DNA from: Hemiscyllium ocellatum
Lineage: Eukaryota
Direction: 5' to 3'
NCBI RefSeq assembly: GCF_020745735.1
Contig: NC_083409.1
Span: forward strand, 18,868,341-18,932,340
Length of the DNA: 64,000 bases
Position 1 is the stretch's first letter. Each line of letters begins with the position of its first letter. A model generated the notes under the pieces. The model was not told where the DNA came from and made no database searches. It saw only the letters and a program-made list of their open reading frames with translations. The position numbers and the translations under genes were made by a program. Of the stretch, positions 1-64,000 are shown in pieces.

Positions 1-214
1 CACTCACCCTCTCGAGGGAGACTGAAGTTTCAGATTTTAATTCCTTTCACTGCTGGTGGTTGCGTATCACTTGCAGAGTTGAGAAGCAGCAAAAGTTGTC
101 ATCAATGTGAGAGCTTGGATGTTGTTTATACAAGACTATGTGGCCACTTTGTTCACACGGAAAAATCTAATTTTCTTTGCAATATTGATAATTAATTTCA
201 TTCCTCCCCATTAG

Positions 215-311
215 CAGCAACATGAAACTATCTCCAGGACTGCACAGAATGTTGTATCGGAGTATTTTGATGATGAGCAGATATGTCTGATAGTATCTGA
301 GTTGGCTCAAG
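215..311 (+). CDS. CEP350: Probable internal exon of CEP350-like gene (QQHETISRTAQNVVSEYFDDEQICLIVSELAQ)
   Basis: Pyrimidine tract + ttag acceptor at 211-214, open frame, caag|gt donor at 312. The phase-1 end joins the exon at 525 in frame (G+AC = Asp). No direct homology recognised. Confidence 0.5.
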
Positions 312-524
312 GTGCTTTTCATCAGTGACCTGTGCATACTTAACTTTCTCTGGTTAATTGTTTCTAACCTACTCCCCTTATGATACTGTTACATGCATCT
401 GAAGTAAAGAATATATTGAAAGGAGGATGAAGTTGTAAGACAGTCATACTGAATTGTGCATCTCACTTTAAGCACTGTTAATCCATTGCTGTATAAATGT
501 TCTAAGTATTGTTATTTTCTGTAG

Positions 525-727
525 ACACAGGCAGTGAGGAAGAATGTCCTGTGCCGCCTTGCTCCCAGCCCCACAGGGACAGTTCAGTTCCTGAGGAAGT
601 TAGAATTTCACCTGCTCAGTCACTGGAATCACCATCAGCAGCCCTTCGGCTGACCACCAGTCCTGACCATCCTATTTTCACGGATGGTGTTTATTCCCAG
701 GATTTTGTTGCAACACACAGTAAAATG
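525..727 (+). CDS. CEP350: Probable internal exon of CEP350-like gene (low-complexity S/P/E-rich linker)
   Basis: ttttctgtag acceptor, open frame (part of ORF 509..772), atg|gtaaaa donor in phase 0, compatible with the downstream phase-0 exons. Confidence 0.55.
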
Positions 728-839
728 GTAAAAGATGTTTTGCATTGTCTTTTTTACAAAAACTGTTTCTAATGAGTAAAGAATGTCATATAAGGCTGCA
801 GAGAATAGCAAATCCTTGGCTTTGCTCAAAATCAGTCCC

Positions 840-1120
840 AGGGAAACAGGAAGTGGAGAGAATGGGAAACAATATGGAGAGGGGGGTGGGAGATCTGAGG
901 GAATGGGAGTTCTGAGAATGAATGGAAAATATAAGTGTGGGGGGAATGGGAATTCTGAGTGGGGTTGGGAAACATGGGAGTGGGATCAAATGGAAATTCT
1001 GAGAGGGAATTTGAAACGGGAGTGGCAGAGAATGGGAATTCTGTGGGGGAATGAGAAATGTAATGTGGGAAAGAATAGGAATTTTGTGAAGGCATGGGAA
1101 ATATGTGCGGGCTCGGTGGA
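840..1120. repeat. Purine-rich low-complexity tract (GGGAAT-like units)
   Basis: Repeated ggga(a)t/gggaa words; explains the overlapping spurious ORFs at 783-1284. Confidence 0.6.
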
Positions 1121-1649
1121 TTAACAATGGGAAATCCAGGTGGGGGAGGGGGCTCTGGGTGGGCTGGTCCTCGGAGGGTTGATGTGGACTTAAAAGCCCA
1201 AATGACCTGCTCCGACACTTTACGGAATCTCTGATTATCTGTCTCTGTCCCACCTCCGTTCTTCCACTGCAGAAACCTCGTCAATGTCTGTCTTACTTCC
1301 AGACTTGATGATTGTATTATACTACTTGTTCTATTCCAGAAAGCTGATTGGTGAAGGATAATACCAGAACCAGTCTTTGCACCATTTAAATTAATTTATA
1401 TGATTATACATTGCAGGCAAGCTATTTGTATTCCTTTAATTAAATCTGTGAGAATTTCAATTTTAATTGCTCCATTCATGGAAAAGCCTTCAGTTACTAA
1501 GACAGTGACCTCTTTAATCCCCTCCCTGAACTTTACTTCTGTCTGTGTCACTTTCCTCCTACAAGACACTCGAACTGTATGACAGATTTCACATCTGCCC
1601 TTGGATCTCTGTGAGGCTCAGTATCATGTTTTATTCTATTTCTGTGAAG

Positions 1650-1724
1650 CTACTTGGTTTGTTTTATCATATGAAAGATTTGTTATCAATGCAAGTTTTT
1701 AAAGATAAAACAGGAAGAAAACAG
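1650..1724 (+). CDS. Possible small internal exon (LLGLFYHMKDLLSMQVFKDKTGRKQ); acceptor uncertain (1566 also possible)
   Basis: Strong cag|gtaact donor at 1725 in phase 0 and an open frame; weak acceptor; no homology recognised. Confidence 0.3.
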
Positions 1725-2502
1725 GTAACTGTGAAATAAAGCATCCGAGCAGATTTCAAAAGTGATGACTGTGCTTAAAAAAGCCTCAACTTTCAGATGT
1801 GGAGGTATGATGGGTGGGTACATGCACTTTTTAAAAAACATTTGACAACGTGTCATACATGAGATTAATTGGCAAGGAATTAAGGCAGGGATAGCAAACG
1901 GGATTTAAACAGATAGAAGGGTGGAAATATAGAAAAGGACTTGGGGAAGTTCCAGAGTGGTTCAAGAAAGTCGTGGTTTCTGGCTTTGCTTCTGGGGGCA
2001 CTTTTATTTCCGGTGTTCATTTCATAATTTGATTATGTGCTAAGAGCGTGTGGTGTTGAAATTCAAAGTATTGTAAAATAAGAAGAATGATGAGTGTTTT
2101 GGAAAAGTTAAGGAAGCTGTGAGGAGTTTTGAGAAGAAGCTTAAAAAGGAGTAGAAAGCTTTTGTTTTCACTCCATCAAGTAAATTTTGTATTGAGTTTG
2201 AGTACTCAGTCTTAAAAAATATACTGTTTAATGATCTGGATCTCACTCCATGTGGAAACCTTGACTTTCATTACATGGCTGAGAATAAATTGGAAATGAA
2301 TTCCAGCCTGTGTCTGATTTGTCAGACATATTCTGAGATATAAAACAAAGGTTGTCGTTTGTTTGTCTCCTGTTTTCATGCTTTGATTTCACAGTTTATT
2401 AAAACCATGTATTGTTCATTAATGTTTTGAAATGAATTCCATCATTTTTGTTCCTGACCTTCAGTATCTAGATTGACCAACAGTATGTGTACTTTGCAAC
2501 AG

Positions 2503-2742
2503 GGCAGCCCAGTGCAGGAGCCCCAGTCCCGAAAAGATGTGCCCCGAAAAATCCAAGGGGAAATTAACTTTGCTTTTGCTGAAGATGCAGTCGAGATTGT
2601 GACACTGGTTCATGGAGCGGCTGAGGAGCTGTACAAATGGCAGGAACTTGGCCATGATTTGGGGGATTTGCAAATACCCCCAGACTTCGGGAATTATAAA
2701 TGGAAGGATGATGAGAGTGTCAGCAGAAGAGCTTATTGTGAG
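2503..2742 (+). CDS. CEP350: CEP350-like exon (GSPVQEP...DDESVSRRAYCE)
   Basis: caacag acceptor, 240-nt open frame, gag|gtgaga donor. It splices in frame to the clearly CEP350-like exon at 4504. Confidence 0.8.
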
Positions 2743-4503
2743 GTGAGACCCAGATTTTGCATTTGAAAACAAAATTATTTTTTCTTTGTTAAGCAAGAAA
2801 CGTATGGGTTAAGAGTGCTCCATTGCAGCTCTGATTGATGATATGTATAACAGAGCATGTTAAAAACATTATCTCGATCCTGATGACTGCATTGAATTCA
2901 ATTTACCATTTTGCCCCTTCCCTAAAAATCCAAAGCCCCTTTCTCCTCCACTGTTTGTACTCTCCCATTATTAATTTATCATCATCATCATCATAATATT
3001 ATCCGTTAAATCCCATCTGTCATAACTTTGCCCAGTCTGAGAATCTGTAGATTCCGTTTCTATTTACATAATATATAGTGTCCCTTCCAGCCACTCAGTG
3101 TTTTTTTTTCAAATTCTTCTCTATCGTTTCTGTCTTTCTATTGCTGTTTCCATTGGTTGATAATACAATATTTGATTATTATTCACCTTCTTAAAACTCT
3201 CTAGAATCTTGATCTAGAAGCTAGAATCACAGGTCATTCCGTAACTTTCAGATAAAGAAAGCCTGAGAAGTTGAACTTCTCAATCTGTGATCATGTCTGT
3301 ACCTCTTTTCCTGATAACATCTTGAGAATTTGCACGATGTTGAGATTCCCAAAGTTGACCAAAGTATTCTAAGATCTTATGCAGCTTAACGTGGCTGTAA
3401 TTGTTTGTGTCTATGTGGCCTTTGCTCTCATCTGATTAGGATCTTACCATTTCAGGTGTAATTCCTTTTCTTATCCACACGATGTATTACTTCATCCCAC
3501 TCTTAACTTCAATTCCATCTTCCGGTAAATATTCTTCTGTAACTGTCACTGCAGTATAGTTCCATCTCTGTCCCTTCAACCCAAGTTGGAATCATTTGAT
3601 TCCTTTCTCTTAAATTCCCAAGTCAAGATTGTGTTTATTACGATAACAATTAAGGACGATCTGAGTATGGGCTCCTGTGGACCCCTTCCATTCTCCACAC
3701 CTTTCTTGTGTGAAATCTTTATTTTACCATGACCTGCATTTTCCCAACTACCTCTATTCACTTGACTGTGCTCCCCTTCATTTGAGGTGCCCCTGAGTTT
3801 TGCCTTTGGTCTTCTCAGAGGTAACTACTTGAAATACTTTCTGAAAATCCATGTAAACCATGTACACTTTTTTCCCACTAATCTGCTCCTTTACTAATAC
3901 AGCCTTGTCAAATCGCTTGCTAGTTCACAACCTGCTAATTAGAAATTCATGCTAATTGCTATTGTCTCTTTAACTGCTCGTCTTTCACTCCATGTTGTTA
4001 ACTCTTAATTTACCAACAAATGACACAAAACTAACTGATTGAGAAATTCCTGTTTTTCTTCTTATTGAATGAGGAGTTAGCTGCCCTCCAACCCTCTGGT
4101 CGAATTTTAGGAGGTAATAATTGGAGCCATGATAGTTTGTTTTCTATTTACAGCATGTCCCACAGATGTCATTCATTTTGTTTCAAAGATTTGCCTCCTT
4201 TTATGTTGTGGTGCCTTCCTTAGTATTATGTAGGTAATCTTGTCTAATACATCTGCACCTAGCCTTGGTAGTTCTGCAATCCTTTTAAACCCTTTCTCTC
4301 ATCTCTCTTTTGCCTTCTCTACTGGAATCAATGAAATTCTAAATTTATCCTTGATTCAGATCGTGAATCAAACAGTTGTTATTTTATATATTTTGAACAG
4401 TATTCCCTTTTATTTTCACTGTCGTGATCTAACAAGCTTTTTTTTGGGTGGAGAGGACGTATCTAATATAATATTTTCTTTGTTACTCTTTTACTACTTC
4501 CAG

Positions 4504-4650
4504 CTTATCTTTAATGTGACAAGGGAAATCTTTGCTGACATCTTTTCTGACGACCTCCGTGCCAGCCCAGCCCCGTGGATGAAGCCAAGCCGAATTAGCT
4601 CTTTGTTCTTCAAACGAGCGAGGAACCCACAGAATTTAAATGAAGTGAAG
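4504..4650 (+). CDS. CEP350: CEP350-like exon (LIFNVTREIFADIFSDD...WMKPSRISSLFFKRARNPQNLNEVK)
   Basis: ttccag acceptor, aag|gtaata donor. Resembles the recalled CEP350 C-terminal segment FDLT.EIF.EIF...WMKP.RI.S.YF.R..NP.NL.EIK. Confidence 0.92.
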
Positions 4651-5019
4651 GTAATAACTCCATGTAATCCTTTTTTCCTATTTGTCAGTAATAATGTGAC
4701 AAATGTGATGCTGGTTGGAGTTAAAGTATGTAGATTGAGTAAGTGAGTGACTCAACTTGTAAACAGTGGTCACTATCCTGACTTGGAAATCTGTCACTGC
4801 TTCTTGGAAGTCCCTCCCTAATGAGATTGTGGGTCTAGCTCAGCACCATCTTCTCAAAGACAACCAGGAAGGGGCAATAAGGGCTGGCCAGCCAGTGACA
4901 TCCACATTTCATGAATGAAAAAAAAAATTCCTCTATGCTCATTGAGTACCAAGGAACTCCATTTTAATTCTAAACTCCTCAATGACCATTTTTTAAATGA
5001 CTCAGAGGGTCTGGGCATC

Positions 5020-5700
5020 GCCGGCTGGCCAGCATTTATTGACCGATCCTAGTTGCTTTTGAGAACCTGGTAAGCTATCTTTTGTAACCACTGCCGTCCA
5101 TGAGCTGTAGGTAGACCCACAATGCCCTTCAGGAGGGAATTCCCAGAATTTGATACAGCAATCCTGAAGAAACAATTATATTTTTCGAAGTCAGAATGAT
5201 GAGTGGCTTGGAGGGGAACTTGCAGGTTGCGGTCTGCTGGTCGTGTCCTTCTTGATCTAAATGGTCACAGATTTGGGAGGATCTGGCTAAAGATCTCTGA
5301 ATTTCTGCAATGCATCTTGTAGTTTGTACACACTGCTGCTACTGAGTGGAGTGTGGTGGAGGGCATGGCTGCTTGCGGATGTGGTGCCAATCAAGTGGGC
5401 TCCTTTGCCTTGGATGTGGCGACCTTTTTGTGTGTTACTGGAGCTGCACTCATTCAGGCAAGTGGGGCGTATTCCATCAGACTCCTGACTTGTGCTTTGT
5501 ACTCGGTGGATTTGCTATGGGGAATTAGGAAGTGAGTTATACACCCCAGTATTCCAAGCCTCTGACCTGCCCTTGTAGCCCAAAGTATTTATATAATGAG
5601 TCCAAATGAGTTTCTGGTCCATGATAATCCCCATGATGTTCATTGTGGAAGATTCAGTGATGGTAATACCATTGAATGTCAAGGGCCATTGGTTAAATTG
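5020..5700 (-). mobile_element. 3' portion of a second CR1/L2-group LINE family (same family as 16090-16420 and 47700-49310)
   Basis: Shared sequence with those copies (e.g. gtaggtagacccacaatgc...ttccagaatttga, ggcttggaggggaactt). Confidence 0.6.
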
Positions 5701-5704
5701 TCTC

Positions 5705-6715
5705 TTAGAGTCGTAGAGATGGACAGCTCAGAAACAGACCCTTCGGTTCAACTTGTCCATACAGACCAGTTATCCGAGATAAAATCTAGTCCCATTTGCC
5801 AGCATTTGGTCCATTTCCTCTTTAACCCTTCCTATTCATATACACCACCAGATGCCTTTTAAATATCGCCATTATGCCAGCTGCCTCCACTTCCTCTGGC
5901 AACCCATTCCATGTACACACCACCCCCTGCATGAAACAGTAACCTGTTACGTACCTTTTAAATGTTTCCCTCTCACCTCTGCCCTCTATTTTTGGCATTG
6001 CCTGCACCAGGGAAAAGACTTGTCTATTTACCCTGTCCATACCACTCATAATTTTATAAATCTTTTCACAGCCGCCTCTCAGCCTCTGGTGCTCCAGGGA
6101 ATGTAACCCCAACCAATTCATTCTCTTCCTATACCAGAACCCCCCCACCCAGGCAACACCCTTGTAAATCTTTGCATAACCCTTTCAAGATTCACAACAT
6201 CCTTCCAAGAGCAGGGAGTCCAGAATTGCACAGAATATTCTAAAAGAGGCCTGATCAGTGTCTTATTCAGCTGCAACATGACCTCCCAACTCCTGTACTC
6301 AATGCTCTGACCAATAAAGGCAAACATACCAAACACCACCTTCACTATCCTGTTTACTTGTGACTCCACTTTCAAGGAACTATGAACCTGCACTCCAAGG
6401 TCTCTTTGCTCAGCAACACTCCCCAGGACTTTACCATTGAGTGTATAAGTCCTGCCCTTATTTGCCTTTCCAAAATGCAGCACCTCACATTTATGTAAAC
6501 TAAACTTCATCTGCCACTCCTCAGCCCATCTGAACAAGATCCTGTTGTATTCTGAACCTTCTTCACTGTCCACTGCACCTTCAATTTTGGTGTTATCTGC
6601 AAAATTACTAACCATACTATGTTCCATGTTCACATCCAAATCATTTATGTAATTGACGAAATGCAATGAACCCAGCACCGATCCTTGTGGCACACCACTG
6701 GTCACAGGCCTCCTA
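5705..6715 (-). mobile_element. CR1 LINE 3' fragment (decayed RT; HER1-like)
   Basis: ORF pieces GVPQGSVLG..F..YINDLD, FADNTK, WQMKF..KCEVLHFG; 3' tail similar to the HE1 SINE tail. Confidence 0.9.
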
Positions 6716-6959
6716 CTGGGAATGGTCATTGACTGGCAGTTTTGTTCCGAATATTATTTGCCTCTTGCCAGTCCAAACCTACATATTGTCCAGATCTTGT
6801 TGCCTTTGAACATAACTCCTCAGATATTGAAACAGTCTATGAATGGTACTGAATATTGTGCAACCATCCGCACTTCTGACCTTATGATGGAAGTAAGGTC
6901 AGGAACTGAGGATACCCATTTTATTTTGATCCTCGAGGAAGCTCATTTTACTCCAAACT

Positions 6960-7320
6960 GGAGACACAATGTAATAGCTCTGAGTGTTAGCTATGGCTCA
7001 GTGGCACTCTTCCTCAGTCAGCAGAGGGGATTAAGCAAACGCTGAAGTGAAGTCCTGGATGACAGTCCTGGTGCAGTACTGAAGTATTGTTTTCAAAGTG
7101 AGGCCCCATTTTCCACCTTGGGTGAGTTTTTTAAAAAAGATTTTTAGTGCTACTTTGAAGAGGAGTGAAGTTCTCCCTCATGGACCTGGTTAATCATGCG
7201 TCATTATGGCTAAACGTTTACCGAACCATTTCTCTAATTTGTGGGAACTTGCTGTGTGAAAGTTTGTTGCAGCTTTTGATGATATTATAATAGTGGCTGT
7301 ACTTCAAAGGTTGGGAACAA
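6960..7320 (+). mobile_element. Old DeuSINE (SacSINE1-like) remnant; similar remnants at about 7390-7550, 16640-16830, 24660-24780, 35480-35700 and 36400-36600
   Basis: Recognisable Deu-domain words (ctcagtggcactct, gttctccct...ttgtgggaacttgctgtg...tacttcaaa). Confidence 0.5.
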
Positions 7321-8439
7321 CATGGTACAAGTGAGATAAGTGATATGCTGTTTTTGACAATTTGAGGTTAAGGTGGGTGACTTGAGCATTGGTTACAAAG
7401 TATTGTCCAGCACGAAGACCAAGTTCTTTACTATTGCAACAATGCAACTTCTCTTTTCTTGTGGCACTGACATTGAAGTGTACACTGGATGACTCCTTCC
7501 AGTAGCGCAGACTTGCAACACTGCAATGTGAACTTTTTACCACAGTCTAAAGTCGACATCAACCTACTCATTGTCTGACTTCCCTTTGTGCACAGTTTGT
7601 GAAGTGTTGCACTTTGCCAGGGACTGAGAATGGGCATGTGTAAATCAGCTTTTCATCCACACAGCAAATTTGGAACTGTTCATTTCCTTTGCTTTGTCTT
7701 TATAACTCGACTCAAATGTAGCTTCAGTCTGAACTGTTTCACACACCAACATTTCTGTGCATGTTACTTGCCTTTGATGGTGTCAGCCGAGAAACCTATC
7801 AAAACCTTCCTGCCTGGAGCCATGTGAGGCAGTGGTCAGTGGCTAGGTCATATAGCTTTGAAGCACTCATCTGTTAAATTGAGAATGATTTGACCATCCT
7901 GAAATGCTGGGAGCGCTGTATGAATCCATGTCAGCCCCAATATTTATTGTGAGACTTCCCACAGCGCTGATCTTCAGTTGGCTGCCTACAGTCGATTAAA
8001 GGCAGAACATTTTTGGAATTTGACGAAGCAGAGGCTTCTTCGAAGATGCTGTAGGCAAAGTGCTGAACCATGTAATGAGTGAATAATTCATCATTTCTCA
8101 GCCGAGGTCTTAGGCAAAGGAACATTTCAAACCTTCTTTCAATTTGGGAGCATCGCATGTTACCTTAAAGTTGTATTGTCTGTGCTTTTGGATCTCACTA
8201 ATGTTATTCATTTCAGTTATAATTAAGTTTTAAAGCATTTAGCAGATTTTTGTTTCATTGAACATGCTTTGAGTTCCATCCAATTTTACATAATTCTGAA
8301 TGGGGGAAGAATCAGAAGGTCGAAGCATCAAAGTCTTTGTTGAGCAGTTTTAGGGAAGGATAATGGATTGGGAGTGGGTTTGTCTGTGTATTTAGGGTGT
8401 GTGCAACAGCTGCCATTTCTCCTGTGCTTCTACCCACAG

Positions 8440-8562
8440 ATCTTCATTTCTAATGAAGTTTTGAAGTTATTTGGGTTGAATGAAGAGCAACATCAGAAGA
8501 CGACTTGGCAGAAGTTGAAGAAATTTGGCACCAAACAACGTGATCGGGTGGACCATATTTTG
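8440..8562 (+). CDS. CEP350: CEP350-like penultimate exon (IFISNEVLKLF...WQKLKKFGTKQRDRVDHIL)
   Basis: cccacag acceptor, ttg|gtaggt donor; matches the CEP350 motif EVLKLF...WQK..KFG.K.RDRVDHIL. Confidence 0.93.
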
Positions 8563-8880
8563 GTAGGTGCTTCAGTTTAGGAACTGTTCAGTTTTATATT
8601 GTACCATTGTATCACAATTACAAAACCTCATTGTACATCTGAATTTTCTATTATTTTAAATGACAAAGGCTTTATCTGTCTTTGGCTGACCTGTCTGGCT
8701 ATCCTGCATTTGTCCACAAAATGCTTCAACTTTCTGACTGAATTGAAAACTTGGCCCTCACTGGAGTAATTTGCTGAAATTCATTAGTTGCCACAAAAGT
8801 TTCAAAGAAATTCAGAAGTACATTGAATTCCTCACTCACCTAATGAAAGCAAATTACTGCAGATGCAGGAATCTGAAACC

Positions 8881-9024
8881 AAAAGAGAAAATGCTGGAAA
8901 ATCTCAGTAGGTCTGGCAGCATCTGTAAGGAGAGAAAAGAGTCAGTTAGACTCGAAATGTCAGCTCTTTTCTCTCCTTACAGATGCTGCCAGACCTGCTG
9001 AGGTTGTCCAGCATTTTCTCTTTT
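8881..9024. repeat. Foldback element: 61-bp inverted arms (8881-8941 / 8964-9024), Penelope-terminal-repeat-like
   Basis: Arms are directly complementary with few mismatches; related to 49315-49449 and 31369-31570. Confidence 0.85.
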
Positions 9025-11208
9025 AGTTCCTCACTTACCTGTCTTTTAGACCCAGTTTTACAGAAAGTACAGGTCAGGGTTCTTTGCTTAACAAGAGTTA
9101 CAGTTTGTTACCAAAAAATGCAAATAATTACCAACCACTGGCATATAACTACTAACTAAAACTAACAACCCCTCCCACATGCATTCCTCATTACACATAC
9201 ACAGATAGAAAAACAGGGACAAAGTGCACTGGGTGTTTTGCATAAAGAGAAAGACTGGGAACGTACTTCCATGGTACCTATTGATGGCTTTTCTTGAGAT
9301 AATCCTTGTGCTGATCAGAATGCTGTTCCTTGATCTTCCTTCTCCAGATGCTTCCATTGGTTTTCAGGAGGCACAGGGTGACTAGTTCACACGTGAACAA
9401 GTCTGTAACTTATCAATTAATAGCCACAGCTTACAGCAAGTGCTGAAGGGAAAAGAAGCTGGTTTTCTTCAGACTTTTCACTGCGGAGACAGATCCTCAA
9501 CTTGTGGAGATCTGGTGATTTCTCAATTCACTTGTATACAGCTCCAGCTGATCAGCTACCTGGGAGCCAATCTCCGTTTTTGTCCGAAGGATATTTGTCT
9601 GTGGCCTAGTGACTAGTTAGCTACTTACTATTGACTGAAGCTCCCATTGAACACAGCCCTTGGCTGGAGCTTGTTTGAAAGTGAGTAGCACTTAGTGCGT
9701 GTCAGGGAACTTGCTAATGAAAAGTGCCAGCAATCCCTGAACAATTCTTGGGTTTTAAAATTGCTTTATCCCCATTTGAGTCCAAAATCAAAAGTATAGA
9801 AAAATTAGAAGACAGTTTTTGCAGACCTTTCCAGTCCTCCCCATGTGTTGGTGTGTCACAGCACAACATGTGTCAGCAGATTGATGTGTTTAACAGGTCT
9901 GTAAGAACACTGTTATCTTCAGGCCACACCACCACCTTGACTTGGTCAGATATCACCTTTCCTTTTATATTTACATGGTTAATCTCCTGGAATCCCTGAG
10001 CTTGCAGTGCTGTGGGAGTACCTTCAACACGCAGGCTGCAGCACTTCAAGATAAATATCTTTCCAAAGAGAAATGGGGTGGCGGGGGGGGGTGCAACATG
10101 CATCCCAACACTGAAGTTTTAAAAAGTTGGGTGCTTGGTATGCCAAAAATTTCAAATCATTGCTTTTTTTCCCTCTTTGGATCAAACATTTCCAGCTGAT
10201 AGTGTGCGTCCATTAGGCAAGGGTTGGAAGTCTCTGCTCTGCACCAGCTCAAGTAGTGATACCGTCAGGCCACAGCTACACCAGGGCAGAGGGCCAGCCT
10301 AAAGTTAAAACGTGTAATTCAGTTACACTCACCAGCTCTTTCCTTGTGGTGGGTATTCCTTTCTGGTTGTGCGTACTGAGTAAAACATCTCCACTCGTTC
10401 ATTATGTTATTGGCAATATTGGTGATTGATCTCACTGGTTTGAGGAGTTGTGGCATTGGAATCAAATTCAAAACCAGGTAGGAACAGGATTAAGCCAGCA
10501 GCACCCTTCAGTCTGTTCTCATACTCCTAATCATAGCTGATTTGTATCTAACTCTGTATATTGATCTCCTAATTGTTTCAAACTGTTACTTGACCTTACA
10601 AATATCTCTCAACACTCGTATTGAAATGCTCTAACAGTCACAATAGTTTTTAAGGCTGGAAGGAACCAGATTATTTTAGTAGTGTTTGTGTGACAAAAGG
10701 CTTCTTCACATCACCCCCCTAATTAACCTAAGTCTTATTTTCCTGCATGCCCTATTTCTGGCATGCCTCGCTAAAGGAACTAGTTTCTCACTTCCTTCGC
10801 TGTCAAATCGTTTAATCATCTCAGTCACTTCTATAGATCCATCCCCCAGTCATCTTTACTCAAGAGAATGCAGGCCTCGTTTATCAAATAAAAGTAAAAA
10901 ATGCTGGAAATATTCAGGTATAGACCTAATTTATGTAGCCAGTCCTTAACCTTCTCAGACTTGGTATTGTTTTGTACAAGAATAACTAGTGACTCTCCAT
11001 TGATCTCGCAGCGAGCCCTCCAGAACTCCTGTCTAAGCTCCACTTGCTGTGTGGGAATGGCCACTTGTGTGATACTGGGCACAAGGAAAGTGGGAGGCCT
11101 GCAGTCTGAGTGATTTCAGGGCAAACGCTGCTCAGTACGAGAGGAAAGAGCTGTAACAAATAAATCATGATATAAAAACAATAACACCCCCTCTGTTTTT
11201 TCTGGCAG

Positions 11209-11373
11209 GTTCAAGAGCTTTATGAGGAGGAAGCCCAATGGGTGAATTATGATGAGGATGAGCTTTGTGTGAAGATGCAGTTGGCAGATTATATTTTTGA
11301 AGTTCTGATAAAAGACACAATAAATGTACTGAATCAGATTCAGGGGCAACAGTTAAAACTCATGTTATCCTAA
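11209..11373 (+). CDS. CEP350: CEP350-like terminal coding exon (VQELYEEEAQWVNYDEDELCVKMQLADYIFEVLIKDTINVLNQIQ...*), DUF4378-type C-terminus
   Basis: tttttctggcag acceptor; near-identical to the recalled CEP350 C-terminus VQELHEEEAQWVNYDEDELCVKMQLADGIFETLIKDT; TAA at 11371-11373. Confidence 0.95.
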   Translation, partial: VQELYEEEAQWVNYDEDELCVKMQLADYIFEVLIKDTINVLNQIQGQQLKLMLS

Positions 11374-12039
11374 CATGGGCCATGCCATCGGCCAACTTGT
11401 GGACTCCAGAAGAAAACCAATCCTCATGCCCCGAGCGGAAGAGAATCCACCTCGGCCTCTAAACTCCTCTCTCTGATTGAGTTTTGACATCTGGCATAGA
11501 ATTTCCTCAATAAGTAGGTGGTTTGGGATATCGATCCTAACTGGAGTCAGCCGACTGGCAGGATGTGGATACCAAAAGTGCCAACTTTTCTCCTGTCTTA
11601 CTTATATACAACCCGATCCCATTTATTTATCCAAACCGTAGCATGGACTTGAATTCAAAAAAGATTGCACATTTAATTTTGTTTTTGTATTTACACCTAC
11701 GTTTACCTTTTTAAAAAGTATATCTAGTGGTGCGATGATATGTGTTTGGTGTATGTTAGCTCTGAGACTCTGAACAATGGCTGATACCAGACACTGAATA
11801 CTCCCTCTGAGTGAGGAGGACTATATCTGCATGACTGAAGTGGAAGGCAGAAGTATTGAGGATTTTAAATACTTGCACTTACTTCATTATAAGTCTTGAT
11901 TTTATTTTTTGGTTTAAATTATTTCAGAAAGGACAATTGATTTTTATTCATGTAAATGGACTGTATTTGTGATTTTCAGGAAAATGTTGAAAACTTTGAG
12001 CAGCTTTTGAGATCACTTGCACTAATTCAGAACTTCTCC

Positions 12040-12135
12040 AGAACTCTCTCTCTCTCTCTCTCTCTCTCATTCAGAACTCTCTCTCTCTCCCCTTCAGAAC
12101 TCACTCTCTTTTGCTCTCTCTCTCTCTCTCCATAC
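12040..12135. repeat. (TC)n microsatellite tract
   Basis: Direct inspection. Confidence 0.8.
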
Positions 12136-12229
12136 TACAGGAATCTCTTTTTCTCCCTCCTTTCTCACCACTCCTGATCATTTCTATTGCATGGTGCTTC
12201 TGTCTGTTAATTTTCTCGAATGTTCCTCT

Positions 12230-14770
12230 TTTTTTAGTAAATATTTATTGAAAAAATATTATATTATAATACAGTAATGTGAATAAACCGCCGGCTACTG
12301 TTCAAGATACAGTTGTCCCATATTTTGCTTAACTTAAAACAAATCAGCACAAACTCAAATTAAATAAAATAACACTAAGTTTAAGTATAATCCATTAAAA
12401 TTAAATTGCACTACTTGTACTATATTACATGACTCCACTCGCCGCACTCTCCATCAAAGCTCCTGTCCACAGGAACAACAGTGATTATACTCGTATTTTT
12501 GAGACCACCCCCCCAAATCCCTGCGATCCCCGGACAACCACATACAGCCCTCGTGCCTCTATAAAGGCCCTAATCAGTACAGCCGACAGATCCATGTTGA
12601 TGTAAATTAGAAAGGGCCGCCGTGTCTTATAAAATTGCTCCATTCCGTGGTTCCCCATACTGTCAGGTAATCTTGAGGGACGTGCTCCATCACAAGTCTG
12701 TGCCACCCTGCAAGACCTGGAGGCTTTGCTGATATTCAATTCATTAGGATGTCCTTCCTCGCACAATGTGTAAGAATTTTTTTTTAGATTAGATTACTTA
12801 CAGTGTGGAAACAGGCCCTTCGGCCCAACAAGTCCACACCGACCCGCCGAAGCGCAACCCACCCATACCCCTACATATACCCCTTGCCTAACACTACGGG
12901 GAATTTAGCATGGCCAATTCACCTGACCCGCACATCTTTGGACTGTGGGAGGAAACCGGAGAACCCGGTGGAAACCCACGCAGACACGGGGAGAACGTGC
13001 AAACTCCACACAGTCAGTCGCCTGAGGCGGGAATTGAACCCAGGTCCCTGGCGCTGTGAGGCAGCAGTGCTAACCACTGTGCCACCGTGCCGCCCTTATG
13101 TTGAATAACCTCTTCCCGTGCTCACCCAAAGAGGGAAGTTTCGGTCGTTCCCAAAAGGAGGGACACCAGATCCTCCCAAACTCCCATTCCCAGGATTGTC
13201 TCCAGCTCATTCACTATGGCTTCCCCCCACCCCGGATCCACAGATCTTGTAACAGGACCAAAAGCGATGTGTAAGGATGTCAATACTGTTTTTACATTTG
13301 GGACATTTCAGGGAAGACCCTTTCTTAAACTTTGCTAACCTCTCTGGCTCCATTTGGGTCCTGGGGAGGATCTTCAATTGCATTGCTTGTGCCTTATTGT
13401 AGTTTGAAATTTTCTTTACATTCCCTCATACATCCTCCTACATTTCCGATGAGATTTCTTCCCTTAACTCCTGATTCCAAATCTCCCTGACTCTCTCCAA
13501 TTCCCCCAAGGCATTCCCTCTCTGCAGATGATATGAGGTACTAACTGAAAGAGCGCCCCCTCATCGGAGCACTCTTCATTCTATATCCGACTTGTTGGGC
13601 TGGGTCAAGAACGTAGTCTTCTTCTGTATGTAATCCCTAACCTGGAAATATCGGAAAAGATCCCAATTAGGGATTCCATATTTCTGACCTAATTGGCGAA
13701 AAAAACATCAAGACCCCTCCCTCAAATAAATCTCCCAGACAGGGGATTCGATTACGCTCCCATGCTCTGAAGCTGGAGTCCTTTGATCCCAGTCTAAATC
13801 CTGGGGCTCCCACTAACGGGGTGAACTACAAATAGCCTCCACCCTTCCGCATTATCCTCCATGCTTTACTGTATTTATGATAATCAGACTTTCACAATGC
13901 GCACCTACCGATCTCATCTTATCCATGAACAGTAAGTTTCTAAAGGGACATCTCACCTGCGAGGCCTCTGCATCAAGCCACATCGACTTTGAGTCATTAT
14001 GCACCCATTCACCTACATATAGCAACAGGGTGCTGCTTTGATACTCTTCAGATCTGGGAGGTCCACCGCCCACCCTCCATATCCTGCGGAAGTTGCAATT
14101 TGGTAAATTTAATTAAATTGCACCGACAGCGCAAAATAAATGATCCAAGCAATCCCACAAACCTCTGCAGCACCTGGTTGGGTAATAACAAAGGGAGCAT
14201 CCTCACAGGATAGAACCACCAAGGAACAACATTCACTTTAATCAAGGCTATACGGCTGAGCCATGATCTGGGTATTCCCTCCCATCGCTGCAAGTCCTGC
14301 TTTTCCCTCTCAAACAGCGACACAAGGTTAGCTCCATACAGTTGCGGGAAGTGAGGGGTAATAAAAATTCCCAGATAGGGAAAACCTTTCTGTGACCATA
14401 TAAAAGGAAACTCCATTCCGTCCTCCAGTTTCAGTACCTGCACCAATCTCCCACAGGCAGGACTTCCGATTTTGGAAAATTTATTCTGTATCCTGAAAGG
14501 TTGACGAATAATTTAATTTTTTTTTATTAGCCAGGGTATGGACTTTTCAGAGTTGGCTAAAAACAAGAGGACATTGTCCGTGTAGAGAGTGATTTTTGTT
14601 TCCCCAACTCCCACCTTCGGTGCCGTTATTTCAGGGTCTTTTCAGACAGTCCCTGCCAGTGGTTCAAGTACCAAGGTAAACAGTAGGGGCAACAGGGAAA
14701 ATCCCTGTCAGCTGCCCCTCCCCACACCAAAATTACTCAATTTCATATTATTCGCGATAACGCCATCCAG
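12230..14770 (-). mobile_element. 5'-truncated L1-clade LINE (decayed ORF2 RT to the 3' A-rich tail)
   Basis: Minus-strand peptide GRGS*QGFSLLPLLFTLVLEPLA (RQGCPLSPLLF motif), YLGIFIT, RIALIK.NV.P; T-rich tail at about 12230. Confidence 0.85.
12786..13095 (-). mobile_element. Full-length HE1 SINE (V-SINE family) nested in the L1
   Basis: tRNA-like head GGGCGGCACGGTGGCACAGTGGTTAGC..GGGTTCAATTCCC, central GTGTGGAGTTTGCAC, tail CCTGTTTCCACACTGTAAGTAATCTAATCT. Confidence 0.92.
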
Positions 14771-14862
14771 ATTCATCTCTCCCATCAACCAATCAGGTCA
14801 TACTCTCTCCCTTTCTCAACCTATCCCCACCTCACCACACAGCTCCCCCAACACCCACCCTG

Positions 14863-14897
14863 AGTCCTGAAGAAGGGGTACACCTGAAATGTCGACT
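14863..14897 (+). ncRNA. Minimal type I hammerhead ribozyme-like motif in a Penelope terminal-repeat fragment (about 14775-14900)
   Basis: AGUC-CUGAAGA-A-GGG(GUACA)CCU-GAAA-U-GUC-GACU: perfect 4-bp stem I, core, stem II, GUC cleavage triplet. Confidence 0.55.
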
Positions 14898-17800
14898 CCT
14901 GAAGAGGTTAGACAGAGAAGGTTGGATTGCAACAAGAGTCACAGGTACTTCATATCTCATCTCACTGAATCAAACCATCGAGCCCATCAATCCTGAAAAC
15001 AGATTCCAACATTGTAGTCCCATTTGCTGGTTGCACATGTAATGTCTCTCTCAGGCTGAAGAAAGGAAGCTCTCCACTGAGAAATTAGTGAGCTTAACCC
15101 AGATCCTGAACAACAGCACAACAGAATGGAGTGATATAAATCAGAAACAGAATAAATACAGGGCAGCCTTAATACTGCAGCTAGCACTGAGTGCAGCCAA
15201 CACAGAGGGGAATGCTGGGAAGTTTGGTCAGTGTGGAAGTTCGGAGAACTCGGGGACGGAGCCTACCTTTGCTTTTCCAAACAGATTTGGAACTGTCACT
15301 TCAGCTGCTGGGAGCCTGCACATGCACTTGGTTTGAATGAAATAAAATGATAAACAAGAGAATAGGAGTCTGGTAAGCAGATCAGCTGGGAATTGTTCAG
15401 TATGAGGGACTGTCTAAATAGATTGCTTCAGGACATGTCCATTAGGGAAAGTTTATAAATTGAAAGTACTGAAACTTCAAAACAGAGATTGAAGACAATT
15501 ACTGGTCCAATGAAGGAATGGATATTTTTCATTTGTAAGTGAGCTCAATATATTTATTTAATTGAAATGAATCAGCGTAAATACATGTGTAGTGAACGTA
15601 TAAAACTACCAGAACTCCCACTTGGTGGCTGAGTTGAAAAAAATGATACATCCGGGAGGGGCGGAGATACCTGGAGACTTTGTTCCAGAAGGAAGTTATA
15701 GGCCTCAGGACAGCACAGTTCAATAAGGGATGACCCATGAGGGAGGCAGATAGGGAGTTGGAGAATACTATGGGACAGGAAAACCCTTCACTCTTCTAAA
15801 CTCCACTGAGAACTAGGCCAGTCTTTCCAACCTTTCCTCATCACACAGCCCACTCATTCCAGGGATCAATTGAGTAAAACTCCTCTGAAACACCCCCAAT
15901 GCATTTATATTCTTCCTTCAATAAGGAGACCAAACTACCCTCAGTATTTGAGATGTGGTTACACCAATGTTCAGGAAAAACTGAAACATCACAGTCTCCC
16001 TTTCTGGTCCTTAAGCACGCCTACTCTTACTTTTCCCAGCCTTTTTACTGTCCATGTCTAATTGCCCTGGACAAGGTGGTGATTAGCTGCCTTCTTGACC
16101 TCCTGCAGTCTGTGTGCTGTAGGTAGATCCACAATGCATTTAGGAAGGTAATTCCAGGATTCTGACCCAGTGACAATGTAGGAACAGTATTATAATTCCA
16201 AGTCAATCTAGTGAATGGCTTGGAGGGGAACTTGCTGGGGTGATGTTCCCATTGTATCTGCTGCCTTTGTCCTTGATTTAAGTAATCATGACTTTGGAAG
16301 ATGTTGTCTCAGGATTTTTGGTGAATCTCTGCAGTGCATTTTGTAAATAATACACAGAGCCGTTACTGAGCGTCGGTGTGGAGGGGATGGATGTGTGTGG
16401 ATGTGGTACCAGTCAAGCAGGCTAATTATTTTTCAACGAGATTTAAATAAAATAATGTAAGACAATATAAAATAAAATAAAATAAAAATGTGCTGCCTTT
16501 TTGATAAAACAAAAAAATTGACTCCTCCTCTCCCCACAGAGGCTGCACCTGTTCCCTTTCTCCAGCATCGTGCTTCTATCTGAGATTTGCAGTATTTTGT
16601 TTATGCATCTGTTTTAATGCCATTGGTTATAAGAGAAGCATTGGCCAGCACACTGGGGAGAGTTTCCCTGAGATGGTCACAAAGCCCTTATATTCACATT
16701 GACCTGAGAGGGCAGTGGTTTAACCGATCATCCAGCAGATGGCGTCTTTGCCTTTGCCAGCCTCAGGATAGTGCTCCAGTGTCTGGAGTGGGGTTTGAAA
16801 CCTGCAGGTTCAGGTGACGGTGTTATCACTGAACCCATCTATTCTTTACTGGGATGTGGGTGTCACTGACAAGACCAGCATTTGTTCTCCATCCCTAACT
16901 GCCCTGAAACTGAGTAGCTTGCTCGGCCTTTCAAATGGCAGGTAAGGGTCAGCCACATTGCTGGAGTCCTGGCAGAGTCAGACATCTACAACAGGTCTAC
17001 AAGAACAGCCTTCTTCGGCCCAATGAGCCAAAGCCAGTCAAAACAACCACCTCACTATTCTAATTCCATGTTCCAGCACTTGGCCTGTAGCCCTGTATAC
17101 CTTGGCATTACAGCTGCACATCAAAATACGTCAATGTTATGGGAGAGCTCCTGCCTCAACCACCCTTACAGGGAGTGAGTCCCAGACTGCCACCACCCTC
17201 CGGGTCAAAACGTTTTCCTTATCTTCCCTCTTAACCTTTGGCCATTTATCTTTAATCTGTACCCCTCCAATCATTGATTATAATATAACCCCATGTCACC
17301 AAGTCTCCCTTAATTGACACATGAACAGTCCTTGACTGTAATGCCTCAGAGAGAGTCAGACACCGGAGGCTCAGGGTCTCTGACTCTCAGCCTGTTTATG
17401 TCAGTGAGGATTTTCCCTGTTATATCCTGGTAACGATTTGAGCTTTTCTTGTGAAACCCAGTTGGCATTTCTTTAATGGCATTGAATCTCCCACACGCTC
17501 CCACCTCTCTTGATGCTCACCCTTGTCTGGTTAATTCTTCCCATTTCCTTCTCTTCTTTCAGTTCATTCCATTTCAGGAAAGTCTGTGATATTTCCAGGG
17601 AGGATGTGCTCTGGAAACTGCTATTGACAAACTCACTGCCCTTCAATGGAAGGAAGGCCAATGTTTGCAGCAAGCCTGGACTGTGCCCTTGTGTACCTTG
17701 TCTGAAGGATTCCATGTGATCTGTCAGCCTCCATCCCAGCCTGATAACCATCTCGGACATTGGAAGGAAAGGCCCAGGGAGCAGGTTAACATGGTGCAAA

Positions 17801-18011
17801 AAGCCTTTCAGCTGAAGCTTTGGTGTTTGCGCTCAGTGTGTATTATCACTTGCTCATTGCTCCCCTTTTACATGATCATGGAGAGAGAACTCTTGCTGGT
17901 GCAGGTTTTTTTAATCATCTCAGGATATTGAAAGCTGTGAGCACAGTGCAGTCACTTTCACGGACAAGATGGTGAGTCCCACAGACAGGAAACAAATGAT
18001 GAGACTAATCT

Positions 18012-18630
18012 ATTCATAGAGTCATGGAGATGTACAGCACGGAAACAGACAGTTCAGTCCAACCAGATATCCCAAAACCCAATCAATCCCACCTGCCAGC
18101 ACCCGGCCCATATCCCTCCAAACCCTTCCTATTTATATACCCATCCAAATGCCTCTTAAATGTTGCAATTGTACCAGCCTCCACTACTTCCTCTGGCAGC
18201 TCATTCCATACACATACCACCCTATGTGTGAAAGATTTGTCCCTTCGTTCTCTTTTATAGCTTTCCCCTCTCACCCTAAACGTATGCCCACTCGTTCTGG
18301 ATTCCACGACCCCAGGGAAAAGACTTTGCCTATTTATCCTATCCATACCCCTCATAATTTTGTAAACCTCTATAAGGTCACCCCTCAGCTCCAGGGAAAA
18401 CAGCCCCAGCCTGCCCAGCCTCTCCCTGTAGCTCAAATCCTCCAACCTTGGCAACATTCTTGAAAATCTTTCCTGAACCCTTTCAAGTTTCACAACATCT
18501 TTCCGATAGGAAGAGACGAGAATTGCACACAATATTCCAACAATGGCCTAACCAATGACCTGTACAACTGCTACGTGACCTCCCAACTACTGTACTCAAT
18601 ACTCTGACCAATGAAAGAAAGCATGCCAAA
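18012..18630 (-). mobile_element. CR1 LINE 3' fragment
   Basis: ORF 18083..18532 (KLERVQERFSRMLP..LSYRERL..LGLFSL.LRGDLIEVYKI). Confidence 0.9.
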
Positions 18631-19734
18631 CACTTTTGAGCAGGATACCTGAGGGAATCTCTTCAGAATGGGATCTTGTCAAGCCCCCTGAGGTGGGGGT
18701 GGTGGTGGTCTGGGTGTGGTGGTGGTGGAGCCTCAAATGATGGTGCCAGAGACTTTCAGCAGTGCACCAAAGTCTCAGCCTGGATTCTGCGTTCTCATTT
18801 CTGAGGTGGCTTTCAATCCGATGACCATTTTGACTATGGGCCAGGAGCATTGCCCATGGAGCCACGGTCAGTAACAATGTAAACTGTGTGGCTCTGAAAG
18901 CCTGAGTCTGCATCTCAGCTCGGGAAGATATCAGCTCATTCATCAAATCTGTTTCTGCCCCTCTGCAGGCTGACCAGGCTGCCGGTGCCTTTCCAACACT
19001 CCCACGTTTCCTCTTGTGTCACAGCTCATTCTCTTGAGGGATCATTGTGCTCAGAGTCAAAACGTGTGGCACTGGAAAAGCACAGCAGGTCAGGCAGTTG
19101 TGCTCAGGCCAAGGACATGACCTTGTCCCTCTGTCAGATCCTCTTCGAGAAATTCATGGCTCACCACTGCCCTCTCCAGGACAGTTAGGGAAGGGCAACA
19201 AGCAAGGATACAGATGGGCAGCCGAAGCCGAAAGTGCTGTTCTCTGCAGTTTGGGACACGCTTTGATAGCCATTTGTTAGATCTTTGAGTGTAATTCAGT
19301 TTTTGCTGATCCCAGTGTCAATCTGAAGGACACTCCACCTTCCTGTCTGACAAACCAGGTTCACCCATGTCATGGCTCTATTTCTGGCCAAGACTCCAAT
19401 CTTTCAAAGAGATGAATTCAAGCCTCACCAGTTTGATCATTTGAATTATACGCCATTTATTTTGATTTCTCCTGAGATGGGGGGTGAAGGGGGGGAAGGG
19501 GGGAGGCATTGATGTGTCAGTCCTTCCCTAATTGCCCTGGAGAGAGTGGTGGTGAATCAAATTATACCTAGGAAGCAACTGACGGGTCATTCCTACTGAA
19601 ATCCAATGCAGTGACTATAGATTTGTTCATGGCCAATGGATGGAGTAATTACCCATAATCCTCAGTTGCGGTACAAGTACTCTATAGTTATGCGAAGGCA
19701 GCTGTTTCACTCTGCCCGAACAATAAAAAGACAG

Positions 19735-19815
19735 AAGTCACACAACACCAGGTTCTAGCCCAACAGGTTCATTTGAAATCACAAGTTTTCGAAGCGCTGC
19801 TCCTTCATCAGGATA
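19735..19815 (-). mobile_element. Short Penelope-derived repeat with a degenerate hammerhead core; relatives at about 22270-22350, 30965-31035 and 50800-50890
   Basis: Shared CTGATGAAGGAGC..GCT.CGAAA...AAATAAACCTGTTGGACTATAACCTGGTGTTG consensus across the copies. Confidence 0.6.
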
Positions 19816-20339
19816 ACTCCAGCCGCCCGCAACCCCCCCCCCCATCGGTATCCCCACATTAGCGAACAGTACAAATAAACTGGGGCTCTGTGAGGATCTT
19901 TGGATCATGATATTGATCACACCACAAGAAAAAAGTTTTGCATGCTATGTTTTTTCAAAAAAAGAAGTGCTTTGATAAGACTTTTGATTGTCTTCACGGT
20001 GTGCTGTTTTGTTCATTCTGTGATATGGATGGACTATGTCAGTATTGGGTATCACAAAGAATGGATCCTCAGTCAAACACTTTCCAGCACACTCTCTCCA
20101 TCTTGCTTTACTCCTTATTGACTTTTCGACATTGTCCCTGTTCCCTCACTCCAACACAGTCCCAGAGGAATTGATGGCCGGAGTTCATGACCTCACTCTG
20201 TGTGAAGGTTGGTGTGAAGTGAGGCCAGTGTGTTGGAGCTTGGGCTCCTCCCTCAGGCCCAGGTGTTGGGGCCAGTTCTCCAATCTGCACATTGTCCTTT
20301 TCCTCTTTCTGAATGAACTGGATCAAGTTGCAGTAAGGA

Positions 20340-21440
20340 TCTGGCAAAAGGTGTCTTGTCTAAAATGTTCCCAGCATTGGATACAGAACTGGCTGAGTCA
20401 GAGGAGACAGAGGGCAGTGATGGGAGGATGGTTTTCAGAATGGAGGGCTGTGATTCCTAGTGTCCTACAGGGATCAGTGGTGGGAACTCTGCTGTATGTG
20501 GTCTACATAAATGATTTAGAGGAAAGTGTAGCTGGTCTATTAAATGTTTACAGTTGATACAAAGATTGGTAGAGTTACAGATAATGAGAAGGATTGTCAG
20601 AGGGCACAGCAGGATATAGATCATTTGGATGCATGGACAGAAAAATGGCAGATGTAGTTTAATCCAGACAAATGTGAGGTGATGCATTTTGAAAGGTGAT
20701 GTACGGGTGGGAATTATACAGTGAATGGCAGAATCCTTTGGAGTATTGATATGCAGAGGGATCTGGGTGTGTATGTTCACAGATCACTGAAGGTGGCAGC
20801 ACAGGGAGGTAAGGCAGTAAAAAAGGCTTATGGCCTGCTTGCCTTCATTGGAAGGGGCATTGAGTATAAGGATAGACAAGTCATGCTGCAACTTATTGAC
20901 CATTAGTTAGGCCACACTTGGAATATTGTATACAGTTCTGGTCACCACACCATCAGAAGGATGTGGATGTTTTGAAGATGGTGCAGAAAATGTTTACCAG
21001 GATATTGTCTGGTATGGGGGATTTTAGTTCTGAAGAAAGGTTGGATAGACTGGGTTTGTTTTCACCAGAATGAGGGAAAATGAGGTGTGACCTCATAGAA
21101 GTTTATTAAGTTTTGAATGGCATAAATAGAGTGGAAAATATGAGGCTTTTTCCCAGGATGGAGGGATCACTTACTCGGGGACAGAGGTTCAAGGTGTGGG
21201 GGGAGGGGGGAATTTAAAGAATTGTGCGAGGCTAGTATTTCACACAAAAGGAGTTGAATACCTGGAACACACTGCCAGAGGAGGGGGTGGAAGCAGACAC
21301 ATTAGAAGTATTCAAGAAATACCTGCACTAATGCATGAATAGGAAGGGAATAGAGGGATACGAATCCTGTAGGTGAAGATAGTTTCAATATGGAAGTGCA
21401 AAATGTGTCAGCAAAGGCTTGTAGGGCTGAAGGGCCTGTT
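20340..21440 (+). mobile_element. CR1 LINE RT/3' fragment
   Basis: WIQNWLSQRRQRAV..SVLQGSVVGTLLYVVYINDL and a standard CR1 3' region. Confidence 0.9.
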
Positions 21441-21449
21441 CCTGTGCTG

Positions 21450-21715
21450 TATTGTTCCTTGTTCTTTGGTCCCTGCTGTTGAACTGGATTCTTGGGAGCC
21501 AGCTCCGTATGAAGAGCCTGTTCTCATTCTTTTGTTGAAGTTCATGGGGCAGCTGCTGCTTCCTTGCTACGTCACTGATCAAACCAACAATGGGGAAAGC
21601 CTCTTGATATTTTAAATACACTGTCTGCAGGAAAATGTTTGGCCGAGGTTTTAATATTGTTTAATAAGATAATGACGTCAAAACACCAGTGTTGTTTGCG
21701 GCTGAGAACATTTAA
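21450..21715 (+). pseudogene. Possible decayed ankyrin-repeat remnant (could belong to the RNase L-like gene)
   Basis: Frameshifted pieces EEPVLILLLK / HGA / TNNGESLLI / DNDVKTPVLFAAE resemble ankyrin LLL..GA and D..GKT.L..A motifs; several stops; weak. Confidence 0.3.
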
Positions 21716-22419
21716 CATCATGATCCAAGTTTTAAATGGACCCTTACTCGTGATAATACAGTTTTCAATGTTTCTCTCCCCTTATGTGTTGTGAAGAGTT
21801 TGCAAACATGTTTTGATGAGGACAGTGCATCTTCAACACCGTGTGATGGATTGGGCGGCTGTTTGAATTCTCACTTGTGATAATACAGTTTTAAATGTGT
21901 CAGTTTTACTTTCCCCACTCTCTGGGGGAGTGCCGCTGTCACTATCCCCACCCTTCACTCTCGGGGTGATACCATTTTTAGCATCCTTTCTGTCTGAGAA
22001 TGTCCCTGTTCTTGTCCCCCACTCTCTCAGGGACGGGGTGGGTGTTTCACATGCACCTGGTTTGTTAGCTCCATTTACTCTCTTGTGAAATGGGCAATCC
22101 CTGTTTTACTCTGGTAACAGTGAGTTAAAGCCCAATAGAGTTCACCCTTCATCTCCATCATATCTCAGGGCCTAAGGTTGGTCAGCACTCTCATGCTCCA
22201 GCACATCCCACCACTTCCCGCAATTTTCTCTCTTTCCTATCTTTACTGAACACCTTGTATCCAGGAATCCCCAAGGTCAAAAATCATACGACACCAGGTT
22301 ATAGTTCAACAGGTTTATTATATGACACAAGCCTCGCCCTTTCTTCAGGTGTTCAGAGGAGCAAGCAAGGTGAATTTAATCATCAGAGAAAACAAACTCT
22401 GCTGTTCATTTCCTTCTCG

Positions 22420-22544
22420 GTTGACTCCGTTCTCCTCAATGACATGAACAAGAGACAAGGCAAGAATAAAGAATATAAGGACACTATCAATGACCTTCTG
22501 AAATTCATAAGAAACCTCATCCAGCACTTTGATGAATAGAAAGA
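22420..22544 (+). pseudogene. RNASEL: RNase L-like KEN-domain exon ([40 protein letters not shown])
   Basis: Aligns to human [42 protein letters not shown]. In-frame TAG at 22537-22539, acceptor reads CG, donor reads GCATGT. Confidence 0.85.
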
Positions 22545-22854
22545 GCATGTGAACAATAGTTGGTGGCAATATTTTCCTGCTTTTTCAACTTTTTGCATTG
22601 ATTCAAAGGCAGAATGAGCACCTTCCAAACCCAAGGCCATTTCCATTAGAAGGACAAGTGCACAGATACACAGATTACCACCACCTTCAAGTTTCACTCA
22701 AATCTCCATAGCATCCTGATATGAAAATATACTACTGTTCCTTCAGTGTCGCTGGGTCAAAATCTTGGACTACCCTCCCTTAGGGCATTGTGGGTTTATC
22801 TACAGCACATGGACTGCAGCGGTTCATGAAGGCAGCTCACGACCACCTTGCAAA

Positions 22855-23199
22855 GGGCAGCATTGTGGGTCAGTGGTTAGTGCTGCTCCCTCGCAGCGCC
22901 AGGAACCTGGTTTCAATTCCACCCTGGGATGACTGTCTGTCTGGAGTTTGCACATTTTCCCCATGTCTGAGTGAGTTTCCTCCACACACTACATAGATGT
23001 GTAGGTTTGGTGGATTAGCCATGCTAAATTGCACACAGTGTCCAGGGATGTGCAGGCAGGGTGGGTTAGCCATGGGAAATGCAGCATTACAGGGATGGGG
23101 CTGATCTAGACGGGTTGCTGTTTGGTGGGTTGGTGTGAACTTGATGGGCTGAATGGCCTGCTTCCACACCATATAATGATTCTATGATTCTATGATTCT
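22855..23199 (+). mobile_element. HE1-type SINE with (GATTCTAT)n tail
   Basis: tRNA-like head, GGAGTTTGCAC core, tail repeat. Confidence 0.85.
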
Positions 23200-25479
23200 C
23201 AAGGGCAACTAGGAATCTGGCCCAAACAGCAACACCCATGTCCTCCAAGTGAGTTTTAAACAAAAACATCATCTGCACTGCTTACTATTCCATCAGTCTT
23301 TGTGTCAATGTGGAACTATGATTCTCATTAATACATACAGTAAGTAGTTAAGGCCTCACCACAGAATCCTTGTGGAACACCACTCGTCACTTTCTTTCTC
23401 TGTTGTCTGTCACTAAACCAGCCTCTGAACCAAGTCAAACATTCATCTTCAATCCCATGGGTTTTAATATTGGTCAGCAGACTGTTTTGTGGTAAATGAT
23501 CGAGTACTTCTGAAAGTTGATAAGCCTATACATCCTATCAACTATTTTATTTAATGCATTTGGTTTGTTAGTTAAAACCTACCCATCACAAATCTATGTG
23601 GGCTATTTCCAATTCTCTACATGCTCATTCTCTCGGCTGTTAATTATAGATTCCAATGAAGCTCCTAAAAGAGATGTTAGATTGACCAGGATATAATTTC
23701 CTTGGTTCCCTCACTCATCTTTCTTCAACCCGTGGAGTTACAGCAAGACATTTTCCAAACTAAAGGAATCATTGCTGCTTCGGAATCTGATGGGAAAAGC
23801 CTCTGAAACTTCTTCCCCCTCTTCCTTTAAACCCCTGAGGTCCTGGAGATCTGTCAGCCTTTAGAGCTCACTCTCCAATGCTGTTTTCTGGCATGTATCA
23901 AGTTTTGTGAATTCCAATCTTCCTTTCATTATTAACCTCCCTGGAATGGAAGCTGCATTATCCTGTTCCTTGACCGTGAAGACTGACACAACTAATTATT
24001 GTTCACATCGGTCATTCCCTTAGTCTCATTCATGGAATTCCCAGTTTGTTTTTAATGGGGTCACATTGCAATGGAGCTCCCATGATTTTCTAATTTTCGT
24101 GTAAAGCATTTGTGTTAGTCTTGTGACCTCTTGCAGGTCTCTTTCTCCATCACTTGCTTTGTAACTGTTGCTTCCTTTTTGTCTTCCTTTGCAGTTCTTC
24201 ATATCTTCCTTCAGTTGCCTGAAATCTCACTGATATTCCCACATTTGAGTGTTCTCATCTTTAGTTTTCTGTTTTCTCTCACTTATTTTATCAGTGATGA
24301 TGTGCTAACAAGTGGGGACCTGTTCCATACTGAGCTGAATACATCTTTAACCATCTCCCCATCTCATTGGGAGTCTGATCTGACAATTTTGGCTGACACC
24401 AATCTCTGTTGCATTCTATTTCCTGGGACGTGGGTGTCACTGGCATCGATCAGCATTTGTAACCCAAGACTAATTGCCCTTGAACTGCTGGCCTTGCTGT
24501 GGCCTCTCAGAAGGCACCTAAGAGTTAACCAGATTGCTGTGGGGCTAGAGTCACATGAAGTCCAGACTGGGTAAGGCTGAGGCTGGACAGCATTCAGGGA
24601 TCACTAGTGGTCACCATTAATGAGGCTTGCTTTGTGATTTGAATTCAAATTCCAGCATTTGTCACTGGGGGAGATAGTACAGTTTGATAGATTGTGGCAG
24701 GACCTCTGTTTTGTATCCCACCTGAAAGACAACAGCTCCCTCAGTTTTGCAGTGTCAGCCTTGACTGTGTGCTCAACATAGGAATTAGGAGCGGGAGGAG
24801 GCAATTCAGCCCTTTGAGCCCGCTCCGCCATTTAACATGACTGTGGCTGATCTTATCCTGGTCTCAACTCCACTCTCCTGCCTGCTCCCCATCGTTCTTT
24901 ATCTCACGTTTAATCAGAAACATATCTTTCTTGAGCCTGTTGATTGATTCTGCCTCCACTGCACTCTGGGGCATTGAGTTTCACAGATTCACAACCCTCT
25001 GGGAGAAATAGTTTCACCTCATCTCAGTTTTGAACCTACTTCCTCTCACTCGATATCGATGACCTCTTGTTCCAGACTGTCCCGCAAGGGGGAGCATCTA
25101 TTCAATATCCACCCTATCAATCCCCTTTCACATTTTCTATCCCTCAATCAGATCCTTCCTCGTTCTTTTGAACTCCAGTGAGTACAAGCCCAATCTATTT
25201 AACTGCTCTTCATAGGACAACCCTTTCATTCCTGGAATCAGTTTGGGGAAAATCCTCTGAACAGCCTCCAGTCCCACCACATCCTTCCTCAAATGGTGTT
25301 AGGTGTAAGGAATTGGGTTTGGGTGGGTTGCTCTTGGGAGGGTCACTGTGGACTTGTTGGTTCGAGGGGCCTGTTTCCATACTGTAAGTAATCTAATCTA
25401 ATAAGCAGACCACAATTGGACACAATACTGCAGTTGTGTCTCACCAATGCCTTCCATATGTTCCAGTTTGTAATGTATG

Positions 25480-26310
25480 ATCAATTCATGTTCAGATGGG
25501 CCAATGGGCAAGGAGTGGGAGATGGAGTTTAATTTAGATAAGTGTAAGGCATTGCTTTTTGGGAAGGCAAATCAGGGCAGATTCCTGGAGAGTGTTGCTG
25601 AGCAAAGAGACCTTGGAGTGCAGACTCACAGTTCCTTGAAAGTGAAGCCATGGGTAAACAGGGTAGTGACAAAGGTGATTGGTACACTCGCCTTGATTGG
25701 TCTGTGCATTGATTATAGGAGTTGGGATGTCATGTTCTGGCTGTCCACCAAAGTGGCCATTGGTGAGGACACCTTGAGAATACAGGGCTCAGTTCTGGTC
25801 TTCCTGCTCTAGGAACAATGTTTTTAAACTTGAAAGGGGGCAAAAAAAAGATTTGCAAGGATGTTGTCGGGATTGGAGGGTTTGAGCTACAGGGAGAGGC
25901 TGAATCGATTGGGGCTACTTTCCTGGAGCGTTGGAGGTTGAGGGGTGAACTTATGGAGGTTTATAAAATCATGAGGGGCATCGATAAGGTGAATATCCAA
26001 GGTCTTTTTCCCAGGGTATATCAGTCCAAAACTAGAGGGCATAGGTTTAAGGTAATAGAGGAAGAATTTGTAAGGGAACTAAGGGGCAACTTTTCATGCA
26101 GAGGATGGTGCATGCACGGAATGAGCTGCCAGTGGAAGTGGTGGAAGCTGGTACAATTACATCATTTATATAGCTCCATGAATAGGAAGGGTTTAGAAGG
26201 ATATGGGCTAAATCATGGCAAATGGAACTAGATGAGGATGTCTGGTTGGCATGGATGAGTTGAACCGAAGGGTCTGTTTCCGTGCTGAATGACTCTCTGA
26301 CTAAGACACT
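25480..26310 (+). mobile_element. CR1 LINE 3' fragment (older minus-strand CR1 debris at about 23290-24330 and 24770-25470)
   Basis: MEFNLDKCK.L.FGKANQ, RLRGELMEVYKIMRGIDKV. Confidence 0.88.
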
Positions 26311-26620
26311 GGTTTAAATAGACAAAGCTTCTGAGACAGAGGTGACAGTGCTCCCACTGACCAGGTTCCAGTTTGTACAGGGCTCCGCTCTCAGCTGGGT
26401 GGTTGGGAGTTGGAGCTGATTTTAAGCTGTATTTTGGAGAGGGGTAAGCAACCTTTCTGATCAAAGCCTCCAGAAATGTGAAGGTGCAATTTATGAACAA
26501 TTCAGAGCAATGATGTACTCAGTTATTTTGACTCCTGGGGCCTGCTGAGTACTAAACCTCAGCATTTAGGGATTGCTGAGAAATATCTTCATTGACTTGG
26601 ACATTAATTGTACTTTTCAG

Positions 26621-26741
26621 GTTCCACAGTTTAATGAAGAGTCCAGAAGATTATAGCTTTGGGTTATTTCCCGATCTCATTGTTGTTGTCTCCAAGGCTG
26701 TGAAGGACACAGAGTGGAAGAAGTACTTTCCAAAAGAATAG
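26621..26741 (+). pseudogene. RNASEL: RNase L-like terminal exon ([39 protein letters not shown])
   Basis: tacttttcag acceptor in phase 2; aligns to human [33 protein letters not shown]; TAG at 26739-26741; absent from the ORF track (too short). Confidence 0.85.
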
Positions 26742-26840
26742 AGGCTGCTCCTGTTTTCAAAGGGCTGCCATCTCTTGAGTGGAAATGAGACAGAACCACA
26801 TGCTTCAGGGCTAGAATGGAAAGAAGGAACTTACATTTGT

Positions 26841-27169
26841 ATCACAGAATCCCTATAGTGTGGAAGTAGGCCATTCAGCCTATCGAGTCCACACCACCCC
26901 TCCAAAGGACATTCCATCCAGACCCCGATGCTATCCCTGTATTTTCCAATGGCTAATCCACCTAGCCTGCTCATCCTTGACACTATAGAGAATTTAGCAT
27001 GGCCAGTTTACCAGCCTGCAGATCTTTTGGACTGTGGGAGGAAACCAGAGCACCCGGGGGATGCCCACGCAGACATAGGGAGAATGTGCAAACTCCGCAC
27101 AGACCTGCCTGAGGCGGGTCCCTGACGCTGTGAGGCAGCAGTGCCAACCACTGAGCCATCGTGCCACCC
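26841..27169 (-). mobile_element. HE1-type SINE
   Basis: Reverse complement of head, core and tail motifs. Confidence 0.85.
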
Positions 27170-27457
27170 CAAATGTATAGCACTTTTTGTCACCTGAGAA
27201 TGTTCCAAAGCATTTTACTGATAGAGATGTGGGTTTGGAACATGAATAAGGTTACATTTGTGCCACACAGCTGCCAGGCAATGACTGTCTCCAACAAGAG
27301 AGAATGTAACTATCTTGCCTTGATATTCAGTAGTTGTGTGCTGTGTGCACACATTACCTTTAACAAAATCCATCCCTGTATATGTACGGTTTTGAACTCT
27401 ACCCACCAGTTAGTCATCTATGAGCCTGCAAGCTGCACAGACCAAGATCAATTCGCT

Positions 27458-27767
27458 GAATCCCTACAGTGTGGAAATAGTCCTCCACACTGACCCTCCA
27501 AAGAGCATCCCACTCCCCCACCCCATTACTCTACATATTCCCTGACTACTGCACCTAACCCACACACCCCTGAACACCATGGACAATTTAGTTTGGCCAA
27601 TTCAGCGAACCTGCACATCTTTCGACTGTGGGAAGAAACCGGAGCATCCAGAGGAAACCCACAGAGACGCGGGGAGAATGTGCAAACTCCAAACAGACAG
27701 TTGCCCGAGGCTAGAATCGAACCTGGGTCCCTGGCGCTGCGGGACAGCATTGCTGACAACTGAGCCT
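27458..27767 (-). mobile_element. HE1-type SINE
   Basis: Reverse complement of head, core and tail motifs. Confidence 0.85.
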
Positions 27768-29462
27768 CAGTGCAGTGAAATCTTGCTTGCTGTAATGTCT
27801 GCTTCATGATTGTAATGTGTTTTATTGCTTTAACTAAACTAACTTACAAAGTTAATGGATTGATTATGGGACCATCATCTTAACTATATCATGGTGAAAG
27901 GCTGAAGAAAACACTGTACAGATGAGGCCTATTGCACAAGCAGCTTAATCTGCAGGTAGAATATACAAATGACAGTCTTCGATTGTGTGAAAGTGTATGA
28001 GGCAACATATGGGCAAGGAACAAAAGTAGGCCACTCGGCCCTTATGGCTGATCTGATTTTAACCTCAACTCTACATTCTCTGATAATGTTTCATCTCTTC
28101 AGTCATCAAGAATCTATCTATGGTCATGGCTGATCATCGAGCACTACACTGTAATCCCTCCCTACCCCATATCCCTTGAATCTTTAGCCACAAGAGCTAT
28201 CTCTACCCCCTTCTTGAAAACATAATGTTTTGGCCTCAACAACTTTCTGTGACAGAGAATTCCACAGGCTCACCACTCCCTGGGTGAAAACATTTTTCCT
28301 CATCTCTATCCGATAGAGTTTACCCCTTAACCTTAAACTATGAGCCTGGTTCTGGACTTCCCCACCATTTGGAACATCCTTCCTCCATCTAACATGTCTC
28401 GTCCTGTTCCAATTTTATACCTTTGTACAAGATTCCCTTCCTTCATTCTTCTAAACTCCAATGAACACAATCCTCACCAACTCAACCTCTCTTTATACAT
28501 CAGTCCTGCCATCACAGAAATCAAATGGCATTCAGTAATTAATATTAATCACCTCATTATGGAAGACAGACTTTGAAGGTCAGGGTGAGAGGACAATCAA
28601 TGCCAGTTCTAAAATTCAGGCTTCTGTTGCAGTAAGCTCAATGGAATCATTGGATACAATCTGACAACAGCAGAAAGATGGGAGGTGTAGATGGAGGGTG
28701 CAGACAGCGGTGTAGACAGTGGGTTTGGACATGGGGTGTAAACGGAGGGTGCAGACAGTGTGTATAGACAGTGGCATCGACAGAAGGTGCAGATGCTGGG
28801 TGCAGACTGTGCTGTAGCCAGTAGTATAAACATGTGCTAGACTTTGCGTGGTGACCAGACGAGTGGCTGTGTGGAATCACACAGAGAGCAGTCAGTGAGC
28901 CTGACACAGTCAGGGACACCCCCTGGTGCTGAAGGTCATGCTGCTGCTGGCAAAGGCTGCATTTCATCTGAAACTGTACTCGCTCCCTACACATTCCCCT
29001 CTTGTCCCCATATTCCTCACGACAACCCCTGGAGATGTCAGCCAGCGCTCTGTGCTTTTGCTCAGTCTCCATTGGCCTTGCTTCCATTAGTCTTGACCCT
29101 CCTTCCAAGCTCCTACTTGGGCCTTCATTGAAGCTTAAACCATTTCCTCTGACCCTTGATCATGTATTTGCCATCCTCGATAGCCTATACTAGTCACCAT
29201 TAACCTGCACAGCCCTCTCAGCATAGATACAACATAGAAAAGGCATTTTGGCCCATTGAGTCTGCACGAACATAATTACAACTGAAGGCACTTTTATCCC
29301 AATTTCCTGCCGTTGTCCCAAATCCATGAATGTTATGATATTCAAGGGTTGTAAGGTATCTGCCCTCCACTATCTTCCCTGACAGAGGGTTGCGAGTTTA
29401 TAGTTTGTGTCACATCAGACTCATGAAGCTGAATGAAATCTCAACTCTTTGGGCTGTTTTGT

Positions 29463-29800
29463 GAGTGGCATGGTGGCTCAGTGGTTAGTACTGCTGCCTC
29501 ACAGCACTAGGGACCCGGGTCGATTCCAGTCCTGGGTATCTGTGTGGAGTTTGCACAGTCTCCCCGAGTCTGTGTGTTTTTCCTCTGTATGCTCCAGTTT
29601 CCTCCCACGATCCAAAGATGTGCAGCTTAGGTGAATTGGCCATGCTAAAATTGCCCATAGTGTTCAGGGATGTGTTAGTTAGGTGTGTTAGTCAGGGGAA
29701 ATAGCCAAGGGGAGAGGATCTCGGGTGAATTTCTCTTCGGAGGATTGGTCAGGACGTGTTGCACCAAATGGCCTGTTTCCACACTGTAGGGATTCTATGA
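29463..29800 (+). mobile_element. HE1-type SINE
   Basis: Head GGCATGGTGGCTCAGTGGTTAG, core, tail CCTGTTTCCACACTGTAGGGATTCTATGA. Confidence 0.88.
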
Positions 29801-30202
29801 CAGTCCATTCCAGATTCCCACCACCCTCTGAGTGAAAGAGGTTCTTTCCCAAATCTCATTTGCGATGTTCGTAAAGGAATCTTTCAAAATATTCATATTG
29901 CTCAATGTCCTTTAGCTCTTTCGCTCCTTGTTCGATAAGTGTTATTTTCCTGATAAAATATGAGTTCCCTGATGGGGTTTAACCTTGTCCAATCAGGGAG
30001 CCTTGGCTGACAGATAAAAATGGGAGTGTCAGAAGGACTGATACTCTGGGACCAGACTCTGAATAACAACCTGCCAACCATCCCCCTCCTTCTGTTACCC
30101 TCAATCTCCTCATGCTTATTCTTGATACCCCTTCAATCCAGCTTGTGCTTCCTTTGGGAGAGGTTGACCTTCCCTCCATCACCCAGCAACGTGGTCATCA
30201 TC

Positions 30203-30506
30203 CCTGCTAGCACTGCTGCCTCACAGCACCAGGGTCCCAGTTTCGATTCCAGCCTCGGGTGAATGTCTGTGTGGAGTTTGCACATTCTCCCTGTGTTTGC
30301 CTGGGTTTCCTCCGGGTGCCCTGGTTTCCTCCCACAGTCCGAAGATGTGCAAATCAGGTGAATTGGCCATGTTAAATTGCCCATAGTTTTAGGTGCATTA
30401 GTCAGAGGGAAATGAGTCGGGTGGGTTTCTGTTTGGAGGGTCGGTGTGGATTGGTTGGGCCGAAAGGCCTGTTTCCACACTGTAGGTAATCTAATCTAAT
30501 CTAATC
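30203..30506 (+). mobile_element. HE1 SINE (slightly 5'-truncated)
   Basis: Core motifs and (AATCT)n tail. Confidence 0.88.
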
Positions 30507-31164
30507 CCAGAGGAGCATAGTCCCACTCACTCATTACAGACAGAGCCAAATGGTGGTGAGTTTAATCCAAGGGTCACCACAGCTGAGGCAGGGGGAGAGA
30601 AGGTGGTACCTTCATGTTGGTAGTGTCCTTCATTAATCCACTGCAACCCCCCTTGGGGCTGCAAGAATTCAACCACCCTCGTTCAGACAGCTCCCCTTGC
30701 TGTAAGGTAATATTACTGCACGTAGTTTAGAGCTAATTTACCATTGAAATATGACTATGGGTAGTCAGCACTGGCTGGGCAGGCAGCCACAACTGCAATG
30801 ACCCTGGATCCAGAAAATCCCCTTGTAATCAGGCAACACATTAGGGAGCACAGTGCCCACTGCCTCTGAAATCCCTCCCTTACTGAGAACACACTCGCAG
30901 TATTCACCTTTCTCAGTTGCCATCTCAATTTCACTGTAAATTCTATCAACTATGATCCTGCCCCACTAGCTGCCTGATGAAGGACCTCTGAAAGCATGTA
31001 CTTCCAAAGAAACCTGTTGGACTATAACCTGGTGTTGTGTGATTTTTAACTTTGGCCATCTCACTGAGGCACCATTTCAGACTGAACTGTTTTTCATTCA
31101 TGATTTGAGATGATTAAAGCCAAGTCTTCAATTCCCATCACAAAGCCCATTCTCTATCCATCAC

Positions 31165-31740
31165 TCAGAGACAAATACCTCAGAGACACCTACAGGCAGC
31201 ACAGAGTAACACATTCACACTCAATGAGATACTGACAGGCAGTACAGAATAACACACACGCTCAGAGAGATATCTACAGGCAACACTGAGTAACGCACAC
31301 ACTCAGAGTGCCAGGCAGCACTGAGTAACACACACACTCAGAGTTCCAGGCAGCACTGAGTAACAAGGCAAAAGTGAGGACTGCAGATGCTGGAGCTTAG
31401 AGTCGAGAGTGTGGTACTGGAAAAGCACAGCAGGTCAGGCAGCATCTGAGCAGCAGCAAAATCAACGTTTTGGACATCCTGATGAAGGAATTTTCCTGAT
31501 GAAGGCATTGATTCTCCTGCTCCTCGGATGTTGCCTGACCTGCTATGCTTTTCCACCACCACACTCTCTGAGCACTGAGTAACATGCTCACAGTCCATGC
31601 TGCCTGGAGGTGTCTCTCTGAGTGTGAACATGTTACTCAGTGCTGCATGTCGATGTCTCTGAATAACACACCCACACTCACAGTGACACCTCAGGCAGCA
31701 TTATGTAAAACACGCACACTGAACTCAGAGAGACACACAG
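31165..31740. repeat. Degenerate minisatellite (CAGGCAGCACTGAGTAACACACACACTCAGAG-like unit) interrupted by a foldback element
   Basis: At least 5 visible units at 31190-31365, resuming after 31570. Confidence 0.7.
31369..31570. mobile_element. Penelope-derived foldback element (arms about 31405-31465 / 31508-31568)
   Basis: Inverted arms, central tandem CCTGATGAAGG; same left end as the copy at 52135. Confidence 0.75.
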
Positions 31741-32116
31741 CCTCCATTCTCAGTGACTGGCCTTAAAACATTACAGGTACTATTCAGCATGCAGCAGAGA
31801 GCGCACAGTGCTATCCCAGCAACTCTACCTGGATCAAAAGAGTGAAGAGGGAATGCCTCAGATTGTAATTACAGAGTCCCAACAGCTTTCAGTTTCTGTT
31901 TTGTTTGAAAACTTGCAACCTCCACAGTTTCCAGATCAAAGGGATCATTTGAAAATGATTGATGATTAGCTGTCAGTCCATACTGCAATGAAAGTCTTCC
32001 TGATTGACAGACCAAACAGCTAATTGTGACAATGCTGTGCTGAAATGCATCCAATCAGCTGAAGAGAGTGATCCATTTCCAAAGCACACAGAAACAGAGA
32101 CTGAATCTTCTTCAAC

Positions 32117-32122
32117 TTTAAT
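32117..32122 (-). terminator. Candidate polyadenylation signal (ATTAAA) for the Ig kappa transcript
   Basis: About 525 nt downstream of the C-exon stop; non-canonical hexamer; position only. Confidence 0.3.
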
Positions 32123-32645
32123 CTGATTTGATTGGCTTTGGGAGAATAAACACTAAAATTAACAGCCCAGACAGAGGAAGCTGCTCAAATTCACAGCCAC
32201 AATGGTGCTTGAGGAAAACACTTGTGGAGGTTTTCTCAGTAACATGAGAACCCTGTCCCTTTAAACAGTGACAAAACCTTAAATTGGAACTGGTGGCTGA
32301 GCAGGAAGGAGATCTGTTTTACTGAAGCAGAGACTTAAGAGGTTCACATTGTTTTGTACAGCTGGCACTTATCAACATCTTCAAGAGATTTTACTTAGCA
32401 TCACAAGTCAACCCTGACCCGTCAAACACTCCCAGAACAAGGACAGCATGAGGTTTTACATAGGATAAAACTCTCTCTACGCTGTCCCAATGAACTGCCT
32501 GAACTCCTGAACCTCAGAAGTGTCCCCTAGACCAGCCCTGAGAAGGAGGAGCGTTGACATTCAGTGCTGACAATGACCTTTGTCCTGCCAGCTCAGCCCT
32601 GTTCTGTTTAAAGTTGTGTCTCCTCTGTGGACTGTCTCAAACACT

Positions 32646-32974
32646 CTACACACATTCTGATCTCCTGATGCTCTTGCTGAGGGGAGAGGGGAGGGTCACG
32701 TGGGTGAGGGCACAGGAGAAGCGAGCGTTGGACTCCCAGTCAGACCCAGAGAGGGTCAGCACTCTGCTGACACTGTAGGTGCTGTCTGAAGCTCGCAGGT
32801 AGTTGCTGGTCTGAACCCCGTCCGAAATGACTGCACCGTCCTTCTTCCACTGCACCTCCAGCTCATCGGGATAGAAGTGATTGGCAAGGCACACCAGGGT
32901 GGCAGTGCCCTTGGCATTGACCTGCTCCAGGGAGGGGGGCAGCAGGGTCAGCTTGGGCTGAGTGTTCTCACGGC
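32646..32974 (-). CDS. IGKC: Immunoglobulin kappa (NS4/type III) constant exon
   Basis: ctttcag acceptor; intact frame (S)RENTQPKLTLLPPSLEQV..ATLVCLANHFYP..VQWKKDG..STYSVS..FSCALTH..SECV*; C1-set Cys/Trp and terminal inter-chain Cys. Confidence 0.97.
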
Positions 32975-35729
32975 CTGAAAGATAAGAGAAACAATTTTAA
33001 TCCCTGCCTTTTGAAGAAACTTCAACTCTCAGAACATTCACTGGTAAAATGTTTGAACATTTGTATCCAATACCTACCAAACCCGACAAAAAAAACCAGG
33101 TATTGTTTAAATTGCTTCTTGGGAGTGAGTGTCACGAGCAGGGCCAGTATTTATTTCTCATCCTTAATTGCCCCGAGAAGGTGATGGGGAAAGACAAGGA
33201 ACAGGTTTGGACTCTTGTTTAGGGAATGAATGTGGGCAGCTGGAAGGGCTATCAATGGGGGAGCAGTTTAGTGACAGTGATCAGAATTCAGTGAGATTGA
33301 GAGTAGAGATGGAAATGGAGAACCATGCAGCAAGTGTAAACGTTTTCACTTGGGAATGAACTATTTTACTAAACTGTGCGATAATTTAGTAAAAGTGGAC
33401 TAGAACCAACGCCATCATGTGAAATCAATGTCAGGGCAGTGGGATCCCTCAAAAGAAAAGACAGAGATTGTTCAGAATCTTTTCCCACAATGAGTAAGGG
33501 TGGGACTCCCAAATCCAGACGCTCAGCCTGGGATGTCAAAAGGCAGCCAGAGTAGGGAAGACCAAACAGGGAAGGTGATGTTGGTTATCTGGAGTTATCT
33601 GCAGAAAGCCCAGAGGAGGATCGAAAATGCAGGGGTGGCATTGAACAGGACCTGAGGAAGGCAAAGACAGGATTAACTGTGTCCAACTGAATCAAAGAAA
33701 TCACAACAAACAAGAGGATTGGGGGTCAGGTACTGATACGGATTGAGAACTGGTTGGCAGACAGGACAGGAAGAGCGAGTCTTTTTCTGAATGGCAGATA
33801 TTTCCCAGTTGGGGTACCACAGGGATCAGTCCTTGGTGCCCAGTTATTCATAACATATAATCATCGAGTCAGAGTCAGAGAAACCCAAAAGGCCCAACGG
33901 ATCATTGTGTCAAAAAACAACTCAATACTTCTCATCAATTTACCAGCATGAGAGAATTAGATGCGGCATGTGTTCAAGAAGGAATTAGATACAGTTCTTA
34001 AGATTAATCAGTTCAAAGAATGTGGGGAGCAAGCAGGAACAGGGGACAGTGTTGGATAATTGACCATGATCATACTGAATGCTGGAGCAGGCTTGAGGGG
34101 CCGAATGGCCTACTGCTGCTCCTGTGTTTTATGTTTCTGTCCGTTTCTCAGATAATGAAGGAATGTCTCTCGTCAGCTTGAGGCTGGAAGTCAGATGTGT
34201 GTGCAGGGGGAAGATGTGACCATGGTGATTAATGAATGCAGGTCAGTGAGATGGTTCAGAAGACACATGGGATAAACTGATTTTCTTTTTCCCTTGATGG
34301 AATGAGGGCATTGCTGGATCGGCAGCATTTATTGCCCATCGCTAATTGCCCAGAGGTCATTTTAGAGTCACCCACATTGCTGTGGGTCTGGGGTCACATG
34401 GGAAGGATGGCAGTTTCCTTCCCTAAAGGACATAAGGGAATCAGATGGCTTTTTTTCCTGACAATCAACAAGTGTTTCATGGTCATCATCAGACTCTTAA
34501 TTCCAGATTTTTAAAATTGAATTCAAATTCCACCATCTGCTGTGGCAGGATTCTGCCCTGGTCCCTAGAACATTAATCTGGATCTCTGGATTAACAGCTC
34601 AGCAATAACACTATTAGGCCATCACCTCTCTTATCTCATTTTTGGTTGAGAGTGAAAGCAAGAAATTTGTTTATTCTGGAACTTTATCAAACCCCAGTTA
34701 GAGCACAGTGAGAGAACAGTGTACAGTTCTGGTCACCACATTACAGGAAGGATATGATCCCCTGAGTGATGGGGACAGTGGTGGATTTTGTCAGGAATGG
34801 GGAGTTTTAGTTTTGAGGAATGATTGGTTTGGCTGGGACTGTTTTCTTTGGAACAGAGAAGGCTGAGGGGAGATTTGATCAAGGCGTGTAAAATGATGAG
34901 GGGCCTGGATAGAATTTGTAGGAAGGACTGATTTCCATCAGCAGAGAGGGCAATAACCCTGGGGAGAGATTGAAATGAATTGGGGACAGGGTTCGAGGTG
35001 AATTGAGGAGTAATTGTTTTCACCCAGAGGCTGATGGGATCTGGGACTCACTGTCTGAAAGGGTAGGAGAGGCAGAAACCCTCATCACATTGAAAACAAC
35101 ACTTGGATATTCACTTGGAACAGCGAAACATCCAGAGCTATGGAGCAAGAGCTGGAGAGTGGGATGGAGCTCGATCCCTCTTTAACAAACCTCGGATTAC
35201 CCACAGATGAGGAGAACTTTATCCGAGAACATTGGAGCAGACTTGGATCCAAACATTTCGGGAAGGAGTCACATTGGCGTGTCTGTGTAGAATGCTCTTG
35301 AATACATTTCAAACCTTACTGCATACCATTGGGCTGAGATCAAGGGTGAGGCTGCAAAGAGTCTCAGTGACCTGGGGTCAGGCAGGGTCACTGCTCCTAA
35401 TGACCCCATGCCTCCTGGAAGGTGAGAGTGCGCAGACAATGGGTGAGGTTCAGGATCAAGAGACTCTAACCTTAAAGAAAGACCTGCATTTGTGTAGCAC
35501 CTGTCCCCAGCTCAGGATGTCCCAATGGCTCTTTCCAGCAGACTTTGTGCAGTGAGATCCCAAACACAGTATGATAATTAGCAGAGAAATAGATTTTTAG
35601 TGATTTTTATTGGGGGATAAATAGTGACCAGGTACACCAGAAGGAACTGCCTGCTCTTCATCCAACAGTGCCATCTGAAAGACTCCCAGTTCAACCAAAA
35701 AAAAAGTTCTGTGAAAGTGGAGTTGCAGG

Positions 35730-36380
35730 TAGGTAGGGGAGTGACGAAGTAACTTGGTATGGTTTCCTTTATTGGGCAGCGCATTGAGTATTGGAGTTGG
35801 GAGCTGTTGTGGTTGTGCCAGACATTGGTCACTTTTGGAATACGGTGTGTAATTCTGGTATCCCTGCTGTAGGAACAATATTGTGAACCTTAAAATGCTT
35901 CAGAAAAGTTTTATAAGGGTGTTACCAAGGTTGGAGAGTTTGAGCTATCGGAGGAAGCTGAATAGACTGAGACTATTTTCCCTGGATTGTTGGAGGCTGA
36001 GGGGTGACCACACAGTGGTTTATAAAATCATGAGGGATATAGATACGGTGAATAGAGTAGATCTTTTCTTCAGAGTGGGGGAGTCCAGAACTAGAGGGCA
36101 TAGGTTGAAGGTGACAGGGGAAAGATTTAAAAAGGACCTAAGGTGCAACGTTTTCATGCAGAGGGTCGTACATTTTTGGAATGGGCTGCCAGAGGGAGTG
36201 GTGGAGGCTGGTATGATTACAATATTTAAAAAGCCATCTGGATGGGTATATGTATAGGAAGGGTTGAGAGCGACATGGGCCTCATGCTGGCAAATGGGAC
36301 TAGATTAATTTAGGGTATCTGGTCAGGATGGATGACTTGGACTGAAGGGTCAGATTCTCTGCTGTACATCTCCATAACTG
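35730..36380 (+). mobile_element. CR1 LINE 3' fragment in the J-C intron (further + strand fragments at about 33400-34130, 34680-35160 and 42180-42790)
   Basis: ORF 35883..36257 is a CR1 C-terminal peptide. Confidence 0.88.
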
Positions 36381-36699
36381 TAATTGTATTTCAATCGAGT
36401 CCCTAACACCTCAGGCTCTCCCAAAGACATTTACATTTTGTTTTAAAACAAGTCACTGTTGCAATGTCAGGAAAGGGACAGCCAATTTCTACACAGCAAG
36501 ATCCCACTAGAACCAATGAGATCAAAGAGCATTTTTGATGATGTTGGTCCAAGGATAAATATTGTCCTGAACTCAACCCAAAGAGAAAGGAATTTGGTTC
36601 AGTTGGATGGAAAATGAGAAAATGGAAGGTAAAGGAGAAGGTAGGATTGCTGGTTAGTGATGGGATTGATTGTTACCAGAAAATAAAAGGAAGGGATAG

Positions 36700-39680
36700 A
36701 ATTTTTGAATATTAAAGGAACCATAAAAGTACAGGGAAAACGAACAATAGAACAAACTTAAAGGGTTTGTATCTAAATGCACGAATCATTCTGAGTAAGG
36801 CAGACAAAGTGATGCCATAAATCGAGGTAAATTGAGTTTCCAAGGAATTTAAACTAGTTAAAGTGGAGGAGGGCTCAAGAGAGGCTATTCGGTTTCCAGA
36901 AGGCATACCAGGAGAGAGAGTACAGAAAGGAACAAGAGTCGAGCATCAAGCACAGCAGATAAGAGGATAATGATGAGAAAGAGAGCAGTCAATGCAGGAC
37001 TGAAGGTGTTGTACTTAAAAGCACACAGTATACGCAATGAGCTGGTAGTGCAGATTGAAACTGGCAGGTACGATGTTGTGGGTATCACAGAGACATGGCT
37101 GTAAGGGGATCCGGGCTGGGAACTAAATATCCAAGGATATATGTCCCATCAAAAGAACAGGCAGATGGACAGAGGGGGAAGAGTTGCCTTGTTAGTACGA
37201 TATTAAATTAAATCAAAGCAAGAAGTGAGATAGAGTCAAAAGGTGTAGAATGTGTGTGGGTAGAGTTGAGGAACCGCAAGAAATAAAGAATATGATGCAA
37301 GTTATGTCCAGATCTCCAAGCAGTAATCAGGGTGTGGAGAAGGAAATCAATCAGGAGACAGAAAAGCCGTATACAAAATGTCAGGGCAGACCTCAATGGA
37401 TAGGTGGACTGGGTAGCACGTCTCAAGAAAAGGTTTTCATGGATGTCTACAAGATCGTTTTTGGAGCAGCTTGCGGTTGAGCCATTATGGAACAGGCAGT
37501 TCTGGATTCAGTGATGTGGAATGAGGCAAACTTGATTAATGAGCTGAAGGTGAAAGTATCCTTCTGGAAAAATGATCATAATATGATAGAATTCCCCCTG
37601 TAGTTTGAGAGGGAGAAGCTGCAATCAGATGGATCTGTATTTCAGTTGAGTAAAGGGAACAACAAAGGCATGAGGAAGGAGTTGACCAGAGTTGGTTGGA
37701 AGGGGAGCCAAGCAGGTAAGATGGTGGGGCAGCAAACAGCAGGGTTTCTGGGCATAATTCAGGAAGCAGAGAAGGAATTCATCCCAAAAAAGAAGAAACA
37801 TACTAAGGGGAGGACAAGGCAACCATGGCTGGTGAGGGAAGTCACGGACAGCATAAAAGCAAAAGAAAAAAAATGCACAATGTGGTAGAGAAAAGTGGGA
37901 AGCCAGAGGGTTAGGAAGCCTTTGAAAACCTGGAGAGGATAAATAAAAAAGCATTAAAGGTGGAGAAGGGGAAATGTGGGGGTAAGTTGGCCGGTAATAC
38001 AAAAGAAGATTGCACGAGTTTTATCAGATGTATAAAATGGAAGAGGAAGGCAAAAATAGACATTGGAAAATGAGGCTGGAGAAAGTATTCTAGGAAGTGA
38101 AGAAATAGCAGAGGAATTGAATCGAAGCTGAAAGGTTGAATGTGGATAACTCACCCAGACTAGATGAACAACATGAGTGTGTTCTGAAGGAGATCACTGA
38201 GTAAATTATGGAGGTATTGAAGAAGATCTTTCAGGAATCAATGGAGTCAGGGTATGACAGTGTGGTGGGCAGGGATCTGATGGGGGCAAGGGACTGGAAA
38301 GTGGCTCACATAACAGCCCTGTTTAAGAAGGGAGGGAGGAGGGAGAAGATGGGAAATTATAGGCCAGTTAGCCTGGACTCAGTTGTTGGTAAGGTTTTAG
38401 ACTTCAATTTAAGGATGAAATTGCAGAGGACTTGGAGGTGCAATTGTAAACTAGGGCTGAGTCAACATGGCTTCATCAAGGGGAGGTCATGCCTGGCAAA
38501 TCTGTTAGAATTCTTTGAGGAGGCAATGAGCCAGTCAGACAAAGGAGAGTCAAAGGAAGTAATCTATTTGGATTTCTAGAAGGCCTTTGACATTAGATAA
38601 GAGCATACAGTGTGAGGGCCGAGGCACTGGCATGGACTAAGGACTGGCAGGTTGGCATAAAGCAGAGAGTGAGGAAAAATGGCCGTTGATGACTGGTAGA
38701 GTCCTGTAGGGGTCAATGTTAGGACCTTAACTATTCACATTATACATTAACAATCTGGATGGAGGAAGTGAAGACATTGTTGCTAAGTTTGCAGATGACA
38801 TGAGATAGGTGGAGGGATAGGTAGTGTTGAGGAAGTGGGAAGGCTGTAAAAGCTCCTGGATAGGCTCGGAGAGTGGGCAAAAAAGTGGCAGATAGAATAC
38901 AATGTGTAACAGTGTGAGGGTGTGTACTTTGGGAGGAAGAAGAGATGCAAAGACTGTTTGCTAAATAAGGAAAGCCTTTGGAAATCTAAAGCACAAACGT
39001 CATTCAGGTTTCCCTTCAGGTTAACAGGCAGGTCCAGTTTGTGCTTGGGAAGGCAAATGAAATGATAGCATTCATTTCAATAGGGCCAGAATACAAGAGC
39101 AGAGATGTACTGCTGAGGCTGTGTAAGGCGCTGGTCAGACTGCATTTGGAATATTGTGGACAAATTTCGGACCCATATTCTAAGAAACCATGGGCTGGCA
39201 TTGGAGGGGTTTACAACAATAATCCAGGCGATGAAGGACTTATCATATCAGGCGTGCTCGGGGACTCTGGGTCTGTACTCGCTGGAGTTTAGAAGGATGA
39301 GGAGGGATCTTATTGAAATTTACAGAATACTGATCGGCCTGGGTAGAGTGGATGTGAAAAAGATGTTTCCAAAAACAGGAGAGACTCGGTAACTAAGGCA
39401 CAGCCTCAGAATGAAGGGGCAACCCTTTCGAGCTGAGATGAGGAGGAATTTCTTCAGCCAGAGGGTGGTGAATCTGTGAAACTCATTGATACAGAGGACA
39501 GTGGAGGCCAAGCCACTGAGTGTATTTAAGACAGAGATAGATAGGTTCGTGAGAGTTAAGGGGATCGAACATTCCTGTGGAGTAGGCAGGAGAATGGGGT
39601 TGAGAAGCATATCTGCCAAGATCAAATGGCAGAGCAGATTCCATGGGCTGAATGGCTGATTTCTGCTCCTATTTCTTAAA
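36700..39680 (+). mobile_element. Decayed CR1 ORF2 (APE endonuclease + RT + 3' tail)
   Basis: LYLNARS-like and GITETW-like endonuclease motifs, NYRPVSL, QHGFIKGRSCLANLLEFFE; many stops. Confidence 0.9.
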
Positions 39681-39829
39681 GACTTCTGGAGAGTTTCCCC
39701 AAAACCCTGGAACACTGAACCCACTGGACTGTGAGCCCTGCTGGAGCTGTTTGTCATCAGAACTTTGCCAAGAGATGACCAAAGGGTGAAGAGAGTGTGC
39801 ATTTAGGTGGGAACTTCAGAATGCTTCCT

Positions 39830-42170
39830 AGCTCCTGGAATACCATGAGTGCAGGAAGTGTGGTCAGTGACAGCAGTTGGAACTCCGGGTTCCGGAGGTT
39901 GACCAGTAGTTGGTGTCAGTGCGGAGCGTCCGTGAGGCTGAGAGCTCTATGGAGAACATGTTTCTAGACGTGGTCACTCTGCAGTTTCAGAGTATGCAGG
40001 GAGAGAGGGAATGGGGGAGCAGTAGACAGTCCAAAAGGACCAGGCAGGTAGTAGAGGAATCCCCTGAGTGCATCACACTCTCCAACTGGGATTCAGTTCA
40101 GAATCCTGATGAGAATGATGATTCATCTCTGATGTGCAGCCAGAGCCAAGTCCCTGGCACCAAGGTGGAGGGTTCCGCTGTACGGGGGGCACAAGGAAGA
40201 AGGATAGTGAGAGGAGATTCGAGAGTGAGGGCAATCGATAGGTGTTTCTGCAGTTATAGATGGGAATCCAGGATGGTGTGTTGTCTCTCTGGTGCCAGGG
40301 TCAAGGATGTCTCTGAGCGGCTGCAGAGCACCCTGAGGGGAGAGGGGGAACAGTCAACAGCCATGGTCCACATCAGTGCCAGTGACAGAGGGAGGAAAGG
40401 GATGTGGTCCTGCAGTCAGAATTTAGGCGGCTCTGGAGGGAATGAGCACTGGGAGCTCAAAAGTTGGAATCTCCGGATTGCTCCCAGTGCCCCACCCAAG
40501 TGAGAATAGGAACAGGAGGATAACACAGGTGAATGTGAAGCTGGAAAGGGGATCCAGGTTGGAGGACTTTAGATTCTTGGGACATTGAGACTGGGTCTGG
40601 GGGAGATGGGACCTGGACAGACCAGACAGTGTTGTTCCTGAACCGAGCTGGGACTGAGTTCCTTTGGGGTGATTTACTAGTGCTGTTGGCGAGGGTTTAA
40701 ACTAACTTGGCAGGGCTGTGGGAGCCAGGAGGGAATAACAGAGAGGAACACAAAGGACCACAGAATCCTCACTGCAGTCAATAAGTCACCACCCAATGGG
40801 AAGGATGCAGAGGAATACAAATGCAAGGAATTTGCAGATACCTGCAAATGCGATAGAGTCATTATAAATGGCTCTTTAATTTTTGAATATAGACTAGGGT
40901 AGTAGCAGTGTAACAGGCAGGAGGGGAGAGAATTGTGAGAGTATGTTCAGATAAATTTTCAGGTGGCATTGTGGCCAGTGAAGAAGGCTGTCTAAGAGTA
41001 CAATGGGATCTTGACCAACTGGGCCAGTGGGCTGAGGAATAGCAGATGGGGTTTAATTCAATAAATGTGAGTGCTGTACTTTGCAAAGCCAAACCAGGGC
41101 AGGACTTTTACGGTTAATGGTAGGGACCCGTGGAGTGTTGCTCAACAAAGCAACATGGGGGGCATGGTGGCACAGTGGTTAGCACTGCTGCCTCACAGTG
41201 CCTGAGACCCGGATTCAATTCCCGACTCAGGCGACTGACTGTGTGGAGTTTGCACATTCTCCCCGAGTCTGCGTGGGTTTCCTTCGGGTGCTCCGGTTTC
41301 CTCCCACAGTCCAAAGATGTGTGGGTCAGGTGAATTGGCCATGCTAAATTGCCCGTAGTGTTAGATAAGGGGCAAATGTAGGGTATGGGTGGGTTGTGTT
41401 TCAGCGGGTCGGTGTGGACTTGTTGGGCAGAAGGGCCTGTTTCCACTCTATAAGTAATCTAATCTAAAGAGACCGAGGGGTGAAGGTGCAGGTGCAGGTG
41501 CATTATTCCTTGACAGTGGAGTCACAGGTAGACAGGGAGATGAAGAAGGTGTTGGGTATGCTTACTTTTATTGGTCACTGCATTGAGTATAGGAGTTGGG
41601 ACATCATGTTGCAGCTGTACAGCAGCTGGTGAGGCCACTTTGGGAAAAATGTGAACAATTCTGATCATCCTGAGATAGGAAGGATGTTGTTAAACTTAAA
41701 AGGCAGCAGAAAAGATTTACAAGGAAGTTGCCAGGAATTGGAGGGTTTCAGCTGTCGGGAGAGGCTGAAGAAATGGGCCTATTTTCCCTGCAGCGTCTAA
41801 GGCCTCGGGGTGACCTTGTGGATGTGCTGAAAATCATGAAGGGCATGGACAGGGTGTATATCCAAGGTCTTTTCCTTGGTAAGGGGAGTCCAAAACAAGA
41901 GGGCATAGGTTTAAGGTGAGAGGCAAAAGATTCAAAAGGGACCCGAGCAGTAACTTGTCACACAGAGGGTGGTGTGTGTCTGGATCGAGCTGCTAGAGAA
42001 AGCGTTGGAGGCGGATAAAATTACAACATTTAAAACACATTGGGATGGGAACATGGATAGGAAGGGTTTAGAGGGATGTAAGCCAAATGCTGGCAAATGG
42101 GATGAGGTCATTTAGGATATCTGGTTAACACGGGCAAGTTGGATTGAAATGTCTGTTTTCACGCTGTATG
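39830..42170 (+). mobile_element. Internally deleted CR1: ORF1 esterase (SGNH-like) region joined to the RT 3' end
   Basis: ORF 39910..40503 GDSRVRAIDRCFC..SRMVCCLSGARVKDVSERL..GEGEQ; RT 3' peptides after about 40900. Confidence 0.88.
41157..41466 (+). mobile_element. Full-length HE1 SINE nested in the CR1
   Basis: Complete head, core and (AATCT)n tail; splits the CR1 sequence aacaaag|agacc. Confidence 0.92.
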
Positions 42171-43224
42171 ACTCCATGATGATGAGCAGCTGGAAAAGCT
42201 GAGACTTTTTTCCCTCAAGTGTAAGAGTCTGAGGAGTGACAACATAGAGGATTATAAAACCATGAGGGACATAGATAATGTGAATCATACAGGAAGCAGG
42301 TGACATTTTGTAGAAATGGCAAAAAATATTCCTGAAGATCATTCCAGGGATGAGGAACATCAGTTATTAAGATAGTTCGGAGAATTTGGGACTGTCTTCT
42401 TTGGAGAAGGCTGAGAGGAGATTTGTTCGAGGAATTAAAACCATGAGGGGCCTGGATACAGTAAATAGGGAGAAAATGTTCCCAATTGAGAAAGGATTGA
42501 GACTGAGAGACCACAGATTGAAAGTAATTGGGAAAAGTAACAAAAGTGAGATGGGGAACAACATGTTCAGCCAGTGAGTGGTTAAGGTGTGGAATGCGCT
42601 GCCTGAGAGTGTGGTGGAGGCAGCTTCAATTAAAACATTCCGAAGGGAATGAGACTGATATTTGAAAAGGAACAATGTGCAGGGTGACAGGGAGAAGGCA
42701 GAAGAATGACACTCAGTGAATTGCTCATTCGGATGAGGGATGGGCAGGCAGGATGGGCAGAATGGCCTCCTTGTGCACTGTAACAATTCTGTGATTGTGT
42801 GGTTGAGCAGAGTTAAAGCTGGGGGAGGTGGGAGCTCGGTGTCTCACTGTGCTGCTGCTGCTGAGGTCAGTGAGATCAGAGACTGGGACAGGGAGCCAGA
42901 GCTCACATCAAACTCTGCCCCGTGTCCGTCACACTGAGACTGGCAGGAGGCTACTCACTGATTTCACTCCATGCTGCAGGAATGGGACCACAGGCTGCAA
43001 ATGGACAGAGCTCCTCCACACGGTGAGTAAAACTTACTGACTTATATCTTGCTTTTTAACGGGGTTATAGGACTAACGAAATACAGGTGTACACCGTATG
43101 GGACGCGGTGTTCCTCAATCAAACATTTCCTTCACTGCAACACTTCAACAATTCAGTATTTGTGTTTTATAAATTGTGTTTCAGTATTGACAGGTTTAAT
43201 AACGGAGGATTGAGGTTTACTTAC

Positions 43225-43259
43225 TCAGCCTGAGCTTGGTTCCTTCACCGAACGTCTGC
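43225..43259 (-). other. IGKJ: Ig kappa J segment (QTFGEGTKLRL)
   Basis: FGxG motif; A|GTAAGT donor at 43224, in phase with the C exon (A+GC = Ser). Confidence 0.92.
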
Positions 43260-43268
43260 ACAAAAACC
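43260..43268 (-). promoter_or_regulatory. Orphan RSS nonamer (GGTTTTTGT) abutting J; heptamer and 23-bp spacer absent
   Basis: Minus strand reads GGTTTTTGT-G-CAGACGTTCGGT directly. Confidence 0.88.
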
Positions 43269-43662
43269 TCTACTCTCTGTTTCCCTCCACCACTCTCAAC
43301 CGCTCCCTGTCTCTCTCTCTGTCTCTTACTCAGTCTCACCCTCTCCCTGCCCTCCCTCTGTCTCTCTTGGGCGTGTCCAGCTGGGCTTGTGCAGTTTGTG
43401 AACTTTATTTTTCGATGTTAAATCTTGCAGCTGCTCTTCACGTGTGGCCATGGAATGCAAGAGGGAAACTTGAGGCCTTCAGTGAGCGGTGGACACCACA
43501 GGGACTGGAGTGTGTCATGTACAGTGACAATCCCGGTATGGGGTAATTTGTTCAATTTCATTTACATATAACTGTGGATGTGTCAGTGCAGGAGGTGGAA
43601 CTGTGTGTATGTCACAAAAATGTGGAATGTGTTAGTACAGGTGGTGGTGCTGTGCACGCTGA

Positions 43663-43690
43663 GATTTTTGTATGGCTCCGTATCACTGTG
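43663..43690 (-). promoter_or_regulatory. V recombination signal sequence, 12-bp spacer (CACAGTG-12-ACAAAAATC)
   Basis: Consensus heptamer 43690-43684, spacer 43683-43672, nonamer 43671-43663; a 12-RSS on V is the kappa configuration. Confidence 0.95.
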
Positions 43691-43987
43691 AAGGCCAGCT
43701 GTAATGCTGCTGACAGTCATAGTCAACAACATCCTCATTCTGAACGTTGCTGATTGTCAGGGTGAAACTGGTCCCTGATCCACTGCCGGTGAATCGATCG
43801 GAGACTCCTGTGAATCGAGTTGTTGCAGCATAGATCAGGAGAGAGGGTTTGTGACCTTCTCGCTGCTGGTACCAAGCAAGGTAGCTGCTAATGCTTTGAC
43901 TGGCCGTACAGGTGAGTGTTGCAGTCTGGCCCAGTCCCACTGACAGCACCGGGGGAGACTGGGTCATGATGATGTCCCCACTGATAC
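43691..43987 (-). CDS. IGKV: Ig kappa (NS4-like) variable exon, unrearranged
   Basis: cctcag acceptor; (G)[71 protein letters not shown]; C23, W35 and C88 present. Confidence 0.97.
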
Positions 43988-44173
43988 CTGAGGGGTCAGA
44001 GAGAAACACAGTAAAGTCAGAACTGTCACAGAAAGAGCCGGTCAAATGAGAGATTGTTGGAGACACTGAGCATTCCTCTGGTTTCAGCATTTTCCCTTCA
44101 ATCACAAGTCAGTGGAATTGGAGTGAAATGGAGAGCAGCTAAAGATTCAAGGTGGAAGGAGAGAGATTTGTAC

Positions 44174-44222
44174 CTGCGACACAGAATGCCAGGGGCCAGA
44201 TCAGCTGGATGTGTGAAATCAT
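44174..44222 (-). CDS. IGKV: Ig kappa leader exon (MISHIQLIWPLAFCVA)
   Basis: ATG at 44222, hydrophobic peptide, G|gtac donor in phase 1 matching the V exon; resembles the recalled nurse shark NS4 leader. Confidence 0.93.
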
Positions 44223-44282
44223 GGTGTGTGCTCCTGTCCCTGTGCCTGGTTCCTAATAAACTCTCCCTTCACTGGGCTCTGC

Positions 44283-44362
44283 TTTATAAAGCTGCAGCCT
44301 GTGAGAGTCTGACTGGGTGTTCCTCAGTATGTAAATGGCATCAGGCAGAGAGAGCCACGTCA
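44283..44362 (-). promoter_or_regulatory. Ig V promoter: TATAAA (44288-44283), variant octamer ATTTACAT (44336-44329), CRE-like TGACGTGG (44362-44355)
   Basis: Motif order and distance (about 60-140 nt upstream of the ATG) typical of light-chain promoters; the octamer differs by one base from ATTTGCAT. Confidence 0.6.
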
Positions 44363-45359
44363 GCCCCTCACACTTCCTCTTCTGTCTCTCTCTGTCTCCC
44401 CATTCTCCCTCTCTCTCTCTGTCTGTCTATCCTAGAGAGACATTGATGTGAACTGCGCTGAATTAGACCATTTGTCCCATTGTGTCTGTGCTGGACAACA
44501 AAGACCCTGACAATCTAATCCCATTTTCCCGCTCTTGGTCCATAGGCCTGGAAGCTACAGCAACACAAATGTACATCTAAACACTGCTCCAATGTCACGA
44601 GAGTTTGTGACTCAAACAGCCTTTCAGGCAGTGAGTTCCAGACTCCCACCACCCTCTGGGTGAAAACATTTCTCCTCAACTCACCTCTCACTCTCTAAGT
44701 CGACTGGGCCTGAACTCACTTGAGTTCAGTAGGATAAGAGAGGATCAGATTGAAATGTATAAATTTCTAACAGGGCTGGGCAGGGAGGAGGTTTCCCCTG
44801 GTTGGGAATTCTGGAACCAGGGGACCCAGTCTTGGGGGATACAAAGTTGACCATTTAGGACTGAGATGAGGAAACATTTCTTCACTCAGAGGCTAGTCAA
44901 CCTGTTGAACTCTGTACCTACGATCCTGACAGCTATGGAGGAGAGAGAATTGAATATGTTCAAGATTATTGTTCTGCCTTTTCACAGCATGAATGGAATG
45001 GGGAGAAAGCAGGAATATGGCTTTGAGATGGAGGATCAGCCATGATCATACTGAATGACAGAGCAGAGTCAAAGGGCTGAGTGGGCTACTCTTGTTTCTG
45101 TGTTTCTGTTACCCTCAGTTTCTGACCCTAGTTTCTGACACCTTTATCCATGTAAAAAGTGCCTTCCTGTCGAATTTATCTGTGCCCCTCATAATCTTAC
45201 AGTCCTCTGTCAGGTTTCCTCTCAACTTTCACTGCTCCAAGGAAAACAACCCCAGTCTTTCCAATCTTTCCTCATCACTCAGACCCTACAGCCCAGGCAG
45301 CATCCTGGGAAATCTCTGCACCCTTCCGAGTACAACCACTTCCTTCCCACAATGTGGTG

Positions 45360-45644
45360 ACCAGATCCTGTCTCTCTCTCTTTATCACTTTCTCTCTTTA
45401 TCACTCCCATTCTGTCTCACATCTGCCAACTCTTTCTCTCTATCTCTCTCTTTGGCACTCCTAATCTCTCCCATTCTCTCTCTCTCGCACTCTGTCCCAT
45501 CATCACTCTCTGCAACTCACTCACACTTTCTCACTCTGTCTCATAATCTCTATTTCTCCATCTCTCACTGTTTCCCTCACTTCCTCCCTTTCTTGTTTCT
45601 TATCTATTCTTTCTTCTTTCTCCATCCTTCCTCTCCACCTATCT

Positions 45645-45682
<38 letters not shown>

Positions 45683-45860
45683 CCCCTTAGTCACACTATC
45701 TCACACCCTATTTCTTTCCCCATTTCCCTCAACCTCACCATCTCTACTTCCATCTGCATCTCTCTCGCTCCCTGTACACATCTCACACTATCGCAGACAC
45801 ACCTCCCTCTCTCTCACACACACATGCTCTCCCTCCAACTCTCATTCTGTATCTCTTCCC
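45360..45860. repeat. CT-rich low-complexity/microsatellite tract
   Basis: Direct inspection; source of spurious ORF 45092..45889. Confidence 0.85.
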
Positions 45861-45899
45861 TCTCTTTCCCACAGTATCCCAAGTGGTGACAGTTAATTG

Positions 45900-46245
45900 C
45901 AGGTCAAATCTCCCTCTGCTCTGGCCCACTAATGGATGTTTGACTGGGACAGCACTACTATTATAGGACAAGCCAAACAGAGAACAGCCAGGGAATTCCT
46001 AGAGGCATGGCACTCATCCACAGATTCAATCAATAAGCACATCGACCTGGACCCAATATACCAGCCACTGCAGTGGACAGCTGGAACTGACAACCGGAAG
46101 CAGCAGAGACAAATCACTATAAATGCCGGAGGAAAGATCACAGAAGCGCTTCACAGGAGGCTCCCAAGCACTGAGGGTGTCACTTAGACAGGGGACGAAA
46201 CGTCTGCAACACAAATTCCCAGGTCGGCGAACAGAACCACAACAG
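45900..46245 (+). mobile_element. Penelope-like element 3' fragment (C-terminus of GIY-YIG endonuclease + terminal repeat)
   Basis: FDWDSTTIIGQAKQRTAREFLEAWHS...INKHIDLDPIYQPL is typical of Penelope endonuclease C-termini. Confidence 0.8.
46168..46207 (+). ncRNA. Hammerhead ribozyme-like motif in the Penelope terminal repeat (A9 replaced by G)
   Basis: GCA-CUGAGGG-U-GUC(ACUUAGACAGGG)GAC-GAAAC-GUC-UGC. Confidence 0.5.
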
Positions 46246-46659
46246 TGGATATTAACTCTTAACCTCAGAAGCATGTCTTCTCCTGAAGTAAGGCCCCATT
46301 TCCCACATTGACCAGGCATTAGCCTGTCTCAAGATGATGGACAGATTCTTGTTAAACGAAGACAGTTCTGTGCTGTTGGCCTATTCTCATTGGGGACTGG
46401 TTTGGACACTCATTCCATGAAGGCCCAGCAGAGAGAGGAGATCCTCAGGCCATCAGTGTGAGCCAGGGGGACAGGACAGGCTCTGACCCACTGACCCATC
46501 CTGTCCATTCACAACATGTTCCAATCCCTTCCCCTCTCCTTCCCCTTCCACAGTCAGGCTCTGAGTCAAGGTGTTTTACTGGGATGAGGTCAGGGCCATC
46601 ACACAATTACACCAGAAAGGAACTGAACCCCACACCCACCATGATATCCATGACCCACT

Positions 46660-47000
46660 GGGACTCTCCAATGGAGACCAGTAAACATAGGCCTCCTTCC
46701 CAATGGATGTCCAGCAGAGACCAGTATATATGGATCTCCATACCATTGGATCATCCAATACATATCAGTAAACATGGACCTCCATTACACTGGGCCTTTC
46801 AATAGACACCAGTAATCACAGGCCCACAGCCCACTGGATGCTCCAATAGACTCCAGTAAACATGGGTCACCATCTCACAAGATACTTCAGTTGAGGCCAG
46901 TAAACTAGGGCCTTCTTTCCCCTGAACTTTACAATAGAGACCAGTAGGCATGCATCCTGTTCCCACTGATCCTCCAATAGAGACCAGTCAACATGGGCTT
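46660..47000. repeat. Degenerate tandem repeat (CCAATAGAGACCAGTAAACATGGG-like core, about 8 units)
   Basis: Core recurs at roughly 40-50 nt spacing. Confidence 0.65.
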
Positions 47001-47699
47001 CCATGCCACTGCACCCTTCAGTATCTGAGCTTCAAACCGCACATCCTCTCCATCACGTGGGCCTCTTTTCTATCTCCACAACATTGTCTCTCTGCACTAC
47101 GTCAGCCCCTTGACCACAGAAACCCTTATTCCTGTTCATCCCACCTCCTAACTCCATAATCCTGATGTCCTCTCCCACCTTCCTTCCACCCGCTCCATAA
47201 AGCCCAACTGTCTGAAATGGAGTGGTCCCTTCCCTGTCTCACACCAAGGAGGAGCTGAACAGATATTTAATGAGTAATGGGTTAAAGGATGATGGAGAGT
47301 GAGCAGGAAAGTGGAGTTGAGTCTGAGATGGGATCAGCCATGATTGTATTAAATGGTGGAGTGGGCTTGAGGGGCTGAATTGCCTGCTCCTGCTCCTAGT
47401 TCTTATGTTCCTCCACCCTCTCCCCCATCCCTCTTACTGCAACTTTGTGAACCATCTTGGAATGTTTTGGATATTGAAGGTGCGATGTGAATTCAACATT
47501 TGTGTTGAATTAATGTGGGGACAGAATTGTCCAGAGGCTGTGAAAGCTCCTGTAGTTGAATATCCTGCTGGCAGGCTTCAGCCTTCCACATACAGAATGG
47601 GAAAGTCAGGGAGGTCAGAATGTGATGTTGGGATCCTTGGCACTGTCCCCCAGCAATGTGGTTGACTCTCTATTGCCCTGTGAAATGGCCCAGCAAGGC

Positions 47700-49310
47700 T
47701 CTCAATTGTATCAATTGTGACGACCTCTCAACAAAGAAATGAAACCGGACAGACCACGGGCATCGATGCAGAGACAGTAAAGGTATTGACATACCTGCTC
47801 CATCCTCCTTACTGACATCTGGGAGGAAGTGCCAGATTCAGGAGAGCTGTCTCACAGACTAGTCAAGCAACAGCTTGACACAGCCATACTCACAGAACCA
47901 TACCTTACAGACAATGTCCCAGACACCACCATCACTGTCCCTGCATGTATCCTGTCCCACAGAAAGGCAAACCTAGCAGAGCTAATGACACAGTGGTCTC
48001 CAGCCAGGAGGGAGTTACAGTGAGAGGCCTCAAAGTTGATTCCAGACCCCATGAAGTCTCATGACTCCAGCCTAAACATGGGCGAGGAAACCTCCTGGTG
48101 ATTACAAGATATCTTGCTCCCTCGGCTGATGAATCAGTCTCTCCTCCATGTTGAACAACATTTGGAGGAAGCACTGAGGGTGATGACAGCACAGAATGTA
48201 CTTTGGGTGGGGGGGGTGCGGTTTCAATGTCCACCACTGAGAGTGGCTCGGCAGCAGCATTACTGATCGAGCTGGTTGGTTCCTAATGGGTGTAGCTGAG
48301 GGACTGGCTCTGCAGCTGGTGGTGAAGGAACCAAACAGATGGAAAAACGTACTTGACCCCCATCCTCACCAATCTTGTGGCTGTAGATGCATCTGTCCTT
48401 GACAGTATTGGTAAGAGTGACCATAACACAGTCCTTGTAGAAACAAAGTTTGACCTTCACATTGAGAATACCCTCCATTGTGTTGTGTGGTACTATCACC
48501 GTGCTAAATAGGACAGACTCCAAACAGATATTGCAACTCAAGGCAATGATCATGAATGGGGAGCATTGCCAATGAGTGCACAATCTCAACATCTCATATA
48601 CTGAAACAGTCCATGTTCGATTGCAGCAATATCTGCACAATATCCAATTTCATCTGAGAAGCAATATTTTAGATTGGTGCCTTGCAAATACCAGCCAATG
48701 ACCATCACCAATAATAGACAATCTAGCCATCGTCCCTTGACAGTCAATGCTATTACCATCACTGAATCCCCACTATCAACATTCTGAGGTACTATTGACC
48801 AGAAACTCAACTGGACTCACCCCAGAAACACAGTGATTACATGAGCAGGTTAGAGGCGAGGAATACTGTATCGAATAACTCACCTCCTGATTCCTCCAAA
48901 GCCTGTCAACCAAGTCAGGAGTGTGATCGAATACTCCCCACCTGCCTGGATGGGTGCAGCTCCAACAACATTCATAGAATAATGGTGTCACAGCATCATG
49001 CAGCACAGAAACAAACCCTTAAGCCAAACTTCTATATTCTGACCAGGTTTTCTGAAGTGAATGAGTCTCATTTGCCTGCATTTGGCCCATATCCCTCTAA
49101 TCCATTCCTGTCTATGTCTATCATATCCTATGTCATTCTTATCCACTCAGAAAGCTTGATACCATCCAGAGCCAAGCAGCCTCCTTGATTGGCATCACAT
49201 CCACAAAGCATCCACTCCCACCACTGCTCCATAGCAGCAGCGTGAATTATTGATAAGATGCTCAGCAGAAACTCACCAAAGATCCTCAGATAGCACCTTC
49301 CAAACCCATA
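47700..49310 (+). mobile_element. Internally deleted CR1/L2-group LINE of the second family (APE endonuclease + 3' end)
   Basis: GELSHRLVKQQLDTAILTEPYLTDNVPDTTITVP endonuclease N-terminus; 3' part matches the reverse complement of 5020-5700. Confidence 0.8.
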
Positions 49311-49314
49311 TGGG

Positions 49315-49449
49315 AAAATAGAAATTGCACAAAAAGCTCAGCAGATCTGGCAGCATCTGTGGAGAGAAATCAGAGCACAAAATGTTAACATTGATTTCTC
49401 TTCACAGATGCTGCCAGACCTGCTGAGCTTTTCCAGCAATTTCTATTTT
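49315..49449. repeat. Foldback element, about 58-bp inverted arms (49315-49372 / 49392-49449)
   Basis: Arms directly complementary; same family as 8881-9024. Confidence 0.85.
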
Positions 49450-51041
49450 TGTCTCATATTTACAGTCCTTATGCTTCCCTCCTAAACCCACGTCCACGTC
49501 CATTTAGAACAAGAGCAGCAGATACATGGGAACACTTCCCATGAGTGAATACTTAAAACCAAATGAAGTGTTCCTCAGGAGGGGAGAGGGAATGTTCAAG
49601 ATCCTGAGCTCCATTTCCCAGCCCAGGCAGTTTGTCTCCCAATGAATGAATGAGATGCCAATTTGAAGCCCAGGTTCAGAGCAGTATCACTCTGTGGACA
49701 TGAGGTCTATAAGAGGGAATTGGAGATTGAGCTGAAAAGGAAAGATTTGCTGAGTTATGGGGAGAGAGCAATGGGGCTAATTGAGTAATTCCAAGGCATG
49801 ATGGGCTGAATGGCCGCCTCCTGTGCTGTCAGATTCCAGGGAGAGCAGACAGTTCACAGTTTTCTCCCATCTCAGTAACAAACACCCAGCTGCTCCGAGC
49901 TCCTTCTTTCACTTCCTCTCTTGGTGAAGTTTCAACCTTGCGATCTGACAGTCTTTGCAGTTATTTTTTACACTGGGGCTTTCTGCTGTGGTCAGAATCT
50001 CTAATAATTTGTGTCCGATCAGTGACAATCACAGCAGCTAAGAGCAGTCAGGACTGAGGAGCCAGGCTCACTGGGAAACACATTAGGAAGATCAAAGCCA
50101 TCCTCTTCAGCTCCTGGTACAAGCTCCATCCCTCTCCCTGAGCACTGTCTGCTGCTCAACCAGGCTCTTTATAACTTTGGCCTCATCTTTGAGGCTGATT
50201 TGAGGCCCAAGTCCTCCACATCACAATTATCAGCCACTGAAAATCTCAACCATGTTTTTGAGACTCCAAATGTGACAATTCCAATGTTATCCAGGCCCAC
50301 GTCACAGCCACTGCCTTCCGTAAATATCAGCTCATCCCAAACTCTGCTATCGTTGTTCCAACTCACACCAAGTCCACCCCACACCCCCGTCCCTATCTTC
50401 CGTCCCACCATGACCACCACAATCCTCACTGACCGACATCAGCTCCTGGTCCAGCAACACCTTGATTTTCAAATTCTCATCCTTGTTCTTAAACCGCTCC
50501 CTGTCCTTCCATCCTCCCTATCTCTGTGACCTCCTCCAAGCCACCTCAGTGTGGTTAGCAATCTTGGATATATGGCTCTCTGTTTCTTCATCCAAGTCAT
50601 TGAGAAATATCGTGAAAAGATGAGATCCCAGCACAGATCCCTGGCAACACCACTACTCACATCTGGCTCATTGGAACACATACACATTATCCTTCCTCTC
50701 TGTCTCCTAGACGGACCCATTTCTGACACAAGGTAAATACATTTCTCAAATTCCAACCGATTCCATGATTTGGAGGTGCCAGTGTTGGACTGTCGTGTAC
50801 AAAGTTAAAAATCACAGAACACCAGATTGTAGTCCAACAGGTTTATTTGGAAACACCAGCTTTCTGAGCGGTGCTCCTTCATCAAGTAATTGTGGAGCGC
50901 AAGATCTGATTCCATGTTTCTTTTGTGGAATGTTCTTAAATGTCTTCTGGAATTCCCTATGGTCAATAGCCATCGACATTCCCTTAAATCCCACATTAGG
51001 GACCTCCTAACAATGTGTAACCTCGTTAGTTAAAGATTCGA

Positions 51042-51319
51042 TCAGATTCCCTACAGTGTGGAAACAGACCCTGTGGACCAACAAGTCCACGCTGACCCTC
51101 CGAAGAGAAACCCACCCAGACCCATTTCCCTCGGAACTAATGCACCTAACACGGTGGGCAATTTAGAATGGCCAATTCACCTGACCTGCACATTTTTACA
51201 CTGTGGGAGGAAACCCACGCAGACACAGGGAGAATGTATAAGCTCTACACACATCCGAGGCTGGAATTGAACCTGGGCCCCTGGTGCTGTGAGGCAGCAG
51301 TGCTAACCACTGAGCCACT
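51042..51319 (-). mobile_element. HE1-type SINE
   Basis: Reverse complement of head, core and tail. Confidence 0.85.
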
Positions 51320-51599
51320 ATATTGAACCTTCAATATCTGAACCTTTGTAAATCCATGCTGATTCTCTCAGACCAGTTCATATTTGTCCGTTATTCTGTC
51401 TCTAAAACCAGACTCAATCACTTCCTGACAACAAACATTCAACGGAGATGTTCATTGTGAATGAGGTTACTAAACTGCTAGCACTGACATGAGTGGCTGA
51501 AGAGCCTCCTTCTGAGCTGGAGCCTTCTCTGTCTCATTGATGGGAATATTTTACAGATTAAAAATTAAAGACTAACAGCAATTTTTTTAAAAAACATTA

Positions 51600-54500
51600 A
51601 AAACTCCTCAAATAATTCCCACATACAGGGCCGGGCGATGTGTAGTAATTGTACGATGGGGAAGCTGGTGGAGCCCATTGTAGCTCAGAGTGACCACATC
51701 TACAGCAAGTGTTGGTTGCTCAAGGCACTCCAGCTCAGACTTGATGAGCTGGAATCTGAGCTTCAAACACTGCGACACATAGGGGAGTAGGCGAGTTACC
51801 TGGACACTGTGTTTGGGGAGGCAGTCATACCTTGTAGGTTAAATACTTCAAATTATAGTCAGTGGTTAGGGACAGGAGGGTGTGACGATAAGTGAGCAGG
51901 TCGATGCAGCCTGAATGTAGTATTGCAGGAGTCTCAGCTCATTCTCCAACAGGAATGAGGTACATGCTCCCTGTGTCAGTGAGGGAAATGTTTGTTGGGA
52001 GAATGGGCAAACCTAGTGTAAGCATTTTGGTGATAATGACCATAACTCTGTAAGTTTCAAAGTCATCATGTAAAGAGATAAAGATGAAGCAAAAATTAAA
52101 CGTGTAAACTGGGGGATATCCGATTTCAACTAGGCAAAAGTGAGGACTGCAGATGCTGGAAACCAGAGTTTAAATCAGAGTGGTATTGGAAAAGCATTGC
52201 AGGTCACGCAGCATCTGAGGGCAAGAAAATTGACATTTTGAGCAAAAGCCCTTCATCAGGAATAGAGGCAGGGACTCTCCAGTGTGGAGAGATAAATGGA
52301 GGTGGTGGGTGGGGAGGGGCGTGTTTAGGGAGAAGGTAGCAAAAAGTACAATAGGTGAATGGGGTGGGGATGGAGGTGATAGGTTGGAGAGGAGGGTGGG
52401 GGAAGGTAGAAAAGAGTACAATAGGTGAATGGGGGTGGGGATGGAGGTGATAGGTCAGAGGGGAGGGTGCAGCAGATAGGTGGGAAGGGAGATTGGCAGG
52501 TAGGACAGGTCATGAGGACAATGCTGATCTGGAAGGTTGGAACTGGGGTAAGGTGGAGGGAGGGAAATGAGCTCTTCAACCATGTACTGAAAGAGACGCG
52601 ACTTCACCAGTTTCCTCATTTCCCCTATGATTGTATGATTCCATGTGGTTGTCTGTTAACTGCCCTATGGGCAGTAAATATTGGCTTGGTCAGAGATGCC
52701 CATATCCTATGAATGAATGAATGAAAACATGCATCATGGTCCAGGAGGCCATTCAGACTGGGGGAGCACAAAGGAAAGAGGAGGATTTGATAATGAGGGG
52801 GACTGATAGCATCCTTTGTGAGCAGGATTGAGAGTCCCACATGGTGTGTTGCCTGCCTGGTGCTCAGGTAAGGGGCATCTCGAACCAGCTTGAAAGGATA
52901 TTGGAGTGGGGGCGGGGAGGAGGATCCAGTTGTTGTCGTGTTGAGACCAACAACATTGGCAACATCGGCTAAAGGTCCTATTTGGGCAATATCAGGAAAG
53001 CTATCAGAAGGATATTGATTAAACAGATAGAGAGAAATAAGAAAGAGATGAATACAGTATCAGTGCTGAGGAACAGATTCCAGTGAATGGACCAAATGAG
53101 AGTTCTATATATGAATGCACGGAGCGTAAGGAATAAATACAATAATCTGCGGGCACAAATTCAAATTTAAGATTATGCTGTAGGATCAATTACTGAGACA
53201 TATTTGCAGAATAGTTAAGATTGGGAACTAAATATATCGGGTTATAAGGTTCACAGGATGGACATGGGGAAATGACAGAAGAGGTGGAGCAGCCTTATTC
53301 ATTAGAAACAAAATTACTTCAATGGTGAGGGAGGTTAAAATGAGGGGAAAGCATTCAGTGGAACTGAGAAGCAGGAAAGGATCTAAAACTGTAATAGATG
53401 TTGGATACAGACCCCCCCTGGCAGCAGCTCTGAGGTGCTGGATTGTATAAATGTAGGAATTAGGCAAGTGTGCAGCAAAGCCAGTGCATTATTAATGGGG
53501 AAGTTTAATTTTAACTTAGATTAGGAGAGAGACAAGCCCTCTGTCAGAAAGGTAGTGAATTTCTGGAGGGTATCCGGAATAGTTACCAAAAGCAATAGGT
53601 CCTGGATACAACAAGGGGACAAACAATATTGGAATTAGTAATGAATAATGAACCAGATTTAGTTGGTAACTACTTGTACATGAACATCTATCAAATAGTG
53701 ATCATAACATGATCGAGTTCAGTGTCACATTTGAAAGTAAACAGCATGAATCAGCTGCTAGAGTTTGAGATTAAGGTAAGGGCCGACTTTAACGAGATGA
53801 GACAGAGACTGTCCACAGTAAACTGGGAAAATCTGCTCATGGGTAAAACAACTGAAGAACAGTGGGGGATGTTTAAAGAAACATTCAACATAAAACAAAA
53901 CCAGTTTATACCTGAGAGGGGAAAGCTCCACTTCTTCGAACAAACAGCAATGGACAATAAAGGAGATTAGGGAAAGAATAAAACTAAAACAAGGGCTTAC
54001 AAAAAAGCAAGTAAAATGACATCATCTGCTGAATGGGAAAGATACAAAGGGCCACAAAGCAGCTTCGAAGAGCTACCAAAAGGGATTCTGAAAGGAAACA
54101 TGTAAGGGATATCAAAATCAATAAGGAGAAATGTTTCAGTTCCATAAAAGGGAATCTGGGAGGTCAGGAGCAATGTTGGTATTAAAGACTGAAAGTGGGG
54201 GATATTGTCAGTGACAATGGGGAAATGACAGCCAACTGAAATAATTACTTTACCTCAAGATTTGCCGTAGAAAAGGAGGTGGACTTGCCTGAAGTCCCAA
54301 AAGAATTAACGGGGATTAGGGACAGGGACTGAATAAAATTAATGTCAGAAAAACATCTATAATGAGGAAAATAATGAAAATGAAGAGTGACAATCCCTCA
54401 GGATCTGATATTCTCCATCTGAGGGTGATAAAGGTAGCAACAGACCACATTGTAGACACTCTGACTATAGTCTTTCAGAGTTCCCTGGATACAGGAGTCG

Positions 54501-55070
54501 TACCTTTGGCTTGGAAATTTGCAAACGTCACTTCACGTTTAACAAGGATTTGAGAGAAAATCCAGGGAATTACAGGTCACTCAGCCAGCGTTTGTAATGT
54601 GGAAATTGTTGAAGTCTATAATCAAGGATGGGGGTAACTGAAGACTTTGAAAATGGTCAGTTATTCAGGGAGAGTCAGCATGGATTCATGACAAGGTGGT
54701 CATGGTGAAAAACCTCATTGAACTTTTTTGAAGAGGAGACTAACGTATTGGACACAGTAATGTCAATGGATGTTGTTTATTGGGACTTCCAGAAGACATT
54801 TGATAGTGTCCTATGTAAGAAAACGTCAACTTCGATAAATGTCCACAGAATTGAGGCTAAAATACTGGCACATTGGAATGCTGGTTGAGTGACAGGTGAC
54901 CGAAAATAGGGATAATGGGTAAGTGCTGAAATCGGCAGGATGTGACGTGTCCAATAGGAAAGTGTGCTCACAACTCAGTTAGTTACATTATTTATCAATG
55001 ACTTGGATAATGGCACAGATATTTCAGTTTGCTTATAACACAAAGTTTGGCAGCATTGTAGACAGTGTCG
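51600..55070 (+). mobile_element. Heavily decayed near-full-length CR1 (ORF1 Cys-rich/coiled-coil, esterase, APE, RT pieces)
   Basis: CSNCTM..LQLRLDELESELQTLRH; CCLPGA-like; YMNARS; RT remnants. Confidence 0.8.
52135..52570 (-). mobile_element. Penelope-derived repeat inserted in the CR1, with a degenerate hammerhead core at about 52228-52263
   Basis: Same left end as 31369; minus strand CUGAUGA-A-GGGC(UUUU)GCUC-AAAAU-GUC. Confidence 0.6.
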
Positions 55071-55368
55071 ACAGAATCAGAGAGTCATACAGCATTCAAC
55101 CAGGGCAGGCTTTAACAGAGTATAATTTATCTTTGATATACAACTCCTTGAACTCCATCTCTCTCTCTCTCGCTGTATCCTCCTCCTCCCTCTCTACCTC
55201 AGCTGCATGGATCTTACTCTGATTTTAATCCCTCTTTTCTCTCTACAAGCTCCATCTCCCTCTCTCTCAAAGCTCCCATCTCTCTCTCTCTCTCTCTCTC
55301 TTTCTGAGCTCCATCCCTCCCTCATTCTGAGCTGCTGGGAGTTCGATCTGAGCCAATGCCAGTGAATC

Positions 55369-55487
55369 CCATGGAGAATAATGACGGGATATTTGGCGTG
55401 TGAGTTTGATGATGTAAATGTGAACCATTGCAGCAAAGACATTACAGATGGTTTGTACAGACAGCAAAGCCCCAACCAGAGCATTGT
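55369..55487 (+). repeat. Copy 1 of a 119-bp inverted duplication
   Basis: 3 mismatches versus the reverse complement of 57757-57875. Confidence 0.9.
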
Positions 55488-56189
55488 GTCAATCAACACA
55501 GAACTTATGAAAGCTTCAATAAAAACAATTATTAATGTGATTCTCAGAGATGTGTCATTATTCTCATTACAAATGGCTGTTTCCCTGTGAAGGTCCATCC
55601 TGCTGAATATTAGATACAGCTGGGCTTTGGAGTGTAATGTGGTGAAATGTGACCTTGTTCACTTTCACGAAAATCATTCAAATGTGACTGGCGCACACTT
55701 AAGTTCAAATGGCAATTGGGTATAATCCTGAAGGTGTAAGAGAGGCAGAAACTCACATAGTTCTAGTTATCAATGAGGTCTTATCAACACCCGTTTCACA
55801 AATCAATTTTAGGAAAGAATAATACACTTCCAATCTTATCTATGCAATCTTCTCGTCTGTGAATAGGGAATGAATCTGGCTTTGGGACTATATTCACTTT
55901 CTTAGAGTCTACACAGAATCAAATTGAACAGTTTGTTTCAGGAACCAATGCTACAGGAGAACACCAATTACTCTGACTTGGTTCAATCAACTGATTCTCC
56001 AACATGGAAGCCCTTTGTTATGTTGGCCTGTTTCTGTTGGTTTTTGTTTTATTGTGTCAGTCCCAGAAACATACAGACAGACGTTTCAGAACTTACAGAA
56101 ACAGCCTGGACAAACATCTACTGAGTTTGAGACGGTGAGGTAGCAGTGCTAACCACTGAGCCCCCGTGCCACCATGGTTAGCTTCAGAA

Positions 56190-56490
56190 CAGAGTGCTGA
56201 TGAGGAAGTGGAGACCGCCTCATGGACCCCTAGATGAAGAATGGTTGGTTAGACATTGGCTAGTGGTCCCACCCAGCTATCAGAGGGAACTAGTACAAGG
56301 AGCACATGAGACTCCCATGGCAGATCACATGGGGATTTGGAAAACATTGGCATCCAGAAACAGGCATTTTACTGAGCTACAATTGGATAAAGATGTGGTG
56401 CAGTTTTATAAAACCTGTCCTACTTGTCAAGTTGTAGGTAAACCTCAATACAAAACAAGTATCCTTAATTCCTCTCCCAGTATTTGAGGA
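56190..56490 (+). mobile_element. Gypsy LTR-retrotransposon pol fragment (integrase H2C2 zinc-binding region)
   Basis: LVVPPSYQRELVQGAHETPMADHMGIWKT...DVVQFYKTCPTCQVVGKP. Confidence 0.85.
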
Positions 56491-57230
56491 ACCATCGTGT
56501 CATGTACAGATTTGTCAAGTAGTGAGTATAATGGAGATGGGGATGACCCTTCCTCCTTTCCATAATAACTATGAAACATATGGAGTTATGTTCACTATCT
56601 CCAAAATGCTCACCCACTGACTCTTCAACCATTTGACCGGCTTCATTACCAAGGATTGAGTCCTGCACTGCCCATGTTCAGAGGGACTACCGATGTACTG
56701 GCACCAAAAGCTCTCCTGTGGGCTTTAAAATTTCTACCATTCACACAAAGGCAATCCCAGTTCATGCTAGAGAAGTTGAAATTCCCCACTAATATAACCC
56801 TATTCCTCTCACACCTCTCTGTGATTTACCAACATATCTGCACCTTTCTCTCCATCTGACAATTGGGGGGCCTGTAGTATAATCCCAGCAAAGTGATTGT
56901 CCTTTTGTTATTTCTACCTTTACCCAGATGGCCTCATTTGAAGAGCCTTCCAAGAAATGCTCCTTCAATCTTGCAGTGATGGTCTCCTTTATCAATAATG
57001 CAATACACACACCACTCTTGCATTCCCTCTATCCCACCTGAGACTTCTCTACCCTGGAATGTTGAGCTGCCAGTCCTATCTTTCTTCAATCATGTCTCAG
57101 CAATTGCAGCAATATGATATTCCCACGTGCTGGTCAATGCTCTCAGTTCAACCATCTTACGAGTCAAGCTCCTTACATTAAAATAGATACAGTTCAGCTT
57201 TCTGGTCTTCATGTGTTCCTGATCCTGTCC
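56490..57230 (-). mobile_element. CR1 endonuclease-region fragment (further minus-strand CR1 3' debris at 57280-57720)
   Basis: ALLIKETITA..LEGSSNEAIWV; SILGNEAGQMVEESVGEHFGDSEHN. Confidence 0.75.
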
Positions 57231-57756
57231 TAATGGTTACCCAGTGGTTTTCTGTGTCGCCCTTACTCTCCCATGAAGGGAAACATCCAGCATTTCCCCT
57301 GTCAAGCCCCTTAAGGATTTGATACATTTCAATAAGATTCCCTCTTATTCTTCTAAATTCCAGGGATCAGATTCCTAACCTGTTTGACCTTTGCTCATAA
57401 GACAATCGCTCCATACCAGGAATCAGTCAAGGGAACCATCTCTGAACTACATCCAATGCAGCTCCTGTCCTTTCTTCAATAAGGAGCCTGATACTAGACA
57501 CCATATTCCAGATGTGCTCTCACCAAACCCCTAACCCTAACAGCTGCAGTAAAATGTCCCTGCTTTTAGATTGCATTCCCTTTATAAGGAGCAACAACAC
57601 TCCATCTGCCTCCGGATTCACTTGCTGTAGCTGCGTTCTAATTTTGTGATTCATATCCCCCACATTACACTCCATCTGCCCAATATTTCTCCAAAGCCCA
57701 GCTTTATCGAATACTCAGCAGGATGGACCCCATTCACTGGGAAAAAGTCATTTGTA

Positions 57757-57875
57757 ACAATGCTCTGGTTTGGGTTTTGCTGTCTGTACAAACCATCTGT
57801 AATGTCTTTGCTGCAATGGTTCACATTTACATCATCAAACTCACACTCCAAATATCCCATCATTATTCTCCATGG
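57757..57875 (-). repeat. Copy 2 of the 119-bp inverted duplication
   Basis: See copy 1. Confidence 0.9.
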
Positions 57876-59129
57876 CTGAAGAATATGGCCCTGGCTGATC
57901 CTTTCCCTGCAGCAAGGAACCCAGTGGAATGTCATCATTGGAATTGATATTTGAGAGGAACAGGTCCACTCCGGATCTGGATCTCAGGTTTGGGAATGTG
58001 CGGCGATGCTGGATCAGAGGATGGAGTCTCTTCCAGAACTGGGAAAATGTAACAATGAGAATCCAATCAGACAGAGCCTTGTCAGGGAGGGAGGGAGGGG
58101 GATGTCGGTGCTGGGCACAGTAAACCAGCTCATGGTGTCCAAGAGGTCGAGTGGTCAGTTTCTGGTTAGAAATTGAAGCTTCTGCAGCTTCTCCTGGCTT
58201 CCAGCTCCATCATTAAATCAGGAGCAGTTTCAGAGAGGAACTCCATTTCTCATCAGCACACACTGACACCATCAACAGAACAGAAGGAATCGGGTCAGCA
58301 GGAGGCCATTCAGTCCCTCCAGCCTGCTCCACTAAACCCCAGGGAGTAATGTCAAATAGACTCCATTTGGCCTCATCAGAGAATCCGCTTCGGCCAGGAA
58401 TCAGCTTCACGAATCTTTGCTGCACTCCTTCCAGGTAGAGTCTGGGTGAGTCTATCCTTCCATCGGGAAGGAAATCAAAACTGGACCCAGTGCTGCCGGT
58501 GCGGCCTCACCAAGGTCTGACATAATTGGAATAAGACTCCTTCCCTCAGACATGGACAACAGCTGGCTCCCAATAATTGGCTCCCTCTCCGTCTCTCTCT
58601 TTCTCTCTCTCTTTTTTTTCTCTCTCTCTCCCCCTTTCCGTCTCTTTGTCTTCGCATCACCCCATCTCCCCCTCTCTCTCAGTCTCGATGCTGACTTCTA
58701 CCTCTGAAGGGGTTCTCTGGTGGTCAGTGTTTAATAGAAGCGGCTGCGTGTCAGTATATTTTCGATGCTGTAGGGTTTATGAGCATGGGGGGAGGGGATT
58801 CAGGCTCCGTTCTTTGATGTCAGGCAGTGATGCCTGTCCCAGTGGGTCAGACTGTGATGCTGCTGTTTGCTGGCACTGACACTATGATATGGATTGCAAT
58901 GTCACTCAGTGTGACAGGAGGTTACATGGCTTGATCAGTGGCGGGGAGGAGCAGACTGAACAAGGAGCTGCAATCATCAGTCACTGCTGAAACCCTTCAC
59001 ACAGCCCTCACCGTTCAGAAACTTCATCACCAAAGATTCTTTCAGCTCCTTGATGACAGCCCTGGAGCTGAAAATGGAAACAGAGAAAGACATCTTTTCA
59101 AGATGCTCCTGGACACAATGTACACTGTG

Positions 59130-60420
59130 TATTCCCCACTAATGCATGCAAAATCATGTCTTACAAACTTGATTGAGTTTTTGAAGAAGTAACAAAGAGG
59201 ATTGATGAGGACAGAGTATTAGACGGGATCTGTGTGGACTTCAATAAGGCATTCAACAAGGTTCCACATGGGAGACTGGTTAGCAAGGTTATGTCTTATG
59301 GAGTACAGGGAGAACTGGCCATTTGTATGCAGAACTGGCTGAAAAGTAGAAGACAGCGGATGGTGATGGAGGGTTGCTTTTCAGACTGGAGGTCTGTGAC
59401 CAGTGGAGTGCCACAAGGGTTGGTGCTGAATCCACTATTTTTCGTCATTTATATAAATGATTTGGATGTGAATATAGGAGATATAGTTAGTAAGTTTACA
59501 GATGACAACAAAATTGGTGGTGTAGTGCACAGCGAAGAAGGTTTCCTCAGATAACAATGGGATCTTGATCAACAGGTCCAATGAGCTGAAGAGTGGCAGA
59601 TGGAGTTTAATTTAGAGAAATGCGAGGTGCTGCATTTTAGCTAAGTAAATCTTAGCAGGATGTATGTACTTAATGGTCAGGTCCCAGAGAGTGCTGCTGA
59701 ACAAAGACACTTTGGAGTGCAGTTTCATAGCTCCTTGAAAATAGAGTCACAGGTAGATAGGATAATGAAGAAGGCATTTGGTATGCTTTCCTTTATTGGT
59801 CAGAGCACTGAGTACAGGAGTTGGGAGGTCATATTGCGGCTATACAGGACATTGGATAGACCACTTTTGGAAAATTGTGCACAAGTCCGGTCTCCATCCT
59901 ATCAGAAGAATGTTGTGAATCTTGTTGTGAACCTTTACAAGGATGTTGCCAGGTTTGGAGGATTTGTGTTATAGGTAGAAGTTGAATAGGTTGGGGCTGT
60001 TTTCGCTGGAGCATCAGAGGCTAAGGGGTGACCCTATAGAGGTTTATAAAAGTATGAGGGGCATGCATAGGATAAAGAGATAAGATCTTTTCCCTGGGGT
60101 TGGGGAGTCCAAAACTAGAGGGCATAGGTTTAGGGTGAGAGGGGAAAAATATAAAAGAGACTTGAGGGGGCCAATGTTTCACGCAGAGGGTGGTGTGAGT
60201 GTGAAATGTGCTGCCAGAGGAAGTGGTGGAAGCAAGTACAATTACAACATTTAAAATGCATCTGGACAGGTATATGAATAGGAAGGGTTTCGATGGACAT
60301 GGGCCGGGTGTTGGCAGGTGTACAAGATTGGGGTGGGATGTTTGGTCGGCATGGATGGGTTAGACTGAAGGGTCCGTTTCTGTGCTGAACATCTCTATGA
60401 CTTAATGACTCCAGGAGGAG
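59130..60420 (+). mobile_element. CR1 RT/3' fragment
   Basis: DFNKAFNKVPHGRL..GVPQGLVLNPLFFVIYINDLD..KFTDDNK. Confidence 0.92.
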
Positions 60421-61299
60421 GTTGTTCAGCCCCTCGTGTCAGTGCTATCTGTTTACTAACCTCACTCACAATGAACATCTCTGATGAATGTCTGTTGTTG
60501 GGAATTGATTGAATCTAGTTTTAGAGACAAAATGTCTGACAAATCTAACCTGATCAGAGTAAGTCATCATGGATTTAAAAAGGTTCAGACATCTTCAACT
60601 AATCTGGTGACATACTATAAAGAGATCACTAATGTGTGAGATAAGGGAATGTGTTGTTTATATGGAAGTTCAGATGACATTCAAGGAAGTTACACACAAA
60701 TGTTATAATGTTATAATTGAAACAAAGAGATGACAGATAAACATATTCTGGATCTTTCTTCACAAATGAATTCTCAAATATATCTTAAAAATGTTGGTGA
60801 ACCCAGGCTGTTATCAGAGGAAGGAACTAAAGGAATCAGTTTTTGTAGGGAAATGGTTCTGGGAAAATTAAAGTATGTTAAATCAGCAGGGACAAATAAT
60901 CTATTTTTGGGAGTACTTCAGGAAGTGGTTGTAAAATACTGGAAACACTGACAGTTATCTGTTTGTTGGCTGTGGGATAGGTTCTAGAGAGTGGAGGGCA
61001 GCTAATTTAACACAACTATTGAAAAAGAGAGAGAGAGGGAAAATAAGGAATTTGAGACCAATTAACCGGACATTAGCAGTGGAGAAAATGTTCAAGATCA
61101 GTCTAAAATGTTTTATAGCTTAGCACTTTGAAAACAGTGACAGAATTGGACAGAGTCAGCATGGATTGTCGAAAGGGAAATCATGCGTAACAAATCACCT
61201 GGAATTGTTCAAGGATGTAGCAAGTGGATGTGATCATGTGGATCCCACGGATATGGTTTGTTTGCACTTTGTAAGGGGAGAAGGCAGATGGTTCTGTGG

Positions 61300-63760
61300 T
61301 CAAAAATGAGACTTCTGAATAGCATGTTGCCTCCGAGGTGCACAGGTCAGGGATGTTTCAGATCAGCTGCAGGACATTCTGAAAGGGGAGGTGAACAGCG
61401 AGCTGTGATGGTGAATGTAGGTACAAATGATATCAGTAATAAATGGGATAAGGTCCTACAAGCAGAATTTAGGAGGTAGGAACCACGTTAAAAAGTTGAA
61501 CCTCAGAGGTAGTAATCTCAGGATTGCTACCAGTGCCACGTAGCAGGAATGAAAAAAAAAGGCAGGATGAATGCGTGACCTGAGAGATGGTGTAGGAGGG
61601 AGATGCTCAGATTTTTGGGACATTAGGACCAGTTCTGGGGGAGGTGGGACTATTACAAATCAGATGGTCTACACCTGGGCAGGACTGGAACTAATGTCCT
61701 CTGGGGTACTTTTGCTCATACTCTTGGGGAAGGTTCAAGATAAGGTAGCAGAGGGATGGCAAGATTAGGGAACCCTGGATGACAGATGAAATTGTGAGAC
61801 TAGCTAAGAGGACAAAGGATGCGTACATAAGGTCTCGGTGGCTGTAAGCATATAAAGCTTTGGAAGAATATCGCAAAAGTAGAACAGATCTGAAATGAGG
61901 AATTAAAGGGGATAAAAGGGGTCATGAAATATCATTAGCAAACAGGGTTAAGGAAAATCCCAAAGCCTTTTATTTATATAAAAGAAGCAAGTGGGTGACC
62001 AGTGAAAAGGTTAGCCCACTCAAGCACAAAGGAGGAAAGTTAGGTGTAGAGTCAGAGAAAATGGGAGAGTTCTTAATGAGTACTTTGTTTCCGTATTCAC
62101 CAAGAAGAGGGAAAAGATGGATGTTGAAATTGGGGATAGATCTTTGATTACTTTAGGTCAAGTCGGTTTAAGGGTGGAGGAAGTGTTGAGTATTCTAAAA
62201 GGCATGAAGGTGGACAAGTCCCCAGGTCAGGATGGGATCTATCCCAGGTTACTGAGGGAACCGAGAGAGGAAATAGCTGGGGCCTTAACAGATATCTTTG
62301 TAGCCGCCTTAAACGTGGCAGAGATCCCAGAGGACTAGAGAATTGCTAATGTTGTCCCCTTGTTTAAGAAGGGCAGCAAGGATAATCCAGGTTATTATCA
62401 ACCGGTGAGCCTGACATCAGTGGTAGGGAAGATGCTGGAGAAGATACTGAGGGATTGGATCTATTTACATTTGGAAGAAAATTGACTTATCAGTGATAGG
62501 CAGTATGATTTTGTGCAGGGAATGTCATATCTTACTAACTTAATAGAATTCTTTGAAGAAGTGACAAAGTTGATTGATGAGGAAAGGGCTTTTTGTGTCA
62601 TATACATGGACTTCAGTAAGGTGTTTCACAAAGTTCCCCATGATAGCCTGATGGAGAAATTAAAGTCACATAGGGTCCAGAGTGTACTCGCCAGATGGAT
62701 AGAGAATAGGCTGAACAACAGGAGGCTGACAGTGGTAGAGGAAGGGAGTTTCTCAAAATTGAAAACTGTGACCTGTGGTGTTCCACAGGGATCCATGTTG
62801 TTTGCGATATACATAAATGATCTGGAGGAAGGTATAGGTGGTCTGGTTGGCAAGTTTGCAGATGACACTAAGATTGGTGGAGTAGCAGATAGTGAAGGGG
62901 ACTGTCAGACAATGCAGCAGAATATAGATAGATTGGCGATTTGGACAGAGAATGGGACAGATGGAGTTCAATCTGGACAAATGCGAGCTGATGAATTTTG
63001 GAAGATCCAATTCTAGAGTGAACTATACAGTGAATGGAAAGTCCTGGAGAAAATAGATGCACAGAGAGATCTTGGTGTTCAGGTTCATTGTAACCTGAAG
63101 GTGGCAACACAGGTCGATAGAGTGGTCAAGAAGGTATGTGGCCTGCTTTCCTTCATCGGGTGGACAACTGAGTACAAAAGTTGGCAGGTCATGTTAGAAT
63201 TGTATCGGACTTTGGTTTGGCCACATTTGGAATACTGCCCACAGTTCTGGTCGTCATATTACCAGAAGGATGTGGATGCTTTGGAGAGGGTGCAGAGGAG
63301 GTTCACCAGGATTGCCTGGTATGGAGGGCACTAGCTATGGAGAAAGGTTGTGTAGATCAGGATTATTTTCATGAGAAAGTTAAAGTTTGAGGGGAGACCT
63401 GCTTGAGATGTACAAAATCATGAGAGGGAGAGACAGAGTGGATAGCACAAAGCTTTTTCCCAGAGTCGGGGACTCAATTACTCAGGCTCATGAGGAAGGT
63501 TAGAGAGAAAAGTTTAAGGGAGAAATGCATGGAAAGTTCTTTACACAGAGTGTTGTTGGTACCTGGAACGTATTGCCAGCCAAGGTGATAGAGGCAGGCA
63601 TGATCACACCATTAAAGATGTATCTAGACAGACACATGAATGGGCAGGGAGTAAAGGGATAAAGATCCTTGGAAAATTGATGACCAGTTTAGGTAGATGT
63701 TCTGGATTGGCGCAGACTTGGAGGCCCGAAGGGTCTGAGTCTGTGCTGTAATTTGTTTTG
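61300..63760 (+). mobile_element. Internally deleted CR1 (ORF1 esterase, then RT to the 3' end)
   Basis: VNVGTND; KSPGQDGIYPRLLRE; LTNLIEFFEEVT..DFSKVFHKVPH..GVPQGS..KFADDTK. Confidence 0.92.
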
Positions 63761-64000
63761 TTCTTTGAACTGACGAAGCTCAGTGGCACAGAGTGATCTT
63801 GGGGTACTTGCCCACTGATCTCTGAATGTGGCAAGACAGGTTAACAGAGCAGTTATGAAGGCACTTGCATTTGTCATTCAGGTAATTGCTATAAAAGCAG
63901 GAGGATATGTTGCAGTTAAGCAGAACATTGGTTAGGCCACAGCTGGAGTACTGTGTGCAGTTCAGGTCGCCACACTGTAGGAAGGATGTGATTGCACTGG

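What the first reader, a model, noticed from the sequence alone, without database searches (positions are those of the whole stretch)
22420..26741. Hidden RNase L-type KEN ribonuclease gene between CEP350 and the Ig cluster
Seen: two exons about 4 kb apart splice to [11 protein letters not shown]...[62 protein letters not shown]. The equivalents of human D661, R667 and H672, which are needed for nuclease activity, are retained. The phase-0 and phase-2 boundaries and the immediate C-terminus (TEWKKYFP vs TEYRKHFP) favour RNase L over IRE1. It is nearly invisible in the ORF track. The OAS-RNase L pathway is poorly characterised in cartilaginous fish and is reported lost in teleosts.
Basis: partly seen in the sequence, partly recalled or inferred. 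Interest (0 to 1): 0.8.

Follow-up and report, generated by a model that had tools for sequence, protein, structure and literature searches.

The report
Dead RNase L gene tail copy
The two exons are real, but they are a broken copy of only the last two exons of the shark antiviral RNase L gene, lying tail-to-tail with an antibody light-chain gene, so this is an ordinary dead gene fragment and not a hidden working gene.

Summary
Window 22420-22544 and 26621-26741 (+) match the last two coding exons of shark RNase L: 93-95% protein identity to the annotated Chiloscyllium and Hemiscyllium "2-5A-dependent ribonuclease-like" genes. RNase L is the top solved-structure hit for each exon, and IRE1 does not appear.

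It is not a gene. Aligned to the working C. punctatum gene, the first exon has three lesions:
- its splice acceptor reads CG, not AG;
- a lysine codon has become an in-frame TAG;
- its splice donor reads GC, not GT.

No other RNase L exon is anywhere in the window, although the working gene has all of them within 19.6 kb upstream. DNA similarity to the working locus starts 238 bases before the first exon, inside an intron. It then runs at least 8.7 kb downstream, towards an Ig light-chain constant exon on the opposite strand. C. punctatum holds at least one more diverged copy of the last exon.

Best reading: a partial duplicate pseudogene, probably copied along with an Ig light-chain cassette.

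RNase L is already annotated in more than ten cartilaginous fishes, and the pathway was shown to work for elephant shark proteins in 2023. This scan has reported the same kind of dead tail copy on other DNA of this genome. Interest is low.

The parts
22182..22419 (+). Intron-derived sequence upstream of the penultimate-exon relic. This is the left edge of similarity to the working RNase L locus. The former splice acceptor at 22418-22419 reads CG.
   Evidence: blastn gives window 22182-22271 against L001 36692-36780 (84%) and 22272-22618 against L001 37241-37597 (89%), with nothing colinear further upstream. The alignment shows AG in C. punctatum and CG here.
22420..22544 (+). Relic of the penultimate RNase L coding exon (KEN domain, holding the ...[9 protein letters not shown]..H... 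catalytic motif). It is 125 nt long and starts in phase 0.
   Evidence: Pfam PF06479, PDB RNase L, 93% identity to P0007, and a DNA alignment to L001 37398-37522.
22537..22539 (+). In-frame TAG at a codon that is lysine in all 14 RNase L orthologues compared.
22545..22546 (+). Former splice donor. It reads GC here and GT in the working gene.
22547..26620 (+). Relic of the last intron, about 4.1 kb, with retroelement-like open frames at 25477-26231. Its 3' part (from 26007) is colinear with the C. punctatum intron. The acceptor AG at 26619-26620 is intact.
26621..26741 (+). Relic of the last RNase L coding exon, with its native stop at 26739-26741. The frame is open, but it carries three replacements, one of them at a Tyr that is invariant in the 14 orthologues compared.
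   Evidence: PDB RNase L, 92% identity to P0007, DNA alignment, protein alignment.
26742..30862 (+). 3' UTR and downstream flank, colinear with the flank of the working C. punctatum RNase L gene at about 84-92% identity. Similarity runs to the end of the comparison contig.
32649..32996 (-). Ig light-chain constant exon with an open frame, tail-to-tail with the RNase L relic. It is the neighbour that was probably copied along with it.
   Evidence: Pfam C1-set 76 bits. Best solved-structure hit is named 'T6 light chain' (7fjs_L, E=2.5e-49).
43686..44105 (-). Ig light-chain V segment.
   Evidence: Pfam V-set 58 bits. ORF listed.
11206..11370 (+). Possible CEP350-like terminal exon. This is a lead only.
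   Evidence: The feature search in the protein atlas gives DUF4378-type clusters at 0.90-0.93. There is no Pfam hit. Whether CEP350 carries that motif is my recollection and was not tested.

Best explanation
This is a non-processed, partial pseudogene. A genomic segment holding the last two exons of RNASEL, the intron between them and several kb of 3' flank was duplicated, probably together with the Ig light-chain cassette that lies tail-to-tail downstream.

The copy never had a promoter or exons 1-5 (two 5' coding exons that together hold the ankyrin repeats and most of the pseudokinase, then the exons for the rest of the pseudokinase and the first half of the KEN domain). It has since drifted. 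The penultimate exon has lost its acceptor and its donor and gained a nonsense codon. The last exon has replaced an invariant tyrosine. It makes no ribonuclease.

Shown here: the homology, the lesions, the missing exons, the breakpoint, and a further copy in C. punctatum. Inferred: that the copy travelled with the Ig cassette, and that this genome still holds an intact RNASEL elsewhere.
For: 1. Identity. Each exon best-hits RNase L. The pair is 93-95% identical to hemiscylliid RNase L. In a tree of the C-terminal 81 residues the window copy sits in a supported clade (97/93) with Chiloscyllium and Hemiscyllium.

2. Lesions. Against the working C. punctatum gene, the acceptor is CG where the gene has AG, a lysine codon is TAG, and the donor is GC where the gene has GT.

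3. Truncation. tblastn with nine RNase L proteins finds only these two exons. No blastn match covers C. punctatum exons 1-5. In that gene exons 1-5 lie 1.7-19.6 kb upstream of the penultimate exon, and the window offers 22.4 kb. Colinear DNA similarity begins at 22182, inside the preceding intron, and continues to 30862.

4. Drift.
- The window branch is 0.051, against 0-0.012 for the working orthologues.
- Four private replacements include an invariant Tyr.
- In the last exon, all three replacements fall on the window copy; the two silent differences set L001 apart from the window and L002.
- dS is 0.099, about the same as the flank divergence.

5. Multi-copy family. C. punctatum contig BEZZ01055574.1 (L002, product P0019) carries another diverged last exon. 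It is 88-89% identical to both the window copy and the working locus, and the three form a star.

6. Neighbour. An Ig light-chain constant exon lies 5.9 kb downstream on the opposite strand.
Against: - The exons (4.1% diverged) and their immediate flanks are less diverged than the far flanks (about 9-15%). Pairwise dN/dS is 0.26, lower than the roughly 0.5-0.6 expected if the copy was neutral from the start. Counts are tiny (4 silent, 5 replacement, 1 nonsense) and neutrality is not rejected. A period of constraint or gene conversion from the working gene cannot be excluded.
- I could not see the rest of this genome. The presence of an intact RNASEL in it, and the number of tail copies, rest on unchecked notes of this scan.
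- The working locus could not be followed far enough downstream to show that an Ig cassette sits there too, because L001 ends at the contig end.
Confidence: 0.88

Rival explanations
1. This is the decayed orthologue. The species has lost RNASEL, and what remains at the ancestral locus are the last two exons, the 5' part having been deleted or rearranged away.
For: The 3' flank is colinear with the flank of the working C. punctatum gene for at least 4 kb. Only one copy is visible in the window. No full-length RNase L-like protein from non-hemiscylliid carpet sharks came up.
Against: The copy falls inside the hemiscylliid RNase L clade, and all three sequenced members of that clade have intact annotated genes. 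C. punctatum itself holds a working gene plus at least one extra diverged last exon. The window copy, that copy and the working locus are about equally distant from each other, which is what a duplicate family gives and not orthologues. Flank divergence of about 10% is far more than the near-identity of hemiscylliid orthologues at protein level. Earlier notes of this scan report several such tails and a kinase-bearing RNase L locus on the same sequence piece (untested).
Confidence: 0.07
2. This is a working RNase L gene whose upstream exons lie beyond the window start. The stop would be a sequencing error, a polymorphism or a recoded codon, and the GC donor would be functional.
For: GC-AG introns exist. 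The last exon, its acceptor and its stop are intact. The catalytic Asp, Arg and His are kept.
Against: There are three independent lesions in 129 bases, including a CG in place of the acceptor AG with no other AG for 30 bases. Similarity to the working locus stops 238 bases upstream of the exon, where the working gene continues. An invariant Tyr is replaced.
Confidence: 0.03
3. This is an IRE1/ERN-type KEN fragment, or a chance match.
For: None beyond membership of the shared Pfam family PF06479.
Against: No IRE1 chain appears up to E=10. Identity to shark RNase L is 93-95%, with intron and flank colinearity to the RNASEL locus.
Confidence: 0.01

Closest known systems
RNASEL (2-5A-dependent ribonuclease) of hemiscylliid sharks, e.g. 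Chiloscyllium punctatum XP_072429488.1 / GCC19658.1, C. plagiosum XP_043555869.1, Hemiscyllium ocellatum XP_060686052.1
   Same: The last two coding exons have the same exon phases, the same intron position and 93-95% protein identity. Intron and 3' flank are colinear at 84-92%.
   Different: Exons 1-5 (ankyrin repeats, pseudokinase, first half of the KEN domain) are lacking. The penultimate exon has a nonsense codon and has lost both splice sites. An invariant Tyr is replaced.
Extra last-exon copy in C. punctatum (hypothetical protein chiPu_0025276, contig BEZZ01055574.1)
   Same: It is another stand-alone, diverged copy of the RNase L last exon with the same flanks, and shows that such fragments are multi-copy in bamboo sharks.
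   Different: It is only 89% identical to the window copy and carries different private changes. Its contig starts only about 210 bases upstream of the exon, so whether it carries the penultimate exon cannot be seen.
Mammalian RNase L KEN domain (PDB 4o1o pig, 4oau/4oav human)
   Same: The catalytic ...[9 protein letters not shown]..H... motif and the C-terminal ...FPDL...TE.(K/R)K.FP motif align colinearly.
   Different: About 45-60% identity over the aligned stretches. Here there is a fragment, not a protein.
IRE1/ERN1 KEN domain
   Same: Same Pfam family (PF06479).
   Different: No detectable pairwise match to either exon.

Membership tests
RNase L (functional gene) | KEN ribonuclease domain (Pfam PF06479) closer to RNase L than to IRE1 | tested here: met
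   PF06479 scores 24.3 bits (cut-off 23.3) on profile positions 42-78 of 127. Only RNase L chains are hit in the PDB. The copy sits in the clade of hemiscylliid RNase L. Only the second half of the domain is present.
RNase L (functional gene) | N-terminal ankyrin repeats that bind 2-5A | tested here: not met
   tblastn of nine full-length RNase L proteins finds nothing for residues 1-735 anywhere in the window. No blastn match covers the large ankyrin and kinase exon of L001.
RNase L (functional gene) | Pseudokinase domain between the ankyrin repeats and the KEN domain | tested here: not met
   Same searches.
RNase L (functional gene) | Uninterrupted reading frame with usable splice sites | tested here: not met
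   TAG at 22537-22539, acceptor CG at 22418-22419, donor GC at 22545-22546.
RNase L (functional gene) | Catalytic residues of the KEN domain (equivalents of human D661, R667, H672) | tested here: met
   They are present in the alignments to the pig and human chains and to 14 orthologues. This says little for a copy only 4% diverged. Another invariant residue, a Tyr in the last exon, is replaced.
Non-processed partial duplicate pseudogene | Keeps the intron and flanking DNA of the parent gene, so it is not a retrocopy | tested here: met
   The 4.1 kb intron is retained, and intron and 3' flank are colinear with L001.
Non-processed partial duplicate pseudogene | Disabling lesions and truncation relative to the parent gene | tested here: met
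Non-processed partial duplicate pseudogene | Relaxed selection on the copy | tested here: inconclusive
   The branch is long (0.051 against 0.012 or less), and the replacements fall on the window copy. Pairwise dN/dS is 0.26 from only 9 changes.
Non-processed partial duplicate pseudogene | An intact parent gene elsewhere in the same genome | not testable with these tools
   Only this window is readable. C. punctatum has both a working gene and an extra fragment. Notes of this scan mention a kinase-bearing RNase L locus 5.4 Mb away, unchecked.
IRE1/ERN | Best similarity to the IRE1 KEN domain | tested here: not met
   No IRE1 chain up to E=10.

The most novel reading that the evidence does not exclude
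The RNase L tail copies may not be pure debris. Their exons are better conserved than their flanks (4% against about 10%). This could mean ongoing gene conversion between the working RNASEL and its many dead tails, with the tails acting as a reservoir of KEN-domain variants. It could also mean that the intact last exon, with its acceptor and 3' end signals, is used as a terminal exon or 3' end element by neighbouring transcripts in the amplified Ig, CEP350 and RNASEL-tail unit.
Probability: 0.04. Interest if true: 0.5.

Novelty: new member of a known kind. Interest (0 to 1): 0.1.

Why it matters
It matters little in itself. It removes a false lead, since this is not a hidden antiviral nuclease gene. 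It also shows that genome scans of bamboo-type sharks will keep meeting RNase L tail fragments next to Ig light-chain cassettes.

The one modest point of interest is structural. The fragment marks the edge of a duplication unit, with its breakpoint inside the intron before the penultimate RNASEL exon. That edge could help reconstruct how shark light-chain clusters multiplied from a locus next to RNASEL.

Tried and rejected
- **Upstream exons.** I looked for them with motif scans (ankyrin, kinase), with tblastn of nine RNase L proteins at E up to 100, and with blastn against the whole C. punctatum gene. Nothing was found.
- **Chromosome-level loci.** I tried to fetch the loci of Mustelus asterias and C. 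punctatum. No DNA was returned because the files are too large. P0007 was not on record. The older C. punctatum scaffold (L001) served instead.
- **Global alignment.** A MAFFT global alignment across the exon-F region was spoiled by a 460-bp indel, so I used the blastn matches instead.
- **Other carpet sharks.** I searched for orthologues (whale shark, zebra shark) to date the duplication. None were returned, so the age relative to speciation stays open.
- **CEP350.** Pfam gave nothing on three candidate ORFs. Only a feature-based lead to DUF4378-type clusters came up.
- **Formal tree with IRE1.** I considered it and dropped it. No IRE1 sequence matched either exon at all, and the DNA-level colinearity with the RNASEL locus settles the question.
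- **Literature.** A search for an RNASEL or CEP350 link with shark Ig clusters found nothing relevant.
Full report
**What is there.** By comparison with a working orthologue, their true limits are 22420-22544 and 26621-26741.

- Each piece, searched alone against all solved structures, has RNase L as its best hit: pig 4o1o at E=0.0046 and 0.045, human 4oau at 0.0051 and 0.13.
- The two matches are colinear, on pig chain residues 641-668 and 676-711.
- No IRE1 chain is listed up to E=10.
- Pfam Ribonuc_2-5A passes its curated cut-off on the first piece (24.3 against 23.3 bits, profile positions 42-78 of 127).

**Closest relatives.**
- An exhaustive HMMER search with the 42-residue first piece returned two proteins. 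One is a full-length 811-residue "2-5A-dependent ribonuclease-like" of the shark Mustelus asterias.
- Two word-index searches seeded with full-length shark RNase L then found annotated full-length RNase L-like proteins in a further nine elasmobranch species: two Scyliorhinus species, Carcharodon, Heterodontus, Chiloscyllium punctatum, Hemitrygon, Mobula, Pristiophorus and Narcine. The C. punctatum cluster also holds proteins of C. plagiosum and Hemiscyllium ocellatum, making at least 12 elasmobranch species in all.
- The window peptide is 93-95% identical to the three hemiscylliid (bamboo and epaulette shark) proteins, 79% to Heterodontus, and 50-69% to the other cartilaginous fishes.
- In a maximum-likelihood tree of the C-terminal 81 residues it sits in a supported clade (97/93) with the three hemiscylliid proteins. 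Its own branch is 0.051, against 0-0.012 for theirs.

So it is RNase L, not IRE1, and it derives from the hemiscylliid RNASEL lineage.

**Why it is not a gene.** I obtained the genomic locus of the working C. punctatum gene (L001, scaffold BEZZ01001581.1) and mapped its seven coding exons. They lie at 17811-17963, 22192-23886, 28821-29021, 30826-31044, 35579-35713, 37398-37526 and 42897-43013. All upstream exons are therefore within 19.6 kb of the penultimate exon.

- The window offers 22.4 kb upstream of its penultimate-exon relic. Neither tblastn with nine RNase L proteins nor blastn with the whole locus finds any of exons 1-5.
- Colinear DNA similarity to the working locus starts at window 22182, which matches L001 36692. 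That is inside the intron before the penultimate exon.
- Similarity then runs through both exons, the alignable part of the intron and the 3' flank to window 30862, where L001 ends.

Base-by-base alignment shows three lesions in the penultimate exon (coordinates checked):
- The acceptor dinucleotide is CG (22418-22419) where the working gene has AG.
- The codon at 22537-22539 is TAG where the working gene and all 14 orthologues compared encode lysine.
- The donor dinucleotide is GC (22545-22546) where the working gene has GT.

The last exon keeps its acceptor, open frame and native stop. It carries three replacements, one at a tyrosine that is invariant in all 14 orthologues.

**Mode of evolution.**
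- The 243 coding bases differ from C. punctatum at 10 positions (4.1%): 4 silent, 5 replacement and 1 nonsense. This gives dS 0.099, dN 0.026 and a ratio of 0.26.
- The flanks differ by about 9-15%. dS therefore equals the neutral flank distance.
- The low dN partly reflects constraint on the working gene's own branch. With so few changes, neutrality of the copy is not rejected: P=0.08-0.21 under a model with one neutral and one constrained branch.
- I polarised the last exon with a third copy (below). All three replacements fall on the window copy, and the two silent differences set the working locus apart from the two dead copies. That is the pattern expected for a dead copy beside a constrained gene.
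- A period of constraint or gene conversion cannot be excluded.

**It belongs to a multi-copy family.**
- A search with the last-exon ORF found a 39-residue "hypothetical protein chiPu_0025276, partial" of C. punctatum on a separate 2-kb contig (L002).
- Its DNA is 89% identical to the window copy and 88% to the working C. punctatum locus over about 700 bases.
- The three sequences form a star, with 26, 33 and 43 private changes.
- C. punctatum therefore holds at least one extra diverged last exon besides its working gene, and the window copy is a third member of the set.
- Earlier notes of this scan report several "dead RNase L tail" copies next to Ig kappa cassettes, many shortened CEP350 copies, and one kinase-bearing RNase L locus 5.4 Mb away on the same piece of this genome. 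I could not check those notes. My own results agree with them.

**Surroundings.**
- An Ig light-chain constant exon lies 5.9 kb downstream on the opposite strand, at 32649-32996 (open frame, C1-set 76 bits; best solved-structure hit is a chain named 'T6 light chain', 7fjs_L). It is tail-to-tail with the RNase L relic.
- A V segment lies at 43686-44105 on the same strand as the constant exon (V-set 58 bits).
- The intron relic holds retroelement-like frames.
- Upstream, an ORF at 11206-11370 (+) resembles DUF4378-type C-termini in a feature search. From memory, this motif is shared by CEP350.

**Mechanism.** The most likely history is as follows.
- A segmental duplication had its left breakpoint in the intron before the penultimate RNASEL exon.
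- It copied the 3' end of RNASEL together with the adjacent Ig light-chain cassette.
- The RNASEL piece had no promoter, no ankyrin sensor and no pseudokinase dimerisation domain, so it was dead on arrival and has drifted since.

The homology, truncation, lesions and second copy are shown. The co-duplication with the Ig cassette and the presence of an intact parent gene in this same genome are inferred.

**Novelty.** RNase L in cartilaginous fish is not new.
- It was reported from the elephant shark survey in 2007, together with its absence from teleosts (PMC1845163).
- OAS and RNase L of Callorhinchus milii were shown to work together in a yeast assay in 2023 (PMC10400998).
- NCBI annotates full-length genes in many sharks and rays.
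- A partial duplicate pseudogene is an ordinary object, and this scan has met the same kind of copy before on other DNA of this genome.

**Verdict.** Interest is low.

Noticed in passing
P0001 (not in the window): A 449-residue hypothetical protein of the teleost Larimichthys crocea (TMS01848.1) has three tandem segments resembling the second half of the RNase L KEN domain (LLRFIRNL.EHY ... FPDLF). Teleosts are reported to lack RNase L.
   Followed up: no
window 26641-26643; L001 and L002 at the same column: At one codon of the last exon, the working and the dead copy of C. punctatum share AAT (Asn). The window copy and the C. plagiosum and H. ocellatum proteins have Ser. Either there has been gene conversion within a species, or the window genome is not C. 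punctatum.
   Followed up: partly
window 22271/22272 against L001 36780-37241: About 460 bases of the working gene's intron, just upstream of the penultimate exon, have no counterpart in the window copy. This is an indel close to the left edge of the duplicated segment.
   Followed up: no
window 32649-32996 (-) and 43686-44105 (-): The Ig light-chain constant exon has an open frame, but its V segment is about 10.7 kb away. That is a long V/J-to-C distance for a shark cluster, and it is padded with retroelement fragments.
   Followed up: partly
window 11206-11370 (+), also 2458-2763 (+): Non-repeat ORFs upstream may be exons of a CEP350-like copy. The first resembles DUF4378-type C-termini in the atlas feature search only.
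   Followed up: partly
searches: No full-length RNase L-like protein of non-hemiscylliid carpet sharks (whale shark, zebra shark) was returned, although lamniform, carcharhiniform, heterodontiform and batoid ones were. This may be a limit of the word index or of annotation.
   Followed up: no
P0018 (Heterodontus francisci isoform X1): An annotated isoform reads past the penultimate exon into a different, proline-rich C-terminus in place of the last KEN exon. It is a predicted splice variant that would lack the end of the nuclease domain.
   Followed up: no
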